NCBI GenBank assembly: GCA_045635745.1
Contig: JAZTWG010000053.1
Coordinates: forward strand, 8,883-72,882
Length of the DNA stretch: 64,000 nucleotides
Direction of reading: 5' to 3'
Source: Victivallaceae bacterium
Lineage (GTDB): Bacteria; Verrucomicrobiota; Lentisphaeria; Victivallales; Victivallaceae
In this document: piece after piece, positions 1-64,000 of the stretch
Layout of the letters: each line of letters starts with the position of its first letter
Numbering within the stretch: position 1 is the stretch's first letter
Notes under the pieces: generated by a model
The model's database searches: none
The model's input: only the letters and a program-made list of their open reading frames with translations
What the model was told of the DNA's origin: nothing
Made by a program: the position numbers and the translations under genes

Positions 1-1540
1 GCTCCACCTGGCCAAAGTCGATGTTGGAAATTTTTCTTTGCATGTTTGATATTATTTGTATAAAATAGATGATAGCCTTTTGACTGGTTTCGTACATTTC
101 ACGGGTGGCAATTTCCGAATTTTTTGCTTCTATCCACATGTCATTTTGCTTATAAAATACTTTGGCATCGTACAAGCAAAGCATTTGAGAGTAAAGCTGT
201 ATTTGTTTATGAGTTTTTATACTCCGTTTTATACCCATACCCAAATCTGTAATGAGTGCAACAGTCAATCTGCCGATGCCTATAAAGTTTATCCGCAGCA
301 CCATCTTGCTTAAAAATGTTGCAGGATCAACATATTGTCCGGATATGGCAGTTCTGATTGCCGCATCAGTTATATCGAACGCAACAAAAGTTCCATGGGC
401 GATTTCCAACATCCGGACAATGGTTCGATTATTAAAAGGTAATGTTTTCTGCCAGTCATAATTCTGCCAATTTCTGCCATGTATTTTCGTTTCTTCGATA
501 AGTCGGCGCACAAAATAAAATCCGCGCACAAAGATTTCATTTAAAAGTACCGGTACAGCTTGTTTGCCGGCGATACTCATAATTGTTGCTTCGGTACGCA
601 TATCAAATTTATTTTTGGTATACCATTTATTGATGAGTTGCGGCAAGCCGGTCATATTGAATGGCGGTACTGATGCCAGCTCCTTGAATAACGATAAGAA
701 AACTCCCGGTATACCCATGCCGCCGGCCGGGGTGTTTTTTGATCCGCCCATATCGCTTGCTAAATGACCAAGCCAATTATCGGTAATTTTGATAATTTCA
801 TAAATAGCCGGGGCAGATGCTATTGACCGGAGCAATACACGCAACGGTTTGGGGATTTCTTTTTGTTGAGCCTCGGTATATTTTTGTTCTGCTACGGCAA
901 CCAGCCAATGGAGCAAGGCTGTTAAAAGCAATGGACTCCAAAGGCTGAAAAGCTCTTTGGGGGCAATCGGTGCTGAAACAAAATGCCATTCTCCTGACTT
1001 GTTGCTGAAGATGCCCACTCTGAAAAGAGTTGTTACAAAGTTTGCCAAAAAGCCAATTGGAGTAGGATGATGAGCAAAATCATCCAGATGATGTCCTTGT
1101 GTCCAACTGACAACTTTTTTGCCACTCCATATATTATCACTGGCAAGAGGGTATTTTTCTTCCAAGAAAGCGATAGCCCCCTTAAGTCCATTAGTGCCGT
1201 TATAACCTTCTGCCTTGGCTTTTGCTTCAATGAATTGATTGAATTTTTTGTGAATTTGTCCTTTTTCTGTTTCCCAGGCTATTTCTCCAACAAACAGACT
1301 GTCAAACAATCCTGACAATATACCGGCAGAAACTGCTATAGCGTAATCTAGCCCATCTGCATGACTGGTCAAACGTTTTATTTCTTCATCGAGTTCGGCA
1401 GTTTGAGTATGTAAAGAGGATAATTTAGCATCAATCGAGCGGATTACAGAAGATTTTTCATCATCAGTTGCGGGTACGATACTGAATTCGATTTGTAAGC
1501 CATCTGCATTCTGTCTTAAAATATCTGTTCTTCCAAACAT
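1..1540 (-). CDS. hypothetical protein, N-terminal 513 codons only (3' end lies beyond the left window edge)
   Basis: My own reverse-complement translation from ATG (1540..1538) reads MFGRTDILRQNADGLQIEFSIVPATDDEKSSVIRSIDAKLSSLHTQTAELDEEIKRLTSHADGLDYAIAVSAGILSGLFDSLFVGE... and stays stop-free down to base 1. It is missing from the supplied ORF track (no in-window stop), and no other frame carries more than 85 codons here. No family recognised. Heptad-like N-terminus followed by Gly-rich hydrophobic helices. Confidence 0.6.
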   Translation of the reverse strand, partial: MFGRTDILRQNADGLQIEFSIVPATDDEKSSVIRSIDAKLSSLHTQTAELDEEIKRLTSHADGLDYAIAVSAGILSGLFDSLFVGEIAWETEKGQIHKKFNQFIEAKAKAEGYNGTNGLKGAIAFLEEKYPLASDNIWSGKKVVSWTQGHHLDDFAHHPTPIGFLANFVTTLFRVGIFSNKSGEWHFVSAPIAPKELFSLWSPLLLTALLHWLVAVAEQKYTEAQQKEIPKPLRVLLRSIASAPAIYEIIKITDNWLGHLASDMGGSKNTPAGGMGIPGVFLSLFKELASVPPFNMTGLPQLINKWYTKNKFDMRTEATIMSIAGKQAVPVLLNEIFVRGFYFVRRLIEETKIHGRNWQNYDWQKTLPFNNRTIVRMLEIAHGTFVAFDITDAAIRTAISGQYVDPATFLSKMVLRINFIGIGRLTVALITDLGMGIKRSIKTHKQIQLYSQMLCLYDAKVFYKQNDMWIEAKNSEIATREMYETSQKAIIYFIQIISNMQRKISNIDFGQVE

Positions 1541-2108
1541 GTCAAAAATAATTCTTATTTATGGTATAAAAAATACTTTTTAATGTAACGCAATTTTAAT
1601 GATATTGCAATTTTACAGCAAGTTTTTTTCTGTGATCTGAATTTTTGATAAATACACCCCGGCAGACCGCAGATGGTAAAATATCAGCGGCCTGCCGGTG
1701 GTCTTTTAGCATATAAGCGCTGTCATCTCCGGCGGCAAGCTGTAGTTTTGCTGTTTTTTACAAATCATAGCTTGTGTGGCAGGTATATTTATAAAGCGTA
1801 AACGATATAAATTAACACTTCAGTTTCACAAAATTTGAGACATTACTTTTTTAAGTAGCGCATGTTCAGGCGTTTTGCAATTCTGCAATGTGAAAATTTG
1901 TCCGGAATAAAGTTCTGTTGATGACAACTTTTCTGCCGCATTACCGCGGCAAAATAAAATAATGCCTGATTTTTTCGCTGAAAATCGCTTTTTTTTTATT
2001 TCCGGGAATTGCTTTTTTTATTTGCTGTGATACTTTATCAAAAGTACAAGTGCCAACGATGGCACATATAAGGAAAGCAACTTGAATTTGAGTTTGGGAT
2101 TAGACAAT

Positions 2109-3071
2109 TTATTTACCGGTTGGCGGTTTGATGCTGGCGCGTTGGATAAACTCCATCGGCAATGGCTTCGTTGGTGCATCCTGATTTTTCAGGATCATAT
2201 CCACTACCGTACCGGCGATTTTTTCCCGCGGGTGCGCCAGAGTGGCAAGTGCCGGAGTTGTCAGCGCCGCAAATTCTTCGTCGTCAAAGCCGATCACCGA
2301 AATATCGTCGGGTATTTTTATGCCTTTTTCGGCGGCGTAGCGGTAAAAACCCATCGCCATGCGGTCGGTATCAAAAAATGCGGCATCAGCGCGGCATTGC
2401 ATGACTTTATCGCCCAGCGTATAGCCGTCTTCAAACTCCGGACTTCCTTCGATAACGCTGATTTGCATATCGATTCCGGCGGCTTGAGCCATTTTTGTAC
2501 CGGCCAGCCGGTTGGGGATGCAGCCGCAGTAAACAAGATGTTTGAACTGCATGCGCCCAAGTTCAGTCAGCATTCTGCAAACGCTGCCGCTGCGGTCGAT
2601 GGTTATAACGTTGCTGCCGGAAATTTCCGGACAGTCCACATAGATAAATTTGAGCGGCAGAGTTTCCGCCGTTTTGATTATAAGGTCAAGTATCTGCCGG
2701 CGGGTCTCCTGCAGGATTACCACATATTCAGCCAGCGCTGCCCACTCCCGGAGCATGTTCCGGCATACAGCGGCATCTTTTACGCACCCCAGCAGCGGCC
2801 AGCATCCGCTGCCGGTCAGCTGCCTGTTGAGCATGGAAAGCTTGCGGGCGTTGGCGGTAAAGCGGGAACTGTTGTTGATGATGCCGACAAATTTTTTGCT
2901 TTGCAAACGCAGATTGCGTGCCGCCAGATTGGGCGTATAATTGTATTTTTTGGCCAGAGATTGCACCAGATCGCGTTTTTCCGGCGCCACATAGCCCTGA
3001 CCGTTCAAGGCTCTGCCCACGGTGCGCACCGAAAGGCCGGAAAGCTCGGCAAGTTGTTTGAGTGTTATCAT
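2109..3071 (-). CDS. LacI-family transcriptional regulator
   Basis: N-terminal HTH MITLKQLAELSGLSVRTVGRALNG...YTPNLAARNLR followed by a periplasmic-binding-protein-like sugar-binding core (VIGFDD motif). I chose the ATG at 3071 rather than the TTG at 3125 used by the track. Divergent from the GH4 gene. Confidence 0.85.
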   Translation of the reverse strand: MITLKQLAELSGLSVRTVGRALNGQGYVAPEKRDLVQSLAKKYNYTPNLAARNLRLQSKKFVGIINNSSRFTANARKLSMLNRQLTGSGCWPLLGCVKDAAVCRNMLREWAALAEYVVILQETRRQILDLIIKTAETLPLKFIYVDCPEISGSNVITIDRSGSVCRMLTELGRMQFKHLVYCGCIPNRLAGTKMAQAAGIDMQISVIEGSPEFEDGYTLGDKVMQCRADAAFFDTDRMAMGFYRYAAEKGIKIPDDISVIGFDDEEFAALTTPALATLAHPREKIAGTVVDMILKNQDAPTKPLPMEFIQRASIKPPTGK

Positions 3072-3185
3072 AAAAAACTGTTTTCCCGATTTCAAATTTT
3101 TATAAAAAAAGCACACTAATTGCAAAAGTCAATAAAACAAGTATTGTATATATGTAATTAAAATTGATAAAATAAAGGATAGCTT

Positions 3186-4529
3186 ATGAGTTGGAAGATT
3201 GCTGTTATCGGCGGCGGAAGTGTTTTGTGGATGCCCCGGTTGGGTTGTGATATGTTTATGGAGGAATCGCTCGACGGTTCTGAACTGGTGCTGGTGGATA
3301 TAGATCCGGCGGCAGCTGTACTGGTGAAAAATTATCTCGAAGAGTGTGTGCGGGTACTGAAAAAGAGTTGGCGCATAAGTATAGCTTCGGAGGACGAGGC
3401 TTTGAAAAATGCCGACTGTGTGGTGGTTTCCATTTCCACCGGAGGCTTTGAGGCTATGGATAAGGATTACACTACGCCGGAACAGTTTGGTGTATATCAT
3501 GCTGTGGGCGATACCACCGGACCGGGCGGTATTTTCCGCACATTGCGGAATGCTCCGGTTTTTATTGCGCTGGCTGAAAAAATGGCCAAACTCTGTCCTG
3601 ATGCGTGGATGGTACATGTTACCAATCCTTTGAGCCAGATCACCCGCATTGTCAATGCTACCGGCCTGGTGCGCTGCTGCGGTTTGTGCCACGAAGTTGC
3701 AGGGCAGCTCAACCATTTGCGGAATTTTCTGAAAATCGATGATCCAAATGATCTGGATGCCAATGTGGTGGGTGTCAATCATTTTACACTCTTTACCGAA
3801 CTTTTCAGCCGCAGTGTCAAGGACCCCATGGCGCAAATTACGCTGAAAAATTACATGAAATACCGGGCCGATGAACTCGGCTCCGGTACGGTTGATGATC
3901 TGGTGGTCAAAGGCAATTATCAGGATTATCCGCTCTATTTGAATTTTTATCTTAAAGAGATACTGAATGTCTATCCGGCGGCGGGAACGGTGCATATTGC
4001 CGAAAACTTTCCGCGCTTCTATAACGATAACGAGCTTTATAAGGATTTTCATCTGTACCGTAAAGGCGTACTGCCCGTCCGGCCGGACAACAAGCGTGCC
4101 ATTGCTGAAAAACTGCAGAAAACTCTGGATGACAAAACTGTTCCGCGGGAAACCGCCAACCGCTCCCGTGAAATGCTTTGCGATTGCCTTGCCGGTCTGC
4201 TTGCCGGTGAAAAACGGCGTATCATTGCCACGCTACCCAATATCGGACAGATCGGCAATCTGCCGCGCGAAGCATCGGTGGAGACCTGGGCAATAGTAAG
4301 CGCCGGAGGCATAACCCCGGTCATGTCAGGCGATATACCTATGAGCTGTTACGGCTTTATGGCTTCGGTGGTTGCCGAGCAGGAACTTTCCATACAGGCG
4401 GCATTGCAGCATGATCGCGATCTGGTGCGGCAAGCACTTTTTGCTTCGCCATTGTTCCACGAAAAAGAAAAAGTCAATGAGCTGATGGATGCCATGTTTG
4501 ATGCCGAGAAGGAATGGATCAACTGGTGA
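3186..4529 (+). CDS. glycoside hydrolase family 4 (NAD+/Mn2+-dependent alpha-glucosidase/galactosidase-type)
   Basis: N-terminal Rossmann motif KIAVIGGGS, plus VVSISTGG...GDTTGPGG and CCGLCHE segments typical of GH4. AAGGA-type RBS (aaaggatagcttATG). Confidence 0.85.
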   Translation: MSWKIAVIGGGSVLWMPRLGCDMFMEESLDGSELVLVDIDPAAAVLVKNYLEECVRVLKKSWRISIASEDEALKNADCVVVSISTGGFEAMDKDYTTPEQFGVYHAVGDTTGPGGIFRTLRNAPVFIALAEKMAKLCPDAWMVHVTNPLSQITRIVNATGLVRCCGLCHEVAGQLNHLRNFLKIDDPNDLDANVVGVNHFTLFTELFSRSVKDPMAQITLKNYMKYRADELGSGTVDDLVVKGNYQDYPLYLNFYLKEILNVYPAAGTVHIAENFPRFYNDNELYKDFHLYRKGVLPVRPDNKRAIAEKLQKTLDDKTVPRETANRSREMLCDCLAGLLAGEKRRIIATLPNIGQIGNLPREASVETWAIVSAGGITPVMSGDIPMSCYGFMASVVAEQELSIQAALQHDRDLVRQALFASPLFHEKEKVNELMDAMFDAEKEWINW

Positions 4530-4603
4530 TTTGAAGTTCTGCAAAATATACCCGGTACATACCGCAGAAGGTAAATTTTCTGCTCATACCGGATGTTATT
4601 CTG

Positions 4604-5533
4604 TTATATGAGTGCGGTCATTTCCGGCGGCGTGGGTGAACTGAAAGAGATTATTTCTCCGCTGACCGGATGAATGAAACTCAATTTGCAGCAATGCAGC
4701 GCCTGGCGTTCAAGTATCAGCTTTTTGCGGTCATCGCCGCTTAAAGTCCCCAGCGCAAAACGGCGGTAAAGCTGTTCATCGAGTCCGTAGAGTTTATCGC
4801 CTGCTACCGGGTAGCCCAAACCCTGCAAGGTAGCGCGGATCTGGTGCATTCTGCCGGTATGCAGCTTGGCGGCAAGCAGGGAAAAATTGCGGTTGCCGGC
4901 CAGTAATTCAAAAGATGTTTCCACGGCCATGGCGCCGGGCGTATTTTCCGCATCGGTAACAAATTTCAATTTTTTCTTTATAGTTGATGCTGCATCCGGC
5001 ACCAGAAAACCGCTGGCGTGGAGCTGCTGTGGAAAATCACCGTGCACCACTGCATGATAGCATTTTTCCATATCTGCAAGCGTTTTGCTCAATATTCCGG
5101 CAATTTTGCCGGTTTTGGCCGCGATCAGCAATCCGGAAGTTTCCCGGTCGAGCCGGTTGACAAAGTGTATTTTTTCGTAACCGTTTTCGGCCAGCAGGGC
5201 CCACAGCGTATGGTTGAAATATGGTCCGGCAGGATGCACCGGCAGATTGCCGGGCTTATCAATGACCAGCAAATATTCGTCTTCAAAAACTATACGGTAA
5301 GCACGGTTGACCGACGGTTCGGCCAGTTCGCCGGGGAAATATTCCAGCAGCATACCGGCCCGGAGCGGAGCTTGGGTAACTGTGCAGAATGCTCCATCGA
5401 GTGCGATTTTGCCGGATTGGATAATATCCTGCCACTCTTCAGAGGTGTGATAGGCAAATCGGCAGCTCAAATATTCCAACAGAGTCCGCTCGGCAGCCTG
5501 GGGCGGCAGTTTGGCCGCTACGCGCCGTTTCAT
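4604..5533 (-). CDS. RluA-family 23S/tRNA pseudouridine synthase with S4-like N-terminus
   Basis: Catalytic-Asp motif VNRLDRETSGLLIAAK and C-terminal HQIRATL motif. 4-nt overlap with the upstream GNAT gene. Confidence 0.85.
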   Translation of the reverse strand: MKRRVAAKLPPQAAERTLLEYLSCRFAYHTSEEWQDIIQSGKIALDGAFCTVTQAPLRAGMLLEYFPGELAEPSVNRAYRIVFEDEYLLVIDKPGNLPVHPAGPYFNHTLWALLAENGYEKIHFVNRLDRETSGLLIAAKTGKIAGILSKTLADMEKCYHAVVHGDFPQQLHASGFLVPDAASTIKKKLKFVTDAENTPGAMAVETSFELLAGNRNFSLLAAKLHTGRMHQIRATLQGLGYPVAGDKLYGLDEQLYRRFALGTLSGDDRKKLILERQALHCCKLSFIHPVSGEIISFSSPTPPEMTALI

Positions 5534-6009
5534 GCGTCAGAACCATGATAGATCACCGCGATCTCGTCACAACATTCGCGTTTGGGGCAATGAACGCAAT
5601 CGGCCCAGATCTTTTCGGGAAAGAGTTCTTTCTGCACAACTGTAAAGCCCAGCCGTTCAAAAAATCCCGGCTGTAATGTCAGGGCAAACAGGCGGTAAGA
5701 GCTGCGTTCAGCATCCAATCGGCTGATTGCTTTGGCGACCAGTTGCCGGCCGATGCCGGACTTCCGCAGTTCGGGCCGGATCGCCAGCGAACGCACTTCC
5801 AGCAGATCGTTGCCGAAATCCCGCACCGCCATGCAACCCAGCAGAGAATTTTCTGCATCAACTGCCACAGTAAAGTTTTTAAGATAAAAAGTTATATCCT
5901 CTTCACTGCGGTCGAGCAGAACGCCCTGCTGCGCGTATTCGTGCAGTAAGATATGTATATTGGATACGTCCTGCAGTTCAGCCGGACGCAAAATGACTTG
6001 ATCGCTCAT
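5530..6009 (-). CDS. GNAT-family N-acetyltransferase (short ArgA-like amino-acid N-acetyltransferase)
   Basis: Acetyl-CoA-binding segment RKSGIGRQLV. C-terminal Cys cluster WADCVHCPKRECCDEIAV, as I recall from short ArgA-like GNATs. Confidence 0.7.
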   Translation of the reverse strand: MSDQVILRPAELQDVSNIHILLHEYAQQGVLLDRSEEDITFYLKNFTVAVDAENSLLGCMAVRDFGNDLLEVRSLAIRPELRKSGIGRQLVAKAISRLDAERSSYRLFALTLQPGFFERLGFTVVQKELFPEKIWADCVHCPKRECCDEIAVIYHGSDA

Positions 6010-6021
6010 AAAATCAGAAAA

Positions 6022-7017
6022 TTACTTTTCCGCCGCAGCTTGGGCTTCCGCTTCCACCGCTTCGGCAACCTGACCGATTTTGCGGAATTTTTCGTAACGC
6101 TGGTCGCGCAGTTTGGCGGCGCTGAGTTTTTTCAGCTCATTGAGATTTTTTGTCAGCGATGCTTTCAGGAACTCGGCAGCTTTATCGTAATCAACGTGTG
6201 CTCCGCCCATGGGTTCTTCGATAACTTCATCGGCCACGCCCAGACGGGTCAGGTCGGCGGCGGTCAGTTTGAGAGCTTCTGCCGCACGGGGGGCAAAGGA
6301 GCGGTTCTTCCAGAGGATCGCCGCACAGCCTTCGGGCGTGATCACCGAATAGTAGGCATTTTCCAGCAGCAGGATCTTGTTGCCCACGCTGATGCCCAGA
6401 GCACCGCCGGAACCGCCTTCGCCGATAACCACGGCAATGACCGGCACGCTCAAGCCGAACATTTCGCGCAGGTTCACTGCAATAGCTTCGCCGATATGAC
6501 GCTCTTCCGAGGCCACGCCGGGGAATGCTCCGGGGGTGTCAATAAAAGTGATGATCGGCACACCTGCCCGGTCTGCCATATTCATCAACCGCATAGCCTT
6601 ACGGTAGCCTTCTGCGCTGGGCCAGCCGAAATTGCGGAACAGATTTTCCCGCATATCTCTGCCCTTCTGGGTGCCTACAACCATTACCGGTTTGCCGTTG
6701 AAACGGGCAAAACCGCCGACAATGGCTTTGTCGTCGGCAAAACGGCGGTCGCCGTGAAATTCCATAAAGTCGGTGAAAATACGCTTGATGTAATCCAGCG
6801 CGTAGGGGCGTTCGGGATGGCGGGCAAGCTGCACGCGCTGCCAGCTGGAAAGATTGGCGTAGGTGTTGCGGATCGTTTCATCCAGCTGTGCTTCCAGCAT
6901 TTTTACACAATTAGCCATGGCATCGCCGGGATGGGCTGTGCTGATCTCAGAAAGTTCACGGAGTTTGGTTCTGAGTTCTGCGATCGGTTTTTCAAAATCC
7001 AGATAAAATTCGGCCAT
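6022..7017 (-). CDS. accA: acetyl-CoA carboxylase carboxyltransferase subunit alpha
   Basis: MAEFYLDFEKPIAEL...RHPERPYALDYI...GGFARFNGKPVMVVG...IITFIDTPGAFPG...GEGGSGGALG are hallmark AccA segments. ATG at 7017 chosen over the upstream start in the track. Confidence 0.9.
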   Translation of the reverse strand: MAEFYLDFEKPIAELRTKLRELSEISTAHPGDAMANCVKMLEAQLDETIRNTYANLSSWQRVQLARHPERPYALDYIKRIFTDFMEFHGDRRFADDKAIVGGFARFNGKPVMVVGTQKGRDMRENLFRNFGWPSAEGYRKAMRLMNMADRAGVPIITFIDTPGAFPGVASEERHIGEAIAVNLREMFGLSVPVIAVVIGEGGSGGALGISVGNKILLLENAYYSVITPEGCAAILWKNRSFAPRAAEALKLTAADLTRLGVADEVIEEPMGGAHVDYDKAAEFLKASLTKNLNELKKLSAAKLRDQRYEKFRKIGQVAEAVEAEAQAAAEK

Positions 7018-7131
7018 TATTTGCTCGCTCCCAAGCTGTATATTATTATAAAAATTAAACTTATTATACAAATCAACTCATATAATATACATTTTTAGAC
7101 GGATTTTTGCAACAAAAACAGCAAAAAAAAG

Positions 7132-7159
7132 TTGCACAAGTGCAAAGCAGGGTTATATT
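7132..7159 (+). promoter_or_regulatory. putative sigma70-type promoter (TTGCAC-16-TATATT)
   Basis: -35 TTGCAC at 7132..7137, 16-nt spacer, -10 TATATT at 7154..7159, about 35 nt upstream of the LOG-family start. Confidence 0.35.
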
Positions 7160-7193
7160 TCCACATAACCATTGCCATGAAAGGAGTTATTTT

Positions 7194-7925
7194 ATGAGTG
7201 AAAAAATCCCCCCGAAAGTCAACCCTGCCAATCACCCGAGCCGGCAGAGCTTTGCTTCCAGTATAGAACATTCGCATTTTGATGCCTGGCGAGTCTTCCG
7301 GATCATGGCTGAATTTGTGGAAAGTTTTGAGGATATGGCCGATATTGAACGGCCGCTCGTAACCGTTTTCGGGTCGGCGCGTACTCCGGTGGATCACAAA
7401 TATTACCAGCAGGCCGAAACTTTGGGCCGGCTGCTGGCGGAAAACGGCTACGGTGTACTCACTGGCGGCGGCGGCGGTATTATGGAAGCCGCGCACAAAG
7501 GCGCTTATGACGCCGGCGGCGAAACGGTGGGGCTCAATATCGTTCTGCCGCATGAACAGAAGCCCAATCCGTTTCAGACCCGGTCGCTGAATTTCCGTTA
7601 TTTCTTTGTCCGCAAGGTAAATTTTCTCAAATATACAGTGGGGGTGTTCATCTTTCCCGGCGGCTTTGGCACGATGGATGAATTTTTTGAGTCAATAACT
7701 CTGGTGCAGACCAACAAAGTCAACCGTATACCGCTTATTCTGGTGGGCCGGGAGTTCTGGAGCGGTGCAGTCAAGTGGATCGAGGAAACGTTGGGCGGCT
7801 TCGGGTATATCTCGCCGGAAGATACCGAGCTTTATCACATTGTCGACAGCGCCGAAGAAGGTATGGAATATCTGAAAAACTGCCTGCGTTTCGGCGTAAC
7901 CGGAACAGTCAAGTACGATATTTAG
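7194..7925 (+). CDS. LOG-family / TIGR00730-type Rossmann-fold nucleotide-binding protein (cytokinin riboside 5'-monophosphate phosphoribohydrolase-like)
   Basis: GGGGGIMEAAHKGA and PGGFGTMDEFFE motifs. ATG at 7194 sits 7 nt after AAAGGAG, so the longer track ORF from 7107 is rejected. Confidence 0.85.
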   Translation: MSEKIPPKVNPANHPSRQSFASSIEHSHFDAWRVFRIMAEFVESFEDMADIERPLVTVFGSARTPVDHKYYQQAETLGRLLAENGYGVLTGGGGGIMEAAHKGAYDAGGETVGLNIVLPHEQKPNPFQTRSLNFRYFFVRKVNFLKYTVGVFIFPGGFGTMDEFFESITLVQTNKVNRIPLILVGREFWSGAVKWIEETLGGFGYISPEDTELYHIVDSAEEGMEYLKNCLRFGVTGTVKYDI

Positions 7926-7935
7926 TCCAATAAGT

Positions 7936-7963
7936 TTGACAAATACCGTTTTGGGTGTATATT
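7936..7963 (+). promoter_or_regulatory. putative sigma70-type promoter (TTGACA-16-TATATT) for the ferredoxin gene
   Basis: Consensus -35 TTGACA at 7936..7941, 16-nt spacer, -10 TATATT at 7958..7963. Confidence 0.45.
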
Positions 7964-8036
7964 AATCAACAGGTTGTTGGCCGGATACGCGATCCGGTTG
8001 ACAAGAACAACCTGAAATCCTTAAGGAGAAGTAGAA

Positions 8037-8207
8037 ATGGCTGCTAAAGTTGACAATTCGAACTGCGCCGGTTGCGGCGTCTGCGTCGCTGCCTGCCCGG
8101 TCGAAGCTATCGAAATCGTGGACGGCGTCGCCAAGATCGACGAAGAAAAATGCATCGAATGCGGTGCTTGCGTCGGCGAATGCCCCTGCGGCGCGATCTC
8201 TCTGTAA
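8037..8207 (+). CDS. 2x[4Fe-4S] dicluster ferredoxin, 56 aa
   Basis: Not in the ORF track (below 60 aa). Translation: MAAKVDNSNCAGCGVCVAACPVEAIEIVDGVAKIDEEKCIECGACVGECPCGAISL, with two CxxCxxCxxxCP motifs. AAGGAG RBS 7 nt upstream. Followed by a terminator. Confidence 0.8.
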   Translation: MAAKVDNSNCAGCGVCVAACPVEAIEIVDGVAKIDEEKCIECGACVGECPCGAISL

Positions 8208-8230
8208 TTTCAGAGCACGATCAAGTAAAA

Positions 8231-8258
8231 AACCCTGTCATAAACGGCAGGGTTTTTT
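8231..8258. terminator. intrinsic terminator between convergent ferredoxin and speE
   Basis: AACCCTG (8231..8237) pairs with CAGGGTT (8248..8254). The stem is flanked by an A-run upstream and TTTTTT downstream, so it could work on both strands. Confidence 0.55.
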
Positions 8259-8314
8259 ATTTTCAGCAAAATTGTATTGGCATCCGGCTTTCAGGCAAGA
8301 GCATTGGCCGGGTA

Positions 8315-9163
8315 TTATTTGAACCACGGCTTGGTGAATGCCGGCAGTACAAAACTGGAGCGGTGGATCTGCGGCGTATAATATTTCAGACTTTTTGCCA
8401 GTTGAGCATCGGGTTTGCGTAACGGTTTTTTTACCGGATTGGCTTTGGATGCCACGCATACGCCAATGGATCCGGCAGGGTAGGTGGGCACGGCGATGAA
8501 CGCATAGCCGTTGTATTTGAACAATTCCCGGGTAAAACCATACAGCCGCTTTACGATATCGGCGTACAGAAAGATGGATTCTGATTGCGAGGCCACCACG
8601 CCGTCATCTTTGAGTGCCGCATGTACCGACCGGTAGAACTCTTTGCCGAAAAGCACTTCGCCGGGGCCGATGGGGTCGGTGGAGTCCACAATGATCACAT
8701 CGTATTCATTTTTTTTCTGCCGGACAAACTCCAGTCCGTCGCCGATATGCAGATGCATTCTGGGATCATCAAATCCGCATGCGGTCGAGGGAATGAATTT
8801 TTTGCACAACTCCACCACCTGCCCGTCGATCTCGCATTGGTCGATATGTTTTACGCATTTGTGCCGCGCCACTTCGCGCGCCACGCCGCCATCGCCGCCG
8901 CCGATGATCAGCACTTTTTCCGGATTGGGGTGCACCATCATAGCCGGATGCACCAGCATTTCCTGATAGGCAAATTCGTCGAATTCGGTCAGCTGGACTA
9001 TCCCATCGAGCATCAGCATTCTGCCCAGTTCGGCTGTTTCGTAGATCTTGATGCGCTGGTAGCGGCTTTTGATATTGCAGAGGGTCCGGGTTATTTCAAT
9101 AGTGTTGCCGAACCCCTGGTCGATTTCGCTTACATAGCGCTTGAGCTTTTCTGTGTCATCCAT
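8315..9163 (-). CDS. speE: spermidine synthase (polyamine aminopropyltransferase)
   Basis: YQRIKIYE...LMLDG..Q..E.DEF.YQEML.H and VLIIGGGDGGVAREV...IIVDSTDPIGPG motifs. Confidence 0.9.
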   Translation of the reverse strand: MDDTEKLKRYVSEIDQGFGNTIEITRTLCNIKSRYQRIKIYETAELGRMLMLDGIVQLTEFDEFAYQEMLVHPAMMVHPNPEKVLIIGGGDGGVAREVARHKCVKHIDQCEIDGQVVELCKKFIPSTACGFDDPRMHLHIGDGLEFVRQKKNEYDVIIVDSTDPIGPGEVLFGKEFYRSVHAALKDDGVVASQSESIFLYADIVKRLYGFTRELFKYNGYAFIAVPTYPAGSIGVCVASKANPVKKPLRKPDAQLAKSLKYYTPQIHRSSFVLPAFTKPWFK

Positions 9164-9184
9164 AGTATTTCCTTTGTCCGGGAA

Positions 9185-10000
9185 TTATTGGCGCATCGCC
9201 ACCTGCAGGCGGTAATAACTGCCGTTCAAGGCATTGATCAATGTTTCAGAAATTTCCCGCGGGTCGAAAAAACGCCCCAGGAATATGTCGCAGTAGAGCG
9301 CTTTGCGATCCAGACTGTATCTGCCGGTGATGGTGCCCGCATCCAGTATTTGAGTAAAACGCAGTCCTTTGCCGCGTTCGGGATCGTGAAAATCGGCACA
9401 GCAGTTGGAACTGCATGGTTCGGTATGCAGAGCTTTGCTCAATTCATTGAGCACGCTGCAGATGTTGCCGGGAGTGAGATTTTCTTCCGGACAATCGTAT
9501 ACATCGATACTCGCAAGCATCCCCCAGGCGTTGCTTTTTTCGTAACGCATCTGCCAGCTCAAGACTCCATCGGCATTTTTGCCGGAGGATTTTTCATGCA
9601 ATACATTGCCATCCTGCCCGATGATACCGCGGCTCAGGGTGTTGCTTATGACCATGGAATGGGATTTGAGCCGGTCGCGGAGCGTTTCTGCCGCCAGATC
9701 AAAGTTGATCTGATCGCCGCAAGTGAAAATATCTACTGCGGCGTAATCATATTCCGGCCAGGCATGAACCGCAAAGTGGGATTCGCAAATGACCACGATG
9801 CCGCTGACTCCCTGCGGATCGAAAGCATGAAAACTTGATTCCAGAACAGTTGCCCCGCTGATTTTTGCAGATTCTACAAAGATATTCTGCATCAGTTGCG
9901 AGTCGGCAAGGGTCTGTGCATCGCAGTCGTAGTACTCGATCGTCAAATGACGCCCCAGAGCAAGGGCCTGAAAAGATATCGGTTGTTTCTGCGGAGTCAT
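9185..10000 (-). CDS. speD: S-adenosylmethionine decarboxylase proenzyme (Bacillus-type SpeD/SpeH fold) fused to a second, degenerate copy of the fold
   Basis: N-terminal half GRHLTIEYYDCD...PQGVSGIVVICESHFAVHAWPEYDYAAVDIFTCGD matches class-1 AdoMetDC, including the Glu-Ser self-processing site. Residues ~150-271 repeat the pattern (IDVYDCPEE...YCDIFLGRFFD) without the ES site. It lies directly upstream of speE. Confidence 0.75.
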   Translation of the reverse strand: MTPQKQPISFQALALGRHLTIEYYDCDAQTLADSQLMQNIFVESAKISGATVLESSFHAFDPQGVSGIVVICESHFAVHAWPEYDYAAVDIFTCGDQINFDLAAETLRDRLKSHSMVISNTLSRGIIGQDGNVLHEKSSGKNADGVLSWQMRYEKSNAWGMLASIDVYDCPEENLTPGNICSVLNELSKALHTEPCSSNCCADFHDPERGKGLRFTQILDAGTITGRYSLDRKALYCDIFLGRFFDPREISETLINALNGSYYRLQVAMRQ

Positions 10001-10022
10001 TTGAAGCGGTCATTTCCTGTTT

Positions 10023-11681
10023 TTATTCGGCAACAGCCTGCGCCTGGGCGGCCTGTGCATATTTTTTGCAATGCTTGGAAATGTAGCTGCTGTATTCCAT
10101 CTGCGCCATGGAGCGCTTGTAGTTGAGGAACATGCCTTCCAGCATCGGGTCAGGAGTATAAGCCTTGGCGGGCATCTTGCGCGATACCAGGATCATCACC
10201 TGGGTGCCGGTCGGGGTCTGTACGGGTTCAGCAATTTCTCCGGGCAGCAGATTGGCTGCGGCACCGGCGGCAAAACCCAGCTCGGGCGAACCGCTCATGA
10301 GAGTGAACTTTTTGGCCGCGGTGAACTTGGGTGCTTTCATGGCTTTGACACGGGCCACGCGGTTGGCTGCGGGAAGAGCATTGAGTTTGGCAATGACTTC
10401 GGCGGCGCGTTCGCGGGCAATGCGGGTGGCTTCAGCTTTTATGAAATCGGCAGTTACCTGCGCTTTGACTTCCTTGAGTTCAGCGTTGCGGCTGGGGACG
10501 AGTTTAGTTACATAACCGACATAAGCTGCATCCTTACCGGGCACGGCATTGGAGAGCGGTACATCGGCGAACACACCGGCCAGTTCGCTGACCAGTTCGG
10601 GAGAGTTGATCTTGCCGGCACTCTTGCTGTCGGCAGCAAAAACACCAGTATCTTTAGCCGCAAGTTTGGCTGCAGCAAGCTGTTTTTTGAAGGTGTTCAG
10701 CCGCTGTTCGGCCGGCACATTGCCCACAGTTTCGTAAGCGGTGACACCAAACTGCTGCGCGGCATTGACCGCCAGCTCTTTGGCGGCAGCGGCGATCGCC
10801 GAAGAACGCACCTGATTTTTCACTTTATCAAACTCCGGAGTTTCCACTTTGCCGTCTTTGACTGTGGAGAAAAGCTGTTTGTTCTGCTCAAAGAATGCTT
10901 TTATTTGGGGATCTTTGACGTTTTTGATCGCCTGTGAGCGGTATTTGTTGTAAGGAAATTCCACGACCAGCGCGCGAACTTTGGCGGGGATGATGTATTT
11001 GGCGCGGTTGGCATTGAAATAGGTGTTCAGAGCTTCGGGGGTGACTTTGACCGTTTTTTCAAAGTCAGCGGAGGCAAAAACGCCGGAAAGCACTTCAAAC
11101 TCTTCGTTGAGCATGTTGTAGAAAAGTTTGAGTTCGTCCGGAGTTACTGTAACTGCGGCGGCCTGTGCATCCTGGAATTTGGCCAGCGTAAGATACTGGC
11201 GGGCGGCATTGTTGAGATCTTCTTCGGTAAAGCCTTCGTTGGCAAGGTAGTTGTTCACAAAGTTGCGGTAGGCTTCGGCGTTGAATTTGCCGTTTTCACC
11301 CCTGAAACTGTTGCGGAGAAAGCGGCCGATCTCTTCATCGGAAACAATGATTTTTGCTTGTTTGGCGGCGGCCAGATTGGCCAGATTGTAGAAACTCTGA
11401 TTTTCCAGCTGATCACGCAGCGACTGGTTGATGGGTATATTCATGAATACCTGCATGGCGAGCATATCCAGCCGGATCTGTTCGCTCAATTCGGTGTAGG
11501 TGACTTTTTTGCCGAAGATCTCTCCGACGGTGTTGCTTCTGCCATTGCCGCGGAAAGCATCTACAATACCGGTCCCGGGGGTCAGAAAGTCGGTGAATGC
11601 AATGATGATGATTACCGAAAACACCCCGAAAATGATCCGGTGGTGTTTGGCAAAGACGGTGTTCAGCTTGGAAATAGCCAT
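10023..11681 (-). CDS. PpiD/SurA-like periplasmic chaperone (membrane-anchored, SurA N-terminal-type domain)
   Basis: N-terminal anchor HHRIIFGVFSVIIIIAFTDF, then a long helical chaperone-like region and a C-terminal parvulin-like segment. ATG at 11681 is preceded by GGAGAAG. The 26-codon upstream extension in the track is rejected. Confidence 0.65.
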   Translation of the reverse strand: MAISKLNTVFAKHHRIIFGVFSVIIIIAFTDFLTPGTGIVDAFRGNGRSNTVGEIFGKKVTYTELSEQIRLDMLAMQVFMNIPINQSLRDQLENQSFYNLANLAAAKQAKIIVSDEEIGRFLRNSFRGENGKFNAEAYRNFVNNYLANEGFTEEDLNNAARQYLTLAKFQDAQAAAVTVTPDELKLFYNMLNEEFEVLSGVFASADFEKTVKVTPEALNTYFNANRAKYIIPAKVRALVVEFPYNKYRSQAIKNVKDPQIKAFFEQNKQLFSTVKDGKVETPEFDKVKNQVRSSAIAAAAKELAVNAAQQFGVTAYETVGNVPAEQRLNTFKKQLAAAKLAAKDTGVFAADSKSAGKINSPELVSELAGVFADVPLSNAVPGKDAAYVGYVTKLVPSRNAELKEVKAQVTADFIKAEATRIARERAAEVIAKLNALPAANRVARVKAMKAPKFTAAKKFTLMSGSPELGFAAGAAANLLPGEIAEPVQTPTGTQVMILVSRKMPAKAYTPDPMLEGMFLNYKRSMAQMEYSSYISKHCKKYAQAAQAQAVAE

Positions 11682-11904
11682 TTGATCTTCTCCATTTTTT
11701 GTTTTATATTTTTGTTTTTTTTTACTGAAAATCAACTCAAAAACCACGTGTAAAAACACTGGTTGAATATTAAAATAGCTCTATTATATAAAATATGCAA
11801 TCAAAAAAGAGTTTTTTTTGCATTTTTCTTGCCTGTGATCTTTAACGGCAGGAGTATAAACTGCCGCTGAAGGTATTGCCGGGGGAGAGTGGAATGGGCG
11901 TTTG

Positions 11905-12771
11905 TTACACCAGGATCACCCGCGGAGCTGCCGCTTTTTTCAGGTTAACTAAAATTTCATCCGGCACTGCAAGGGTTCCGTGCCCGGAGCCCAGCCGGGT
12001 CTGCGGATGGACTTCACCGTGAAAATCCGAGCCGCCCGAACAGAATAGATTGTATTCTTTTGCCATACGCAGCGCGGTAGCGGTTTGGGTGGGGGTATAT
12101 TCCGTATAGTATGTTTCCAGCGCATCCAGACCGGCAAATTTCAATTCTTTTATGGTGCGGGAAATAAAATTATTTTCGTTGCGTTTTGAGTGGAAAGGAT
12201 GGGCCCAAACCGCCACTCCGCCGGCAGATTTTATTGCTTTGATCGCCTCTTCCGGCCCCGGCAGATTGCGGGGGACAAATCCGGCACCGCCATATTTCAG
12301 CAACTGTTCGAACACGCTTCGGATATCCGGAAAATTGTATTTTTCTGCCAATACCCGGGCAAAGTGCGGACGCCCGGGGACATCCTGCTGCATGCCGATA
12401 GATGCAAGTTCTTCATCGGTAATGGTATAGCCTGAGGATGCGAGCTTTTCCTGCATGGCTTTTGCCCGGGTGATTCTTTCCTGCCGCATGTTGTACATGA
12501 AATTCTGCAATACGGCATTATCCGGATCGATGAAAAGCCCCACGATATGTATTTCCCGAACTCCGATACGGCTGGAAAGTTCCACGCCGGCGATCAGTTC
12601 CACATCGGGAAAACGTTCCTGACAGGCCAGAAAATCTTTCAATCCGCCGGTAGTGTCATGATCGGTCAACGCTATGGCGTTCAATCCGGCCGCCGCCGCC
12701 ATGGCCGGCAATTCACCGGCCGGTACCGTGCCGTCGGAAGATGTGCTGTGAACATGTAAGTCTATTGCCAA
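11905..12771 (-). CDS. PHP-domain phosphoesterase (TrpH/YciV-like)
   Basis: MAIDLHVHSTSSDGT...IALTDHDT...GGSDFHG metal-binding motifs of the PHP family. Confidence 0.8.
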   Translation of the reverse strand: MAIDLHVHSTSSDGTVPAGELPAMAAAAGLNAIALTDHDTTGGLKDFLACQERFPDVELIAGVELSSRIGVREIHIVGLFIDPDNAVLQNFMYNMRQERITRAKAMQEKLASSGYTITDEELASIGMQQDVPGRPHFARVLAEKYNFPDIRSVFEQLLKYGGAGFVPRNLPGPEEAIKAIKSAGGVAVWAHPFHSKRNENNFISRTIKELKFAGLDALETYYTEYTPTQTATALRMAKEYNLFCSGGSDFHGEVHPQTRLGSGHGTLAVPDEILVNLKKAAAPRVILV

Positions 12772-12841
12772 AATGGAACCTCGTTTCAGTTGAAATGTCT
12801 TAATTTAATACGCAAAGTTGGTAAATGCAAGATAAACTGCC

Positions 12842-12869
12842 TTGAAAAAATCCAATATTGTGCTATCTT
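12842..12869 (+). promoter_or_regulatory. putative extended -10 promoter (TTGAAA-16-TGcTATCTT)
   Basis: -35 TTGAAA at 12842..12847 and TGc-TATCTT at 12861..12869, upstream of the DksA/TraR-family gene. Confidence 0.4.
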
Positions 12870-12924
12870 ATAAGGATGTGAGGTTTAGGTATTAAAAAAC
12901 AACATGGGGAAAGGAACTTGAAAA

Positions 12925-13341
12925 ATGCCCAGAGCACCGAAAATCAAAAGTATTACTGCCAAACTGACTCCCGAGCAGAAAAAACACTACGACAATCTGA
13001 TGGCTGCCCGCGATGCAGTTATGGGCCGTGTGCGCTCCTATGCGGAAGATGCTCTCGATTGCAGCAATGCCGATAAGCGCGGTGTAACCACTCACATGGC
13101 CGATATGGGGTCGGACAGCAGCCGTCATGAAATGGGTTTGCAGCTTATGAGTGAAGAAGGCGATGTGCTGGAACTTATCGAAGAAGCCATCGAGCGCCTG
13201 GTGGAAAACAAGAACTACGGCATCTGTCAGGATTGCGGCGAAGCCATTCCGCCGGCACGTCTGGAAGTGCGCCCCTATGCAATCTATTGCACCAAGTGCA
13301 AATCCATACGCGAAAAGAACGGCGGCAACCGTTTGCGGTGA
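12925..13341 (+). CDS. DksA/TraR-family C4 zinc-finger protein
   Basis: C-terminal CQDCGEAIPPARLEVRPYAIYCTKC four-Cys finger after a helical region. AAGGAA RBS. Confidence 0.75.
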   Translation: MPRAPKIKSITAKLTPEQKKHYDNLMAARDAVMGRVRSYAEDALDCSNADKRGVTTHMADMGSDSSRHEMGLQLMSEEGDVLELIEEAIERLVENKNYGICQDCGEAIPPARLEVRPYAIYCTKCKSIREKNGGNRLR

Positions 13342-13377
13342 TCTGCGGCCGGGTCAAAAGGGGATCTTTCTGCAATC

Positions 13378-13914
13378 ATGACAAAACACCGCAAGATAGA
13401 GCCGCGCTCGAACGAAGAAGTGCGGCTGCTGATGCTGTCATCCGGTATAGCGTTTTTTCTGCTGATAATTGACCAGATCACCAAACTTATGGTCGAACAG
13501 CGGATGCGCCTGGGGCAATCCATTGAGATAATCAAAGGTTTTTTTTCGCTGACTTTTGTTACCAACAAAGGTGCGGCGTGGGGGATGTTCCACGGATACG
13601 GCATGATATTGTTTTTTATCGGCATAGCGGTAATGGCCGCCGCAATATATTTTTTGCGTAAGCTCTGCGACGGCTACCGCGAACGCTATATTGCCATACT
13701 TGCGGTGCTTTCCGGAGTGGCAGGCAATTCCATTGACCGTGTCTGGCGCGGTGAAGTGGTGGATTTTCTGGATTGCTACATAAAAAATCATCATTGGCCC
13801 GCATTCAATATTGCCGACTGCGCCATTTGCGTCGGCATATTCATTTACATGGTTTCGGTGCTGTTGCGTCCGGCGCCGGAAGCTGAAAATAAAGATGCCG
13901 TCGATGCTGCCTGA
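13378..13914 (+). CDS. lspA: lipoprotein signal peptidase (signal peptidase II)
   Basis: FVTNKGAAWGMF, GNSIDR and WPAFNIADCAICVG motifs. Four hydrophobic segments. Confidence 0.9.
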   Translation: MTKHRKIEPRSNEEVRLLMLSSGIAFFLLIIDQITKLMVEQRMRLGQSIEIIKGFFSLTFVTNKGAAWGMFHGYGMILFFIGIAVMAAAIYFLRKLCDGYRERYIAILAVLSGVAGNSIDRVWRGEVVDFLDCYIKNHHWPAFNIADCAICVGIFIYMVSVLLRPAPEAENKDAVDAA

Positions 13915-14794
13915 ACTTTCTGAAATCCCGCTGAAAGTCATTGCCGGACCTACCGCCAGCGGCAAAAGTGCTCTGGCGCTGGAAATGGCTGAAAAATGCA
14001 ATGGCGAGATCGTTTCCATTGACTCCATGCAGCTCTACCGGCTGATACCCATTGGTACCGCTCAACCCGATGCCGATGATCTGGCGAGGGTGCCGCATCA
14101 TCTGGTGGGTATTTACGAATTTGAACAGCGTGCCGAAGTCTACACTTTTGTCGAAATGGCAGAAAAAGTTATCCGCGAAATCGCCGGTCGCGGCCGGGTG
14201 CCGGTTTTATGCGGCGGCACCGGGCTTTATCTGAAAAGTCTGCTGTACGGCCTTGATCAGCTCCCCGGCGATGATGATTTGAAAAAGAGTCTGGATCTGG
14301 AGTATGATGATCCGGCGCAGCTTGCTGCTTTGCAGGCGCGTCTGAATGCTCTGGGTGATGCTGCGGTGGTGGAAAAATTCACCAATAACCGCCGCCGGCT
14401 GATCCGGGCGCTGGAGATCCGGCTGCTGACCGGAAGATCGATTTTTGAGTTGCAGGGCGAGTACAAGATGCAGCTGCGTTTTAAGCTTTCTGAAGCATTC
14501 CATCTGGTGCACGACCGTTCCGTATTGCAGGAGCGTATTGCCAAACGCACCGCGCTGATGCTGAAAAACGGCTGGATCGAAGAAGCGGAAAATGCCATAA
14601 AACATGGATTGCTTGCCAGCCCCACCGCGCATCAGGCGCTGGGGTACAAGATCATAAATCGCTATCTGCAAGGCGAAATCGACTTCAATGAACTGGAAAA
14701 ACTCATCGTTACCGCCACCTGGCAGTATGCCCGGCGGCAGCAGACATGGTTTCGGCATCAGCATCCGGAATTGGCGGTAAAAGTTATGAGCTGA
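13895..14794 (+). CDS. miaA: tRNA dimethylallyltransferase
   Basis: P-loop IAGPTASGKSALALEMA, SIDSMQLYR, and C-terminal YARRQQTWFR. The start is ambiguous between ATG 13895 and ATG 13904, and both overlap the lspA 3' end. The track start at 13811 is rejected. Confidence 0.9.
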   Translation: MPSMLPELSEIPLKVIAGPTASGKSALALEMAEKCNGEIVSIDSMQLYRLIPIGTAQPDADDLARVPHHLVGIYEFEQRAEVYTFVEMAEKVIREIAGRGRVPVLCGGTGLYLKSLLYGLDQLPGDDDLKKSLDLEYDDPAQLAALQARLNALGDAAVVEKFTNNRRRLIRALEIRLLTGRSIFELQGEYKMQLRFKLSEAFHLVHDRSVLQERIAKRTALMLKNGWIEEAENAIKHGLLASPTAHQALGYKIINRYLQGEIDFNELEKLIVTATWQYARRQQTWFRHQHPELAVKVMS

Positions 14795-14813
14795 TTGCAC
14801 TCAGGATCGGATA

Positions 14814-16082
14814 TCAGGCAAGTTTCAGCACATCTATCAAACTCAAATTGGTGTGATATCCCGGGTCAAGGTCAGGAACCGCCGGGATCACCCGCACTGC
14901 GTTGCCGTATTTGTCGCAAGTCTGATAAGCAAAATAGTGCTGCGCGGGATTGACAAAGTAATCTTTGAATGCCGCGGTACACTCGCGGATGATTTGCGTA
15001 TTATCCACATTGCAGAATTTTTCCATCAGCGCGGCGGCGCGGATCGTTTCTGGCAGACTCCACCACGGCATATCCGAATTTATCACTTTATCGCTCAAAA
15101 GGTCGTAGGACTTGATGATTCCGCCTGCCGGCAGCTGTCTGCCGGTGGCGTAATGCCATGCAAAGAATTTTTTATAGATGCTGCGGCATTTTTTCAGAAA
15201 TTCGCGGTCTTCTGTGCGGTTGAATTTTTCCATAGTCAGAAGAAATTTCATGGAAAGCCCCACAAATTCCAGTGCATGTCCCGGATCGCACAACTGCCCG
15301 TTGCTGTCTATATAAGGTGTGTTTTCCGGCGTAACGGCCTCAAAGAATTTTACTTTGTCGCCATCGTAAATGGTGTGCAGTTCAAGCAAGCGTTCGATAA
15401 AGCTTCTGCCGTAATTCAGGAATACTTCATCCCGGGTCAAATCGGCGGCAAATGCTATGCCGCCAAGCGCGATCATAAACGGCCCCTGCAATATCTTGCC
15501 GGGTACTGCCGTTACCGGGTTTTTGGGATCAAAAGCCTGTTGGTCAGTAACGAATTCGAGGTTTTGGATCGCATCGAGTGTCTTTCGCAAATAAGCCAAT
15601 GATGTTTCTAAAAGAGTTTTATCTTCCAGCGCTGCTGCCGCTGCTACCAACCCTTTGCTGTAAAAGAGATCGCTGTAATTGGCCTTACCTGCCGGCGGCT
15701 CCCGGCGTATGCTCAAATCTCCGTTCAGAAATTCTCCGGTGGGCGAAAACATGAAAAACATTCTGCCGTTGTTCTGCAAACGCACTTTTTCCATATTTTC
15801 CACTACGCGTTTCAGCAGATCCGGCACTTGAGTTTTTTCGCCGAATCCGGCGCGCAGATGGCACGCAAGTGATTCGGCTCCACGCCCTTGGATCCAGCTG
15901 TAAACAACATCCTGACTGCGGAATTTCAAGTCTTCGGAGTCGGCGATGGTATAATCCCGGCCGTCTATTACATCGAACTTGGTGTTGATGTAATTTCCAT
16001 TACGGCTGCGTTCGAGCATAAAACTGAAACTTTCCGAAATAACTTTCCGGAAAAAATCCAACTCCGTTGATCCACTTGGCAT
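14814..16082 (-). CDS. AGE-family (N-acylglucosamine 2-epimerase-like) six-hairpin (alpha/alpha)6 protein
   Basis: Length and periodic aromatic/Gly helical-hairpin pattern, plus a DPGHALEF segment reminiscent of AGE/cellobiose-epimerase catalytic His regions. The assignment is from memory of the family, not from a search. Confidence 0.45.
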   Translation of the reverse strand: MPSGSTELDFFRKVISESFSFMLERSRNGNYINTKFDVIDGRDYTIADSEDLKFRSQDVVYSWIQGRGAESLACHLRAGFGEKTQVPDLLKRVVENMEKVRLQNNGRMFFMFSPTGEFLNGDLSIRREPPAGKANYSDLFYSKGLVAAAAALEDKTLLETSLAYLRKTLDAIQNLEFVTDQQAFDPKNPVTAVPGKILQGPFMIALGGIAFAADLTRDEVFLNYGRSFIERLLELHTIYDGDKVKFFEAVTPENTPYIDSNGQLCDPGHALEFVGLSMKFLLTMEKFNRTEDREFLKKCRSIYKKFFAWHYATGRQLPAGGIIKSYDLLSDKVINSDMPWWSLPETIRAAALMEKFCNVDNTQIIRECTAAFKDYFVNPAQHYFAYQTCDKYGNAVRVIPAVPDLDPGYHTNLSLIDVLKLA

Positions 16083-16099
16083 AATTTATACCCTTAAAT

Positions 16100-16603
16100 T
16101 CAATCTTCCAGCGCCCGCACTTTCACCCCGGCTTCTGCCAGCAGGCGCATGGAGGTCGAATCGATGCTGTAACGCTGTTTGTATACTACTTCTTTGATTC
16201 CGGCATTGATGATCATTTTGGAGCAGAGCAGGCAGGGACTGTAAGTGGTATAGATCGTTGCCCCGGCTACTGCAATACCGTGATATGCGGCCTGTACGAT
16301 GCTGTTCTCTTCGGCGTGACTGCACAAACATTCGGTCAGACCTTCGCCGGAAGGTATATTGCTGTTGCAGCGCGGGCAGCCGCCTTCGTTGCAGTTTTTG
16401 ATTCCGCGCGGTGTGCCGTTGTATCCGGTCGAAATAATACGTTTATCGCGCACCAGTACCGCTGCCACATGGCGGCGGCTGCAGTTGCTCCGGCTGGCGG
16501 CAACTTCGGCAATACTCATAAAATAGTGATCCCAATCCGGACGTTCTGTTTTGACCGCTGCTGTTTTTGCTGTTTCATCCCCGCAATTACTGCACATAAT
16601 CAA
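16100..16603 (-). CDS. dCMP deaminase (ComEB-type)
   Basis: Zinc motifs CSHAEENS and YSPCLLCSKMIINAGI, and TGYNGTPRG. N-terminal extension with CSNC. Confidence 0.85.
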   Translation of the reverse strand: MIMCSNCGDETAKTAAVKTERPDWDHYFMSIAEVAASRSNCSRRHVAAVLVRDKRIISTGYNGTPRGIKNCNEGGCPRCNSNIPSGEGLTECLCSHAEENSIVQAAYHGIAVAGATIYTTYSPCLLCSKMIINAGIKEVVYKQRYSIDSTSMRLLAEAGVKVRALED

Positions 16604-17249
16604 CCCTCCAGCTGTAACTGTTGTTTCTGTGATCTGTTAACTTTATTTCATCATTATTCTGCAATGCACCCACCCCTTGCGGCGTGCCGCTGAAAATCAA
16701 ATCTCCGCTCTGAAGTTCCCAGTATCTGGAGATTTCCACAATCAATCTTTTTACCGGATAGATCATGTCTTTGCTGTTGCCCTGCTGGCGTATTTCGCCA
16801 TTTATGATTCCGCAGAATGTCAATCCGTCGAGTTTATCCACGACCGGGTCAAATTTATGCAGAGTCCCCAGCGGAGCTGATTTTTCAAATGCTTTGCTGC
16901 ACTCCCACGGCAGCGCTTTGGCCCGCAATTCCTTTTGCAATGTCCGCAGGGTCAGATCGCAGCCGATCCCGATAGCACCGATGAAGTTTTCCGCTTCCGC
17001 TTCATTCCGGGCCTTACCAGCTTTGCCGATCATAAAGACCAATTCTGTCTCGTAATCGAACTGCCCCTTGTAACCATCCGGCGGCGAAAGTATTTCTCCC
17101 GGCTTTACCAGCGATTCTGCCGGTTTCATAAATATCACCGGCGGAATTTCTTCAAAACCATGCAGTTCGCGAACATGTTCCGCATAATTGCACCCGATGC
17201 AGAATACCCGGGCTGCTGTGTGTTTTACTCCGTCAACATCGATAAACAT
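16587..17249 (-). CDS. fumarylacetoacetate hydrolase (FAH)-family protein
   Basis: FCIGCNYAEH..., DYETELVFMIGK, and SGTPQGVG motifs. Confidence 0.8.
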   Translation of the reverse strand: MFIDVDGVKHTAARVFCIGCNYAEHVRELHGFEEIPPVIFMKPAESLVKPGEILSPPDGYKGQFDYETELVFMIGKAGKARNEAEAENFIGAIGIGCDLTLRTLQKELRAKALPWECSKAFEKSAPLGTLHKFDPVVDKLDGLTFCGIINGEIRQQGNSKDMIYPVKRLIVEISRYWELQSGDLIFSGTPQGVGALQNNDEIKLTDHRNNSYSWRVDYVQ

Positions 17250-17323
17250 GCTTTTTTACCATTTTTGCATTTGTTTTTATTCATCTTGCACATTATCTTA
17301 TAACATAACATAAAACGGAGTTA

Positions 17324-17968
17324 TTGCAAGTGGATAAACTTATTGATTTGGCAGAGATTTTCATAAAAAATAAACTTTGTATTCATCTTTCTGACGGACA
17401 TGACTTTGATCACACCTGTCGGGTCGTTAATCATGCCCTTGATCTGTGCGATGAAATTCCCGGAGCCGACCGCATGATCGTGCATCTGGCCGCGCTTTTG
17501 CACGATGTGGCACGGCCGCAGGAATTTCAAAGTCAGGGCAGAATCGATCACGCCATTGCCGGCGCTGAAATCGCCCGCGATTTCCTCCGCGAACACACTT
17601 CCGGCGAAATCGCCGACCGGGTAGCGGAGGCCATTGCCCAGCACCGTTTCCGCTCCGGCAATAAACCTTCTTCTCTCGAAGCCGAAATCCTTTATGATGC
17701 CGATAAACTTGACAGTCTCGGCGCTGTCGGTATTGCACGCGCTTTTATGTTTGCCTCGCAAACCGGTGCCAAACTCCATAACTCCCGCGAAGAGGCTTTG
17801 GCGAATCCGCCTTACAGCAAGCATGATACTGCTTATCGCGAATATCTGGTCAAGCTTTCGCTGCTGCCGGAAAAAATGCTTACCGCTCCCGGAAAACTGC
17901 GTGCGGAAAAACTCTACGGTTTCATGGAAATATTTTTTGATCAGTTAAATTCAGAAATTTTTCGCTGA
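17324..17968 (+). CDS. HD-domain phosphohydrolase
   Basis: H..HTCRV...LAALLHDVARP...YDADKLDSLGAVGIARAF. TTG start at 17324 lies 7 nt after GGAG, and no in-frame ATG is nearby. Confidence 0.75.
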   Translation: MQVDKLIDLAEIFIKNKLCIHLSDGHDFDHTCRVVNHALDLCDEIPGADRMIVHLAALLHDVARPQEFQSQGRIDHAIAGAEIARDFLREHTSGEIADRVAEAIAQHRFRSGNKPSSLEAEILYDADKLDSLGAVGIARAFMFASQTGAKLHNSREEALANPPYSKHDTAYREYLVKLSLLPEKMLTAPGKLRAEKLYGFMEIFFDQLNSEIFR

Positions 17969-18022
17969 ATATTTGCAAACATACACTTTTGGCTGTATTG
18001 TATAGTATCATCTTTCAAAGGT

Positions 18023-18098
18023 GCCAGCTTAGCTCAGTTGGTAGAGCAGTTGACTTGTAATCACCAGGTCGCCGGTTCGACTCCGGCAGCTGGCTCCA
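18023..18098 (+). tRNA. tRNA-Thr (anticodon UGU), CCA encoded
   Basis: Hand-folded cloverleaf. Acceptor stem GCCAGCT/AGCTGGC. D arm GCTC-AGTTGGTA-GAGC. Anticodon arm GTTGA-CTTGTAA-TCACC (one mismatch). T arm GCCGG-TTCGACT-CCGGC. Discriminator T plus CCA, followed by a T9 run. Confidence 0.9.
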
Positions 18099-18576
18099 TT
18101 TTTTTTTTGCTTCGTCTTGCGGCAAATTTCGAGCCTTGCCGCTTCGCATCCTGCAGTCACATACGTGGGTATGTTCCTTTGTCTGCTCATTGCAAAACTC
18201 GAAATTTGCTCGCAATACTTCGCAAAAACGGCTGGCGGACGTTTTTTGAAGGCTGGCTGTAGTGTGGGCGACCGGGCGATGCCCGGCATGCGGACTCGCT
18301 ACGCTTGCCGCACATCTGAATACGTTATGGCAGACCGGCGGCGTTGCCGCCGCCGCTTGCTTTGCTCGCGGCGTGGCGTTCGCTTTGCTCCCGCCGGTAC
18401 TCTCGGGCGGTTTTCCCGCCCATTGCTTGCTTGAGAACATTGCGCCATTTCGCATCGTTTGTGTCCGTTTTGGTCAGTTTTCATCAGTTTTTACCTGCTT
18501 GCTGCATGGCGGGGCGGATTTTGGGTGTTTTTTTACAAAAAAATCCTTATTTTATCTTAAAAACTATGTTTTTAAT

Positions 18577-18605
18577 TTGAGAAAATCTGCTTGTGGGTGT
18601 ATATT
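18577..18605 (+). promoter_or_regulatory. putative sigma70-type promoter (TTGAGA-17-TATATT) for gyrA
   Basis: -35 at 18577..18582 and -10 at 18600..18605, about 60 nt upstream of the gyrA ATG. Confidence 0.4.
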
Positions 18606-18665
18606 GACTCTATGTATAATTTAAATAACATAAGGATAACTTTTTAAAATTTCAATGGTGAACGC

Positions 18666-21323
18666 ATGAGTGAAATTGAACATCACGATTTTCCGATCAA
18701 TATCGAAGACATCATGCATACTGCCTATCTGCAGTATTCTTTGAGTGTCAACGTCGGCCGCGCCATTCCCGATGTGCGCGACGGGCTTAAGCCCGTAAAC
18801 CGGCGAATTCTTTACGCTATGAAAAAACTTGGTCTCACCAAGTCTCACGGCTATACCAAAAGCGCCAAGGTAGTCGGTGAAGTGATCGGTAACTATCACC
18901 CCCACGGCGACAGTTCTGTTTACGATGCCATGGTGCGTCTGGCGCAGCCGTTTTCGCTGCGTATGTGCATGGTCGATGGCCACGGTAACTTCGGCAGTAT
19001 CGACGGCGACCCCGCGGCTGCCTACCGTTACACCGAGTGCCGTCTGGAACGTCTGGCCGAAGAAATGCTCGTGGATCTGGAAAAAGATACTGTGGATATG
19101 ATGCCCACCTTTGACGAATCCAATGTGGAGCCCACCGTACTGCCTGCCCGTTTCCCCCAGCTGTTGGTCAATGGCACCACCGGTATCGGGGTGGGTATGG
19201 CTACGAGCATTCCCACTCACAACTTGGCCGAAGTTATCAATGCCACGGTTGCGTTGCTGGATAATCCCAAAGCTTCCATCGAAGAACTTATGCGCCATCT
19301 GCCCGGGCCGGACTTCCCGACCGGAGCGATCATCCGCGGTATCTCTTCGATCCGCCAGTTCTATCAGACCGGTCGCGGTTCGATCAAGATGCGTGCCCGT
19401 GCCGAAATTATTGAAGATAACGGCAAAGAGCAGATCCTGATCACCGAAATACCCTATGCGGTCAACAAGGCCACTTTGATCGAAAGTATGGCCAATCTGG
19501 TTCGCGATAAAAAAGTGCAGGGCATTACCGGTCTGCGCGACGAATCCAGTATGAAAGCCGGGGTGCGTATCGTTGTGGATGTCAAACGTGGAGTCATGGC
19601 CAGCGTGATCCTTAATCAGCTTTTTGCCCACACCCAGCTGGAAACGACTTTCCCCTGCACCATGCTGGTGGTCGATCACAACCGCCCGCGGGTGATGAAT
19701 CTGGCACAGGTATTGCAGGCATATCTCGATCACCGCATGGAAGTGCTTATCCGAAAAACCAAGTTCGATTTGGGCAAAGCGCAGGCCCGCGCTCACATTG
19801 TGGAAGGCTTTCTCAAGGCGCTGGATATTATCGACGAAGTTGTCAATACCATCCGTGAAAGCAAGACCAAGCCCGATGCCAACGAAGCTTTGCAGAGCAA
19901 ATTCGGTTTCTCCGAACTGCAGGCGGCGGCGATTCTGGAAATGCGTCTGCATCAACTTACCGGACTGGCGCGTGAAGAGCTGGATGCGGAATTTGCCGAG
20001 CTTTGTGCCAATATCAAATATTTCAACGAATTGCTTGCCAGCCGCGAAATGCGTTTGGGCGTGATTCGCGCCGATTTGATCGAAGTTCGCGATAAATACG
20101 CCGATCCGCGCCGCACCGAGATCACTACCGCCGATGGTGATTTGAATATTGCCGACCTTATTGAGCGGCACAGTTGCGTTATTACGGTTTCCAACACCGG
20201 TTATATCAAGCGGGTGCCGGCGGCGACTTATCAGACCCAGCATCGCGGCGGCAAAGGTATTATTGCCATGAAGACAAAAGAAGAGGATTATGTGGAACAC
20301 CTCTTCAATGCCGACAGCCACGATCTGATCTTCTTCTTTACCGACCGCGGTTTCATGTACTGGCTGAATGTGTACGAAATCCCCGAAGCCTCGCGCAGTT
20401 CCAACGGCAAAGCCATTGTGAACATGATCAAGATCGAACCGGGCGAAAAGATCCGTGCCATGCTTACGGTCAAGCCGGAAGAGTTGAGTGAAGAAAACAA
20501 ATTCATGCTCATGTGTACACGCCGCGGCTTTATCAAAAAGATGCCGCTCAATCTCTTCAAAAATTTGCGACGTGTCGGTTTGCGCGCGCTGGTCATTGAA
20601 GATGATGACGACCTTATCAGCGCTTCGATCTGTGAAAATGGCAACGAAGTGCTGCTTTCCACTGCCAATGGTATGGCGTGCCGCTTTACGTTGAGTGATG
20701 AAGAACTCCGGCCCATGGGCAGAACCGCCCGCGGTGTAACGGGTATGCGGTTCAAGATCGAAGGCGATTATCTGGTGGCGATGACGGTTGTCCGCGAAAA
20801 GCTGGACGATGAAGAAGTGCTGGATGAAGATGCCGAAGTTGTGGAAGTCGAAAGCGCCGATGATGGCGAAATCATCGAAAATGCTTCCGGTCCGCAGGTG
20901 CTGGTAGTTTCCGATGGCGGTATGGGTAAGCGTTCGCTGGTCTCCACCTATCGCAAGACCCGTCGCGGTGCCAAGGGGGTGGTCAGCATCAAACTGCGTG
21001 AAAACGAAAAGGTGGTCAATACCATTCAAATCCAGAATGGCGATGAACTTCTGATCACTACCGAACGCGGTCAGCTCACTCGTATTCCGCTCGATGAGAT
21101 CCGTACCGTCGGCCGTGCCAGCAAAGGGGTCAAGATCATGAACCTCAACGATGGCGACCGGATCACGGGAGCCGTTGCTTTGATCGAAGTCAAAGGCGAA
21201 GAAAAAGCCGAAGATGCCGAAGTGACGGAAGCTGTTACTGCTGAAACAAACACAAATGACGGAATTGTGACGGATTCTCCCACCGGAGTGACGGGTGAAG
21301 ACGATACAACTTCCGAGGCATAA
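18666..21323 (+). CDS. gyrA: DNA gyrase subunit A
   Basis: YLQYSLSVNVGRAIPDVRDGLKPVNRRILYAM, HPHGDSSVYDAMVRLAQ (QRDR) and the active-site AAYRYTE region. C-terminal beta-pinwheel repeats and an acidic tail. Confidence 0.95.
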   Translation: MSEIEHHDFPINIEDIMHTAYLQYSLSVNVGRAIPDVRDGLKPVNRRILYAMKKLGLTKSHGYTKSAKVVGEVIGNYHPHGDSSVYDAMVRLAQPFSLRMCMVDGHGNFGSIDGDPAAAYRYTECRLERLAEEMLVDLEKDTVDMMPTFDESNVEPTVLPARFPQLLVNGTTGIGVGMATSIPTHNLAEVINATVALLDNPKASIEELMRHLPGPDFPTGAIIRGISSIRQFYQTGRGSIKMRARAEIIEDNGKEQILITEIPYAVNKATLIESMANLVRDKKVQGITGLRDESSMKAGVRIVVDVKRGVMASVILNQLFAHTQLETTFPCTMLVVDHNRPRVMNLAQVLQAYLDHRMEVLIRKTKFDLGKAQARAHIVEGFLKALDIIDEVVNTIRESKTKPDANEALQSKFGFSELQAAAILEMRLHQLTGLAREELDAEFAELCANIKYFNELLASREMRLGVIRADLIEVRDKYADPRRTEITTADGDLNIADLIERHSCVITVSNTGYIKRVPAATYQTQHRGGKGIIAMKTKEEDYVEHLFNADSHDLIFFFTDRGFMYWLNVYEIPEASRSSNGKAIVNMIKIEPGEKIRAMLTVKPEELSEENKFMLMCTRRGFIKKMPLNLFKNLRRVGLRALVIEDDDDLISASICENGNEVLLSTANGMACRFTLSDEELRPMGRTARGVTGMRFKIEGDYLVAMTVVREKLDDEEVLDEDAEVVEVESADDGEIIENASGPQVLVVSDGGMGKRSLVSTYRKTRRGAKGVVSIKLRENEKVVNTIQIQNGDELLITTERGQLTRIPLDEIRTVGRASKGVKIMNLNDGDRITGAVALIEVKGEEKAEDAEVTEAVTAETNTNDGIVTDSPTGVTGEDDTTSEA

Positions 21324-21326
21324 AAA

Positions 21327-22187
21327 ATGACAGAGCAGGGCGTTTTTTCGTGGCAGGAGCTGTTGGCTCCGCTGATGGGTAAACGCCCGCTTGTTGCCGG
21401 AATAGTCAATGTCACGCCGGACAGTTTTTCAGACGGAAAAGGTTCTGTTGATACTGCCGAACGCGTGGCATTTGCTTTGCAGCTGTTGGATGAAGGGGCG
21501 GATTTGCTGGATATCGGAGCTGAATCCACCCGCCCCGGGGCCAGAGAAGTGCCTCCGGAAGAAGAGTGGGCGCGGCTTGAAAGCGTCTTGAAAAATATAC
21601 TTTCCCGGCGCCCCGATACGGTAATAAGCATTGATACGCGCCACAGTACAACTGCCGTCAGAGCTCTGCAGGCAGGAGCAAAGATCATCAACGATGTCAG
21701 CGGTCTGCAGTTCGATGAAAACATGGCAGGAGTCATAGCCGGATATCAAGCCGGATGTATACTCACCCATTCGGCCGGGATCCCCGAAGTAATGCAGGAA
21801 AAAGGTACTGTAATAGCTGCTGATACGCTGAAAACGGTACAGGATGGTCTGCATGGAATATTGTCGGCTGCGCTTTCTGCGGGGATAAAATCAGACCTGA
21901 TCATGCTCGATGCGGGGATCGGTTTCGGCAAAAGCTGTGCCGGAAATTATGAACTTTTGCGTAATGCCGGTTGGCTGGAAAAACACTTTGATTTACCATT
22001 TTGCTGGGGCGTATCGCGGAAAGGCCTGCTGAAATGCGAACCCGATACTATGGCAAAACGCATTGCCGGTTCGCTGGCGCTGGCGGTGAAACTTGCTGAA
22101 CAGAGGGTGTCGCTTTTGCGGGTGCACGATGTGGCAATGACCCGGGCTGCGCTTGCTGCTGCCGGAAAAATGGAAGCAGCTTTATGA
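21327..22187 (+). CDS. folP: dihydropteroate synthase
   Basis: VNVTPDSFSDG, DIGAESTRPGA, SIDT, INDVSG and GFGK motifs. Starts 3 nt after the gyrA stop. Confidence 0.9.
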   Translation: MTEQGVFSWQELLAPLMGKRPLVAGIVNVTPDSFSDGKGSVDTAERVAFALQLLDEGADLLDIGAESTRPGAREVPPEEEWARLESVLKNILSRRPDTVISIDTRHSTTAVRALQAGAKIINDVSGLQFDENMAGVIAGYQAGCILTHSAGIPEVMQEKGTVIAADTLKTVQDGLHGILSAALSAGIKSDLIMLDAGIGFGKSCAGNYELLRNAGWLEKHFDLPFCWGVSRKGLLKCEPDTMAKRIAGSLALAVKLAEQRVSLLRVHDVAMTRAALAAAGKMEAAL

Positions 22188-22612
22188 GTCTGTTTGCCCG
22201 CGCCCGTGCCAGACATTTGAAATTGGGTTGCCGCGGCGAAGCGCTGGCGGTAAAACTTTTCCGGTGCCGTAATTGTGTGATATTGGCACGCAACTGGCGC
22301 AACAGTTCCGCACATGATGGCGCCGGTGAATTGGATATTGTTCTGCTTGATGGCGAAACATTGGTTTTTGCTGAAGTCAAGACTCGGCGCAAGCTTGATA
22401 ATTATCTGCCGGGCGCCAATCTGAGCGAGAGTCAGAAAAAACGCATCCGGCGCGGGGCAAGGGCTTATTGCCGGCAGTTCAATATTGCTGAAGAGCTGGA
22501 AAAGCGTTTTGATCTTGTGGAAATTATCCATGATGGAAAACGACTGCGCGATATAGCTTTGCACGAGAATTACATGCCATTTTTCCCGTCTGAATTCTTG
22601 ACACATAATTGA
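22184..22612 (+). CDS. yraN: YraN-family (UPF0102) endonuclease-like protein
   Basis: GE..A..L......ILARNWR....GELDIV......LVFAEVKTR pattern. ATGA overlap with the folP stop. Confidence 0.8.
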   Translation: MSLFARARARHLKLGCRGEALAVKLFRCRNCVILARNWRNSSAHDGAGELDIVLLDGETLVFAEVKTRRKLDNYLPGANLSESQKKRIRRGARAYCRQFNIAEELEKRFDLVEIIHDGKRLRDIALHENYMPFFPSEFLTHN

Positions 22613-22625
22613 TCGATGTTATATT
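22598..22625 (+). promoter_or_regulatory. putative sigma70-type promoter (TTGACA-16-TATATT) of the riboswitch-led operon
   Basis: -35 TTGACA at 22598..22603 (inside the yraN 3' end), 16-nt spacer, -10 TATATT at 22620..22625. Same architecture as the ferredoxin promoter. Confidence 0.45.
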
Positions 22626-22681
22626 AATGTTATAAGGCAGTATTGAACGCCCGCTTACGGGGAGTATTGCCAATAAAATAT

Positions 22682-22794
22682 TATCCGGACAACAGGTGAA
22701 TCCAGTGAAAATCTGGAACTGTCGTGCAACCGTGAGCTGTTGAAAAAGGATTTATAGCTTTTTCTGAAACAGCGAGCCGGATCCCTGCCGGATA
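22682..22794 (+). promoter_or_regulatory. candidate cobalamin (B12) riboswitch aptamer, compact form
   Basis: Closing helix TATCCGG (22682..22688) pairs with CCGGATA (22788..22794). Core AGTGAAAATCTGGAACTGTCGTGCAACCGTGAGC (22704..22737) resembles the conserved GGTGAnAATCC...GC.G..CCCGCaACnGTaAG core. GAGCCGGATCCCTGCC (22774..22789) resembles the B12 box AGYCMGGAGACCKGCC. Inner helix CAACAG/CTGTTG. Downstream genes encode a BtuFCD-type importer. Matched by eye against remembered consensus and the btuB and Thermoanaerobacter examples. No covariance model was run. Confidence 0.65.
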
Positions 22795-22831
22795 CAATTG
22801 TGCACGTAACACAAAAGGAAACATTCTTACG

Positions 22832-23656
22832 ATGAAGACTTTGCAGAAAGTCTGTCGGGGGACGCTACTGCTGTCCCGGAAGAAGGGGTTCACGCTTATT
22901 GAACTCCTGGTTGTAATTGCGATCATTGCAATTTTAGCGGCGATGCTGCTGCCGGCACTCGCTGCCGCCAGAGCTGCGGGATGGAGTGCCGCTTGTACGA
23001 GCAATCTCAAGCAGCTCGGGTTGGCAAACATACTTTACAGCGAAGCATATAATGGCTTGCTGGTGCCGTATGCTGTGGATATGAATGACGCAAACAAGAT
23101 GCGTTGGCATGGCTTAAGCGAAAAATCAAGTAATTATGGGGATGCGGCGGATTACGATCCGGCTAAAGGGCCGCTGGCAGAGTATCTGGGCGGTACCGGA
23201 CTGGTAAATCATTGTCAGGCATTGCTTGTAGATAAAAAAGATCAGGGGTTTGAGCGCGGCTGCGGCGGTTACGGGATCAATACACTTATCGGTAAACTTC
23301 GTCCGGATGGCTGGGATAGGGCTGATTATGCTGCCGGTTTTCCACTGCATAAGATAGATGATCCGGTAAAAACGATAATGTTTGCCGATTCGGCAATTAC
23401 TGTACAAAGCAGCGGAAATGCTGGCGATGGACATTACGGTTACAGTTCAAGCGTGGAACCGCCAGATCCGTATATGCCGATGCCAACAATGCATTTCAGG
23501 CATAACAACTTGGCTAACAGTGTGTTGTGTGATGGGCATGTGGAAGGTTTGCCGATGATCGAAAGTGGCGATGATAAATATAAGGAACTGTTTTTGGGGT
23601 ATCCGTGCACAAAAGATGATGATGGCAGGTATGAGCGGTTTCATCCGCAATATTAA
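22832..23656 (+). CDS. prepilin-type N-terminal cleavage/methylation protein with C-terminal H-X9-DG motif (DUF1559-like pseudopilin-like protein)
   Basis: Leader [19 protein letters not shown]|[24 protein letters not shown] (canonical G/F site and Glu+5). C-terminal [18 protein letters not shown] equals H-X9-DG. Confidence 0.85.
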
Positions 23657-23681
23657 GCAGTTAAGAGAACATTTCAGTAAT

Positions 23682-24521
23682 ATGCAAGAGAGTAAAATGA
23701 TTTTCCACAATATAACTCGATATGTTGATGCCAAAACTTTCTTTGGCGCAGAAAATCTTTTTACTCTGATCGAGCTTTTGCTGGTGATTGCCATTATTGC
23801 CATACTTGCGGCGATGCTGCTGCCGGCGTTGGCTTCGGCGCGGGCTTCGGCATGGAGTGCAAACTGCACGAGCAACCTTAAACAGCTTGGTTACGCCAAT
23901 ATCATGTATGCCGACAACAATCGCGGCCTGCTTGTGCCTTACGCTGTGGATATGAATACGACCAACACCCACCGCTGGCACGGCACCAGCGGGAGCTCCA
24001 GCAGCAGCGGCAGCGCCGGATATAATTACAGCAAAGGTCCGCTGGCAGAATATCTGGGCGAAAGCGGAACCGTCAACCATTGTCAGGCATTGATCGTGCC
24101 GGATGATTTCAACGGCTTTGAAAAGGGCTGCGGCGGCTACGGGATCAATTCACTTATCGGCATGATAAAGCCAGATTTATGGGACTTTTCGGCGGGATTT
24201 CCACTGCACAGTGTGGATGACCCCGCCAATACCATTATGTTTGCCGATTCGGCGGCGCCTTGCCGGAAAGATGGCAACTGGGCTGATTTGAGCAGTATGG
24301 ATTTTATCGGATACAGTTCAAGTGTGGAAGCTCCGGCATCATATATGGCGCCCACCATGCATTTCCGCCACAACCGGAAAGCCAATGCCGTATTTTGCGA
24401 TGGCCATGTGGATTCGATGAGTATGGGCAACTCCAACAGCGGACACGAAAAAGAGCTGCTTGCTTTTCCCTGTAAAGATAATGAAGAAGATAAAAACAAA
24501 TACTTTCATCCGTTAAAGTAA
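23682..24521 (+). CDS. prepilin-like H-X9-DG protein, tandem paralog of the preceding gene
   Basis: ...[31 protein letters not shown] and [18 protein letters not shown]. By eye roughly half of positions are identical to the upstream paralog. Start ATG 23682 (or 23697); the track start at 23565 would overlap the upstream gene and is rejected. Confidence 0.8.
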
Positions 24522-25340
24522 ATGAAAATTTTCTGTAAAATATTTATAGCTCTGCTGGCCGGTTTTTCAGCAAATTTGTTTTCCGGCGAGCTGAAAGTTG
24601 TGTCGCTGTCTCCGGCTCTGACCGAAATGATCTGTTATCTGGGCGGCGAAAAATACCTCGTCGGCAGATGTTCGGCATGCGATTACCCGGCAAGGGTCAA
24701 GGCGCTGCCGGTGGCGGGAAAATTCGGGATGCCTGAAATCGAAAAAATCGCTGCCATGAAACCCGACTGGGTGATTGGCAATTCTTTTGCCAATACTTCA
24801 GCGGTAAAAAAACTCCGGCAGCTGGGGATCGAAACTGATCTGGCTCAAATCTCCACTCCGGAAGATTATATTTACTGGCTGCAGCTTATCGGCAAAAAAT
24901 TAAATCTGGAAACACAGGCTCAAGCCGCCGGAAAGGCGTTCCGGGAAGATGAAAAATTTTTGCAAACGCTTGAACCGTTGAAACTTAAAGTGCTGTGGGT
25001 GGTCAATGCCAAGCCGTTGATCGTCTGTTCCCTGGGAAGTCTGCCCGACAGAGTACTGAAAATGATCAAGGTCGGAAATGCCGCCGGCAGTGTAAATAAA
25101 GAGTATTTCCGCTGCTCGGCAGAGTGGCTGGCAAAAGCCGAAATCGATCTGATAATCTGGAGCGTGCCCGGCACTCCGCAGAAAAGCGGCGGATTTCTGA
25201 AAAAAATATCGGCAGTAAAAAATGGCCGGGTCATTCTGTTGGAAATGGATGACCCCATTTGCCGCCCGGGCCCCCGCTTTATGCCGGCGGTCAGGCAATT
25301 ACGCGAAAAAGTTGAACTTTTTTATAAGGCAAAAAAATGA
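24522..25340 (+). CDS. btuF: BtuF-like periplasmic cobalamin/siderophore-family substrate-binding protein
   Basis: LKVVSLSPALTEMICYLGGEKYLVGRCSACDYP...EKIAAMKPDWVIG closely parallels the BtuF N-lobe (..SPANTE...S.YSDYP...E.IVALKPDLVI). Signal peptide present. The ATG immediately follows the stop of the upstream gene. Confidence 0.8.
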   Translation: MKIFCKIFIALLAGFSANLFSGELKVVSLSPALTEMICYLGGEKYLVGRCSACDYPARVKALPVAGKFGMPEIEKIAAMKPDWVIGNSFANTSAVKKLRQLGIETDLAQISTPEDYIYWLQLIGKKLNLETQAQAAGKAFREDEKFLQTLEPLKLKVLWVVNAKPLIVCSLGSLPDRVLKMIKVGNAAGSVNKEYFRCSAEWLAKAEIDLIIWSVPGTPQKSGGFLKKISAVKNGRVILLEMDDPICRPGPRFMPAVRQLREKVELFYKAKK

Positions 25341-26287
25341 AACGCTCTCTGTTGTACGAAATCATTCTGCCATTGACCGCTTTGCTGGCAACGGCACTCT
25401 TGAGCCTGATTTGCGGTAAAGCGCAGATCAACTGGCAGGATTTTATGCACGACCCGGTTTTTGAACTGCGCGTGGTTCGGGTGCTGGGAGCGGTGGTTAT
25501 TGGTGCTTCGCTGGCTTTGTCGGGCATGGTGCTGCAGGCGGTGCTGCGTAATGTGCTGGCAGAACCCTTTACGCTGGGTATTTCCGGCGGTGCGGGCGTG
25601 GGGGCGGCATTGGCGATCGTATTCGATTTGCAGTTATTGTGGTTTCTGGCGGTGCCGGCAATGGCGTGGGCCGGAGCGCTGCTTACGCTGATATTGGTAT
25701 TGCTGACTGCCGGTAACCGGAGTGCGGAAAATCTGCTGTTGAGCGGGGTGATTTGCGGTACTGCGGCTTCGGGGGTATTGATGTATATTGTAAGTATTGC
25801 CAATAAAGAGGATCTGGCATCCATATCGTGGTGGATGCTTGGCGATCTGCAGAGTATGGATGCGACACTGTTGGGTTATTGCGGAAGTTTTACTTTTGTT
25901 CTGCTGGTGATTTTCCGGTTGTTTGCGCGCGAACTCAATGCTCTCTCGCTGGGCGGCGAAATGGCCTGGAGCATGGGGGTGAATATAAAGTTTTTCACTT
26001 ATTTATTTATTATAACAGCAAGTTTGCTGGCCGCTCAAACTGTGGCTTTGGCCGGGATAACCGCCTTTGCCGGTTTGATCGTACCGCATCTGGTACGGAT
26101 GTGTTACGGCAGCGACCATCAGCGCACGGTGATACCCACGGCGTTGTGGGGGGGCGTTTTTTTAACGGTATGCGACTGGCTTTCGCGCATTGTGCATCCG
26201 GTGCATGAGCTGCCGATCGGAGTGCTGACTGCTGCGATCGGCGGAGCGCTGTTTATATACATACTCAACCGGAGAAAAATATCATGA
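25337..26287 (+). CDS. btuC: FecCD-family ABC permease (BtuC-like)
   Basis: About 9-10 hydrophobic segments, LAEPFTLGISGGAGVGAAL, and a C-terminal IGVLTAAIGGALFIYIL pattern of the FecCD family. ATGA overlap with btuF. Confidence 0.85.
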   Translation: MKRSLLYEIILPLTALLATALLSLICGKAQINWQDFMHDPVFELRVVRVLGAVVIGASLALSGMVLQAVLRNVLAEPFTLGISGGAGVGAALAIVFDLQLLWFLAVPAMAWAGALLTLILVLLTAGNRSAENLLLSGVICGTAASGVLMYIVSIANKEDLASISWWMLGDLQSMDATLLGYCGSFTFVLLVIFRLFARELNALSLGGEMAWSMGVNIKFFTYLFIITASLLAAQTVALAGITAFAGLIVPHLVRMCYGSDHQRTVIPTALWGGVFLTVCDWLSRIVHPVHELPIGVLTAAIGGALFIYILNRRKIS

Positions 26288-27045
26288 AAATAACTCTGGA
26301 TAAACTTTCTGCCGGTTATAATGGGAAAAGGCTCTTTTCGGATATTTCTGCCGAGTTACAGCCCGGAAAACCGCATTTTCTGGCGGGCCCCAACGGTGGT
26401 GGAAAAAGTACGCTGCTCAAACTTATGTGCAACTATCTGCAGCCGGTTTCCGGAACAGTTCTTTTAGATGACAAACCCATAGGTAAATACTCTTTTGCCG
26501 AACGTGCGCGCCGCTTGGGCGTGGTTTGGCAGTCGGTCAGACCCGGGTTGGATTTCAGCGTGCTGGATATGGCGGCGGTTATTGCTTCGGCCCGATTCCC
26601 GCGTCTGGGGAAACTTCCGGCGGGCGATAAAGAGCTTATTTATTCAAGTCTGGAGCGCTTCGGATTGCTGGATAAGGCTCAACACCTTTTCAGCACACTT
26701 TCCGGCGGCGAAGCGCAACGGCTGCTGCTGGCAGGCATGATGGTGCTGGCACCGGATGTAATGCTGCTGGATGAACCGACTTCGGCGCTGGATCCGGCAT
26801 GGCGGAACCGGGTATTTGAGTTTCTGGAAGAATACGCATGCGATCATACAGTATTGATCGTTACGCATGATCTGGAACTTATCGGCCGTGCCGGCGGAAC
26901 GCTGTGGCTGCTGGATGATGGTGGTAATTTTATCAGCGGGCAGGCAGAAGATCTTTTGAACGGAGAAACTTTAAGCCGCGTTTATGCCAGCAAAGCTTCT
27001 GTAATAAAAACTCCCGGCAATCCGACAAGGATTTATTTTGATTGA
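26284..27045 (+). CDS. btuD: ABC transporter ATP-binding protein (BtuD/FepC-like)
   Basis: Walker A GPNGGGKSTLLK, signature LSGGEAQR, Walker B VMLLDEPTSALD. ATGA overlap with btuC. Confidence 0.85.
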   Translation: MKITLDKLSAGYNGKRLFSDISAELQPGKPHFLAGPNGGGKSTLLKLMCNYLQPVSGTVLLDDKPIGKYSFAERARRLGVVWQSVRPGLDFSVLDMAAVIASARFPRLGKLPAGDKELIYSSLERFGLLDKAQHLFSTLSGGEAQRLLLAGMMVLAPDVMLLDEPTSALDPAWRNRVFEFLEEYACDHTVLIVTHDLELIGRAGGTLWLLDDGGNFISGQAEDLLNGETLSRVYASKASVIKTPGNPTRIYFD

Positions 27046-27064
27046 AAGAGTTTCCCGGAACTCT

Positions 27065-28423
27065 TCACTTGCCGATGCAGAAACGCGAAAATATTTCGTC
27101 CAGCAGATCCGGCTCCACCGTTTCGCCCACGATCTTGCCGACTTCCACCAATGCCAGTCGCAAATTGGCCGAGGCCAGTTCCCAGTTGCCGGCGGTGATT
27201 TCGTTTTCAGCCGGTTCAAGCATGCTTTCAGCGGTTTGCAACAAAGCCAGATGGCGGGCATTTACCGCTGCGGGCGTGTCGGCACCGTTGCCATCGCCCT
27301 GCCAGACAGTTTGTTCAAAAATATCCAGCAAAGCATCGAGATTTTTTCCGGTTTGAGCCGAAATTTTTACCGTTTTAACTTCCGCTATTTCCGGCAGAAC
27401 TCTTTCCGGTGCCAGATCCAGCTTGTTCCAGACGGCAATGGTCTGTTGGAAATTGCCGGAGAGATTCTGTTTGAATTCCGCTGCTTCCAGCTCAAGATCT
27501 TCTGCCGAGGCATCCAGCAGATAAAATACGATTTGCGACTGCTTGATCGCTGCTTTGGCCCGTTCGATCCCCAAAGCTTCGATTTCGTCATCGGAGTCGC
27601 GCAAGCCGGCGGTATCGGTTATTTCCACAGGTATATTGCGTAAAACGGCACTTTCCGCCAGTGTGTCGCGGGTGGTTCCGGGTATGGCACTTACGATCGC
27701 GCGGTCAATGCCCAGCAGGGCGTTGAGCAGACTGGATTTGCCTGCATTGGGTTTACCGGCAAGTGTTATGCGCACGCCCTGCCGCAAAACCGCTCCGGCA
27801 TGGGCCGAGGCAATCAAATGCTGCAGCGAACTCCGGGCGGAGGAGAGTTTTTCCAGCAATATGGAGTTGTCGTCAAAGTCCAGTTCCTCGTCGGGAAAAT
27901 CCAGCCTTGATTCACAATCCGATGCCAGCAAAAGCAGTTGTTCGCGTATATCGTTTACGGTGTTGGAAAGCGACCCTTCCAACTGCCGCAGCGCCAGATT
28001 GAGTGTGGCATCGCTGGAAGCTGTTATCACATCGCCCACCGCCTCGGCCTGCGCCAGATCGAGTTTGCCATTGATAAAAGCACGCATGGTGAATTCGCCG
28101 GGTTCGGCAGAACGCACATTGCTCTGACGCAAAACCGCATCCAGTGTACGGCGTATGACAGCTGCACCGCCATGGCAATGCAGTTCCACAACATCTTCTC
28201 CGGTGTAGCTGTGCGGACCGGGCATATAGACCGCCAGCGCCGGCTCTCCCGGATCTCCGATCAGACCGTAGAGCATTACACGCGCATTGCTTTTGCACAA
28301 AGATCTTCTGCCGCGCCAGACATTTTGCGCCACGCTCAAAGCGTTATCGCCGGAAATGCGCACAATATTGATCGCACCGCCGGGGGCGGTGGCAACTGCG
28401 GCAATGGTATCGACTGTATTCAT
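27065..28423 (-). CDS. mnmE: tRNA modification GTPase MnmE (TrmE)
   Basis: [22 protein letters not shown]-domain [14 protein letters not shown]...DTAGLR, and the C-terminal FCIGK motif. ATG at 28423. Confidence 0.9.
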
Positions 28424-28565
28424 AAAAAATCCCAACAGAAAAATTAGTTTTCCCGGTAATATAACGCAAAATTGTTATCTTGCAAGGTTTTTTTATGGCA
28501 AAAGTAAGTTAAGAGGTTATATTATAACGTATTTATTTAAACACATAATAGAAAAGGATTCTATC

Positions 28566-31124
28566 ATGAGCGAGTACGATTTCAAAAGAATTGAGCCCAA
28601 GTGGCAGGCACGCTGGGACAAAGAAAAACCTTTCAAGGCGCTGGACTTTTCCGACAAACCCAAATATTATGCGTTAGATATGTTTCCTTATCCCTCCGGG
28701 GCAGGGCTGCATGTGGGGCATCCGGAAGGCTATACTGCTACTGACATCATCTGCCGCTACAAGCGCATGAAGGGGTTTAACGTTCTGCACCCGATGGGTT
28801 GGGATGCATTCGGTCTGCCCGCCGAACAGTACGCGGTGGAAACCGGTACGCACCCGGAAATCACTACCAAGAAAAACGTGGACCACTTCCGCGAACAGAT
28901 CAAAGCTCTGGGGTTCAGCTACGACTGGGATCGTGAAATCAATACTACCGACAAAAATTACTACAAGTGGACCCAGTGGATCTTTATGCAGCTGCACAAA
29001 AAAGATCTGGCTTATCTCGATGAAGTGGCGGTAAACTGGTGCCCCGCACTGGGGACGGTGCTTGCCAACGAAGAAGTCATCAACGGCCGGAGCGAACGCG
29101 GCAATCACCCCGTGGAACGCCGCCCCATGAAGCAGTGGATGTTCAAGATCACCGAATATGCCGAACGTCTGCTCGAAGATCTCGACGATCTGGATTGGCC
29201 CGAAGGCATCAAAGAAATGCAGCGCAACTGGATCGGTAAGTCCACCGGTGCGGAAGTTACTTTCAAGATCGCCGATACCGATAAAACCGTAACGGTTTAC
29301 ACCACCCGCCCCGATACACTTTTCGGCGCTACTTACATGGTTTTGGCTCCTGAACACGCGCTGGTCGATGCCATTACTTCTGCCGATTGCCGGGCTACGG
29401 TCGATGCCTACCGCAAGGCCGCCGCACTCAAGAGCGATCTTGACCGTACTGAACTTGCTACCGAAAAGACCGGCGCATTTACCGGCGCTTACGCGATCAA
29501 TCCGGTCAACGGAGTCAAGATCCCGATCTGGATCGCCGACTATGTGCTGGCAAGTTACGGTACCGGTGCGATCATGGCGGTGCCGGCGCACGATACGCGC
29601 GACTTTGAATTTGCCACGGTTTTCAATCTGCCGATCAAGTGCATCATTCAGCCCGATGCCGCCGAAGCCGCCGCCGAAAAAGCCGATGTGGAAGCTATCC
29701 TTGCCGGTAAAGCCTGTTGGGCGGGCGCCGGTGTGATGATGAATTCGGCCAATGCTGAAGGTCTTGACCTCAATGGTCTGCCGGTGGAAAAGAGCAAGAA
29801 AGCCGCTACCGACTGGCTCGCTGCCCGCGGAGAAGGCAAAGAATCCACCAAGTACAAACTCCGCGACTGGCTCTTCAGCCGTCAGCGTTACTGGGGTGAA
29901 GCATTCCCGATCATTCACTACGAAGATGGCTCCATTGAGCTGGTTGATGAATCCGAACTGCCGGTCGCGCTGCCGGAAATGGACGATTTCAAACCCTCCG
30001 GCACCGGCGAACCGCCGCTGGCCAAAGCCAAAAACTGGGTGGAATACACCAATCCGCGCGATGGCAGAAAAGGACGCCGCGAAACCAATACCATGCCCCA
30101 ATGGGCGGGATCCTGCTGGTACTATCTGCGCTATATCGACGCTTGCAACAACGATAAAGCCTGGGATCCGGCAAAAGAAAAATACTGGATGCCGGTGGAT
30201 CTTTACGTTGGCGGTGCCGAGCACGCGGTGCTGCACTTGCTCTACGCGCGTTTCTGGCACAAAGTGCTGTTCGATCTCGGATTTGTTTCCACCAAAGAAC
30301 CTTTCCAGAAACTTATCAATCAGGGGATGATCCTGGGTATTTCCTACAAAGATACCCGCGGGGTGCTGGTGCCGACCAACGAAGTGGAATTCACCTCCGA
30401 AGGGCCGGTGCGTAAATCTGACGGCGAAAAACTCGTGGAGTTTCCCGCCAAGATGTCCAAGAGTTTGCGCAACGTGGTCAATCCCGACGATATTATTGAT
30501 GAATATGGTGCCGACAGTATGCGTTTGTACGAAATGTTCATGGGCGCACTCGAAGCGGTCAAACCGTGGAACACTGCCGGTGTGGAAGGCGTGCACCGCT
30601 TCCTCAAACGAGTTTATCGTGTGATCACCGAAACTCCGATTGTGGATAAACCCTGCGATAAGGATCTGGAATTTGTTTTGCATTGTTCGATCAAAAAGGT
30701 CGGCAAAGATATTGAAACATTCAACTTCAATACCGCAATCAGTCAGCTTATGGTGCTGACCAATACCTTGAGCGAACTCAAAGAGATCCCGCGCGAAGCT
30801 GCCGAAGCGCTGGTACAGATGCTGGCACCCTTTGCACCGCATGTGGGTGAAGAACTCTGGGAATTCCTCGGCCATAACGAAACGATCACCTATGTGCCGT
30901 TCCCGGCGTATGACGAAAGCAAAACCAAACTCTCCGAAGTTGACGTGCTGGTTCAGGTGCTTGGCAAGCCCAAAGCTCACGTTATGATGCCCGCCGAAGC
31001 GGATAACGATGCCATGACTGAACTGGCATTGAAAAATGCCGATGTGCAGGCGGCGATCGCCGGCAAAAATGTGGTTAAAGTCATTTGCGTGAAAGGCCGT
31101 CTGGTCAATATTGTGGTCAAATAA
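28566..31124 (+). CDS. leuS: leucine--tRNA ligase
   Basis: [17 protein letters not shown]...[17 protein letters not shown] (HIGH region) and KMSKSLRN (KMSKS). The 93-codon N-terminal extension in the track (from 28287) overlaps divergent mnmE and is rejected. Confidence 0.95.
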
Positions 31125-31138
31125 CGGAGCAATAGAGC

Positions 31139-31921
31139 ATGTTTGAGTGGATGTTCGGGGATTTTTCGTGGCTGCAGATTGCGGTAATGGCACTTGGTGC
31201 GATCATTATCGGGATCAATAAAACCGCTATTCCGGCGCTGGGTGCGCTGGCGGTGGTTATGTTTACGCAGTTTTTCGATCCGGCAACCGCATCGGCGGCA
31301 GTTCTACCGCTTTTGTGCGTGGGCGATGTGCTGGCGGTTATCTGGTACCGGCGGTCGGCGAATTGGAAATTTGTTCTGAATCTGCTGCCGTGGGCGCTGG
31401 TCGGTCTGCTGCTTGGTATGGTGGTGGTACGTTGTATCAGCAACACCAATGTGCTGGGGGTGGTCATTGGTGCGATAATTCTCGGTGTGCAGCTTTTGAG
31501 CTTGACCAAGGGTAAATTTCAGAAGAAGATAGATGAATGGCGCGGCAGTATCGGTATGGCGGCAACATTCGGTATTCTTGCCGGATTCACCACGCAGGTG
31601 GCCAATGCGGCCGGACCGGTGATGGCGATCTATCTGGTGCTGATGAAATTTTCCAAAGAAGAATATATCGGGTCTGCCGCATGGTATTTTCTGATTCTCA
31701 ACTGGCTGAAACTGCCGCTGTTTGCTCTGGACGGCAGATTGACTCTGGACGTGTTGAAAATCGTACCCGGCATGGTGATTTTCCTGATCATCGGTGCGGC
31801 AGCAGGTATATTGCTGCTGAAAAATATCTCGCAAAAAAGCTTTACCAGAATAATTCAGGTACTTACCTGTCTTTGTGCATTGCGTCTTTTGTGGATGAGT
31901 ATAAGCAAGATGCTCGGGTAA
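31139..31921 (+). CDS. TauE/SafE-family (DUF81) anion exporter membrane protein
   Basis: About 7-8 hydrophobic segments with two internally similar halves, and a G-rich segment ALGAIIIGINKTAIPALGALAV, typical of the family. Confidence 0.7.
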   Translation: MFEWMFGDFSWLQIAVMALGAIIIGINKTAIPALGALAVVMFTQFFDPATASAAVLPLLCVGDVLAVIWYRRSANWKFVLNLLPWALVGLLLGMVVVRCISNTNVLGVVIGAIILGVQLLSLTKGKFQKKIDEWRGSIGMAATFGILAGFTTQVANAAGPVMAIYLVLMKFSKEEYIGSAAWYFLILNWLKLPLFALDGRLTLDVLKIVPGMVIFLIIGAAAGILLLKNISQKSFTRIIQVLTCLCALRLLWMSISKMLG

Positions 31922-31940
31922 AATATCTTTTATAATACAA

Positions 31941-31982
31941 AACGACCGGCAAGCGTAAAATGCTCTGCCGGTTGTTTTTTTG
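31941..31982. terminator. intrinsic terminator between convergent TauE-like and hydrolase genes
   Basis: AACGACCGGCA (31941..31951) pairs with TGCCGGTTGTT (31966..31976), with one G-U pair. Followed by a T-run, with an A-run upstream. Confidence 0.55.
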
Positions 31983-31997
31983 TTTCAGAAATTTATC

Positions 31998-32858
31998 TTA
32001 CTGCACTTTGAATTCCGGATAGTGGTTGAGGATAAATCCGGTCAGCGGAGTGGGGTCATCCAGCCCGTGCGGGTGATGCCCGTAGAGATCGCGGCGGATA
32101 ACTTGGATATTGCCGCCGGCTTTGAGCAATCTTTCTTCAAAAACGTCGATATTGGTTTCCGGATTTACCGATTGATCCTGTCCGCTGCGGATCGCCAGGA
32201 TCGGTATGCGTTTTTCAGCGATCCGCTGATAGTTATTAAGCGGATTTTTTGGGTGATTTTTCAGCTCTTCCGGAGTGTTTACATTATATGCTTTGTAATG
32301 TTTGGCCGTTTCGTTCCGCAGAAATTCTTTCAAGCCTTCCGGCGAATTCTGCAAATCACGTTCAGCGGTAAATGCAAGGCTGCATACCGGCGCATCCAGA
32401 TAGATCGCGCCCACGGTTTCCGGGTGTTCTGCCGCCCAGCGCAGTGAAAAAAGTCCGCCGTAGCTCATGCCGATAAGGGCGGCTTTTTTGTGAAAGTGCA
32501 TACTCTGCAGCAGCGCGTAGAATTTTTCGAGCTTTTTTACTCCTTCATCGTTCATATAAGTAGCAAATACATCGAAATGAACATGATGAAAACCCCGCTC
32601 CAGCAACTGCAGTGCCGGTGTGCGCGGCACAAATGCTTCTGCCCATTGCAGACACCAGCTCCACGGCAGCCCCGGTGCCGGGTGAGGAGGTTCCACGATA
32701 AAACCTTTGCCGAATTCCGTTTCAAAATTATGCCGCCGGTAGCCGTACCACTCCACAGTTTCGCCCGCCGGATAATTGATATGATTTTCGGCACTGAAAA
32801 GATATTTTTCTTTGCCCGCGCTGGTCAGCGCGGAATAGGTCATACTGTTTTTCGCCAT
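31998..32858 (-). CDS. alpha/beta-fold hydrolase (esterase/peptidase-like)
   Basis: Nucleophile elbow GMSYGG and a C-terminal GHHPHG region. No signal peptide seen. Confidence 0.7.
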   Translation of the reverse strand: MAKNSMTYSALTSAGKEKYLFSAENHINYPAGETVEWYGYRRHNFETEFGKGFIVEPPHPAPGLPWSWCLQWAEAFVPRTPALQLLERGFHHVHFDVFATYMNDEGVKKLEKFYALLQSMHFHKKAALIGMSYGGLFSLRWAAEHPETVGAIYLDAPVCSLAFTAERDLQNSPEGLKEFLRNETAKHYKAYNVNTPEELKNHPKNPLNNYQRIAEKRIPILAIRSGQDQSVNPETNIDVFEERLLKAGGNIQVIRRDLYGHHPHGLDDPTPLTGFILNHYPEFKVQ

Positions 32859-32877
32859 TTTTTTGCTCCCTGATATT

Positions 32878-34128
32878 TCAATTTGATTGTTTGTGACAGG
32901 TTTCCGGCATCAGGCAGGCTGCAATAAAACTGATCACCGCCCCGATCAGGAAAAAGCTGTATACTGCCTGATAAGCTTCAAGTGAAAATGCCAGCGATCC
33001 GGCTTGCGTCGGAAAGGCTTTGAGGATATATCCGGTAATATTTTGATACATGGATATAAAGACAAAGGCCATAAAATTGATAAATGCTACCGACATGCCA
33101 ACATATTTTTCATCGTTGAGTTCTTTGGCCACGGTGCTGAAGATTGCAAAAAATCCCGCCGGAAATGCGGTACATACCGCTGCTGCGATAAACCATATTC
33201 CTGAAAGCGAAGCGGCAAAAACATATTTGGCCAGCAATATACCCGTCAGTGAAAACGCAGTCCCCAGCAGAATGACCAGTTTGCGCCGGTTGCCGAAAAG
33301 TTTGAGTATGATATTTACCACTACATTGTTTACTGCCACGATCACGGTCAGGCTCATGATGCACGCTGCTGCTTTGCCTGAACTGAAGTGGAAAAGGTCA
33401 ATAAATATTTTCTGCCCGATCTGCCCCACCAGCGCATAATAAGTGCCGTATACTGCTGCACAGGCAAAGCAGCTTATCCAGAGTCTGTGATTTTTTATCA
33501 TTACATAAAGCGGTTCCAGAGTCTGCCCACCGATAACCGGTTTTATCGTGCCGCGCATACAGCAGATGATGATCAGCATGGGGATCAATGCAACTGTTCC
33601 CGGCGTGATCATAGCCATTTGCCACCCAACTGTTTCCACCAGTTTTACCATCGGCATTGTGCCGGTGGTCGGGCCGAGATAGCTGAAAAGCAGCACTGCC
33701 CCAAGCGCAATGCTGAATTTGCCCGGAAACAGGTCTCCCAGCAGTTTGGCTACACCCAGAAAAATCGTACCCGCACCGAATCCGGTTATCACCCGGAACA
33801 GCAGCATAAGGTAATAATTGCTCATCAATGGAAAGATGATCGTTCCGGCGGCGAACATGCTTCCGCCGATAAGCAGTATGCGTACCCCGCCGTAGCGGTC
33901 GGAAAAACACCCCATCACCAGCTGACTTGCGGCGTAGGAGTAGAGAAAAGCCGCTCCCAGCGAGGATATTTTTGTTACATCCATATTCATTTTCAAAAGA
34001 TCCTGAAAGATCGTGGCTGGAATCAGCACTTTGGCCATACTGGTCAGAAAAAAGATCAATATGCCGCAGAAAAGAATAAACATTTTCTTTTGCCGCAGTA
34101 CATTATCGGACAAAACTTCTGAAGACAT
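32878..34128 (-). CDS. MFS transporter
   Basis: About 12 hydrophobic segments and the loop motif GCFSDRYGGVRIL (MFS signature between TM2 and TM3). ATG at 34128 lies 7 nt after GGAG. Confidence 0.8.
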   Translation of the reverse strand: MSSEVLSDNVLRQKKMFILFCGILIFFLTSMAKVLIPATIFQDLLKMNMDVTKISSLGAAFLYSYAASQLVMGCFSDRYGGVRILLIGGSMFAAGTIIFPLMSNYYLMLLFRVITGFGAGTIFLGVAKLLGDLFPGKFSIALGAVLLFSYLGPTTGTMPMVKLVETVGWQMAMITPGTVALIPMLIIICCMRGTIKPVIGGQTLEPLYVMIKNHRLWISCFACAAVYGTYYALVGQIGQKIFIDLFHFSSGKAAACIMSLTVIVAVNNVVVNIILKLFGNRRKLVILLGTAFSLTGILLAKYVFAASLSGIWFIAAAVCTAFPAGFFAIFSTVAKELNDEKYVGMSVAFINFMAFVFISMYQNITGYILKAFPTQAGSLAFSLEAYQAVYSFFLIGAVISFIAACLMPETCHKQSN

Positions 34129-34337
34129 AAAAACTCCTGATTGCATCGTTGATTGATTTACTATACAATATATTCAGCTTTTTTCAAACTTCTTTGCCGT
34201 GGGGGCGACCGGTTTCGGGTTTTTTTACAGATTTTTTTTTGACAACTTGATTTTACCGCATTATATTGTGAATGTTCTTCCGGCAAACTCTCTTTGCGGA
34301 TAGAAAGAGCATTGGAATTTTATCAACCCAGGAGTTT

Positions 34338-34844
34338 ATGATGAAAAAAATCAAAGTTCAGCAGCTTTCACGCGATTCTTTCCACAAATTCGGCGATTAT
34401 GCAATGCTTATCGATCCGTTGAGTGAACCGGCTACCGGAGCCAAGGATGCCACGGTGGCGTTTTTCCGCGATATGCTGCCGGTGGAACTCGGCGGTGCTG
34501 CTCCCTCGTTTTCCACTTGCCGCATCATGCCCCGGGATATGGTGGTAACCGATGCCGAATATCATAATTTTACCTGTGAAGCAGCTATGCCGCTGGATCA
34601 GGATGCGATCATCTGGGTGGCGCCCGCCGGTGCTTCCATGGAATTGAATGCCGATGAGGTCGAAGCTTTTTATGTGCCGCAGGGCACGATCGTAAAATTG
34701 CGTCCCGGAGTATGGCATCACGCGCTTTTTGCTGTGGAAAACCGGCCGCTCAATGTTATGATTGTACTGCCGGAGCGTGCTTATCTCAACGATATTCACT
34801 GCGTAAGTGTACCCGCTGAAGATCAGGTTATGGTTGAAGCATAA
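34338..34844 (+). CDS. ureidoglycolate lyase (AllA)-like cupin-fold protein
   Basis: N-terminus KVQQLSRDSFHKFGDYAMLI resembles the AllA-family start (L..E.F..FG.VI). About 168 aa. GGAG RBS. Weak assignment made from memory. Confidence 0.45.
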   Translation: MMKKIKVQQLSRDSFHKFGDYAMLIDPLSEPATGAKDATVAFFRDMLPVELGGAAPSFSTCRIMPRDMVVTDAEYHNFTCEAAMPLDQDAIIWVAPAGASMELNADEVEAFYVPQGTIVKLRPGVWHHALFAVENRPLNVMIVLPERAYLNDIHCVSVPAEDQVMVEA

Positions 34845-34871
34845 CGCTTTTGTGCAAATATAACAGAAACA

Positions 34872-34916
34872 GGCTGTGGCAAAACCTCAAAACAGGTTGG
34901 CTGCAGCCCATTTTTT
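34872..34916 (+). terminator. intrinsic terminator
   Basis: Long imperfect hairpin GGCTGTGGCAAAACCT-CAAAAC-AGGTTGGCTGCAGCC followed by CATTTTTT. Confidence 0.6.
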
Positions 34917-35018
34917 GCACAGCATATATTTCCGGTAACATTTTGTGAAGTGTTCTGAAAAATCAATATGAAATAAACCGGATCATTTGTTATATCTTAT
35001 TTATTAAAAATAAGTTGG

Positions 35019-35136
35019 GGCTGTTGCAAAAATGCCGAAAGTCAACAGCAACAAGCGCGGTCAGCGCCCGTCTTCATTGTATTACGCCGCGGGTGCTGTT
35101 GGTTAGCTGCATTATGTCTGGAGTTTTGCAACAGCC
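35019..35136. repeat. nested perfect inverted repeats (candidate structured RNA or operator cluster)
   Basis: GGCTGTTGCAAAA (35019..35031) is the exact reverse complement of TTTTGCAACAGCC (35124..35136). Inside, CAACAGCA (35043..35050) pairs with TGCTGTTG (35094..35101), with further GC-rich pairings between them. The element lies in a convergent intergenic region. Confidence 0.4.
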
Positions 35137-35243
35137 TCTGCAAAAGTTTTTGGCAGATGGGGGTGGGGAAAAGAACCTTTTTCAAAAAAAGTTTTTTCCC
35201 CGCAAAAAAATTTGCAAACCACTCTGTCTGCTGATATGAGAAC

Positions 35244-36635
35244 TTACCGCTCAAAAATGAAGATATTGCGGGCTTCGCCGATGGCGTTTTCGTCAAAGTT
35301 CACTCCGGCGATCACCAACTGCAGGCGTTTGCCTTCTTTGGGTACTTTTACAAAGCTGCCGCGATACCCGAAATAACAGTTTTTCTTATATGTGAACCCA
35401 TCGCATTTGATGACTTTGCCGCTGGCATCGAGAATTCTTGCGTGGATATTGAACGAACTCTCTTTGCCGACCGGCAGTACAGCCCGGATTGAAGCGATGA
35501 TTTCCAGCGTTTTGCCGCCGACATCCGGGTGGTCGATATCGATGATCTTGGACATGACCTTTCTGCCCCGTGCGTTTTTGCCCGGCAGCGTTATCAGATT
35601 GCCGTCGATCACAAAATCATCATTGCCGGTGCCGCTTTTCAGAGTATAGACATCACAAGCCCAGCGCCAGGGATATTTCGGATCGGGGGCAAACGGTTTG
35701 CTGTCAAGTATTTCTCTGTAATAGCGCTTGATGTTCTGCGCGGTAACTGCATCATCGCTCAAGATGCCGTCCAGCAGAATATTGGCGATCACCGGACCGT
35801 TTTCAGTCATGGTTACATAAGTTATATGGTCAAATTCGCCGTATTCCACCCCCCGCATCTGGGAAACACCACCGGCGGTGGCCAGCACATAATAATCATG
35901 GCCATCGCGCTTGAACTTTATGTAGTGATGCCAGTCGCCGGCAAAACAGGTGTATTTGCGCTGCTTCAGAACTTGCTGGATCCTGATATAAGCCGGGCTG
36001 ATCCATGCGCTCGGATTATGCACAAAAACCATTGTCCAGCGCACTTTCGGATTCTTATTCAAAACATCGATTGCCCAATCGGCCTGCTGATCGGTGATAC
36101 CCACTTGCGGCACGCGCGAGTCCCGGCCTTCCATACTGTTCAGGCAGATAAAGAGCACGTCTTTGTAAATGAAACTGTAGTAAGTGTTGGGGCCGGCAAA
36201 TTCTTTCCAGACCATTGCGCTGTTGTCATTGGCACGCGGAAAACCTTTGCGGTTGACCGAGATATCGTGGTTGCCGGGCAGATAAAAGAAGGGAGCCTGC
36301 GATTTTGCAGTAAAGCTTGCCAGCTCTTTCCACTGTTCGCGCAAATGCCCGGGCGATTGTTTGGCGATGTCGGTCGGCCCCTGAATAAGGTCGCCGACGG
36401 TCATGATAAAATCAGGCTGGAGCGAATTGGCTTTTGTTATTGCCTGTTCAAATATGCCCGGACGTTCGCTGCCGGTACGGTCGGGAATGATGATAAAGGA
36501 GAATTTTTCATCTCCGGCAATAAAATTTTCGTGTGTCCACGGTTTTTTCCCTTCCGGCAGGGAGTGTTTGAAGTTTTCGCCGGCAATTAAAGCGGCTGCA
36601 GACAGCAATAAAGCCAAGAATAAAAATTTACGCAT
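35244..36635 (-). CDS. secreted calcineurin-like metallophosphoesterase with C-terminal beta-rich domain
   Basis: Signal peptide MRKFLFLALLLSAAALIAG. Motifs IIIPDRTG, TVGDLI, PGNHD, VFVHNP. ATG at 36635 is preceded by AGGAG. Confidence 0.8.
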   Translation of the reverse strand: MRKFLFLALLLSAAALIAGENFKHSLPEGKKPWTHENFIAGDEKFSFIIIPDRTGSERPGIFEQAITKANSLQPDFIMTVGDLIQGPTDIAKQSPGHLREQWKELASFTAKSQAPFFYLPGNHDISVNRKGFPRANDNSAMVWKEFAGPNTYYSFIYKDVLFICLNSMEGRDSRVPQVGITDQQADWAIDVLNKNPKVRWTMVFVHNPSAWISPAYIRIQQVLKQRKYTCFAGDWHHYIKFKRDGHDYYVLATAGGVSQMRGVEYGEFDHITYVTMTENGPVIANILLDGILSDDAVTAQNIKRYYREILDSKPFAPDPKYPWRWACDVYTLKSGTGNDDFVIDGNLITLPGKNARGRKVMSKIIDIDHPDVGGKTLEIIASIRAVLPVGKESSFNIHARILDASGKVIKCDGFTYKKNCYFGYRGSFVKVPKEGKRLQLVIAGVNFDENAIGEARNIFIFER

Positions 36636-36869
36636 TAAAATCTCCTGTTTTGTTATTGTTTTCAATATTCTGTATTGCTTAATATACCATAAAAATCAGC
36701 TGGTGTCAAGCCCTGGTGATTGGAGAAAAGTCCATAATTTGCAAATATGTCGGGACAGGCGCGATTTGAAATGAAATTTTCATATATATTTAAACATTTT
36801 TTATTTGATTTTATTGCTTAATAATGCTATTGTATGGCTATGAAACTATAGGATAATTGTGTACTTTTT

Positions 36870-37232
36870 ATGTGGCAGTGTCGTAAAATTTATGCTAACT
36901 TATTGCTGCTGAGTGTGTTGCTTTTTTCGCTCGGTGCGGCTGTGCGTCCGGCTTACAGTACGCTTTTTGCCGGGGGGACGGCAACGTGGAGCGCTCCGGC
37001 AGAAAATGTTGAGTTCCGTTGGGAAGCTCATGGAGCTGCAGTTGTCTATCGCAGTCAGCAGATAACAGCGGTTACAGCCGGTGATTGGGATTTGATCGTG
37101 CCGGAAGGCTGGTGCGATCTGCGATTGACAGGTCCTGAAGAAAAATCTTTTGTTGAGTGTTGGCGTCAGAATAACGGAGCATCTGTTCTGCTGCCGGTCG
37201 GCAGGGCACCGCCCGCGAAGGGCAATTGCTGA
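36870..37232 (+). CDS. hypothetical small secreted protein
   Basis: 120-aa ORF with a signal-peptide-like N-terminus (LLLLSVLLFSLGAAVRPAYS) and no competing ORF. Followed by a short hairpin plus T-run. No family recognised. Confidence 0.4.
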   Translation: MWQCRKIYANLLLLSVLLFSLGAAVRPAYSTLFAGGTATWSAPAENVEFRWEAHGAAVVYRSQQITAVTAGDWDLIVPEGWCDLRLTGPEEKSFVECWRQNNGASVLLPVGRAPPAKGNC

Positions 37233-37249
37233 TTTTGTGATTGGGAGCG

Positions 37250-37267
37250 AACCGTGAACGGTTTTTT
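37250..37267 (+). terminator. weak intrinsic terminator
   Basis: AACCG-TGAA-CGGTT followed by TTTT. The stem is only 5 bp. Confidence 0.3.
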
Positions 37268-37365
37268 GAGCTCTGTAAATTTTGTTGGATTTTTTTCAGT
37301 AAGTTTTGAGATAAATAATAATAAACCAGAATGGGTCTTGTAAAAGACTTCCGGGAGTTGACAGC

Positions 37366-39366
37366 ATGAGTAAAACAGTAAATTATCGCGCTGCCATTGA
37401 CAATGCCGGAGTAATGACCAAGCTTTCCGCAATCGGAACTGTATTGAGCGGAGTGTTTGCATTGCTGCTGTTGTTGTTGGGCGTGGTCAAAAGCTCGTTC
37501 GCCAATTCTGATGCCTTTGCGGTGGTGGTAATACCTTACACCGTGGCGGTGTTGTTCGGATTGGCCGCCACACTTTACGGCATGTTTGCCAAAGGTGCGG
37601 CAATTGAAAATGAAGAAAAAATGCTGCTGGCAAAACGTCACGACAACAATATGCTTGCCGTAGATGAAGATGCCCGCTTCACCCAGCAGAGAACGCTGGA
37701 TAACTATGAAAAATATGCTCCGTATGTTTTGAGTATTGCCGCGGCACTGCTGATCGGCGTGTTGTGCATGCTCTTCTTCAGCCATTGGGCCGACCGCAGC
37801 TCGGAATTGCGTGAGGCGGTTTTGAATACCGCGCCGATCAATCCGATGTATATGGTGTTTCTGGCGGCGGTGATCGGGGTGATCTCGCTTTTTGCCGGAG
37901 CGTTTTTCAATGGGCAGTCGCATGACGAAGCGTTCCGCTGGCTGCGTCCCTTCGGAGCATGGCTCATTGCCGGCGCGGTGGCTTCGGCGGCAGCGGTGAT
38001 TTCCGGACTCTGTTTCAAGTCCGGGCTTAAAGGGTACGATTCGATCATTGCCAGAACGCTGCTGATCATCTATCTGGTGCTGGCGGCAGAACTGGTTTTG
38101 AGCTTTGTTGTGGAATTTTACCGGCCGCGTACTCTGGAAGAATCCCGCCCGGTCTTTGAAAGCCGCATACTGGCTCTCTTTACCGAACCCGGCGGCGTTA
38201 TGCGCAACTTTGCGGATATGCTCGACTATCAGTTCGGGTTCAAGGTCTCTTCAACTTGGATGTACAGTTTTGTTGAACGGGCGATCTTTCCGCTGCTTCT
38301 GCTCTGGGCGCTGTTGCTCTGGGGGTCGACTGCCATTCATGAAGTTGATTCCAACGAAGTGGGGCTGCGGAGCAATCTCGGTAAACTTATCAATACAGAA
38401 AAGCCGCTGAAACCGGGTATCTATTTTACCTTGCCCTGGCCCTTCGGCACGCTTGAAAAATACTCCTGCGATCAGATCTACGAAGTGGTGATCGGCCACG
38501 AAGAACACGATGATCATGAAGAAGAGGAAGAGTATGTCGATGACGGCCACGGTCATAATCCTCCGCCTAAAAAAGAAAAGGAAAAGAAAGATCACAGCGT
38601 TGTGCTGTGGACCGCCGAACATGGCGAAGGCAACAACAACTTTATTGTGGCCAACGATGTATCGCACTCCGGCGGTGATAAATCCGGCGATGTACTGGGA
38701 GACTTCTACTTTGTAGGTCTTTCCATGCCCATACAGTACCACATCCGCCCCGATGGCATATATAATTATGTATACGGCAGCGTGGATGCCAAACAGGTCA
38801 TCAAAAACATTGGCCACATGGTAGTCACCGAATATCTGGCCAGCGCGCCGTTCTATCAGGTTATCACCAGCGGCCGCCGCGAAGCCGAAGAAAAACTTAA
38901 AAATCGCATCCAAGCCGAATGCGATGCCCGTAATCTGGGCGTGGAGATCATAGCCGCCAATCTCGTAGGCATCCATCCGCCGACCCAGGTGGGCAAGGAG
39001 TTCCAGAACGTGCTGGGCGCTATGGAAGAACGCGAAAAAATGGTGCTGGCAGCCGAAGCGTACAAAGCACAGGTCCTGCCGCAGGCCAAAGCCGATGCGC
39101 TGGCGATCCGTGAACAGGCATCGGCGGCAAGTTATCAGACTGCCACGGTGGCCAAGGCTGTCAGCGACCGCTTTGTCAAACAGCTGCAGGCATATCAAAC
39201 AATGCCCAAGCTGTTCATGCTCAAAAACTATCTGGATTTCCTGGAAAATGACTGCAAAGATGTGCGTAAATATGTCTTGAGCAGTTCGCTGCAGGGCGAT
39301 GTATACGAGCTGAATTTGGAAGAAAAAGAGCGTCTGAATTTGTTTGACGCCAACCTGGGTGAATAA
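37366..39366 (+). CDS. polytopic membrane protein with C-terminal SPFH/band-7 (HflK/C-like) domain carrying a His/Asp/Glu-rich insertion
   Basis: About 300 aa of hydrophobic segments. Then an SPFH-type core (VDSNEVGLRSNLGKL...PGIYFTLPWPF...LGVEIIAANLVGIHPP) and a coiled-coil tail. Insertion GHEEHDDHEEEEEYVDDGHGHNPPPKKEKEKKDHS. GGGAG RBS. Confidence 0.7.
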   Translation: MSKTVNYRAAIDNAGVMTKLSAIGTVLSGVFALLLLLLGVVKSSFANSDAFAVVVIPYTVAVLFGLAATLYGMFAKGAAIENEEKMLLAKRHDNNMLAVDEDARFTQQRTLDNYEKYAPYVLSIAAALLIGVLCMLFFSHWADRSSELREAVLNTAPINPMYMVFLAAVIGVISLFAGAFFNGQSHDEAFRWLRPFGAWLIAGAVASAAAVISGLCFKSGLKGYDSIIARTLLIIYLVLAAELVLSFVVEFYRPRTLEESRPVFESRILALFTEPGGVMRNFADMLDYQFGFKVSSTWMYSFVERAIFPLLLLWALLLWGSTAIHEVDSNEVGLRSNLGKLINTEKPLKPGIYFTLPWPFGTLEKYSCDQIYEVVIGHEEHDDHEEEEEYVDDGHGHNPPPKKEKEKKDHSVVLWTAEHGEGNNNFIVANDVSHSGGDKSGDVLGDFYFVGLSMPIQYHIRPDGIYNYVYGSVDAKQVIKNIGHMVVTEYLASAPFYQVITSGRREAEEKLKNRIQAECDARNLGVEIIAANLVGIHPPTQVGKEFQNVLGAMEEREKMVLAAEAYKAQVLPQAKADALAIREQASAASYQTATVAKAVSDRFVKQLQAYQTMPKLFMLKNYLDFLENDCKDVRKYVLSSSLQGDVYELNLEEKERLNLFDANLGE

Positions 39367-39406
39367 TTTTAAGGTAATTTATATATAGAAAGGCATAGAA
39401 TAGATC

Positions 39407-40345
39407 ATGTCAAGCAAGGTTTTCAAACATTGGCCGACGCTCCTTCTGGGCGTGTTTGTATTTGCAGTGCTGCTGGTGGCAGTTTTCACTTATCAGGTAA
39501 GCAGTACTGAAGTAGCAGTTGTTGAACGTATGGGGCAGATGCTCGACGAGCATCCGGCAGCGGGGCTGCACTTCCGTTGGCCGTATCCCTTTGAAAAGAT
39601 CACCAAATATGACAAACGTCTGCATTGCTTCGGCGGTCATGACGGGCAGATCGAAGAAACAGCCACCGCTGACAAGCAGAACATCCTTGTGGGGGTGTTC
39701 ATTACCTACCGTATCAGCGATCCGCTGACTTTTGCCAAGCGCATGACCAGCTTCAAGAAAGCCGAAAGCGAACTGGATATCTGGATGCGCGGCGCCAAAA
39801 ATGCTGCGTTCGGCAAATACAAGTTCGATCAGATCCTTACCACCGATCCCAAGAACATGCGTCTGAACGAAATCGCCGATCAGATCAAAAACGATATGCT
39901 GGTCAAAGCCAAGCCCTACGGTCTGGAAATCTGTTCGGCCGGGATCACTACGCTGAATGTGCCCGAAGCAGTCAGCAGTAAGGTTTTTGAACGTATGAAT
40001 CAGGATCGTATGCTGGCGGCCCAGCGTTACCTCGGCGAAGGTAAACTCCGCGCCGAAGAGATCCGCATTGCTGCCGATAAAGAACGCGCCAATATAATTG
40101 CCAATGCCGAAGCGCAGGCAAAAGAGATCAGCGCACAGGGCGATGTGGAAGCCGCCAAATACCTGCGGGTATTCGACAAAAATCCCGAATTGGCAGCGTT
40201 TTTGCGTAAACTCGACAGTTTGCGTACCATCATGAAGAGCAAGACCACTCTGGTGCTGGATACCAACACCGACCCCTTTACTCTGCTCAAGAGCAATGCC
40301 GATCAGCTCGCCGTGCCCGCAGTTCCGGCGAAAACTGCCAAATAA
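39407..40345 (+). CDS. SPFH/band-7 family protein (HflC-like)
   Basis: N-terminal anchor, then VSSTEVAVVERMGQ...GLHFRWPYPFEKI...GLEICSAGITTLNVPE and an Ala/Glu-rich coiled coil (RAEEIRIAADKERANIIANAEAQAKEI). Confidence 0.75.
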   Translation: MSSKVFKHWPTLLLGVFVFAVLLVAVFTYQVSSTEVAVVERMGQMLDEHPAAGLHFRWPYPFEKITKYDKRLHCFGGHDGQIEETATADKQNILVGVFITYRISDPLTFAKRMTSFKKAESELDIWMRGAKNAAFGKYKFDQILTTDPKNMRLNEIADQIKNDMLVKAKPYGLEICSAGITTLNVPEAVSSKVFERMNQDRMLAAQRYLGEGKLRAEEIRIAADKERANIIANAEAQAKEISAQGDVEAAKYLRVFDKNPELAAFLRKLDSLRTIMKSKTTLVLDTNTDPFTLLKSNADQLAVPAVPAKTAK

Positions 40346-40360
40346 TGAGGCTTGAAGTCT

Positions 40361-41527
40361 ATGGATAACGAAAAGAAAAATCTTACGCCGGATACCGAGC
40401 TGTACAATCAGTACGGCGGCGGGGTCAGAGCGTTTATGAAAGCCGGCCACTGGGTCTTTCTGGCTCTGGTGGGGCTTATCTTTGCCATGCTGGTCTACTT
40501 CTTTACGCTGGGTGGTTACTTTGCTGTTTCGCCGCAGGAAGCGGTGATCGTATTGCGCTTCGGCAAATATGAAAAAACTTACACCAGCGACTGGCATTGG
40601 TTTCTGCCCGATCCGGTAACCAGCAAAGTGGTGGTGCCGACCAGCCCGCAGACTCTGCAAGTTACTTTCAACGCCGGAATCATGCCCGATCAGCTGCCGC
40701 CGCCGGGCCCCAACGGTGAACTGCCCGGACTGCAGCCCAACCGCGACCGTTATTTGCTGACGGCCGATGCCAATATCATCCACGCCAGCTGGAGCGCCCG
40801 TTTTCAGGTGAGCGATCCGGCGGTGTTTTATCAGACTTTGCGCGTACCGGCGAATCCGGCCGGACCGGACGATATCGTGGTGGATGAAGGCGAAGAACTT
40901 GGCCGCCGCGGCCCCCGCACATTGCTGGGCAGAATGCTGGAAAGTGCTGTGATAACCACCACCGCACAATGGACGGTCGACGAAATACTCTATTCGCGCC
41001 AGACCGAATACCGCGAAGCTGTGGAACGCGCCTACCGCAAGATGGTTGCCGATCTCAATATCGGGGTGGTGATCGAAGAAGTGCGGATCAATGGCAAAGT
41101 AATGACCCCCGCTGTTACCCAGGCGTTTTTCGATGCGCTGACCGCCGCCCGTGCCGAACAGGGCACTATGATCGACAAAGCGCGCGAATATGGTGTAAGC
41201 ATCCGCGCCAAGGCCAGCGAAGAAAGCTCGCGCATCATAGCACAGGCGGAAAATTACCGTACTATGGTTGTGGCCGATGTAAAAGCCGAAAGTCTTTACT
41301 TTGAAAGTTTCCTTAAAGAATACAACGAAAATCCCCGCACCGCTCTGATGAGCCGCTACAACGCGGTGCTGGCCGAAGTCATGGCCGGTATTGATCAGAA
41401 GTTTGTGTTGGGTGCCGGCAATGGCGGCAAGCTCTGGCTCAAGCTCGGTCCGGAAATTCCCAAGGCCGAAGAAACTGCCAAACCCGCAGAAACTCCGGCG
41501 AAGACCACCCCGGCAGGAGGCAAATAA
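40361..41527 (+). CDS. SPFH/band-7 family protein (HflK-like)
   Basis: N-terminal tail plus one TM, then VSPQEAVIVLRFGKY...NIGVVIEEVRINGKVMTP and a coiled coil. ATG 40361 preferred over TTG 40352. The stop lies 2 nt before the P-type ATPase ATG. Confidence 0.7.
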   Translation: MDNEKKNLTPDTELYNQYGGGVRAFMKAGHWVFLALVGLIFAMLVYFFTLGGYFAVSPQEAVIVLRFGKYEKTYTSDWHWFLPDPVTSKVVVPTSPQTLQVTFNAGIMPDQLPPPGPNGELPGLQPNRDRYLLTADANIIHASWSARFQVSDPAVFYQTLRVPANPAGPDDIVVDEGEELGRRGPRTLLGRMLESAVITTTAQWTVDEILYSRQTEYREAVERAYRKMVADLNIGVVIEEVRINGKVMTPAVTQAFFDALTAARAEQGTMIDKAREYGVSIRAKASEESSRIIAQAENYRTMVVADVKAESLYFESFLKEYNENPRTALMSRYNAVLAEVMAGIDQKFVLGAGNGGKLWLKLGPEIPKAEETAKPAETPAKTTPAGGK

Positions 41528-41529
41528 TT

Positions 41530-43473
41530 ATGAGTGAAAATATAAGTGTTGCAGTAAATAATACAGTCAGCAGCGAAGACACCCGCAAGCGCAGTCTGGT
41601 GCTGGTGGGATTTGCCGTACTTGGCGGCATGCTGACTGCCAACTCGTTTATTTTGAGTTATTTTCTGCCCGGACAGACCTTTGCGGCCACTTTCAGCGCC
41701 TTGTTCGGCGCGTTTGTGCTTGCCATGCCGATCATTTATACGGCAGTAAAAGATTTGTTTTCCGGCAAAGTTTACATGAATGAACTGGTGGCGCTGGCCA
41801 TCCTTGCCGCACTGGCAGGGGGCAACTACCAGACTGCCGGCGGACATTTTCAGAATGCCGGTGTGATCGCATTCTTTCTGCTGATAACGATCATCATCGA
41901 AAGCCGCACTGCTTCGGGGGCCCAGCGTTCGATTGAAGAACTGGTAAAACTTACACCCACCCAGGTTCACCTGATCAAAAACGGTGCCGAAGTGGATGCC
42001 GATGTAATGAGTTTGAATCTGGGCGATATCATCCGTGTGCGCCCTGGTGAAAATTTTCCGGTCGATGCAGAGGTTATTTCCGGCGAAACGATCGTCAATC
42101 AGGCGTCGATTACCGGGGAATCCATGCCGGTGGACAAGGTTGCCGGCGACGATGTTTATGCCGGTACGCAGAACCTGACCGGTCTGGTGGAGCTCAAAGT
42201 TACCCGGCTGGGTGAAGATACCACCCTCGGCAAGGTCAAAAACATGATCATGCAGGCCGAAAACTCCCGCACTCCGATCGTGCGTATCATCGACCGCTAT
42301 GCCGGCTATTACACCCCCACGATTCTGATGCTGGCGGGTATCACCTGGTGGTTTACCGGAGATATATCCAAAGTTATCACACTGCTGGTGATTGCCTGTC
42401 CGGGGGCTATCATGCTTGCTTCGCCTACTGCCATTGTGGCGGCGGTGGCGGCGGCGGCCCGTCTGGGGGTCTTCATCAAAGATGTCAGCCATCTGGAACT
42501 CGCGGCAAGAATCCGCAGTTTTGTGTTTGACAAAACCGGTACTTTGACCGACGGCCTGCTGTCAGTAGTCAAACTGGTGCCGTTCGGCGAAGTAAGTCCG
42601 GCTGAAATGCTGAAACTGGCCGCTTCGGCCGAAGCAAACAGTAACCACCCGACTGCAGTGGCGCTGGTGAAACTTGCCAACGAGGCGCAGCTGGAGCTTG
42701 CTCCGGTCAGCGAATTCAAAGAAACCCACGGTAAAGGGGTCAATGCTGTGATCGACGGTGTGGCTGTGGCAGTTGGCCGTTCAGCATGGCTGGAAACACA
42801 GGAATATACTCTGCCGGAAGACTTCAACACCGAAGATACTGCCGGTTTGAGCGTGGTATTTGTAGCCCGTGAAAAAGAGATCATCGGCTGGATCGGTTTG
42901 AGCGATAAGATCCGTAAAGAAGCCGCGCAGGCACTCAAAGATCTGCGGAGTCTGGGTGTCCGGCAGGTGGCTATGGTCACCGGGGACCGCGAATCGGTGG
43001 CTGAAAAAGTGGCCAATGTGCTGGATATCGATGAGTTCCGCAGTGAATGTCTGCCGGAAGCCAAGGTCGAATATGTGGAAAATGCCAAAAAGAGTTATCC
43101 CACCGCAGTTGTGGGCGATGGTGTGAACGACGCACCGGCGCTGGCAGAAGGCGATCTGGGGATTGCCATGGGGGCCATCGGCAGCGATATTGCCATTAAC
43201 AGTGCATCCATTGCGCTGATGACCAATGACCTGCGCCGTATACCCATGCTGATCGACCTTTCGCAGAAATCGCGGATGGTCATTTATCAGAATCTTTGCA
43301 TAGGCATACTCTTTGTTTTCGGCGGCATGGTGCTGCTGGTCTTTGACAAGATGACTCCGGTGGGAGCGGCGATCTTGTACACATTGAGTACATTGGTGGT
43401 GATCTTCAACAGTGCGCGTCTGGTCCGAACCGGTGAAGAACTTACGTTGGAAGATAATAAAAATAAAAAATAA
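41530..43473 (+). CDS. P1B-type (heavy-metal-type) P-type ATPase lacking an N-terminal metal-binding domain, with CPG in place of CPC
   Basis: ITGESMPV (actuator), DKTGTLT (phosphorylation site), SNHPTA (P1B HP motif), GDGVNDAPAL (hinge). Transmembrane motif reads ACPGAIMLASP. AGGAGG RBS. Confidence 0.85.
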   Translation: MSENISVAVNNTVSSEDTRKRSLVLVGFAVLGGMLTANSFILSYFLPGQTFAATFSALFGAFVLAMPIIYTAVKDLFSGKVYMNELVALAILAALAGGNYQTAGGHFQNAGVIAFFLLITIIIESRTASGAQRSIEELVKLTPTQVHLIKNGAEVDADVMSLNLGDIIRVRPGENFPVDAEVISGETIVNQASITGESMPVDKVAGDDVYAGTQNLTGLVELKVTRLGEDTTLGKVKNMIMQAENSRTPIVRIIDRYAGYYTPTILMLAGITWWFTGDISKVITLLVIACPGAIMLASPTAIVAAVAAAARLGVFIKDVSHLELAARIRSFVFDKTGTLTDGLLSVVKLVPFGEVSPAEMLKLAASAEANSNHPTAVALVKLANEAQLELAPVSEFKETHGKGVNAVIDGVAVAVGRSAWLETQEYTLPEDFNTEDTAGLSVVFVAREKEIIGWIGLSDKIRKEAAQALKDLRSLGVRQVAMVTGDRESVAEKVANVLDIDEFRSECLPEAKVEYVENAKKSYPTAVVGDGVNDAPALAEGDLGIAMGAIGSDIAINSASIALMTNDLRRIPMLIDLSQKSRMVIYQNLCIGILFVFGGMVLLVFDKMTPVGAAILYTLSTLVVIFNSARLVRTGEELTLEDNKNKK

Positions 43474-43482
43474 TGATAGTGC

Positions 43483-43514
43483 ACAGCTTTCCGGATTTCC
43501 ATCCGGAAAGCTGT
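43483..43514 (+). other. perfect 14-bp intercistronic stem-loop
   Basis: ACAGCTTTCCGGAT (43483..43496), loop TTCC, ATCCGGAAAGCTGT (43501..43514). No T-run follows. It lies between the ATPase stop and the ABC ATPase start. Confidence 0.6.
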
Positions 43515-43539
43515 ACATAGAGAGGAAAGGGTGAAAAAG

Positions 43540-44700
43540 ATGGCAGAAGATGCAATACGCGCGGTAGGCTTGACCAAAGTGTTCCGCGATTTCTGGAACC
43601 GCCCCAAAGCCCGGGCGGTTAATGAGATCGACTTTACGGTCAAGGAAGGCGAAGTAGTCGGTTTGCTTGGTCCCAATGGTTCTGGAAAGTCCACTACAGT
43701 GAAGATGATATTGGGTTTGCTTTATCCCACCGCCGGTCAACTTACCGTGCTGGGGAAGGCTCCACGTGCAGTGGAAACGAAAAAAGCGATCGGGTATCTG
43801 CCCGAAGAATCCTATCTGTATAAATATCTGACGGCGGAAGAAACGCTGGACTTTTTCGGATCGCTTTTCAACCTTTCCCGCGCTGAACGCAAAAACCGTA
43901 TCGATCAGCTGCTTGATATGGTTGGTCTGGCTCACGCCCGCCATCGCCGGGTGGGAGAATTTTCCAAAGGTATGGCGCGCCGTATCGGTCTGGCGCAGGC
44001 AATGATCAACGACCCATCGCTGCTGATTTTTGACGAACCCACCAGTGGTCTTGACCCGCTGGGCTGCCGGGAAGTTAAAGATTTGATCATGGAGCTGAAA
44101 AAGCGCGGAAAAACCGTGCTTATAACCAGCCATCTTTTGAGTGATGTGGAAGATATCTGCGACCGCGTGGTTATTCTCTACGGCGGGAAAGTCCGGGCAC
44201 AGGGCAGTTTGAATGAACTGCTGACCGTCAGCGACAGTACCCGTATCGTTACGCCGACCTTGAGCAAGGATGCCACCGAAAAAGTGCTGACTGTTCTGCG
44301 CGAAAATCTCAATGGCGAAGAATTTGTTATGGATCATCCGCGTCGCACGCTCGAAGAGTTCTTTCTGGATGTTATTGCCAAAGCCAAGAACGACAGTGTG
44401 GAAACATCCGGTGCGCTCGGCGGCGGCATAGCTGAATACCTTTCGGCAGAAAAAGATAAGGAAAGCACCGTGCTGGAAACTCTTATCGCTCAGCCTGAAG
44501 CGGTCAAAAAGCCCACCGCTGAAGAGAGTGCTGCCAAGCTGGCAAGTGAGCTCAAAGCCGCCGAAGAAAAACGGTTGGCAGACCTTACTGCCGGCGATGA
44601 CAGGAGTGTTGTCAACAAAGATGAAGAAAAGGTCAAGGCCGAGGCCGAAGCTCTTAAAGCAGCCGATGCCAAACTTGACGATTTATTGAAAAACCGCTAA
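43540..44700 (+). CDS. ABC transporter ATP-binding protein (ABC-2/CcmA-type) with ~90-aa charged Ala/Glu/Lys-rich C-terminal extension
   Basis: Walker A GPNGSGKSTTVK, signature FSKGMARR, Walker B LLIFDEPTSGLD. The tail ends ...AAKLASELKAAEEKRLADL...EKVKAEAEALKAADAKLDDLLKNR. ATG 43540 preferred over GTG 43531 because of RBS spacing. Confidence 0.85.
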   Translation: MAEDAIRAVGLTKVFRDFWNRPKARAVNEIDFTVKEGEVVGLLGPNGSGKSTTVKMILGLLYPTAGQLTVLGKAPRAVETKKAIGYLPEESYLYKYLTAEETLDFFGSLFNLSRAERKNRIDQLLDMVGLAHARHRRVGEFSKGMARRIGLAQAMINDPSLLIFDEPTSGLDPLGCREVKDLIMELKKRGKTVLITSHLLSDVEDICDRVVILYGGKVRAQGSLNELLTVSDSTRIVTPTLSKDATEKVLTVLRENLNGEEFVMDHPRRTLEEFFLDVIAKAKNDSVETSGALGGGIAEYLSAEKDKESTVLETLIAQPEAVKKPTAEESAAKLASELKAAEEKRLADLTAGDDRSVVNKDEEKVKAEAEALKAADAKLDDLLKNR

Positions 44701-44729
44701 ACAACATTGGTGAACGGAAAGTACAAATT

Positions 44730-46175
44730 ATGACGGCATTTAATGCAATCGTAAAACTGACATTACGCAATGCGTTGCGTTCGCACATCTTCCAGCTGCT
44801 GCTGGGGTTACTGGTGTTGTGTGCGGTGGCGTTGCCGATGACAGTTTCCGGCTCCGGCGAGGGTGCGCGTGCTTATATACAGATCGCGCTCAAATATTCG
44901 CTGGGTACAGTCGGTTTTATTCTGGCGCTTTCCACGGTGTGGATCGCCAGTCTGGTCATGACACAGGATGTGGAAAGTTATCAGCTGCACATGGTGGTTG
45001 CCAAACCTGTATCGCGCCTCAAGATATTTCTTGCCAAATATTTGAGTGTGGTATTGCTCCATGCGGTGCTGCTGCTGCTGGCGGGGATCACGATTTTTGC
45101 GGTGGTTTTGTACCGTTTTGGCAAAAACGATTTTCCTGCCGAGGAAAAATCCCGGATCGAAAACGAAGTGATGGTTGGCCGGAGGGTCTACTTCCCCAAG
45201 CCGCCGGATATGGAAAAACTGACCCGTGAAGCTCTGGCCCAGCAGTTGGAAGAAATGAAAAAAGCCGGTCGCGGCAGAGTTACAGCCGATGCCGCCGAAA
45301 TGGAAAAAGATATCCGCAACGGTTTGAGCGAAGAAATGCTGCGCCAGCGTTCGGAGGTTCTTTTCCGTAAGTTCGGTGAATGGGAATATGAAAATCTGCC
45401 CAAAAATATGACCAATCCGATTTATTTGCGCTACCGGCTCTATGTGGGCAAAATCGATACCGAGGCCCAGCGCAACACCACCGGCTGGTGGGTGGGATTC
45501 TTTGAAGAAAAGAAGCAGTCCATCGGCAACGGTCAGGAAATTGAACAGGCAGTTCCAGTGGCAGAAGAGGATTTTACCCGCACCTGGCGGCCGCTTTCGC
45601 CCTCGCCGGAACAGAATTACGCCGGTGAATTTCACGAAAAAGTGTTGCCGGCATCGGTCATTGACCGTGCGGGAAAAGTCAATCTGCGTTATATAAACAT
45701 CGATAACGCGCAGGATAAAGTCTATTTTCAGACGATCGACGGACCCAAACTGCTGATAAAAGTTACCGGCTTCACCGGCAACTTTGTCCGCGGTCTGATA
45801 GTGATACTGCTGATGCTTATGGTCTATGCCGGAATCAGCTGCTGTGCGGCGGCGGCATTCAGTATGCCGACATCGATTTTTACGGTATTGAGCTATATGT
45901 TCCTCGGCAGCGTTGCACCGCTGGTGATGACCACCAGTCAACTGGCTGATCCCTCCAAATACACCGGATACTGGATCGGTAAAGTTGCCATGCTGATCGT
46001 GGCTCCGCTGCAGGAATTTGAAATTTCGCAGAAGATAGCCGGCGGTGAATTAGTTGAATTTGCTTATATCGGCGAGTTGTTCGGCGAATATTTCATGCTC
46101 AAGGCATTGCCATTTATCCTGCTGGGAATGTGGCTTTTCTGGAAACGTGAACTGGGATTGGTGATCAGAAAATGA
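44730..46175 (+). CDS. ABC-2-type permease-like membrane protein with large extracytoplasmic insertion
   Basis: Hydrophobic segments at both ends flank a ~200-aa hydrophilic region. Positioned directly after an ABC ATPase. No sequence motif recognised beyond topology. Confidence 0.5.
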   Translation: MTAFNAIVKLTLRNALRSHIFQLLLGLLVLCAVALPMTVSGSGEGARAYIQIALKYSLGTVGFILALSTVWIASLVMTQDVESYQLHMVVAKPVSRLKIFLAKYLSVVLLHAVLLLLAGITIFAVVLYRFGKNDFPAEEKSRIENEVMVGRRVYFPKPPDMEKLTREALAQQLEEMKKAGRGRVTADAAEMEKDIRNGLSEEMLRQRSEVLFRKFGEWEYENLPKNMTNPIYLRYRLYVGKIDTEAQRNTTGWWVGFFEEKKQSIGNGQEIEQAVPVAEEDFTRTWRPLSPSPEQNYAGEFHEKVLPASVIDRAGKVNLRYINIDNAQDKVYFQTIDGPKLLIKVTGFTGNFVRGLIVILLMLMVYAGISCCAAAAFSMPTSIFTVLSYMFLGSVAPLVMTTSQLADPSKYTGYWIGKVAMLIVAPLQEFEISQKIAGGELVEFAYIGELFGEYFMLKALPFILLGMWLFWKRELGLVIRK

Positions 46176-47770
46176 TAAACTTTGGAAAAATCGGCAAATA
46201 TTTGCTTGCGCTGGTGGTTTCGGCGGTGCTCATTTTCGGCATAAGCGCCACTCAGCGTAAACTTGATACAATGATCCGTCAGCACGATCTGTTCTTTACC
46301 GGCCAGATCAATAATGCTCCGCCGCTGGTGGCATTTACCACCATGGCACTGGGGAGTTTCCGCGGACTTATTGCGGACTTGCTCTGGCTGCGGGCGGCAT
46401 CGCTGCAGCAGGATAAAAATTATTTTGAAATGGTTCAGCTGGCCAGCTGGATCACAAAACTCCAGCCCCGCTTTGCCGGAGCCACGGCATACCTGGCATG
46501 GAACATGGCATATAATATATCGGTGACATGTTCGCTGTGGCAGGACAGATGGTACTGGGTGTGGGAAGGGATCAAACTGATCCGTGACGAAGCTTTGCTC
46601 TACAACCCCGGGGCGGCGAGATTGTACTGGGAGTTGGCGGTGATTTTTCAGCAGAAAATGGGTAACGTGCTGGATAATGCCAGCTATTACTACAAAGCGC
46701 GTCTGGCTACGGAGATGGAAGCTGTCATAACTCTGGACCCCAAATGGGAGCAGTGGAGTACCATGCCCTATGCAGCGGAAGGCTTTATGAAGCTTTTCCC
46801 GGAAAGCGATCCCATGTGGGCCGCGGCTCGTAAAGCCGGTTTGCCGGGTTATGCTGCTTTGAATGAAAACTTCCGGATCAATTCCGTTTTGCCGGCTAAA
46901 TTTGTGGATGCGTTGAAAGATGCCAAAAAAGCGGAAAAAATCGATGCAGCTCTGCGTACTGTCTGGCTGCACGATAAGTACCGGCTGCGTGCAGATTACA
47001 TCCATAAGCTCAATATGGAATACGGCTCCATGGATTGGCGTTTGCCGGAAGCCCAGGCGATTTACTGGGCAAGCGAAGGTATCCGCATGACCGGGCACGA
47101 TACGCAATGTTCGCGCATTATCGCCACCTGTCTGCAGGAAATGATGCGTGCCGGACGCATATTGTGGACCCATCAGGATGGTTACCGCTATTTGATCATT
47201 GCGCCTAATCTGGATATAGTCATGTCGGCGATCCGTACCTATGACTGGGCGTATGATAAATCGAATAACATGGAAAGTTTCAAGACCGGCAAGATCAACT
47301 TCATGAAAAATGCTGCGGTGTTCCTTTTCTACTTCGGCAGATTGGATGAAACGCGTGAAGTCTATAAAATTCTGCAGAAAGATGATCATACGGTCAAATA
47401 TCCGCCTTTTGCAGTATTTCTTGAACGCGAGCTCAAAGAGATCGTAGCCACCGCAACATTCAAACAGATAACCGACGTTATCAATGCCTTTATTCAGAAC
47501 GCGCTCAATGCGGCGGTCAATGACGATGAAGAAAAGGTCGCTATGTATGAATTGATGGCCAAGAAAGTCTATGCCGATTATCAGAAAGGCATCCGTTCAG
47601 AAAAAGAACGCGGCCGCCGCGGTCTGGCGCCGTATAACGAGATCCGCAATCAGGTGGTCAAAGATTATCTTGCCAATGCCAATCCCAAGGCGGCGGCAAT
47701 CATCCGCTCCAAGATTCGCAGTCAGCAGCTTTTGCGTGACAGCGAAGCGGTCAAAGAAGATAAAAAATAA
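46172..47770 (+). CDS. hypothetical membrane-anchored protein with Trp/Tyr-rich helical repeats
   Basis: One N-terminal TM (KYLLALVVSAVLIFGISAT), then repeated amphipathic helical segments (ADLLWLRAASLQQDKNYFEMVQLASWITKL..., AYLAWNMAYNISV..., ARLYWELAVIFQQKMGN...). ATGA overlap with the permease gene. Confidence 0.5.
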   Translation: MINFGKIGKYLLALVVSAVLIFGISATQRKLDTMIRQHDLFFTGQINNAPPLVAFTTMALGSFRGLIADLLWLRAASLQQDKNYFEMVQLASWITKLQPRFAGATAYLAWNMAYNISVTCSLWQDRWYWVWEGIKLIRDEALLYNPGAARLYWELAVIFQQKMGNVLDNASYYYKARLATEMEAVITLDPKWEQWSTMPYAAEGFMKLFPESDPMWAAARKAGLPGYAALNENFRINSVLPAKFVDALKDAKKAEKIDAALRTVWLHDKYRLRADYIHKLNMEYGSMDWRLPEAQAIYWASEGIRMTGHDTQCSRIIATCLQEMMRAGRILWTHQDGYRYLIIAPNLDIVMSAIRTYDWAYDKSNNMESFKTGKINFMKNAAVFLFYFGRLDETREVYKILQKDDHTVKYPPFAVFLERELKEIVATATFKQITDVINAFIQNALNAAVNDDEEKVAMYELMAKKVYADYQKGIRSEKERGRRGLAPYNEIRNQVVKDYLANANPKAAAIIRSKIRSQQLLRDSEAVKEDKK

Positions 47771-47779
47771 TTGTCGCAC

Positions 47780-47801
47780 CCGGGCAGGAGCTCCTGCCCG
47801 G
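47780..47801 (+). terminator. palindromic GC-rich hairpin after the operon (terminator-like, no T-run)
   Basis: CCGGGCAGGAG|CTCCTGCCCGG, a perfect 22-nt palindrome 10 nt after the stop at 47770. Confidence 0.35.
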
Positions 47802-47990
47802 AAAATATAAATCAACAGGAAAGGATAAATCGGTAGTAACTCTTATGGATGGAGGAATTACTCAGTCGCATCAGGTGCTGACTATGGTCAGCGAGAGTAT
47901 GGGAGAACCCTCTGAAGACCCTGGAAGTAGTAATGGCAACGGGGGCAAGCCGGCGGTAAAAAGTGTATATCAGGCACCGGAGGTGCGGAT

Positions 47991-49286
47991 ATGATCAACA
48001 CAGCATTGCTTGCGGGTATCAGTTTTTCATTGGACAACAGCGAAGTTGTCTGGGCTTTGGTACTCCTCGTTGCCAGTATGGCGATGGCGATAATGGTGTC
48101 GTTTATGTGTTCACTGCTGGAGTCGGCGCTTTTGAGTCTGACACCCAGTCAGCTGGCAGATATAACGAACAAAAATCCCAAACGCGGCGAATTGTGTTCG
48201 CGTTTAAAGGATGATATTGAACAATCTCTGGCGGTGATTCTCATCTGCAATACTGCCGCGCACACGATTGGTGCGGCGATTGCGGGTGCAGAGTTTGCCA
48301 AGCTTTTCGGAGCCGGCTGGCTGGGGGTGTTCACATTGGCGTTTACGCTGATAATGGTGCAGTATACAGAGATATTGCCCAAAACACTGGGCGTGCATTA
48401 CAATTGCCGGATCATAGCAGTAAGTGCCGGAAGTCTGTTCTTCATGACCAGGTTAATGGCGCCGCTGATCAAACTGGTGCATTTGATCAACCGTCCTTTT
48501 GAAGTCAAGGATGATGACAATCAGCCCACGGCGGCGGCGGAGATCGCCGCATTGGCCAGTCTGGCGCGGCAGGAAAAAGAGATAAGCAGTCAGCAGGAGC
48601 GGATTTTGCTGGCTACGCCGAAACTTTCTGAACGGCGTGCCGACGAGATAATGCTGCCGGTGGAGAATATATCGTTTGTTTCTTCGACTCAAACGCTGGC
48701 GGAAGCGCTGAATACTGCTCCGGCGGACTTTCATACCCGGTATCCGGTGTGTGATAACGGCGATAAAGATAAGGTTTTGGGGTACATCAACTTCAAAGAG
48801 CTGGTGGCGACTTTCCGGGCGCATCCGGAACGGAACAAATTGCGCGATATCGTGCGGCCGATAGCGTTTGTATCGCCGGATGTTTCGGCGGCAAATCTGC
48901 TGGAACGTTTCGCAGTGCAGCATGTACATCTGGCGATCGTGCAGAATGCTGCCGGCAGAACGCTGGGGCTGATTACGATGGAAGATATCGTTGAAGAACT
49001 CATCGGAGATCTTGATGATGAATTCGATCCGCTGCCCAAAACATTCTATTCGCCCAACGAAGGATTCTGGGTGATCGGCGGCGGAGTGATGGTTTCCATG
49101 GTCGCTGCGGAAACACCGCTGGCAGTGCCCAATGCGGCATTGAGCTTGTCGGATTGGTTCTGCAATCAGCTGCGGCGCAGTCCCAAAACCGGCGATGTGG
49201 TGAAGTATCAGAATGCCGAGTTTTATGTGCGTAAGATCCGTCGCGGGCGGGTCATGGAATTTAACGTAAGGCGGACCGGGATCTGA
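47991..49286 (+). CDS. CNNM/CorC-family (DUF21-CBS pair-CorC_HlyC) divalent-cation efflux-type protein
   Basis: DUF21 membrane region (LLESALLSLTPSQLADI...AVILICNTAAHTIGA), a CBS pair (ADEIMLPVENISFV...VLGYINFKEL...GLITMEDIVEELIGDL..DEFD), and a C-terminal CorC_HlyC-like beta domain. GGAGG RBS. Confidence 0.85.
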   Translation: MINTALLAGISFSLDNSEVVWALVLLVASMAMAIMVSFMCSLLESALLSLTPSQLADITNKNPKRGELCSRLKDDIEQSLAVILICNTAAHTIGAAIAGAEFAKLFGAGWLGVFTLAFTLIMVQYTEILPKTLGVHYNCRIIAVSAGSLFFMTRLMAPLIKLVHLINRPFEVKDDDNQPTAAAEIAALASLARQEKEISSQQERILLATPKLSERRADEIMLPVENISFVSSTQTLAEALNTAPADFHTRYPVCDNGDKDKVLGYINFKELVATFRAHPERNKLRDIVRPIAFVSPDVSAANLLERFAVQHVHLAIVQNAAGRTLGLITMEDIVEELIGDLDDEFDPLPKTFYSPNEGFWVIGGGVMVSMVAAETPLAVPNAALSLSDWFCNQLRRSPKTGDVVKYQNAEFYVRKIRRGRVMEFNVRRTGI

Positions 49287-49309
49287 TTCCGGGCTGTGAC
49301 AGGAGTTTT

Positions 49310-50014
49310 ATGAAAAAGAAGAGTACAGCTGAAAAATTGCTGGCGGCTGCGGTGCTTATTCTGACTGCCGGATGTATTGACGTTGATTATGTGGGGCAGA
49401 GCTTTCCGGCTCTGCCCGCCGGAAGCAATGTTACTATCTATACGCCCGAGTCGCCATTGAGCGATCGCAGCTACCGAGCCATCGGCCGGGTCAGTATAAC
49501 AGCTCCGGAAGGCACAACCCGGGGCGAGATCAATGAAAAGCTTACTGTTCTTGCCCGCGAACATGGTGCTGATACGGTAAATATCATATCGGTCAGACGG
49601 GTGGTCATCGGTCCCGGGGCACCGGATACTTCGATGGCAGCGCAACCCACATGGAACCGCGATGCACGCAATATGGGCGGCAATTATATTTACAGCAATA
49701 ACTTCGGGCAAAGCAATGTAAATCCCCCGGTAAGCAACATAACCGAGTGGCAGATTAAGGCGCTGTTAATGGTTACGGAAGAGAAATTTCAGGCGATGAA
49801 AGAACTCTACAATAAGCAGCGAGTCAAATTGGATGAACTTTCCGGCGGAGCCGCCGTTGCAGCTCCGGCTGCAAGCGCTGGAGTTGCGTTGGATCAAGCT
49901 GCTCAAAGTGTTGACATACCGCCGGCCAAACCGGTTGAAAAAACGGTGAAAAGTGCCCCAAAACCGCTGAAACTCGAGTTGGGAGCCGGCCCCGGGCAAA
50001 CGGTTATTCTTTAA
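49310..50014 (+). CDS. lipoprotein, possibly with YdgH/BhsA (DUF1471)-like domain
   Basis: Lipobox LILTAG|C. The segment YRAIGRVSITAPEGTTRGEINEKLTVLAREHGADTVNIISV resembles the DUF1471 pattern. Low-complexity Ala/Pro C-terminus. AGGAG RBS. Confidence 0.55.
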   Translation: MKKKSTAEKLLAAAVLILTAGCIDVDYVGQSFPALPAGSNVTIYTPESPLSDRSYRAIGRVSITAPEGTTRGEINEKLTVLAREHGADTVNIISVRRVVIGPGAPDTSMAAQPTWNRDARNMGGNYIYSNNFGQSNVNPPVSNITEWQIKALLMVTEEKFQAMKELYNKQRVKLDELSGGAAVAAPAASAGVALDQAAQSVDIPPAKPVEKTVKSAPKPLKLELGAGPGQTVIL

Positions 50015-50031
50015 TTTAAGGAGTTAAGATA

Positions 50032-50514
50032 ATGGATGAAATGATCATAAAAAAGTTTGTGGCCCAAAAGCTGCATGAGGGTGTGAAACTTTCTGATATA
50101 CAGGATATGCTGGCAGAAGAGTTGAATTGCAAGATGACTTTTTTGGATTTACGCTTGATGGCAGCCGAACTTGAGGATGTGGATTGGTCGAAATTCGATC
50201 CGCAGGAAAAGAAAGCTGAAGAACCTGCCGCGGCTCCGGCTGCCGCTGAAAACAATGCCGCTGAAGAACCTGCCGCTGCCGCGGAAGCCGCCGCAGAAGC
50301 TGCCCCGGCAAGCGGTACTACAACTGTGGAATTGAGCCGCTTGAGCCGCCCCGGAGCTATGGCGCACGGCACGGTCAAGTTCGGTTCCGGCGCCAGCGCC
50401 GAATGGCTTATAGACGAAATGGGCCGGCTCGGGCTGGATAAAGTTTCCGGCGAGCCGACTGAAAACGACATCGCCGAGTTTCAGGTGGAATTGCGCAAAC
50501 TTTTCGGCAGATAA
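50032..50514 (+). CDS. hypothetical protein with two small domains joined by an Ala/Glu/Pro-rich linker
   Basis: AAGGAG RBS. Tightly spaced between the lipoprotein gene and yjbQ. No family recognised. Confidence 0.5.
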   Translation: MDEMIIKKFVAQKLHEGVKLSDIQDMLAEELNCKMTFLDLRLMAAELEDVDWSKFDPQEKKAEEPAAAPAAAENNAAEEPAAAAEAAAEAAPASGTTTVELSRLSRPGAMAHGTVKFGSGASAEWLIDEMGRLGLDKVSGEPTENDIAEFQVELRKLFGR

Positions 50515-50523
50515 GGAAATTTT

Positions 50524-50925
50524 ATGCCTGAATTAAGTGTGAACAGCCGCCGTGATTGCGAGTTTATCGATATAACGCAAAAGATCAATGAACTGCTGCC
50601 GCAGAATATGAAATACGGCATCTGCCATATATTCTGTCCGCACACTACCGCCGGATTGACCATCAACGAAAATGCCGATCCGGATGTAAAGCACGATCTG
50701 TTGAAGAAACTCGATTCACTGATGCCGAAAAGCGAAAGCTATTATCAGCATTGCGAGGGCAACAGTGCGGCGCATCTCAAATCAAGTCTGTTCGGTGTAT
50801 CGCTGGCGGTTCCTGTGCGTAACGGCAAACTGTGGCTCGGTACATGGCAGAGCGTGTATTTTTGTGAATTTGACGGTCCCAGAAGCCGCAAAGTACAAAT
50901 ATTGTTCCAGCCGGCAGAAAATTAA
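50524..50925 (+). CDS. yjbQ: YjbQ/UPF0047-family protein (secondary thiamine-phosphate synthase-type)
   Basis: FCPHTTAGLTINENADPDV..D, EGNSAAHLKSSL.G.S, and G.L.LGTWQ.VYF.EFDGPR motifs. Confidence 0.85.
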   Translation: MPELSVNSRRDCEFIDITQKINELLPQNMKYGICHIFCPHTTAGLTINENADPDVKHDLLKKLDSLMPKSESYYQHCEGNSAAHLKSSLFGVSLAVPVRNGKLWLGTWQSVYFCEFDGPRSRKVQILFQPAEN

Positions 50926-50930
50926 AAAAA

Positions 50931-50968
50931 CGGCTTCCCGACCGCAGATCGGGGAGCCGTTTTCTTTC
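50931..50968 (+). terminator. intrinsic terminator
   Basis: CGGCTTCCCGA (50931..50941) pairs with TCGGGGAGCCG (50949..50959), then TTTTCTTTC. Confidence 0.7.
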
Positions 50969-51162
50969 GTCAGTTTGTCATTTGAATGCAATACTGTAGA
51001 TATCGCACTCTTTGAAATTCATAAAAGTTAAAAAGTTATAGTGCATTGCCGTTTTCATTGCAGATTTTCTGCATGAAGCCGCCGCCGCCGGAACGGATGA
51101 AAGCAGCAGACTGAAATTATAATCAATATCTTTGCGTACAGCGTGCAAAGGTATTTTCTTAA

Positions 51163-51213
51163 AACAAAAAAGCTGCTGATAACCATCTGCGAGAGTTATA
51201 CAGCAGCTTTTTG
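51163..51213 (-). terminator. intrinsic terminator for the GreA-like gene (A/T-flanked, potentially bidirectional)
   Basis: AGCTGCTG.TAAC...GTTATACAGCAGCT hairpin at 51171..51208. On the minus strand it is followed by TTTTTTGTTTT. Confidence 0.65.
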
Positions 51214-51226
51214 AGCTTTGATTGGA

Positions 51227-53305
51227 TCACTCCATATCGGCGAGTACCGCTTCAGGCAGCGCTTCGATCGCTTTGATCTTGGCGGTGCGGTTGTCCGGCA
51301 GCGTTACAACATCGCCCAGCTGATGATGACGGAGCACTTCACCGAGCTTGGTTTTGTAAGAAAGGTAATTCTTTTCCGGATCGCCATCCCAGGCACCGAG
51401 GTAGTAATAAACTTCATCAGCCGCACCGGAGAACTCCAGAGTTACGGTCGTACCCAAGTCAACATAGCCGGTGGGTTTGATCGTGGCAAAATCCAGCGCA
51501 TTGACTCTTGCCAGATCGCGTTCAAGCTCGTTGCGGCGGCGGGTAAGGAAGTTTCTGCGCTCTTTAGCTGCATCGAATTCAGCATTTTCGCGGAAGTCAC
51601 CATGAGCGCGGGCAGTTTTGAGCGCTTCGCGGTTTTCCGGCTGATGAATGTTGATGATATCTTGCAATTCCTGCACCAGACGGCGGTGCGAGGCCAGCGA
51701 GGTGTAAATGGCTTCTTCCACTGCAGGCGCATCTTCCTGACTTCCGAGTATCTTGCTGCCGGCACCGGCTTCCAGATGTTCGCGGATGGCGTTGCTGTAA
51801 CGCGAAAGTTTGACCAGCAGACTCTGGCGCTCGCCGGTGGTGAATGTGGAGGCTCCGGCCAGAGCCGCCACCAGGGCCGGAATGTCGCTGCCGGCAGTCT
51901 GCACAATGTAGTTCTGGAATTCCTCTTTATCCAGCAGCAGCGAATGCAGTTCACGCTGGGCGGCGCCCCACTCTTTAGGCAGACGGCTGTAATTGAGCGC
52001 CAGCACCACATTTTCCAATTTGATAAGCACTTCCAGCGCCGGATGCTTTTTGCGGTTTTTCCACGCCCACAACAGCAAATCGGCGGTCATCAACGGCGGA
52101 TTGGCAAAGACCAGATCCAACAGTTCGCCATCCAGCTGCTCTGCGCAGACATTGATGCTTTTCAGGGGCAGTCTTACTGCCAGATAGGTCAGATATTCAT
52201 CATCAAAGACCACGGCGGTAACTTTGGACAATTTTCCGGAGAATTTGACCGCCAGCGTACCCCATACTTCCAGATTTTCTAATTTTGCCGCAGTGGGATC
52301 CAGCGGCCAGAAAGGTGCTTTGCCTTTCAGCGGAGCGAGCGCTTTTTCCCATTCTGAAGCCGGCATCCGGTCAGCAATTTTGGCAATGATCGTGCAGAGC
52401 AATTTGGCTTCGCGGTTGGCCACATCGGTTTTGAGGTTGCTGAAAAATCTGGCAAAGGATTCCACCATTTCTTCATCAACGGTGTTGAGCTTGGCTTTGA
52501 TTTCTTCGTCCAGCAGCAGATCCATTTCCTTAAGACTGCGGGCGGTCGCCGCACAGCGTTTGGCGGCTGTCGCGGCCGGCTTGGGCGCGCTGGCGCTGTT
52601 GTACCACGCTTCAAAGGCTTCGGCGTTGAGGGTCTGCGGCACCAGCAGACGTTCTGCCATGGCGCGGACTGCGCCTTCGCTCAAATGCACCACGCTTTCG
52701 GCAGCCACAATATTGCGGAAATCCGTTCCGGAGATCTGCAGCAGTTTGGCGGGCATGGAAAGCTTGTGGGTCGCCACCGAGTTTTTGAAGAAGTAGCCGC
52801 GTACAAGCATTTTATCCAACCCCACACCCAGTGCACCGCCTTCGGCAAGGTTGATTGCCACGGTTGCATTGAGTGCATCGACATTAGTTACCATACCCCA
52901 CTTGCCGGAGTCGAAAATATAGGTCACAATACCGGACTTGATCGCCATGAGCCGTTCGATGCGGCGCAGTACTTCGCCGGGATGCACCGAATTATCGCGC
53001 AGCCCGATGGCGCGCAGAACGCCGAGCTTGCAGAGATAGGGCGGCAGAGTGGCTTTGATCGCCGCGGCCAGTACCTGACGGAATACGGCATTATCCGGAA
53101 TACGCAATTTTGCAACTTCCAGACAGAACTGTGCATATTCCGGCTCCAGCTCTTCGGGAAAATTTTCCCAGAGCAGCTGCAGCGAATCGGCGAATTCGCT
53201 CAAATCCCGGGTGTTGTTGTGTTCGCGCAAGGCTTTCAACAGGGCGTTGAGATCGGCAATGCTGCAGCTTTCTGCAGCCTTCAGCAATAATTCTTCGGTA
53301 GTCAT
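51227..53305 (-). CDS. greA: long-form GreA-family transcript cleavage factor (~690 aa, with ~540-aa N-terminal extension)
   Basis: The C-terminal ~155 aa align by eye with E. coli GreA: ...KTARAHGDFRENAEFDAAKERR (compare [20 protein letters not shown], with the acidic finger-tip residues conserved), then the globular domain ...VDLGTTVTLEF...YYYLGAWD...LSYKTKLGEVLRHHQLGDVVTL. ATG at 53305. Confidence 0.75.
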   Translation of the reverse strand: MTTEELLLKAAESCSIADLNALLKALREHNNTRDLSEFADSLQLLWENFPEELEPEYAQFCLEVAKLRIPDNAVFRQVLAAAIKATLPPYLCKLGVLRAIGLRDNSVHPGEVLRRIERLMAIKSGIVTYIFDSGKWGMVTNVDALNATVAINLAEGGALGVGLDKMLVRGYFFKNSVATHKLSMPAKLLQISGTDFRNIVAAESVVHLSEGAVRAMAERLLVPQTLNAEAFEAWYNSASAPKPAATAAKRCAATARSLKEMDLLLDEEIKAKLNTVDEEMVESFARFFSNLKTDVANREAKLLCTIIAKIADRMPASEWEKALAPLKGKAPFWPLDPTAAKLENLEVWGTLAVKFSGKLSKVTAVVFDDEYLTYLAVRLPLKSINVCAEQLDGELLDLVFANPPLMTADLLLWAWKNRKKHPALEVLIKLENVVLALNYSRLPKEWGAAQRELHSLLLDKEEFQNYIVQTAGSDIPALVAALAGASTFTTGERQSLLVKLSRYSNAIREHLEAGAGSKILGSQEDAPAVEEAIYTSLASHRRLVQELQDIINIHQPENREALKTARAHGDFRENAEFDAAKERRNFLTRRRNELERDLARVNALDFATIKPTGYVDLGTTVTLEFSGAADEVYYYLGAWDGDPEKNYLSYKTKLGEVLRHHQLGDVVTLPDNRTAKIKAIEALPEAVLADME

Positions 53306-53525
53306 AAAACACACACTTCCAAACTTGAAAAGTTACAATTTTCCTTTAATATATCGCCAAAATTGCTTACGCGCAATACCGGAGAATGATTTTTTTTTCA
53401 AAAAAGCGTTTAAATAAGTGGAATTTGGCCGCTTGCAGGGGTATAGTATTCAAAGATTGACCCCGCGCAGCATTTTCTGCTGCTGTCGGTATGGTCATGT
53501 AAACAGAAAAAAAAGCAGGATTTTT

Positions 53526-54704
53526 ATGTCGGAAAAAGCTCCATTTCAGAACAATCAGAAGCGGGCGTGGTTTTATATGCCCACGCTCGATGGATATATT
53601 TTCCGGGAATTTATGATCAAATTTGCGATCCTGCTGCTGGTTTCCAATATACTGTTTCTGTTGAGTGATGTGCTTGATGACCTTTCGGACTTTATGGATA
53701 ACGATGCATCCTGGACGGTCTATGTGCCTTATTTTCTTTTGAAAATGCCCGGTAATATACGTTTTGTGCTGCCCATAGCCACTTTGTTGGGGTGCATGTG
53801 GACCATGGCGACTTTCGGAAAAAATATGGAAGTAACGGCCATGCGGGCTTCAGGTGTATCGCTCTTCCGCTGCGGAGCTCCGATCCTGATGGTGGGGCTT
53901 TTGACGACCTTTGTCAATATCTGGTTCAACGAAGGATTGGTGCCTTTTACTGAACGGCGGGCGGGCAATCTTTACGCCATAGGTTCCGGCGATGTGAAAA
54001 AGATGACCATTGAGGATCAGAAACTTACTTACCGCAGCCCCGATAAACGCCGCACCTGGCTCTTTCAGCTGCCAGGCGAATCCGATGGAGCATTGGGCGT
54101 GGCCGGCAAAGATGGCCAACAGTACGATGTATCGGTGAAATTCTACCGTGCCGACGGCTCGCTGGAAAAAGATCTGACCGCCAAAAATGCCATTTACAAA
54201 GATGCTGTCGGCTGGATATTTGAAAATCTTACCATTACTGAATACAGCAGCGACGGCCTTTTTGCCAAACCTGCGATAAAATTTCAGCGTTTCCGGCTGC
54301 CGGCTGACCGGGCTCCGGAAACTCCGGTGGATATACAGTATTCGGTCAAACCGGTGGAAGATCTGCCGAGCTGGGTGATTTTTGATCTGGTGGTCCGCAC
54401 CAAAGATATGTCGCAGCGGAGCCGCAACGTTTACTGGACCGTTTTCTTTTATCGGCTGGCATTCCCATGGTCATGTTTCCTTGCGTGTTTTCTGGGGATA
54501 CCGCTGGCAACCAAGAGTGAGCGTACCGGTATACTTTCTTCGATCATTACAGCAGTGGGGATCATTGTCGGTTACATCGTTGCCGCCGAAATCTTTCTGG
54601 TGTTGGGCAAACAGGGATATGTCAACCCGGTGATTGCCGGGCTTGCGCCCACAGTGGCCTTTATCGCTTACGGTATTGATCGCGTGATCCGCAATCAGGC
54701 TTGA
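53526..54704 (+). CDS. LptF/LptG-family (YjgP/YjgQ) LPS export permease
   Basis: LDGYIFREFMIKFAILLLVSNILFLLSDVLDDL start, a central periplasmic beta-rich region, and C-terminal TMs. ATG 53526 with AGGA RBS; the track start at 53418 is rejected. Confidence 0.8.
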   Translation: MSEKAPFQNNQKRAWFYMPTLDGYIFREFMIKFAILLLVSNILFLLSDVLDDLSDFMDNDASWTVYVPYFLLKMPGNIRFVLPIATLLGCMWTMATFGKNMEVTAMRASGVSLFRCGAPILMVGLLTTFVNIWFNEGLVPFTERRAGNLYAIGSGDVKKMTIEDQKLTYRSPDKRRTWLFQLPGESDGALGVAGKDGQQYDVSVKFYRADGSLEKDLTAKNAIYKDAVGWIFENLTITEYSSDGLFAKPAIKFQRFRLPADRAPETPVDIQYSVKPVEDLPSWVIFDLVVRTKDMSQRSRNVYWTVFFYRLAFPWSCFLACFLGIPLATKSERTGILSSIITAVGIIVGYIVAAEIFLVLGKQGYVNPVIAGLAPTVAFIAYGIDRVIRNQA

Positions 54705-54709
54705 GAACT

Positions 54710-56314
54710 ATGTACTTGAGATTGGAAAATTTCCGGCTCAATGCCCTGAAAATACCTTACGCCAGCGACTATGTGGATGAAAATCTGCATGATATACTTG
54801 CTGATGCTTTGCAGATCCCCGGCGAATTTATTGCTTCTGATTACCGCATCCGGGCGAAAAGTATCGACGCCCGGCGGGGAAACCCCGAACTTATCTATAC
54901 TGTGGATGTGGAAATCAAGGATGCTTTTGCCCGAAGTGCCGCCGACTTCGGGGCGGTTTTGAGTGAAGAAGAGTTTTTGAGTTCCACGCAGGCTTCTTAC
55001 CCGGCAATAGATGATTGCAGCAAGTTTTTACGCAACCCCATTGTGGTCGGTACCGGCCCGGCGGGTTTGCTGGCTGCATGGGCATTGGCGCAAGCCAACA
55101 CCGCACCGATAGTGCTTGACCGCGGATCTGATATTGACCGGCGTTATCGCGACTGCGAAGATTTTTTTGCCAGCCGCACGCTTAACAGCGAAAGCAATCT
55201 TCTTTTTGGTGCCGGTGGCGCCGGAACATTTTCCGATGGTAAACTCTATACACGTGTGCATGATCCGCGGGCTGATTTTGTTTTGAAAGCGCTGATGGAT
55301 GCCGGAGCCCCGGCTGATACGGCATATTTGAAACGCCCGCATCTGGGGAGCGATCTTTTGCGCAGCATTGTTGGAAACCTGCAGAAAATGATTGAAAACT
55401 CCGGCGGTACTTTCCGTTATGGAGCTGCAGTAAGCGATATAATTGTGGAAAACAATGTCTGCAAAGGTGTGATTCTGGCCAATGGAGAAAAACTTTATGC
55501 GCCCAAAGTGATATTTGCTCATGGTCTGGGCGGGCGCGATCTCTCGCTGATGCTGACAAGGTATCTGGATTGGGAATTCAAGGGGTTTCAGCTGGGATTC
55601 CGGGTGGAGCATCTGCAGGATTTTGTGGATTTCCGGCAATACCGTTTTTCGCCGCGCCCGGCGGCGCTGCCGGCGGCGGAATACAATATGATAAGCAAAT
55701 CGCCGCAGAAGATCGCCGGAGAAGGTGTTACCACTTTTTGCATGTGTCCCGGCGGTGAAATCGTGCCGGCGACCGGCTGGGCGGGGCAGTTGTGCAGCAA
55801 CGGAATGAGTTTGCGCGCCCGCGACGGCCGGTTTGCCAATTCGGCGGTGATAACCACGCTGAACGGCGGTGATTTTGCCAGTCCGGCGGCAGTGTACAAT
55901 TTTTTGAGCGAATTGGAAAAACGCTGTTTTGCCGCCGGCGGCAGCGATTACACATTTCCCGCGCAGAGCATCAAAGGTTTTATGCGGCACGAAAAATCGC
56001 TGAAAAATAAAGAATCTTCCGCCAGATTGGGGCTGAAAAGTGCTGCTTTGCACGAAATAATGCCCGGAAATGCCGTGGAGCGTTTTACTCTGGCATTCAA
56101 GCATTTTGATAAACTCATGCGCGGTTTTTCCGATGGCAACTGCGTGGGGATCGAAAGTTGTGTTTCCAGCCCGGTGCGGCTTAAGCGCAACGCGGAAACG
56201 CTGGAAAGCTCCTGCAAAAATCTTTACGTTGCCGGCGAGGGGGCCGGATACGCCGGCGGTATTATTTCTGCGGCTGTTGACGGTTTGAAGATTGCTGAAA
56301 AATTGATAAAATAA
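54710..56314 (+). CDS. FAD-dependent oxidoreductase of the uncharacterised COG2509-like type
   Basis: Dinucleotide-binding IVVGTGPAGLLAAWALA, later GAGGAGTFSDGKL, and C-terminal YVAGEGAGYAGGI. About 535 aa. Confidence 0.7.
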   Translation: MYLRLENFRLNALKIPYASDYVDENLHDILADALQIPGEFIASDYRIRAKSIDARRGNPELIYTVDVEIKDAFARSAADFGAVLSEEEFLSSTQASYPAIDDCSKFLRNPIVVGTGPAGLLAAWALAQANTAPIVLDRGSDIDRRYRDCEDFFASRTLNSESNLLFGAGGAGTFSDGKLYTRVHDPRADFVLKALMDAGAPADTAYLKRPHLGSDLLRSIVGNLQKMIENSGGTFRYGAAVSDIIVENNVCKGVILANGEKLYAPKVIFAHGLGGRDLSLMLTRYLDWEFKGFQLGFRVEHLQDFVDFRQYRFSPRPAALPAAEYNMISKSPQKIAGEGVTTFCMCPGGEIVPATGWAGQLCSNGMSLRARDGRFANSAVITTLNGGDFASPAAVYNFLSELEKRCFAAGGSDYTFPAQSIKGFMRHEKSLKNKESSARLGLKSAALHEIMPGNAVERFTLAFKHFDKLMRGFSDGNCVGIESCVSSPVRLKRNAETLESSCKNLYVAGEGAGYAGGIISAAVDGLKIAEKLIK

Positions 56315-56331
56315 GATCAAAAGGTGCTTTT

Positions 56332-58104
56332 ATGTTGAAAAGATCAGTTGTTGTATTATTTTTTGTCTGCTTTATATGCAATATTTTTGCGCTGGAACCG
56401 GCTCATACATGGAATTGGAATTATTATTTTGTCCGCAAAATGCCGGGAAATCTGGTAACAAACGGAAAAATCTTTGATGGCGCACTCACTCTTCCGGATA
56501 AACGCATTGTCAAAGCTCAAAAGTTTACCTTGCCGGCACAAGGTGCAATTGATTTGTATAAAATCGTTCAGCCCCGTCCGGGCGCATTGGAGCGGGTTCT
56601 GCTTACTGCTGATTTCAATGCCGATGATGCCGGTAAGGCTGTGTTGGGGATCGGGGTGGATTGGAAATTTAAACTTTATATCAACGGCCGGGCTGTTTAT
56701 GATACACTTGGGGTCGGCAATGGCGAAACCGGAGCTTCAGCTAAAGATCACCTTGTGGTGTTTGAATACAAAAAGGGCGCTAATCAAATTGCGGTCGAAG
56801 CCTTCGGCGGGCGGCATGCTTTTGAATTTGCGGTGGGTTTATCTGACCGGCTCCCAGCCGCGCTTAAGTATCAGCCGTGGGTGAGCTTTCCCGACAGCAA
56901 TGCTGCCACTGTGACTTTTGCCTGCGTACAGCCCACTCCCGCCGGAGTGGATTACCGTTTGCAGGGGACCAAATCGTGGAAACGCATTTACAATAATCTC
57001 GGCGGTATGATCCGGCGCGATAAAGCTGTGCATGCGATCCGGCTGGAAGACCTGCAACCGGACAAAATCTACGAATACCGCGTGGTGCTGATTGATGAAC
57101 TGCTGCGTTACAAAGAATTTGCTCTGCCGGAAGTGTACACCTTCAAAACGCTGCCGGATAAGCAGAGCAAACGCTCCTTCAAGATCCTTTTGACCAGCGA
57201 TCTGCAGGTCCCTGCCGGGGAGCGGAGAGTTTTTATGCAGAGTATATTGCAAGCCCCCGAAGCAAAAGATATAGAATTTTTTGGTTTGCTGGGCGATATT
57301 GTCGGTGTCAGCAACTTTGATAAATTGATTATCGATGAATTTGTCAGGCCTTTCCGGGCGCTTTCTGATAATAAAATACCGCTGGTGATGGTGCGCGGCA
57401 ATCACGAAATGTACGGCAAGGAAGCTCACCGTTATTTTGAATATTTCCCGGCTCCTCAGTCCGCCGAAAGCGGGTACTATATGTTCCGCTGCGGCGAGGT
57501 TTGTTTTCTGGTGCTGGATTGCGGCGATAATGAAGCGCGCAACCCGAAATATTCTGTACGGGCGCTGTGGGATTGGGATCCTTATATGCAAAAACAGAAA
57601 GAATGGCTGGAAGATGCGGTGAAAACCGTGGCGTTCCAATCTGCCCGTTACCGCATAGTGCTGGCTCATGGTGCTCCGCTGGGAGCCAAAGGTCAGTATT
57701 TATCAAAAAAATTGCGTAAAGTTATAGACCCGTTGTTTGCTTCAAAAAATCCGGCGTATAAGATCCATCTGTGGTTGAGCGGACATATCCACCGGGCGTT
57801 CCGGAATATCCTCGGCAAAGATCAATGCCGCACGGTGTTCCCCGCCGCCAAATTCACCCGAAAAGGCGAACACCCGCGTATCGGCAAAAACTATATGTTT
57901 ACGGTCATTGCCATGGGTGGAGCGTTCCGGTCATTGCTGTATGAAATGCAGTTGACCAGTCTTTTGCTGCAGATTGATGAAAAAGGCATCGATGTAAAGC
58001 ACCGCGACCGCTACGGCAAGGTGTTTGACCACATAAAAATAGCTCCCGACGGTTCCGTGCAGGAGCTTTACAGTGCTGATTACTTCAAGCTGGAAAGTTA
58101 TTGA
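56332..58104 (+). CDS. secreted metallophosphoesterase (purple-acid-phosphatase-like, N-terminal beta domains)
   Basis: Signal peptide. FN3-like PAP N-domain (AATVTFACVQPTPAGVDYRL...IYEYRV). Motifs LLTSDLQ, LLGDIVG, VRGNHE, VLAHGAP, SGHIH. Confidence 0.75.
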   Translation: MLKRSVVVLFFVCFICNIFALEPAHTWNWNYYFVRKMPGNLVTNGKIFDGALTLPDKRIVKAQKFTLPAQGAIDLYKIVQPRPGALERVLLTADFNADDAGKAVLGIGVDWKFKLYINGRAVYDTLGVGNGETGASAKDHLVVFEYKKGANQIAVEAFGGRHAFEFAVGLSDRLPAALKYQPWVSFPDSNAATVTFACVQPTPAGVDYRLQGTKSWKRIYNNLGGMIRRDKAVHAIRLEDLQPDKIYEYRVVLIDELLRYKEFALPEVYTFKTLPDKQSKRSFKILLTSDLQVPAGERRVFMQSILQAPEAKDIEFFGLLGDIVGVSNFDKLIIDEFVRPFRALSDNKIPLVMVRGNHEMYGKEAHRYFEYFPAPQSAESGYYMFRCGEVCFLVLDCGDNEARNPKYSVRALWDWDPYMQKQKEWLEDAVKTVAFQSARYRIVLAHGAPLGAKGQYLSKKLRKVIDPLFASKNPAYKIHLWLSGHIHRAFRNILGKDQCRTVFPAAKFTRKGEHPRIGKNYMFTVIAMGGAFRSLLYEMQLTSLLLQIDEKGIDVKHRDRYGKVFDHIKIAPDGSVQELYSADYFKLESY

Positions 58105-58112
58105 AACAGTAT

Positions 58113-59402
58113 TTACTGTCTGATGGTTTTTATTGCTTCATCCAGCAAGCCGGCTTCGTAGAGCATATCCAATACCGTGTAGCGGTTGCGGATGAGCTGG
58201 GCGGTCTTTATGCCGTGATAATACTGTTCGGCTGTCAGACCGATTTCTTCAAAATGGGTCGGGGCTTGAGCTTTTTTCAGCATCTGACGCAACGTTTCCG
58301 TCGGCAGTGACTGCTGCCGCAAAAGCTGCTGCAATGTTCCCCAGTTTTTGAATATCAGCTCCCGGCGAGCGGCCATATCTTCATTGAACGGTGTTTTGTT
58401 CAATGCCAGACTGGCAATCGTATTGCCGTAACAGCCTTTTTTCAGCAGATCGTCTATTTCGGCGATCCGCTGATCTCTGGTCAACGGTGCTTGCGCGAGT
58501 TTTTTTGCCGTTTCCACCGGGGTGTTTATTACAAATTCATGCAGCTGGCTGATGGCCAGCACTCCGATGCCGACTTTGAAGCCGTGGGAGACCTCTTCGC
58601 CGTTGAAAGTCAAATGCTCCATTTCCCAAACGTGACTGCAAAGATGTTCGGCTCCCGAAGCCGGCCGTGAGTCATGATACATCTGCATGGCGTAGCCGGT
58701 GGCGGCAAGTCCCAGAAAGAGCTTTTCCAGATCATTGTGGTCCGCAAGATTGTCGCGCAGATCGTCCTGCACCAGACTCCAGATCGCCGGAACGATCTTC
58801 TCTATCTCCAGGGTATCGGCAATGATCCAGTCGGCGCCGCCGGTAACTTTGCTCATCAAATCGGCATAACCTGCGGCCATCATTTCCCGCGGCGCGGTCT
58901 GCAGAACTTCTTTGTCGGCAATAAGCGCATAAGGCGCAGGGCAGGGAACAGTTTTTTTCTGACCGGCTACTGACATGGCGCCGCCGCTGGCGGTATAGCC
59001 ATCCACGCTCGGAGCGGTTGCTATGCAGCAGTAACGCAGTTTTTTTATATCGGCAGCACACTTCACGAGATCGTTGATCACGCCTGACCCTATGGCCAGC
59101 GGCACGCAGTCGTCAGCAAATTTTCCGGCAAGTTCTTCTGATAATGCGTAATCCGGGTGCGGCTTGGGGGCTGCCGGCAGGATAATGGGCGGATATTCTG
59201 ACAAGCCGGCGTTCCGGCAGATGGTCTGGGTTTTTTCGCCTGCCACGCGCCAGGTGTTGCCATCGGCAATGATCTGGATTTTGCGGGCGGGAAAGTATTT
59301 TTTCAGAACTTGCGGCGTTTCGGCAAGTGCACAACGGTCCAAAACAAAAACTTCAGTTTCAATATTATCGGGTAAAGAGATATAACGCATTTTTTCCCTC
59401 AC
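58113..59402 (-). CDS. iron-containing alcohol dehydrogenase superfamily protein, AraM/EgsA (sn-glycerol-1-phosphate dehydrogenase)-like
   Basis: Nucleotide-binding IGSGVINDLVK and metal-site-like SGAEHLCSHVWEM. It follows a HAD-IIA gene with a GTGA overlap, mirroring the B. subtilis araL-araM order. The start is either GTG 59402 or ATG 59390. Confidence 0.5.
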   Translation of the reverse strand: MREKMRYISLPDNIETEVFVLDRCALAETPQVLKKYFPARKIQIIADGNTWRVAGEKTQTICRNAGLSEYPPIILPAAPKPHPDYALSEELAGKFADDCVPLAIGSGVINDLVKCAADIKKLRYCCIATAPSVDGYTASGGAMSVAGQKKTVPCPAPYALIADKEVLQTAPREMMAAGYADLMSKVTGGADWIIADTLEIEKIVPAIWSLVQDDLRDNLADHNDLEKLFLGLAATGYAMQMYHDSRPASGAEHLCSHVWEMEHLTFNGEEVSHGFKVGIGVLAISQLHEFVINTPVETAKKLAQAPLTRDQRIAEIDDLLKKGCYGNTIASLALNKTPFNEDMAARRELIFKNWGTLQQLLRQQSLPTETLRQMLKKAQAPTHFEEIGLTAEQYYHGIKTAQLIRNRYTVLDMLYEAGLLDEAIKTIRQ

Positions 59403-60202
59403 TTAAAGATTTTTTCCCAGATCGCTTGCAGTTCACCCAGATTATCGCAGGAATAATCTGGTGTTACATCGGCATAACTGGCAAGGTCGGCACCTTCACC
59501 GGTTATGCGGCAGGTGAGCGTTCCGGCATTGACTCCGCTGGCAATATCTGTGGCCAGCCGGTCGCCGATCATCAGAGTTTCTTCCGGTTTCAGCCCCAGC
59601 CGTCCGGCGGCGTTGGTCAGAAATCCGCCGTGCGGTTTGCCCAGCTGGATGAGTTCTCTGCCGCTGGCAAGTTCCACACAGCGGCTGATCGCGCCGGAAT
59701 CCACCAGCACGGTCGGCTGGTCGGTGGGACAGAATACATCAGGATGGCTGGAAAACGAAGGTATGCCGCTTTGGACAAACCACGCCGCTTTGCAGAGCCG
59801 TTCGTAGGTCAGAGTTTTATCAAAAGAGATCACCGCCGCATCGGGAGAATCATCCACTATCTCGAAGCCGTCTGCCGCCAATTCCTGCTGCATGGAGGGT
59901 ACACCCAGCACAAAAAGTTTTTTCACCTGCGGGTAATCGTGGTGCAGTACATCGGCCAGAAAATCAATGGAAGTATAAAATTCGTTTTCCGTAACTTCCA
60001 GACCGAACCCGGCAAGATGTTTTACATAGTCAGTTTTACTGCGGCTGGAATTGTTGGTGCAGAAATTGTATTTTATATTGTGTTTTTTCAGAAAATTCAG
60101 AAAAGGCAGCGTGGTCGGATAAAGTTTGCTGCCGTGATAGATCGTGCCGTCCATATCCAGAAAAACCGCTTTTACCGCTGAAAGTTTTTGCGGATCGCTC
60201 AT
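59399..60202 (-). CDS. HAD-IIA family sugar-phosphate phosphatase (NagD/AraL-like)
   Basis: FLDMDGTIY (motif I), FCTNNSSRS (motif II), GKP...IGDRLATDI (motifs III/IV). Confidence 0.8.
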   Translation of the reverse strand: MSDPQKLSAVKAVFLDMDGTIYHGSKLYPTTLPFLNFLKKHNIKYNFCTNNSSRSKTDYVKHLAGFGLEVTENEFYTSIDFLADVLHHDYPQVKKLFVLGVPSMQQELAADGFEIVDDSPDAAVISFDKTLTYERLCKAAWFVQSGIPSFSSHPDVFCPTDQPTVLVDSGAISRCVELASGRELIQLGKPHGGFLTNAAGRLGLKPEETLMIGDRLATDIASGVNAGTLTCRITGEGADLASYADVTPDYSCDNLGELQAIWEKIFK

Positions 60203-60298
60203 TGTTAAGTCCCTTGTTTATTATTGATGAAAAATTTTTTATTAAGATAGCTCAACAAGAAAAAATAGCAAGTTTTCCACCGGAAAAAGTATACAAAA

Positions 60299-60341
60299 AC
60301 AGGGTGCTGCCAAAACTCACTGTTTTGCAACAGCCCCCTGT
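60299..60341 (-). terminator. intrinsic terminator for the phosphodiesterase gene
   Basis: On the minus strand, ACAGGGGGCTGTTGCAAAAC-AGTGA-GTTTTGGCAGCACCCTGT is followed by TTTTTG. Confidence 0.5.
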
Positions 60342-60359
60342 AAAAGTGGTATATTTTTA

Positions 60360-61961
60360 TTATTCGGACAGCAAAACGTTAAGGTCAATACCTTTTCTGC
60401 CGGATTCGAAGATTTTTGTAATATCTTCTCTGGTCAAACCGCGGTTCCAGAACGCCACATCATCGATTTCTCCGGTAAAGCCCTGCGCGTGTTTGCCGGT
60501 GCCATCCTGACCTATGTAGATCGGCAGTTTACTGGCGATGACCGCATCGTCGGCTTTATAAGCCATGTGATAAAGTCTGCCGTCTTCGGCACCGTTGTAA
60601 AAATACATTGTGCCATTGGAATCAATGGTCAGAGCGTAAAAATTCCAGCCGTCGGTGCGGTCGAACTGACCGAATTCAATATTTTTGGCGCCTTTTCTTG
60701 CCATGCTCAAGCAGATACCGGCATTTTCTTTTTTGCGCTGCTGGTCGCCGAGACGGTTGGCAATAATGGCAAAACCGGGGCTGTCGGGCTTGCTCATATC
60801 TTTGTTGCCGATGATGATGGCATCCTTGCCGCTCTGCGCCGGAATTCTGGCCCAGAAAGTGAGGGCGAAATTGTTGCCGTTTTCCAGTTTGAGATTTTCA
60901 GTGCCGGCCAGTTTGCGGCTGCCGTTTCTGATTGTTGCCGAAATGAAGAAGCCGCTCAATGTTTCCCGGATAACGGTTTTATTGTCAAAACCGAGTTTGT
61001 TCCGGGCGAAATCATAGCAGAAAACCAGACCTTTTTTCAGCGGTTCAGCTTCAATAGCCTGCACTTCATCGCCGAGTTTTCTGCCGTCAAGGTTGAGTTT
61101 TTTGGTGTCAATGCCGAAATGGGCGAGGGCGGTCACTGCCATGTCGTAGGTGTAAGCCGTGCCCTTGATCTTGCCCTGCTTGACATTTTTGCCGGAAATC
61201 ACCATGGGGATAGTGGTCATATTGCCGCTGTCAGGTCTGCCGCCGTGGAAAGTCAGGTAACCGCCATGATCGGCACAAAGCAATATCAGCCAATCTTCCC
61301 GGGCAAAATTGGGGCGCTTGGCAATGGTGTCGAACAACTGTTTCAGGTAGCCGTCGCAAGTGTTCAAGCCCTTCATATAGCCGGGGTTACGGGGATAGAA
61401 GCCGATCTTGTGGCCATAGTAATCGGGCAGATTTATATAAACTGCTGCCGCATCGCCGGTCTGGAGAAATTTGCATGCAGCCTGTACCGCGGCGCTGTCG
61501 CTGCCGCGCTTGTAAAGGACTTTATCGCTGTTGCTCAAGATCTGGCCGGATTCGCCCCAGACGTAGAAAAATCCACACTTGAGCTCCGGATAGGCTTTTA
61601 CCAGATGCCCGAGAAAATGCGGATACTCTGTGAAATTACCGGTTTTAGTTTTGCCATTGCGGGTGACTTTGTGCTTGGCGGCAGTTACACCGGTGGCAAT
61701 AGAAGCGTGATTGGGTGCGCTGTGCGGCGGCGCATCCTGCACGACCATTGCCGCATCGGTGGAGGCACACTTGTAGTTGGGCTGCCATTTACCGGCGCGG
61801 AGAGCATCCAGAGTGGGCATGAAAGCATGGAGTGTGGCATCCGCCCGCACGCCATCGAGCATGATAAGCAAGACTTTTTTGTTGGCAACAGCGGATTTTC
61901 CGGCTGCTGCTGCGGCAAAGGCTGTCAGCAGAACAGTCGCGGCAATAAGAAGCTTTTTCAT
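60360..61961 (-). CDS. secreted alkaline-phosphatase-superfamily phosphodiesterase/nucleotide pyrophosphatase (ENPP-like) fused to a C-terminal LamG/concanavalin-like domain
   Basis: Signal peptide MKKLLIAATVLLTAFAAAAAG. LLIMLDGVRAD (metal/nucleophile region), PNHASIATG, LLCADHGG. C-terminal ...GTGKHAQGFTGEIDDVAFWNRGLTREDI is typical of LamG-type jelly rolls. ATG 61961 follows GGAGA. Confidence 0.7.
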   Translation of the reverse strand: MKKLLIAATVLLTAFAAAAAGKSAVANKKVLLIMLDGVRADATLHAFMPTLDALRAGKWQPNYKCASTDAAMVVQDAPPHSAPNHASIATGVTAAKHKVTRNGKTKTGNFTEYPHFLGHLVKAYPELKCGFFYVWGESGQILSNSDKVLYKRGSDSAAVQAACKFLQTGDAAAVYINLPDYYGHKIGFYPRNPGYMKGLNTCDGYLKQLFDTIAKRPNFAREDWLILLCADHGGYLTFHGGRPDSGNMTTIPMVISGKNVKQGKIKGTAYTYDMAVTALAHFGIDTKKLNLDGRKLGDEVQAIEAEPLKKGLVFCYDFARNKLGFDNKTVIRETLSGFFISATIRNGSRKLAGTENLKLENGNNFALTFWARIPAQSGKDAIIIGNKDMSKPDSPGFAIIANRLGDQQRKKENAGICLSMARKGAKNIEFGQFDRTDGWNFYALTIDSNGTMYFYNGAEDGRLYHMAYKADDAVIASKLPIYIGQDGTGKHAQGFTGEIDDVAFWNRGLTREDITKIFESGRKGIDLNVLLSE

Positions 61962-62184
61962 ATTTTCTCCCATTTTTATGTGTAAGTAACGATAACAATG
62001 GGGTTAATATAACACTGTTGACAAAAAAGTCAAGGACTGTTTTTCTCCTGATTTTGTATTGATTTGTCTGATTATATTTTTCTTGACAGCAATGATGTGT
62101 GTTGCAAATTCACACTTAAAAATCAAATATGTTCCGGCAAATCGCCTTTTATTGGTTTTTTATGTTAAAAAAGTTTTTTGCAGT

Positions 62185-62213
62185 TTGGAAAATATCAGAA
62201 ATTGTGCTATATT
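62185..62213 (+). promoter_or_regulatory. putative extended -10 promoter (TTGGAA-17-TGcTATATT) for tig
   Basis: -35 at 62185..62190 and TGc plus TATATT at 62205..62213, about 95 nt upstream of the tig ATG. Confidence 0.4.
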
Positions 62214-62310
62214 AACTAATTCAGAATACACGCAGTTATGGCGTGTTTTCTATCGGAAAATGAAAAACGTAACCATATTTAACAAATAATTAGAGAAAGT
62301 GAGCTAACAA

Positions 62311-63621
62311 ATGGCCAAACAGACCCTCTCTCAGGCTCTCGACCTTGCCGTGCGCGAAGATGGCGCTTTGTGCAGAATTTGCGATTTCACCGTCGCTGCC
62401 GACCGTATGAAGTCGGAAACCAGCATTGCCGCCCAGGCTTTTGCCAACTATGTTGCAGTTCCCGGTTTCCGCCGCGGCAAAGCTCCCGAAGCCATGATCG
62501 TGAAACGTTTTGAGAACGACCTCAAAGATGAACTCAAGCGCCGCTTTATGGCAGCTGCTTTTGAACGTCTTTCTGATGGCGAAAAGTTCGAAGTCGTCTA
62601 CTGCCGCATGCCCGAAGAAAGCGCTCTGGAGCTGGGCAAAGAATACAAGTTCACACTGCGCATCGATCTGGCTCCCCAGATTGCCGACTTTGAATACAAA
62701 GGTCTGGAAGTTGAAGTGCCCGCCGCTGAAATCGACGAAAAGGAACTCAATGACCGCGTGGAACAGTATCGCAAGATGTATGCCGAATTTGCTGAAGTCA
62801 GCGAACCGGCCGCCAAAGAAGACATGCTCAAAGTCGATTATACTTCTGACTTTGAACTGCCCGAAGATGCTTCTGCCAGCCTGACCCGTCAGGTCAAAGC
62901 CGATGCCACTTTCCTGTGGCTGGCTGAACCCGAATACCTCCCCGGCTGCGTTGCCGCTCTGACCGGTGCCGAAGCCGGCAAAGAATACACCTTTGACAGC
63001 GTCTATCCTGCCGATTACCGCGAAGCGGCTCTGGCCGGCAAAACTGTCAAATACACCGTCAAGGTGGTCAATGTGCAGCGCCGCAAGGATCTTACTGATG
63101 ATGAACTGGCCGCCAAACTGCGTCTGGATTCCATCGACAAACTTCGCGAAATGCTCAAGAGCGGTCTGCAGGCTGAAGCCGAAGGCAAACGCCACGAAGC
63201 CATCCGCACTGCGGTTTACGAAAAGATCTCTGCCGCTGTAGGCGACTTTGAACTGCCCGCCGGCTTGCTGGAAGCTGAAACCGACGAAGCTTTGCAGCGC
63301 AAGGCTCAGGAAACGGTCAAGAGCGAAGCCGATGCTGAAGAATTCAAGAAGAATCTGGAAGAAAACCGCGCCGCTGCCAAAGTCGAAGCCAGCGCCAAAC
63401 TGCGCCGCGAACTGGTTTTCCGCAAGATAGCCAAGGCTGAAAACATCACCGTGACTGCGGCCGAAGTCGATCGCGAAATCGAAATGATGAGCCGTTACTA
63501 TCGCAAAAAGCCCGCTGAACTGCGCTCCATCATGGAAAAGAATGGTGCCATCGAAGCGTTGCAGAGCGAAATCCTCAACAACAAAGTCTGGAACTTTGTT
63601 GCCGATGCCGTAAAAGCGTAA
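62311..63621 (+). CDS. tig: trigger factor
   Basis: N-terminal ribosome-binding signature VPGFRRGKAPEAMI, a central FKBP-like region, and a helical C-terminal arm. About 436 aa. Confidence 0.9.
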   Translation: MAKQTLSQALDLAVREDGALCRICDFTVAADRMKSETSIAAQAFANYVAVPGFRRGKAPEAMIVKRFENDLKDELKRRFMAAAFERLSDGEKFEVVYCRMPEESALELGKEYKFTLRIDLAPQIADFEYKGLEVEVPAAEIDEKELNDRVEQYRKMYAEFAEVSEPAAKEDMLKVDYTSDFELPEDASASLTRQVKADATFLWLAEPEYLPGCVAALTGAEAGKEYTFDSVYPADYREAALAGKTVKYTVKVVNVQRRKDLTDDELAAKLRLDSIDKLREMLKSGLQAEAEGKRHEAIRTAVYEKISAAVGDFELPAGLLEAETDEALQRKAQETVKSEADAEEFKKNLEENRAAAKVEASAKLRRELVFRKIAKAENITVTAAEVDREIEMMSRYYRKKPAELRSIMEKNGAIEALQSEILNNKVWNFVADAVKA

Positions 63622-63642
63622 TAAGCGCTGCTGACACATCCG

Positions 63643-63678
63643 GGCGTCCTTTCCGAAGCGGGAAGGACGCCTTTTTTT
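63643..63678 (+). terminator. intrinsic terminator
   Basis: GGCGTCCTTTCC (63643..63654), loop GAAGC, GGGAAGGACGCC (63660..63671), followed by TTTTTTT. Confidence 0.75.
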
Positions 63679-63807
63679 GCCGTGCAGGTAAAGCTGTTCC
63701 GTTGCGGAGTTTTTTTTAGCGGAAAAGTTGAAAATATTTTTTGTTGTGCTACATTATCTGTGAAAAAGTTAAAAGAGTCTAATTTTTTGTGGGAGAAAAA
63801 CTTTTTT

Positions 63808-64000
63808 ATGGGAGTGAATACAAAAATCTCCAGCAGTCTGGAAGATTATCTGGAAGCTATTGCCGATTTGATCGATGCCAACGGCCACGCGCACAGTAAA
63901 GAGCTTGCCGAGCGTTTGCAGGTCAAGATGCCCTCGGTTACCAATGCTTTGCAGGCGTTGGCGGCGCGGGATCTGATCGTCTACCGTTCGCATCAGCCGG
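63808..64000 (+). CDS. DtxR/MntR-family metal-dependent transcriptional regulator, N-terminal 64 codons (continues past the right edge)
   Basis: My translation from ATG 63808: MGVNTKISSSLEDYLEAIADLIDANGHAHSKELAERLQVKMPSVTNALQALAARDLIVYRSHQP. The EDYLE..I and winged-helix PSVT pattern is typical of DtxR/MntR. It is absent from the ORF track because it has no in-window stop. Confidence 0.7.
   Translation, partial: MGVNTKISSSLEDYLEAIADLIDANGHAHSKELAERLQVKMPSVTNALQALAARDLIVYRSHQP

Follow-up and report, generated by a model that had tools for sequence, protein, structure and literature searches.

Pilin-like genes preceded by cobalamin riboswitches are found at about 75 loci in at least four bacterial phyla, a link which suggests that vitamin B12 acquisition includes a pilin-based step hitherto undescribed. 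No prior description of such a step was found in the literature. Two of these genes, psp1 and psp2, are located within the 64,000-nucleotide stretch of Victivallaceae DNA that was analyzed here (the ‘window’), between a cobalamin aptamer and genes for a BtuFCD-like importer. The best overall explanation of this arrangement, and one that we view as probable, is a single B12-repressed operon serving pilin-based corrinoid acquisition.

The operon and its riboswitch

Gene order, gene junctions, and the convergent orientation of the downstream neighbor (mnmE, 27065-28435) were all found in the sequence as a sequence-only reading of this DNA had described them (Table 1). A gap of 25 nt separates psp1 from psp2, the psp2 TAA directly abuts the btuF-like ATG (0 nt), and the btuF/btuC and btuC/btuD junctions are ATGA overlaps, i.e., are translationally coupled. 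Within the block, promoter-like and terminator-like matches occur at chance level only, which agrees with the claim that no terminator interrupts it. The promoter-like site in front of the block, judged by consensus match only, has 11 of 12 positions in agreement and is the top match of a 5-kb scan.

Table 1. Features of the operon block, in window coordinates
Feature	Positions	Strand	Description
Operon block	22598-27045	+	Promoter-like site, cobalamin aptamer, psp1, psp2, btuF/C/D-like genes
Sigma-70-type promoter-like site	22598-22625	+	TTGACA-16-TATATT, TG before -10 (extended -10)
Cobalamin aptamer	22669-22806	+	Short variant, minimal peripheral domain; RF00174 full-length match, model positions 1-189
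Expression platform	22807-22831	+	Purine-rich ribosome-binding stretch AAAAGGAAAC ahead of psp1 start codon
psp1	22832-23656	+	Pilin-like, 274 aa; leader ...KKG/FTLIELL, long N-terminal helix, ~210-aa globular head
psp2	23682-24521	+	psp1 paralog, 279 aa; leader ...AENL/FTLIELL
btuF-like	24522-25340	+	Periplasmic binding protein, cluster A type, Peripla_BP_2 (PF01497, 70.2 bits); Sec-type signal peptide
btuC-like	25337-26287	+	Permease, FecCD family (PF01032, 243.5 bits)
btuD-like	26284-27045	+	ABC ATPase (PF00005, 93 bits)

Against RF00174 the window aptamer scores 31.0 bits (E=5e-6 in a 701-nt search) and thus is missed at Rfam's curated gathering threshold of 31.5, i.e., by 0.5 bit. An independent covariance model (R1), built solely from the aptamers of other phyla with the window's lineage left out, matches 22689-22791 with 39.7 bits (E=2.3e-9 over 840 kb). 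Across a set of 70 distinct aptamers, pairing holds in 93.7% of cells, with compensatory change in 22 of the 27 pairs, and relatives carry homologous aptamers at the same position as that of the window. Rfam, R1, and covariation together support the leader as a real cobalamin riboswitch, as had been proposed pending an RF00174 check. Since no terminator hairpin or U-tract is seen between the aptamer and the psp1 ATG, this riboswitch may act by translational control.

The importer genes are less sharply assigned. NCBIfam models for BtuF, IsdE, and TroA-like proteins all match the btuF-like product at ~44-47 bits, with BtuF and IsdE far under their equivalog cut-offs, and it is the riboswitch that suggests this protein's specificity for B12. 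The top NCBIfam match of the btuC-like permease is BtuC (200.5 bits versus a cut-off of 334), while those of the btuD-like product are heme, Fe-dicitrate, and corrinoid ATPases, all under cut-off. The locus had also been described as lacking a TonB-dependent, BtuB-type receptor, and this is borne out for the whole window, in which all ORFs of at least 578 aa are identified as something else, i.e., GyrA, LeuRS, a Band-7 protein, a P-type ATPase, a GreA-like protein, a metallophosphatase, and a SurA-like protein. Nor was a BtuB-type receptor seen in any operon examined among relatives.

A divergent clade of pilin-like proteins

Products of psp1 and psp2 are 58% identical in alignment and possess the features of pilins, that is, an FTLIE motif with Glu5 plus a 50-residue helix, with psp1 matching N_methyl (38.2 bits) and psp2 matching TIGR02532 (19.1 bits; cut-off 16.3). 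Their earlier description as ‘H-X9-DG/DUF1559-like prepilins’ holds with regard to the pilin N-terminus and to the literal motif (H224-x9-D234-G235), but less so with regard to model scores. DUF1559 matches psp1 at 26.3 bits and psp2 at 21.2 bits, the latter under the cut-off of 23.3, with the Pfam model reaching only ~30-45 residues past the pilin helix, in the N-terminal part of these proteins, and the H-X9-DG model too is under its cut-off (17.7 versus 19 for psp2). To judge by their signature (RWHG / FE.GCGGYG.N), the window proteins form a divergent clade which the DUF1559 model barely recognizes. In psp1 the signature residues are R91-W92-x-G94, F140-E141-x-x-C144-G-G-Y-G-x-N150, F184-x-D186, and H221-F-R-H224...D234-G-H236, which psp2 shares, and across the clade Glu5 and indeed the entire pilin N-terminus are strictly conserved.

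An AF2 model of psp1 (pLDDT 91.5) predicts a helix at residues 22-72 followed by a beta-rich head. Past that helix psp1 has no PDB fold or sequence match; Foldseek comparison of the head with solved structures, B12-binding proteins included, gives no similarity (E>1), and by hhalign the head is not homologous to DUF4465 (0.7%).

Prepilin peptidases canonically need Gly at position -1. That residue is Leu in psp2, and Gly(-1) is absent from most Lentisphaerota members of the clade; members lacking it may remain uncleaved and unassembled. The non-canonical residue may also reflect just a different peptidase specificity, because unrelated Lentisphaerota pilin-like genes likewise mostly lack Gly(-1). 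Planctomycetota members have Ala or Gly there in 43 of 43 cases. Genes for pilus or type II secretion system (T2SS) assembly are not consistently found near these loci, the sole case being a T2SS-E ATPase gene 4 kb away in the Omnitrophota locus L089.

Recurrence and gene partners

A cobalamin aptamer lies upstream, and on the same strand, of the pilin-like gene in 69 of 87 relatives, or in 69 of the 73 which are assessable, i.e., which have enough upstream DNA. All 72 of the R1 matches among relatives are upstream and on the same strand, and Rfam also backs 39 of the aptamer-bearing loci; L034, L045, L010, and L035 have no detectable aptamer. The phyla involved are Lentisphaerota, Planctomycetota, Hydrogenedentota, and Omnitrophota. 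With generic pilin-like loci serving as controls, only 2 of 80 possess an aptamer, and both are true cassettes. The adjacency of riboswitch and pilin-like gene, whose lack of recurrence elsewhere the sequence-only reading had named among the results that would refute it, is thus widespread. By contrast, that reading's hope of a functional handle on the whole of the DUF1559 family, with its more than 400,000 clusters, was overstated, the link being demonstrated for the window clade and for one canonical orthogroup but not for generic members, which are not riboswitch-linked.

The riboswitch is tied specifically to the pilin-like gene, and this tie is no by-product of btuFCD, since the aptamer directly precedes orthologs that lack btuFCD. 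Two psp genes, each with its own aptamer, are present without btuFCD in L004, and one is in L005. In the Hydrogenedentota locus L088 a 95-bit aptamer stands ahead of a lone psp gene, and stand-alone riboswitch-psp units are found in unrelated neighborhoods.

Other loci have partner genes. In riboswitch-psp-(psp)-btuFCD arrangements, btuFCD is directly 3' of psp with abutting or overlapping codons, as seen in the window, in Lentisphaerota, in Sedimentisphaerales (L069), and in Omnitrophota (L089), with the last being riboswitch-cobO-psp-btuFCD. The Planctomycetota arrangement is riboswitch-X-Y-psp, where psp and Y are constant and X is variable; PEP-CTERM or dockerin modules are found on both X and Y. 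In about 20 of these loci X is DUF4465+PEP-CTERM, and some gene calls fuse Y to psp, which would make the pilin helix internal. A second clade, of canonical DUF1559 proteins, displays riboswitch-DUF1559-DUF4465 in 5 of 5 loci, including that of cultured Paludisphaera borealis. DUF4465 has been shown experimentally to bind B12 (PMC13398666, PMC8941943).

Possible functions and known systems

The pilin-like proteins very probably are extracytoplasmic components dedicated to corrinoid acquisition, whose production is confined to times of B12 scarcity. As to mechanism, they would be subunits of a type IV filament or pseudopilus with their N-terminal helix anchored in the inner membrane. The novel globular head would bind corrinoid, or instead a corrinoid-loaded binding protein (DUF4465, Y), and would carry this cargo across the envelope and deliver it to BtuF, from which BtuCD would be fed. 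The psp system would thereby do the job which in other diderms is done by TonB-dependent BtuB plus surface lipoproteins. This filament or pseudopilus mechanism, taken on its own, is offered only tentatively, and B12 repression, location, ligand or partner binding, filament assembly, and outer-membrane passage are attributes that we infer. The earlier suggestion of capture or delivery by the pilin-like genes stands in part, i.e., as to the riboswitch, the btuFCD-independent recurrence, and the DUF4465 partner, and it gains weight because psp is co-operonic in Planctomycetota with DUF4465, a proven B12 binder.

From the window alone, co-regulation cannot be separated from a chance insertion of pilin-like genes between a leader and the btuFCD that it controls. 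Such hitch-hiking is refuted by the comparative data, however, as aptamers are directly 5' of orthologs without btuFCD and at 69/73 assessable loci versus 2/80 controls, and it retains virtually no probability. It also is highly improbable that the genes are B12-regulated for some purpose other than uptake, e.g., as encoding a protein of the envelope or for adhesion that helps only when B12 is limiting, or one that replaces some B12-dependent process without needing B12. Cobalamin riboswitches do also control B12-independent isozymes, and the stand-alone riboswitch-psp units have no adjacent transporter, but psp is found in operons with btuFCD, cobO, and DUF4465 across four phyla, and neither the model nor family searches reveal enzyme-like features.

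A role as secretion or display adaptor is harder to set aside, though we consider it improbable. Here the protein, as a specialized pseudopilin of type II secretion, would not handle the vitamin itself but would recruit the proteins that bind it (DUF4465, Y, others), so that they are exported or positioned at the surface. T2SS minor pseudopilins do contact cargo, and in both Planctomycetota arrangements a secreted B12-binding protein accompanies the pilin-like gene. At many loci of Lentisphaerota and Hydrogenedentota, however, riboswitch-psp stands alone or with btuFCD only, and no gene there is a candidate for the cargo; exosortase, not T2SS, sorts PEP-CTERM proteins; and X is variable whereas psp and Y are constant. 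Less improbable, though still unlikely, is a bindosome-like periplasmic hand-over protein that forms no filament, its helix being only an inner-membrane anchor and its head concentrating corrinoid or docking BtuF, with no crossing of the outer membrane. The non-canonical -1 residue of most Lentisphaerota members (psp2 included), psp stop codons which abut or nearly abut btuF starts in three phyla, the lack of linked pilus-assembly genes, and the internal helix of the Y-psp fusion calls all would fit, and archaeal ABC binding proteins with class III signal peptides provide precedent (PMC3047682). A simple anchor would not need the strictly conserved Glu5 and pilin N-terminus, however, nor does a hand-over role sit well with Ala or Gly at -1 in all 43 Planctomycetota members, with a head that is not of the SBP fold, or with the PEP-CTERM and dockerin modules of Planctomycetota X and Y, which suggest action at the cell surface rather than in the periplasm.

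An operon for pilin-based corrinoid acquisition would resemble the riboswitch-controlled BtuFCD/BtuB operons of E. coli, Salmonella, and many Firmicutes in its leader aptamer and its type II ABC importer, i.e., Peripla_BP_2, FecCD, and ABC ATPase proteins from overlapping genes. It differs in that its first cistrons are two pilin-like genes, its locus lacks a BtuB/TonB-dependent receptor, and all three transporter proteins score under BtuF/C/D equivalog cut-offs. With type IV filament systems, such as competence pseudopili and DNA-binding minor pilins (ComGC, ComP) or the type II secretion pseudopilins GspG-K, the window proteins share an N-terminal methylation-type motif, Glu5, and a long hydrophobic helix, along with the concept of a pilin carrying cargo through a diderm envelope. 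Only their N-terminal ~45 residues match, however, with equivalog models all far under cut-offs, the cargo would be a vitamin, and assembly genes are not linked. The DUF1559 / H-X9-DG family (PF07596, TIGR04294) of Planctomycetota, Verrucomicrobiota, and Lentisphaerota has the same N-terminus, a Cys after the helix, and a C-terminal H-x9-DG, and one canonical orthogroup is also riboswitch-linked, whereas the window clade has a head signature of its own and is covered by the Pfam model over only ~32-47 residues.

In the extracellular B12 relay of Bacteroides, BtuG, BtuH, and BtuJ1/2 (= DUF4465) feed BtuB (PMC8941943, PMC10404256, PMC13398666, PMC13616437). There, too, accessory extracytoplasmic proteins come from riboswitch-controlled B12 loci, and in Planctomycetota psp shares an operon with DUF4465 itself. 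Here, however, a pilin-like protein rather than a lipoprotein is the accessory, with a head unrelated to DUF4465 or to any solved fold; DUF4465 is anchored via PEP-CTERM rather than lipid; and the operons examined showed neither BtuB nor BtuG. The archaeal bindosome, i.e., Sulfolobus sugar-binding proteins with class III (type IV prepilin-like) signal peptides (PMC3047682), similarly places a pilin-type N-terminus on an extracytoplasmic protein that is encoded with, and serves, an ABC importer. Those archaeal proteins have true solute-binding folds and are the sole binding protein of their transporter, whereas the system here, which is bacterial and diderm, has a separate BtuF-like SBP alongside pilin-like proteins with a non-SBP head.

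The leader and operon of the window

Cobalamin riboswitches control genes for corrinoid uptake, salvage or synthesis, as well as genes for B12-independent isozymes. That such an element heads the two pilin-like genes considered here, psp1 and psp2, is easily overlooked: RF00174 at its gathering threshold returns no riboswitch from the whole window, the match surfacing only with an E-value threshold, as its 31.0 bits lie under the gathering score of 31.5. The match nonetheless is full-length, covering RF00174 model positions 1–189, with core GGUGAAUCCAGUGAAAAUCUGGAACUGUCGUGCAAC and 3' box GAGCCGGAUCCCUGCCGG, and its fold is closed by a P1 stem, UAUCCGG/CCGGAUA. With R1, that is, a covariance model trained on 18 Rfam-verified aptamers from loci outside of Lentisphaerota, with the core trimmed, the window aptamer scores 39.7 bits (E=2.3e-9), and the leader folds better than its own shuffles (z=-3.0). 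The sequence-only reading, which had looked to RF00174 for a cobalamin riboswitch, thus holds as to the full-length match and the R1 score but not as to the Rfam gathering score. No terminator hairpin was found in the leader before the psp1 start codon, for which reason the riboswitch would more likely act by translational control.

Aptamers of close relatives, at 28–39 bits, likewise are under threshold, and together with that of the window they sit just below the cut-offs of both RF00174 and RF01482; standard gathering-threshold annotation therefore misses this riboswitch class in the Lentisphaerota clade. Above threshold are those of more distant relatives, i.e., by RF01482 (L004b, 50.6; L054, 53.6; L046, 51.6 bits; L-numbers denote homologous or control loci from other genomes or metagenomes) and by RF00174 (L025–L031, 44.7–53.9 bits). 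Lentisphaerota aptamers also are short, at ~125–170 nt in the leaders of the window, L007, L008, L009, L016 and L021. Across 70 distinct aptamers, the window's included, in an alignment whose being fitted to the model is a caveat to these values, paired cells make up 93.7% versus 71.2% in shuffles, changes occur on both sides in 22 of 27 pairs, and the covariation score is 0.437 versus 0.120 shuffled (0.437 being reached by 0 of 500) and at most 0.071 when slid. An RNAalifold fold of five MAFFT-aligned aptamers was wrong and was dropped as a basis for the model.

Features of the window and of related loci, with positions counted within each
Feature	Position	Strand	Description
Window, tRNA	18023–18095		65.9 bits
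Window, gyrA-folP-UPF0102	18666–22612		follows the tRNA
Window, sigma-70-like promoter site	22598–22625	+	TTGACA-16 nt-TATATT, TG before -10; strong consensus match
Window, cobalamin aptamer	22669–22806	+	RF00174 31.0 bits, E=5e-6
Window, psp1	22832–23656	+	274 aa; then 25-nt gap
Window, psp2	23682–24521	+	279 aa; TAA abuts btuF-like ATG
Window, btuF-like	24522–25340	+	Peripla_BP_2, PF01497 70.2 bits
Window, btuC-like	25337–26287	+	FecCD, PF01032 243.5 bits; start overlaps btuF stop, ATGA
Window, btuD-like	26284–27045	+	ABC ATPase, PF00005 93 bits; start overlaps btuC stop, ATGA
L001, fused BtuF+BtuC gene	6898–8517		Peripla_BP_2 + FecCD; 539–558 aa across L001, L002 and L003
L004, tandem aptamers	5833–5968; 6998–7129		one per adjacent pilin-like gene
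L057, Y gene	3658–4842		directly upstream of psp, as in ~35 other loci
L043, Y gene	3730–4836		directly upstream of psp
L069, Y gene	3708–4853		directly upstream of psp
L089, first aptamer	5004–5224		before cobO
L089, second aptamer	5868–6003		weak; before pilin-like gene
L089, group II intron domain	9534–9617		RF00029, 46 bits, above cut-off
L171, TolC/OEP-family gene	6932–8551		Paludisphaera borealis CP019082.1; 200 nt after DUF4465, same strand
L172, DUF6580 gene	7697–8287		~190 aa; after DUF4465
L174, DUF6580 gene	6679–7251		~190 aa; after DUF4465

The anatomy of the operon, i.e., its gene order, the gap between the pilin-like genes, its abutting and ATGA junctions, and a convergent next gene (mnmE), is as had been described from the sequence. 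Also confirmed are the lack of a terminator inside the block, with internal promoter-like and terminator-like matches no more frequent than at chance level, and that of a BtuB-type receptor in the 64-kb window, since every ORF of at least 578 aa is identified as something else. Upstream are gyrA, folP and a UPF0102 gene; this synteny, tRNA included, is common to the window, L001 and L007, and the riboswitch operon thus occupies a fixed chromosomal position in the lineage.

The BtuFCD identity is only partly upheld. Periplasmic-binding, FecCD and ABC-ATPase proteins are indeed encoded together, but all three score under the equivalog cut-offs (BtuF NF002894, 44.2 bits vs 234; BtuC NF003001, 200.5 vs 334; BtuD NF002981, 105.9 vs 281), with heme and iron-siderophore transporter models scoring near to the BtuF/C/D models on these same proteins. 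B12 specificity therefore rests on the riboswitch.

Recurrence of the riboswitch–pilin adjacency

Over 840 kb R1 yields 72 matches, every one of them upstream of a pilin-like gene and on its strand; besides the window, 69 of the 87 loci carry a match. Among the 18 loci that lack a match, 14 end too near to the gene for judging; R1 did not find an aptamer in L010, L034, L035 (a weak nhmmer match only) or L045. For a negative control we turned to 80 loci from metagenomes, chosen by generic patterns of the pilin N-terminus; 70 of them retain at least 300 nt of upstream DNA, and 25 at least 2.7 kb. Here R1 matches just two, L160 and L137, both of which are genuine cassettes, and the adjacency noted from the window sequence thus does recur in other genomes.

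Psp1 homologs form a clear group, with source names of Lentisphaerae or Victivallales. A motif scan employing the clade's own motifs, with one genome per species, gave 80 loci. In Lentisphaerota loci the aptamer lies 0–200 nt upstream; the unit is accompanied by btuFCD in 11 loci and otherwise stands by itself, in neighbourhoods that are unrelated. The arrangement riboswitch-psp(-psp)-btuF-btuC(-btuD) is seen in L001–L003, L006 and L007; in L001, and also L002 and L003, BtuF and BtuC are fused, 3' of a single pilin-like gene. L004, by contrast in content, has two pilin-like genes with an AdoCbl-type aptamer in tandem before each and no btuFCD, and L005 a single pilin-like gene plus aptamer and no transporter. 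It might be supposed that the pilin-like genes merely hitch-hike, that is, that they lie by chance beside a riboswitch belonging to btuFCD. This is refuted, as the pilin-like gene keeps its own aptamer when alone.

Loci L036–L087, of lower identity and mostly from Planctomycetota, were tried as negative controls and rejected as such, being themselves members of the B12 cassette. A cobalamin riboswitch of 70–105 bits is present in 13 of 14 such loci scanned, on the same strand and ~2.0–2.6 kb upstream. Between riboswitch and psp are two genes, here called X and Y. The X product is PEP-CTERM-anchored, being a DUF4465 protein in ~20 loci (Pfam E=5e-55 and 3e-56) and another anchored protein in ~14. 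In Bacteroides, DUF4465 forms the beta-jellyroll by which BtuJ1/2 and BtuH bind B12, and for divergent members binding has been demonstrated by experiment (PMC13398666, PMC8941943). Y always directly precedes the pilin-like gene, its stop often overlapping the psp start, and its family, of 1,946 clusters and without a name, has a signal peptide plus a C-terminal dockerin (PEP-CTERM in control locus L160, which reads riboswitch-X-Y-psp). No Pfam domain was found in the Y family; a PDB profile search gave the C-terminal dockerin and nothing else, similarity between variants is weak (BLASTP E=0.002), and the structure model (pLDDT 50.1) is too poor for structure search. Five long proteins, of 650–980 aa (P0249, P0281, P0282, P0310, P0354), combine a Y-like start with an internal FTLIE pilin motif and are apparently Y-pilin fusions or else run-through gene calls. 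Were they real fusions, then the pilin helix in them could not be an N-terminal leader.

Other loci join these elements in further ways. In L069 (Sedimentisphaerales) cobO, riboswitch, X, Y, psp, btuF, btuC and btuD are all together; L088 (Hydrogenedentota) has a 95-bit aptamer followed by a lone psp; L089 (Omnitrophota) reads riboswitch-cobO-(second weak aptamer)-psp-btuFCD, with a group II intron domain just 3' of btuD; and L090 has riboswitch, two genes, then psp. Typical cassettes also occur in L038 (a 'Vicinamibacteraceae' MAG) and L046 (a 'Clostridiaceae' MAG), i.e., in phyla not expected for H-X9-DG pilin-like proteins, a placement which probably is one of mis-binning rather than of true breadth.

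The other control match, L137, represents a second clade, consisting of a riboswitch, a canonical full-length DUF1559 protein (PF07596, 161 bits) and DUF4465 plus PEP-CTERM. Its DUF1559 orthogroup is tight (120 matches, 61–99% identity), and four of four further members examined have the same layout, with aptamers of 73–89 bits; cultured Paludisphaera borealis is among the carriers. Following DUF4465 in two of these operons, L172 and L174, is a DUF6580 protein, for which an NCBIfam search returned nothing and which might be the cassette's inner-membrane transporter. In L171 the TolC/OEP-family outer-membrane protein is a possible outer-membrane partner. Overall, the joining of a pilin-like gene to btuFCD, cobO or DUF4465 extends over two clades and no fewer than four phyla.

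The pilin-like proteins

Psp1 and psp2 are paralogs (58% identity) with a prepilin-type N-terminus, FTLIELL, and with Glu5, which is present as well in all of 82 relatives. Psp1 exceeds the cut-offs of both PF07963 (38.2 bits vs 21.2) and TIGR02532 (35.6 vs 16.3), psp2 that of TIGR02532 (19.1) but not PF07963 (17.5). As for their designation as H-X9-DG prepilin-like proteins, a literal H-x9-DG (H224, nine residues, D234-G235; 99–100% conserved) is present in addition to this N-terminal motif, although the domain models fall short. Against a DUF1559 (PF07596) cut-off of 23.3 bits, psp1 passes with 26.3, though only over profile positions 2–33 of 268, and psp2 stays under with 21.2, over positions 2–46, so that just 32–47 residues are covered (for comparison, the L137 protein reaches 160.9 bits, with profile positions 1–183 as the stretch matched best). 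TIGR04294 gives 17.7 bits for psp2 (cut-off 19) and no psp1 match. Because of this short coverage and sub-cut-off H-X9-DG model, psp1 and psp2 are divergent relatives rather than typical members of the DUF1559/H-X9-DG family, which in its pilin-like extent comprises 437,489 clusters at E <= 1e-3.

Over the 82 sequences the head carries the signature R91-W92-x-G94, C128, F140-E141-x-x-C144-G-G-Y-G-x-N150, F184-x-D186, H221-F-R-H224 and D234-G-H236. The AlphaFold2 model of psp1 (pLDDT 91.5, pTM 0.84) has a 50-residue N-terminal helix plus a beta-rich head. Against PDB sequences the psp profile finds pilin N-terminal helices and nothing more, and Foldseek of the psp1 model against PDB nothing below E=1. 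Between the head and DUF4465 no relationship was seen, given an hhalign probability of 0.7%, no Pfam match and that same lack of PDB matches. As to solute-binding-protein families, only the N-terminal stretch of 'SBP_bac_10' (which is DUF1559) is matched, and no SBP structure.

At position -1, psp1 has Gly (KKG|F) and psp2 Leu. Gly(-1) is seen in 1 of 31 Lentisphaerota relatives, and Ala or Gly(-1) in 43 of 43 from Planctomycetota. Lentisphaerota pilin-like proteins mostly have instead Arg, Ser, Asn, His, Ile, Phe or others, and Gly(-1) is scarce in that phylum with or without a riboswitch link (L004 1567–2286, minus strand; L006 9526–10326, minus strand; psp2 of the window). This suggests a Lentisphaerota prepilin peptidase of unusual specificity or, alternatively, no cleavage. 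Non-Gly(-1) as a sign of non-pilins was dropped, since bystander pilin-like genes in the phylum also lack Gly(-1).

A probable role in corrinoid acquisition, and known systems

The pilin-like protein very probably serves corrinoid acquisition as a dedicated component, extracytoplasmic and repressed by B12, judging from sequence and gene context, as it keeps its own aptamer when alone, is partnered by btuFCD, cobO or a B12-binding domain, and displays no enzyme-like features. How it would act is more tentative. Of the mechanisms considered we favor, at somewhat less than even odds, that it serves as a subunit in a type IV filament or pseudopilus, with a head that would bind either the vitamin itself or a loaded binder (DUF4465, Y); the vitamin would then be handed to BtuF-BtuCD, such that the pilin route would stand in for BtuB-type transport.

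The main rival is a bindosome-like membrane anchor that forms no filament and partners BtuF in the periplasm. It gains from the non-canonical -1 residue of Lentisphaerota but loses in that bystander pilin-like genes there share the trait, and in that Planctomycetota are uniformly Ala or Gly at this position; we view it as unlikely. A role as secretion adaptor, though fitting the Planctomycetota pairings, does not fit the stand-alone riboswitch-psp units, and is quite improbable. The filament-subunit reading can be extended, if speculatively and with rather low expectation, to the PVC group and neighbouring bacteria generally: a type IV filament machine rather than a TonB-dependent receptor would import B12 over the outer envelope, with a B12-specific pilin capturing it (along with DUF4465 and Y where present) and then retracting or relaying to BtuF-BtuCD. 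Uptake by this path would be of a categorically new sort.

Vitamin B12 counts as a keystone among shared micronutrients. In Planctomycetota few paralog expansions are larger than that of DUF1559/H-X9-DG, a family with, to our knowledge, no function assigned so far. A role in capture or delivery, if true, would be a new corrinoid entry step and the first small-molecule nutrient role of a bacterial pilin-like protein. Were the filament-import reading true as well, then the family would be a set of uptake pilins specific to their cargo, with a different nutrient for every clade. The functional handle on this orphan family that had been hoped for is gained in part: members of a family of more than 400,000 sequence clusters now have a first testable function, but only particular clades are B12-linked. 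Y, at ~1,900 clusters, is a large unannotated partner and the second orphan family linked here to B12. As two cassette carriers, Paludisphaera borealis and Lentisphaerota strain zth2, are cultured, experiments are feasible now. The cassette of the former, riboswitch-DUF1559-DUF4465, is at ~3.62 Mb of strain PX4 (CP019082.1), and that of the latter, riboswitch-psp, at ~0.82 Mb of CP071032.1.

As far as we know, every diderm route of B12 uptake so far characterised begins at BtuB, a TonB-dependent receptor, which in Bacteroides has the help of surface lipoproteins. The present loci point instead to a component of an unrelated, pilin-like kind, governed by B12 riboswitches in no fewer than four phyla and often encoded beside a domain proven to bind B12. 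A full-text literature search found no paper tying pilin-like or DUF1559 proteins to B12, and a 2026 DUF4465 study gives TonB, ABC and beta-propeller neighbours, with pilin-like ones absent. Closest in concept come the archaeal bindosome (PMC3047682) and the cargo-binding pilins of DNA uptake, though the window proteins are members of neither; the SBP fold that in the bindosome follows a class III signal peptide is not encountered, the psp1 model being instead a long helix and beta-rich head. Relative to the accessory proteins of Bacteroides, those of the window are pilin-like, unrelated to DUF4465 and without a solved relative, whereas in overall plan, that of a BtuFCD locus controlled by a riboswitch and equipped with accessory proteins for capture, the window operon would work alike.

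Follow-up and report, generated by a model that had tools for sequence, protein, structure and literature searches.

Gene organization of the locus

The window analysed here is a 64,000-nt stretch of DNA from a gut bacterium of the Lentisphaeria (Victivallaceae). Between nt 37366 and 47770 it carries seven ORFs (g1–g7), all on the + strand, which a sequence-only reading had described as one block. Re-checking recovered every ORF at the same coordinates, in the same orientation and with the same spacings, i.e. 40, 15 (6 with the TTG start of g3), 2, 66, 29 and -4 nt from g1 to g7, and the domains proposed in that reading agree with the Pfam and NCBIfam calls for the block. There is no regulator gene inside the block, and searches for a metal-sensing riboswitch and for a shared operator upstream of g1 found neither.

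Several inverted repeats accompany these genes. A hairpin at nt 37250–37267, previously taken as the upstream terminator of the block, has a T-run after a short stem and is a plausible terminator for the gene upstream, but it is weak and absent from the list produced by a consensus scan. A small 5'-UTR hairpin (GTCTT-GTAA-AAGAC; nt 37335–37348, + strand) lies just upstream of the ribosome-binding site of g1 and is kept in two related loci, L007 and L008, where the stem sequences differ by compensatory changes. Between g4 and g5, at the boundary of the two modules described below, is an intercistronic hairpin with a 13-bp stem (nt 43484–43515, + strand), read directly from the sequence and overlooked in the earlier reading; L007 and L008 have a counterpart of different sequence, and no T-run follows it. 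The perfect 22-nt GC-rich palindrome noted after the stop codon of g7 (nt 47780–47801) is present, as direct reading of the sequence confirms. It has no T-run downstream, a comparable hairpin occupies the same place in L008, and it need not mark the end of an operon because the next gene is syntenic and co-oriented.

This eighth gene (nt 47991–49286, + strand) encodes a member of the divalent-cation exporter family, CorB/MpfA type, with three Pfam domains above cut-offs (CNNM, CBS and CorC_HlyC). It is followed by a ninth (nt 49310–50014, + strand), which encodes a predicted lipoprotein of 234 aa with no Pfam match. Apart from the window, 21 related loci have a CorB/CNNM gene next after g7 and in the same orientation; the two are 11 nt apart in Victivallis vadensis. 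The lipoprotein gene lies behind the CNNM gene in 13 loci, and immediately behind g7 in L019, L024 and L049. In the gut subclade the block therefore extends past nt 47770, where it had been taken to end, and is continued by these two genes.

The SPFH proteins

The first gene, g1 (nt 37366–39366, + strand), encodes a protein of 666 aa. Seven TM helices are predicted, and the C-terminal part is an HflK-like SPFH domain (Pfam Band_7, aa 446–565) that holds an acidic, His-rich insert, HEEHDDHEEEEEYVDDGHGH. Its N-terminal domain belongs to a family of 781 clusters, nearly all of the same architecture, and its best-conserved stretch is a cytoplasmic loop (aa 250–301). The product of g2 (nt 39407–40345, + strand) is an HflC-like protein of the SPFH family (Band_7, E=3.5e-21), anchored by a TM helix at its N-terminus, and that of g3 (+ strand; from a TTG at nt 40352 or an ATG at nt 40361, to nt 41527) is again HflK-like (Band_7, E=2e-17). 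The stop codon of g3 lies 2 nt before g4, and gene calls in four relatives give a gap of 1–13 nt.

The nearest solved relatives of these proteins are the components of the E. coli FtsH-HflK-HflC cage (7vhp, 7wi3): HflK for g1 (7vhp) and g3, and HflC (7vhp_G) for g2. As in that system, the genes for K-type and C-type paralogs are neighbours, each protein being predicted to have an N-terminal anchor and a periplasmic SPFH domain. For g1, the periplasmic placement follows from the TM topology and the Lys/Arg bias (18 residues in inside loops vs 6 in outside loops), and for all three proteins it is predicted from TM topology and the positive-inside rule. The block differs from HflK/C in having three paralogs rather than two, one of them with a seven-TM N-domain, and in scores that fall under the equivalog cut-offs, g1 and g3 reaching 97.9 and 95.7 bits against hflK (TIGR01933, cut-off 159 bits) and g2 123.8 bits against hflC (TIGR01932, cut-off 134.4 bits). 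Moreover, what the block couples genetically to these proteins is a P-type ATPase rather than the AAA protease FtsH. A domain search of the block and of the scanned large ORFs of the window detected neither FtsH nor NfeD, which bears out an absence already remarked upon.

The P1B-type ATPase and its metal site

The product of g4 (nt 41530–43473, + strand) is a P1B-type ATPase (Pfam E1-E2_ATPase and Hydrolase; TIGR01525, 523 bits) without an N-terminal metal-binding domain. The catalytic motifs DKTGT, ITGES, SNHP and VGDGVNDAPAL are intact, but the metal site is degenerate: TM4 carries CPG, where CopA aligns with CPC, TM5 has YQN, TM6 has YTLST, and there is no His/Cys-rich N-tail. CPC, the TM6 His (HxxST) and a His/Cys-rich N-tail occur together in 37 of 45 orthologous pumps, and the tail holds a mean of 14 His plus Cys over the 38 that keep CPC. 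Relative to most of its orthologs, then, g4 has undergone the changes CPC to CPG, Asn to Tyr and His to Tyr, and has lost the tail. Despite this, it is the best-conserved protein of the block, 92% identical to its ortholog in L008 as against 59–77% for the other six. Probably, the pump of this genome has shifted to another, harder cation or to scaffold-dependent metal handling.

Some features recall the P1B-4 pumps (sCoaT 7qbz, CzcP, PfeT, CtpD). The ortholog HxxST motif aligns with HEGST of sCoaT, and more fully, TM6 HAGST/HTLST followed by xxxxFNSARL aligns to HEGSTLVVVANALRL of that protein, which among PDB entries gives the best match to the TM5-TM6 segment. Like g4, P1B-4 pumps are without a ferredoxin-like CxxC domain. 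Their TM4 motif is SPC, however, vs CPC in the orthologs (CPG in the window), and over its whole length g4 scores about equally against CopA, ZntA and sCoaT, so that it cannot be placed in P1B-4.

The ABC module

The remaining three genes encode an ABC-type machine. The ABC ATPase g5 (nt 43540–44700, + strand) begins at ATG 43540, the ATG also used by its orthologs, and matches Pfam ABC_tran (E=3e-34), with DrrA, GldA and LptB as the best NCBIfam models. Walker A, Walker B and the H-loop are conserved, and the Q-loop of the orthologs is LPEE. Its C-terminal low-complexity tail (91 aa; 20% Ala, 15% Glu, 14% Lys) had been described as a coiled coil, but it is a linker with little conservation up to a short terminal motif, [DN]xKLxxLL, which is conserved. 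The suggestion that it docks onto the SPFH coiled coils is topologically unlikely, because the tail is cytoplasmic and the SPFH domains are predicted to be periplasmic.

The g6 product (nt 44730–46175, + strand) is an ABC-2-like permease of six TM helices, between the third and fourth of which lies a beta-rich domain of about 210 aa in the periplasm. Its match to ABC2_membrane_4 (PF12730) is sub-threshold (23.7 bits, cut-off 27), and homologs have precomputed matches to PF12730, PF12679 and PF12698. An AF2 model (pLDDT 81, pTM 0.78) gave nothing significant in Foldseek (E above 0.01); the top whole-chain match was LptG, with TM-scores of 0.28–0.37. The start of g7 (nt 46172–47770, + strand) overlaps the stop of g6 by 4 nt, an overlap kept in 59 of 82 loci. 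It encodes a Trp/Tyr-rich protein with an N-terminal TM anchor and an all-alpha, TPR-like solenoid, which is probably periplasmic. No match was found in Pfam, NCBIfam or PDB sequences, Foldseek with the AF2 model (pLDDT 77) returned generic TPR matches only, and at least 587 relatives are present among GTDB species genomes. The profile searches that had been proposed for g6 and g7 thus matched no well-characterised unrelated system, and place g6 near ABC2_membrane_4 below threshold and g7 in no family; sequence and structure searches with both proteins gave no hint of substrate.

In overall plan, g5–g7 resemble GldAFG, NosDFY and LptB2FG, and include a third partner that is membrane-anchored and co-translated. 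The comparison with Nos or Gld drawn in the earlier reading is not borne out, since the block has neither a GldG-type (ABC_transp_aux) nor a NosD-type accessory protein, the partner here being the TPR-like solenoid g7. With LptB2FG, the likeness consists of an ATPase of the DrrA/GldA/LptB type and a six-TM permease with its beta domain placed as in LptF/G, but g6 shows no sequence homology to the window's own LptF by hhalign.

Conservation and modularity in PVC genomes

The order of the seven genes is found in 41 non-redundant Lentisphaerota/Verrucomicrobiota loci with unrelated flanks, and holds down to 27–34% identity for g1, g6 and g7. Such an arrangement is far beyond chance, and the neighbourhood conservation in PVC genomes that the earlier reading had left to be checked is evident. 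The block is not, however, one indivisible unit, and g1–g4 (module A) and g5–g7 (module B) are separable. The latter, seen here only in Lentisphaerota, Verrucomicrobiota and Kiritimatiellota, stands alone in L035, L036, L044, L048 and L068, g6–g7 alone in about 25 loci, and g1–g4 alone in Proteobacteria (see below).

Since each module occurs alone, common descent rather than function could explain why they are adjacent in PVC genomes, and g1–g4, g5–g7 and the CNNM and lipoprotein genes might then be two or three independent transcription units, neighbours by descent and without coupling. This would fit the conserved hairpins at both module borders, the 2.2-kb insert between g4 and g5 in L047, and the V. 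vadensis MAGs, which include both the full block (L088) and a detached g5–g7 (L036). Against it, adjacency survives in two phyla at the low identities given above while all flanks change, it is kept in L041 after an inversion, and in 18 of 47 loci no more than 20 nt separate g4 from g5. On balance, independence of the modules is unlikely.

A four-gene cassette outside PVC

Cassettes of the g1–g4 type are carried by plasmids of alpha-, beta- and gammaproteobacteria (Klebsiella, Paraburkholderia, Rhizobium, Burkholderia), where they lie on IS-flanked segments. A long multi-TM HflK-like gene (K1, the positional homolog of g1) is followed by an HflC-like gene, an HflK/SPFH gene and a P1B ATPase gene, with tight or overlapping junctions, most of them 4-nt overlaps. 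Identity to the window proteins is low (21–34%), but each of g1–g4 best matches its positional counterpart in the Klebsiella and Paraburkholderia cassettes. The cassette ATPases are closer to each other, at 318–396 bits, than to the solved P1B classes; against any of these, the Klebsiella pump reaches at most 265 bits and a Limisphaerales pump at most 338 bits. Unlike the window, these cassettes stand alone, without g5–g7, the CNNM gene or the lipoprotein gene. Their pumps have CPC and LLHN(M/V)(S/G)T, whereas in most PVC pumps CPC is combined with H(A/T)xST and the Cys/His-repeat tails are much longer. The Paraburkholderia cassette adjoins a Zn ABC importer and a PCu(A)C chaperone. By published annotation, the hmtA cluster of Pseudomonas aeruginosa (PA2435-PA2439, or PA2434-PA2439) has the same arrangement as g1–g4, and zinc limitation induces PA2435 (hmtA) together with PA2437-2439 (HflC/HflK family) (PMC4542158 Table 2; PMC11761036). 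The combination of three SPFH genes with a P-type ATPase, which the sequence-only reading did not recognize as a known arrangement, is thus already widespread and not new, only unstudied.

The cassettes also bear on whether g1–g3 are simply the HflK/HflC of the host, modulating an FtsH encoded elsewhere, with the transporters as FtsH clients or unrelated neighbours. Klebsiella, Paraburkholderia, Rhizobium and Burkholderia usually carry chromosomal hflKC as well, and the SPFH trio moves with the P1B ATPase as a unit, in overlapping genes on IS-flanked plasmid segments. The third paralog, the seven-TM N-domain of g1, specific to the cassette family, and hflK scores far below the equivalog cut-off likewise speak against it. 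In its favour, HflK and HflC are the closest solved relatives, and the hflC score of g2 is just below cut-off. The E. coli hflK and hflC genes are not encoded beside ftsH, so the absence of FtsH from the window says little. In addition, a P-type ATPase, MgtA, is listed among known FtsH substrates (PMC13220708). Taken together, this assignment appears quite unlikely.

Proposed function

The idea of a metal or envelope machine organised by SPFH proteins, put forward in the earlier reading, holds in part. The metal link is plausible, given the ligands of 37 of the 45 pumps, the CorB/CNNM gene and the zinc-induced cluster of like annotation, but the pump in the window itself lacks the ligands. As to the envelope, an envelope or lipid machine of this lineage in which a P-type ATPase that has ceased to bind transition metals joins an LptF/G-like ABC extractor and a TPR partner in an SPFH membrane domain would suit a highly conserved pump that has lost all four metal-ligand classes, the LptF/G-like layout of g6 (TM1-3, periplasmic beta domain, TM4-6; best whole-chain match LptG), the good score of g5 against LptB and the solenoid of g7, but it is very unlikely, as the LptG matches are non-significant, hhalign finds no LptF homology, most orthologous pumps are clearly of the metal type, the appended CorB/CNNM gene points to cations, and we know of no P1B ATPase that moves lipid.

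The reading we prefer, with about an even chance of being right, sees the block as a composite operon of separable inner-membrane modules that serves divalent-metal homeostasis, and in which an HflK/C-like cage would scaffold the pump. In module A, we infer that g1 (K-like), g2 (C-like) and g3 (K-like) co-assemble into a periplasmic cage or arc on the inner membrane, which may enclose or corral the co-translated g4, by analogy with HflK/C around FtsH. Such a cage would control how stable the pump is, which lipids surround it or which partners it can reach, and the strongly conserved cytoplasmic loop of g1 would be the likeliest contact in such a complex. The substrate of the ancestral pump was probably a borderline-soft divalent metal from the Zn/Co/Ni/Cd/Fe class; Pseudomonas HmtA, from the like-annotated cluster, is reportedly an importer. 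Module B would contribute the ABC machine, its permease with the periplasmic beta domain and g7 as the periplasmic TPR-like partner, functionally coupled to module A, and module C, in the gut subclade, the CorB/CNNM cation exporter and the lipoprotein. In this genome, the pump has lost its cytosolic His/Cys tail and three TM ligand positions but is still strongly constrained, and the His-rich acidic loop of g1 is predicted to lie in the periplasm.

A precedent for a scaffolded pump is provided by the PacL/CtpC effluxosomes of M. tuberculosis (PMC9374683, PMC13043812, PMC13460109), in which a P1B ATPase and a membrane scaffold are encoded together, and PacL is needed for the stability and clustering of CtpC. 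PacL does not belong to the SPFH family but is a small DUF1490 protein, and its foci form independently of flotillin. Its DLHDHDH motif (PacL1) is metal-binding and cytoplasmic, while the comparable His/Asp motif of g1, DDGHGH, is in a loop predicted to be periplasmic. Glu/Ala-rich repeats are a feature of both systems, represented here by the Ala/Glu/Lys tail of the ABC ATPase g5.

Organization and conservation of the block

The ORF listing places seven co-oriented genes on the forward strand at nt 37366 – 47770, in exact agreement with the sequence-only reading: the SPFH genes g1 (nt 37366 – 39366), g2 (nt 39407 – 40345) and g3 (nt 40352/40361 – 41527), the P1B ATPase (pump) gene g4 (nt 41530 – 43473), and the genes g5 (ABC ATPase, nt 43540 – 44700), g6 (ABC-2-like permease, nt 44730 – 46175) and g7 (TM-anchored, TPR-like solenoid, nt 46172 – 47770). 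The spacings that had been read between them (40, 15 or 6, 2, 66, 29 and -4 nt) are all right, both flanking elements can be seen (a short hairpin with a T-run at about nt 37250 and a perfect palindrome at nt 47780 – 47801), and Pfam and NCBIfam return the same three SPFH/Band_7 proteins, P1B ATPase and ABC ATPase. For the last two genes, the permease call stands on an ABC-2 signal that is present but weak, and g7 has no match in Pfam or NCBIfam. The block is real and conserved, and is partly accounted for by a known but unstudied cassette; what is new in these phyla is the extension of the block and a variant of the pump.

For g1, g6 and g7, gut and rumen MAGs of Lentisphaeria/Victivallaceae give the best matches, with identities reaching 95 – 98%. 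Gene calls around homologs of g1 or g7 show all seven genes in the same order, with wholly different flanks, in four relatives (Victivallis sp. Marseille-Q1083, Lentisphaerota ZTH, Lentisphaerae GWF2_45_14 and V. vadensis). When one genome per GTDB species was searched, at least 587 relatives of g7 were recovered; 80 loci were retained, and the seven window proteins were compared to these by tblastn. All seven genes occur on one strand in 41 non-redundant loci, two of which are from Verrucomicrobiota (L079 and the Limisphaerales locus L082) and show 27 – 34% identity in g1, g6 and g7. The best conserved protein of the block is g4, with 92% identity to its counterpart in the related locus L008, as against 59 – 77% for the others.

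Shorter combinations also occur. Genes g5 – g7 stand alone in five loci with full upstream sequence, and g6 – g7 stand alone in about 25 more distant loci, where an ABC ATPase is absent within reach. In one locus (L041) g1 – g4 are inverted, yet still abut g7, in another (L047) a 2.2 kb insert separates g4 from g5, and the 4-nt overlap of g6 and g7 is found in 59 of 82 loci. From these loci and the overlap counts, the invariant core is therefore the pair g6 – g7, followed by g5, and g1 – g4 constitute a separate module (module A, as distinct from module B, g5 – g7). The spacing of g3 and g4 was taken from gene calls, because our own gap heuristic (median 107 nt) is biased by the variable N-terminal tails of g4. 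As a functional clue, the neighbourhoods of the stand-alone g6 – g7 and g5 – g7 copies were uninformative, their flanks being unrelated housekeeping genes (e.g. threonine synthase, MgsA, ExbB, a Ser/Thr kinase and an epimerase).

A hairpin with a 13-bp stem lies between g4 and g5 (nt 43484 – 43515) and had escaped the earlier reading; the two closest relatives, L007 and L008, preserve this structure while differing in sequence. GC-rich hairpins without T-runs are present at both module borders (nt 43484 – 43515 and 47780 – 47801), and L007 and L008 have differing hairpin sequences at the corresponding positions. A role as partial terminators is conceivable, or one in stabilising the mRNA and so fixing the stoichiometry of the two modules. 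A third hairpin (nt 37335 – 37348, GTCTT-GTAA-AAGAC) is situated in the 5'-UTR, immediately 5' of the ribosome-binding site of g1, and shows compensatory stem changes in L007 and L008; it matches no Rfam family. An E-value-based Rfam scan of nt 36000 – 50500 for riboswitches and other known RNAs gave only a chance match to isrG. When the 250 nt upstream of g1 were compared across 39 loci by a simple search for dyads and k-mers, no common palindrome emerged that could represent a shared Zur/Fur-like operator.

The four-gene SPFH/P1B cassette

Matches to Band_7 (Pfam) were found in g1, g2 and g3, and hydropathy indicates one TM helix in g2, one in g3 and seven in g1. The inside loops of g1 have 18 Lys/Arg, compared to 6 in the outside loops, and the SPFH domains of all three proteins are predicted to be periplasmic, as in HflK/C. 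With this predicted orientation, g1 – g3 match the layout of HflK and HflC, an N-terminal membrane anchor followed by a periplasm-facing SPFH/Band_7 domain, and in the solved FtsH-HflKC complex the nearest chain by sequence is HflC for g2 and HflK for g1 and g3. None of the three reaches the curated equivalog cut-offs: g1 and g3 score 97.9 and 95.7 bits against TIGR01933 (hflK, cut-off 159.4), and g2 scores 123.8 bits against TIGR01932 (hflC, cut-off 134.4). Among the ORFs scanned in the 64-kb window, no FtsH gene was found. The seven-TM domain at the N-terminus of g1 belongs to a family that comprises 781 clusters when grouped at 50% identity; nearly all members are proteins of 630 – 800 aa with the same fused architecture, and one distant member is from Phycisphaerales. 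The domain does not correspond to an independent known family, as it has no Pfam match and its relatives nearly all share the fusion. The most conserved part of g1 is a cytoplasmic loop (aa 250 – 301, EFYRPR...EPGG...LDYQFGFK), which is covered by the BLAST alignments to K1, the counterpart of g1 in proteobacteria.

Literature searches by direct terms for SPFH together with P1B gave nothing specific, and the link to Pseudomonas was made via HflK, heavy metal and P-type ATPase. The PA2434 – PA2439 cluster of P. aeruginosa includes hmtA (PA2435), a P1B ATPase reported as an importer of Zn and Cu (PMC4542158; PMC11761036; PMC10393844, PMC8456098), as well as PA2437 (HflC family), PA2438 (HflC) and PA2439 (HflK family) (PMC4542158 Table 2; PMC11761036). 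All of these genes are upregulated when zinc is depleted and also in a znuA mutant (PMC4542158 Table 2; PMC11761036), and there is a weak Zur box nearby (PMC4542158; PMC11761036). The SPFH genes are mentioned only in passing (PMC4542158; PMC11761036; PMC10393844, PMC8456098).

The four-gene unit is also plasmid-borne. Using g1 as the tblastn query against plasmids, it was detected on several replicons, including Klebsiella aerogenes pYD-K10_1, Paraburkholderia sprentiae pl1WSM5005 (L090), a plasmid of Rhizobium tumorigenes, and Burkholderia ubonensis pMSMB2035 (L092). The cassette adjoins a Zn ABC importer and a PCu(A)C copper chaperone in L090 and is flanked by IS elements (IS5, IS110, IS66) in L092, which suggests horizontal mobility and a context of metal acquisition. 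The importer near the L090 cassette is znu-like, and a gene for a DUF2946 protein is also close by.

On the plasmids the cassette encodes, in order, a long multi-TM 'HflK' (K1), an 'HflC' (C), an SPFH protein (K2) and a cation P-type ATPase (P), the genes mostly overlapping. This order, with co-oriented genes and tight junctions, is common to g1 – g4 of the window, the four proteobacterial plasmid loci (L089, L090, L091 and L092) and the 41 PVC loci; 'HmtA-type SPFH/P1B four-gene cassette' is used here as a working name, not as that of a curated family. Best blastp matches are positional (g1 to K1, g2 to C, g3 to K2, weakly, at 1e-9, and g4 to P). The cassette pumps score 318 – 396 bits against each other, higher than against any solved P1B class (best PDB scores are 265 bits for the Klebsiella pump and 338 bits for the Limisphaerales pump), and so, by bit-score comparison rather than by a tree, they appear to form a group of their own. 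The sequence-only reading had described three SPFH proteins wired to a P-type ATPase and an ABC-2 system as an unfamiliar arrangement. Given the Pseudomonas cluster, the plasmid cassettes and the family of the g1 N-domain, the cassette is therefore widespread and annotated, yet mechanistically unstudied.

Metal-binding residues of the pump

The P1B catalytic core (DKTGT, TGES, the HP dipeptide of the N-domain, and GDGxNDxP) is complete in g4, where the motifs read FDKTGTLT, ITGES, SNHPTA and VGDGVNDAPAL and are conserved in the orthologs; the protein scores 523 bits against TIGR01525 (cut-off 346). The TM5 and TM6 signatures of P1B pumps are YN and MxxSS in 1B-1 and K and DxG in 1B-2, with HEGxT in 1B-4. 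For TM4, the 1B-1 and 1B-2 signatures tested both have CPC, and SPC, PCP, SCA and CSC are described for 1B-4, 1B-5, 1B-6 and 1B-7, respectively (PMC13460109). No signature combination listed for subgroups 1 to 7 fits the window pump or its orthologs (PMC13460109). When aligned with sCoaT, a P1B-4 pump, the TM6 His of the orthologs coincides with that of the HEGST motif. TM6 of the g4 family is 1B-4-like, but the TM4 of this family is CPC or CPG.

Most orthologs have a full set of candidate ligands: 38 of 45 carry CPC in TM4, 37 of these have a TM6 motif that begins with His (HAGST, HTLST and similar), and NQN is found in TM5 of 33 of the 37. In the N-terminal tails of the 38 CPC pumps, His and Cys together number 14 on average and are arranged in repeats such as CSCGHDHEHEH. 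In the window, g4 aligns ACPGA to the ACPCA of CopA and is without CopA's TM5 YN and TM6 MxxSS residues; its motifs read CPG, YQN and YTLST, so that g4 retains one Cys but has other residues in place of the second ligand, the TM5 Asn and the TM6 His. The same three motifs occur in L007 and L008. Four other loci (L021, L025, L038 and L039) have CPV, AQN and HTLSS, and L026 has CPC but QIIST; all of these deviant pumps, like that of the window, are without the His/Cys tail. In all eight blocks with a ligand-poor pump, the SPFH domain of g1 carries an acidic insert rich in His, 'DDGHGH' (in the window aa 372 – 445; nt 38480 – 38560); of the 33 ligand-intact blocks in which g1 could be read, only 2 have it. 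Because there are few independent events, this apparent link between the insert and the loss of pump ligands is suggestive only.

The ABC module

Gene g5 encodes an ABC transporter ATPase (PF00005, E=3e-34) with Walker A (GPNGSGKST), signature (FSKGM), Walker B with catalytic Glu (LLIFDEPTSGLD) and H-loop (LITSH) motifs. Its Q-loop is LPEE(S/T), with Glu in place of the usual Gln, and this is conserved, along with FSKGM, across 56 aligned g5 sequences. The tail is a variable Ala/Glu/Lys/Pro-rich linker with a conserved onset (GG.IA.YL) and a conserved extreme C-terminus ([DN]xKLxxLL). It had been proposed to dock onto the coiled coils of the SPFH proteins, which is unlikely because the tail is cytoplasmic and could not reach coiled coils that are predicted to be periplasmic. 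An anti-phage defence system can be set aside, as PADLOC yields only generic ABC and AAA matches for g5.

The permease g6 scores 23.7 bits against PF12730 (cut-off 27), and many homologs have precomputed matches to PF12730, PF12679 or PF12698. An AF2 model built from database homologs (pLDDT 81, pTM 0.78) has six TM helices; a beta-rich domain of about 210 aa, on the periplasmic side, is placed between TM3 and TM4, and TM5 and TM6 are linked by short helices. Foldseek returned no significant match to the model, the best whole-chain hit being LptG (TM-scores 0.28 – 0.37), and the beta domain resembles a jelly-roll or CBM fold, again without significance. The succession of TM3, beta domain and TM4 is similar to that of LptF/LptG, but sequence homology was not detected, and the reading of g6 as a diverged LptF/G was rejected (with the window's own LptF, hhalign assigned a probability of 0.5%, and the Foldseek matches to LptG were non-significant). 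A gene for a genuine LptF/LptG-family permease, with no detectable sequence homology to g6, is situated at nt 53418 – 54704, 6 kb downstream of the block.

The model of g7 (pLDDT 77) shows a TM helix and a TPR-like solenoid, for which only generic TPR superhelices were matched (TM-scores about 0.15). The net positive charge of the N-tail suggests that the solenoid is periplasmic. Searches of the PDB with sequence profiles of g6 and g7 gave no match. A comparison with Nos and Gld systems had been drawn previously, but g7 does not match the accessory proteins of GldAFG or NosDFY: no GldG-type (ABC_transp_aux) or NosD/NosL accessory is present, and g7 has the TPR-like fold described above.

Genes downstream of g7

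The sequence-only reading closed the block at nt 47770. The next gene on the same strand (nt 47991 – 49286) specifies a protein with CNNM (DUF21), CBS and CorC_HlyC domains according to Pfam (PF01595, 92 bits; PF00571, 45 bits; PF03471, 31 bits; all above cut-offs), and thus has the CNNM TM domain, CBS pair and CorC_HlyC domain of the CorB/MpfA exporter family. Apart from the window, 21 related loci have this gene directly after g7 (11 nt separate the two in V. vadensis), and because of this synteny the conserved block is longer than had been supposed. The exporter gene is followed, in 13 loci, by a gene for a predicted lipoprotein of 234 aa with no family match (nt 49310 – 50014), which in three loci (L019, L024 and L049) comes directly after g7. 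An ORF of 160 aa with no Pfam match (nt 50032 – 50514) is also present in L008 and L061, and is found again some 1.4 kb 3' of the detached g5 – g7 copies in L035, L036, L044 and L068; it may represent residual synteny or a further partner.

Possible function of the block

The best-supported reading is that the block is a composite divalent-metal homeostasis operon. In module A, an HflK/C-like periplasmic SPFH assembly would scaffold or gate the dedicated P1B pump; in PVC bacteria this module is joined to the ABC machine of module B, and in gut lineages to a CorB exporter as well. That the SPFH proteins form a cage and enclose the pump, which substrate is moved and in which direction, and any coupling of the two modules, are matters we infer from homology and gene coupling, from the FtsH-HflKC paradigm, and from the precedent of the PacL/CtpC effluxosome (PMC9374683). 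In this particular genome the case for metals is weakened by the ligand-poor pump, which keeps alive both an envelope function in place of metal handling and the more novel reading, set out below, in which the scaffold selects the ion.

A wider and rather doubtful proposal is that HflK/C-type cages have clients other than AAA proteases, with a three-subunit cage around a P-type pump, a multi-transporter platform with the ABC/TPR proteins and CorB in PVC bacteria, and choice of the ion by the scaffold in the lineage of the window. Metal recognition would then have shifted from the pump to the His-rich periplasmic loop of a cage subunit, the pump would have given up its tail, the second TM4 Cys, the TM5 Asn and the TM6 His, and the task of selecting or buffering the ion would fall to the scaffold instead of the pump.

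The cassette bears on the roles of bacterial SPFH assemblies beyond the gating of FtsH, the structural paradigm to date being an HflK/C cage that encloses a protease. From Pseudomonadota plasmids to PVC chromosomes, it hard-wires three HflK/C paralogs to a P1B pump, and going by the published annotation it is under zinc control in P. aeruginosa. This provides a genetically clean, testable case of a transporter-dedicated SPFH scaffold. The cassette may also be relevant to the disputed 'importer' activity of HmtA, which was assayed without the three SPFH partners. The PVC version adds two uncharacterised protein families, those of g6 and of g7, the latter with its species-level relatives, and the ligand-loss variants of the pump can be used as natural evolutionary experiments. 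Victivallis vadensis is cultured and has the full block, so that experiments are possible.

Other features of the window

Downstream of the block, a 695-aa ORF on the reverse strand (nt 51227 – 53314) has GreA/GreB domains only in its C-terminal part (aa 537 – 684), and either carries a long N-terminal extension or has an over-called GTG start. The first 2 kb of the window (nt 1 – 2000) have a G+C content of 39%, compared to about 50% elsewhere.
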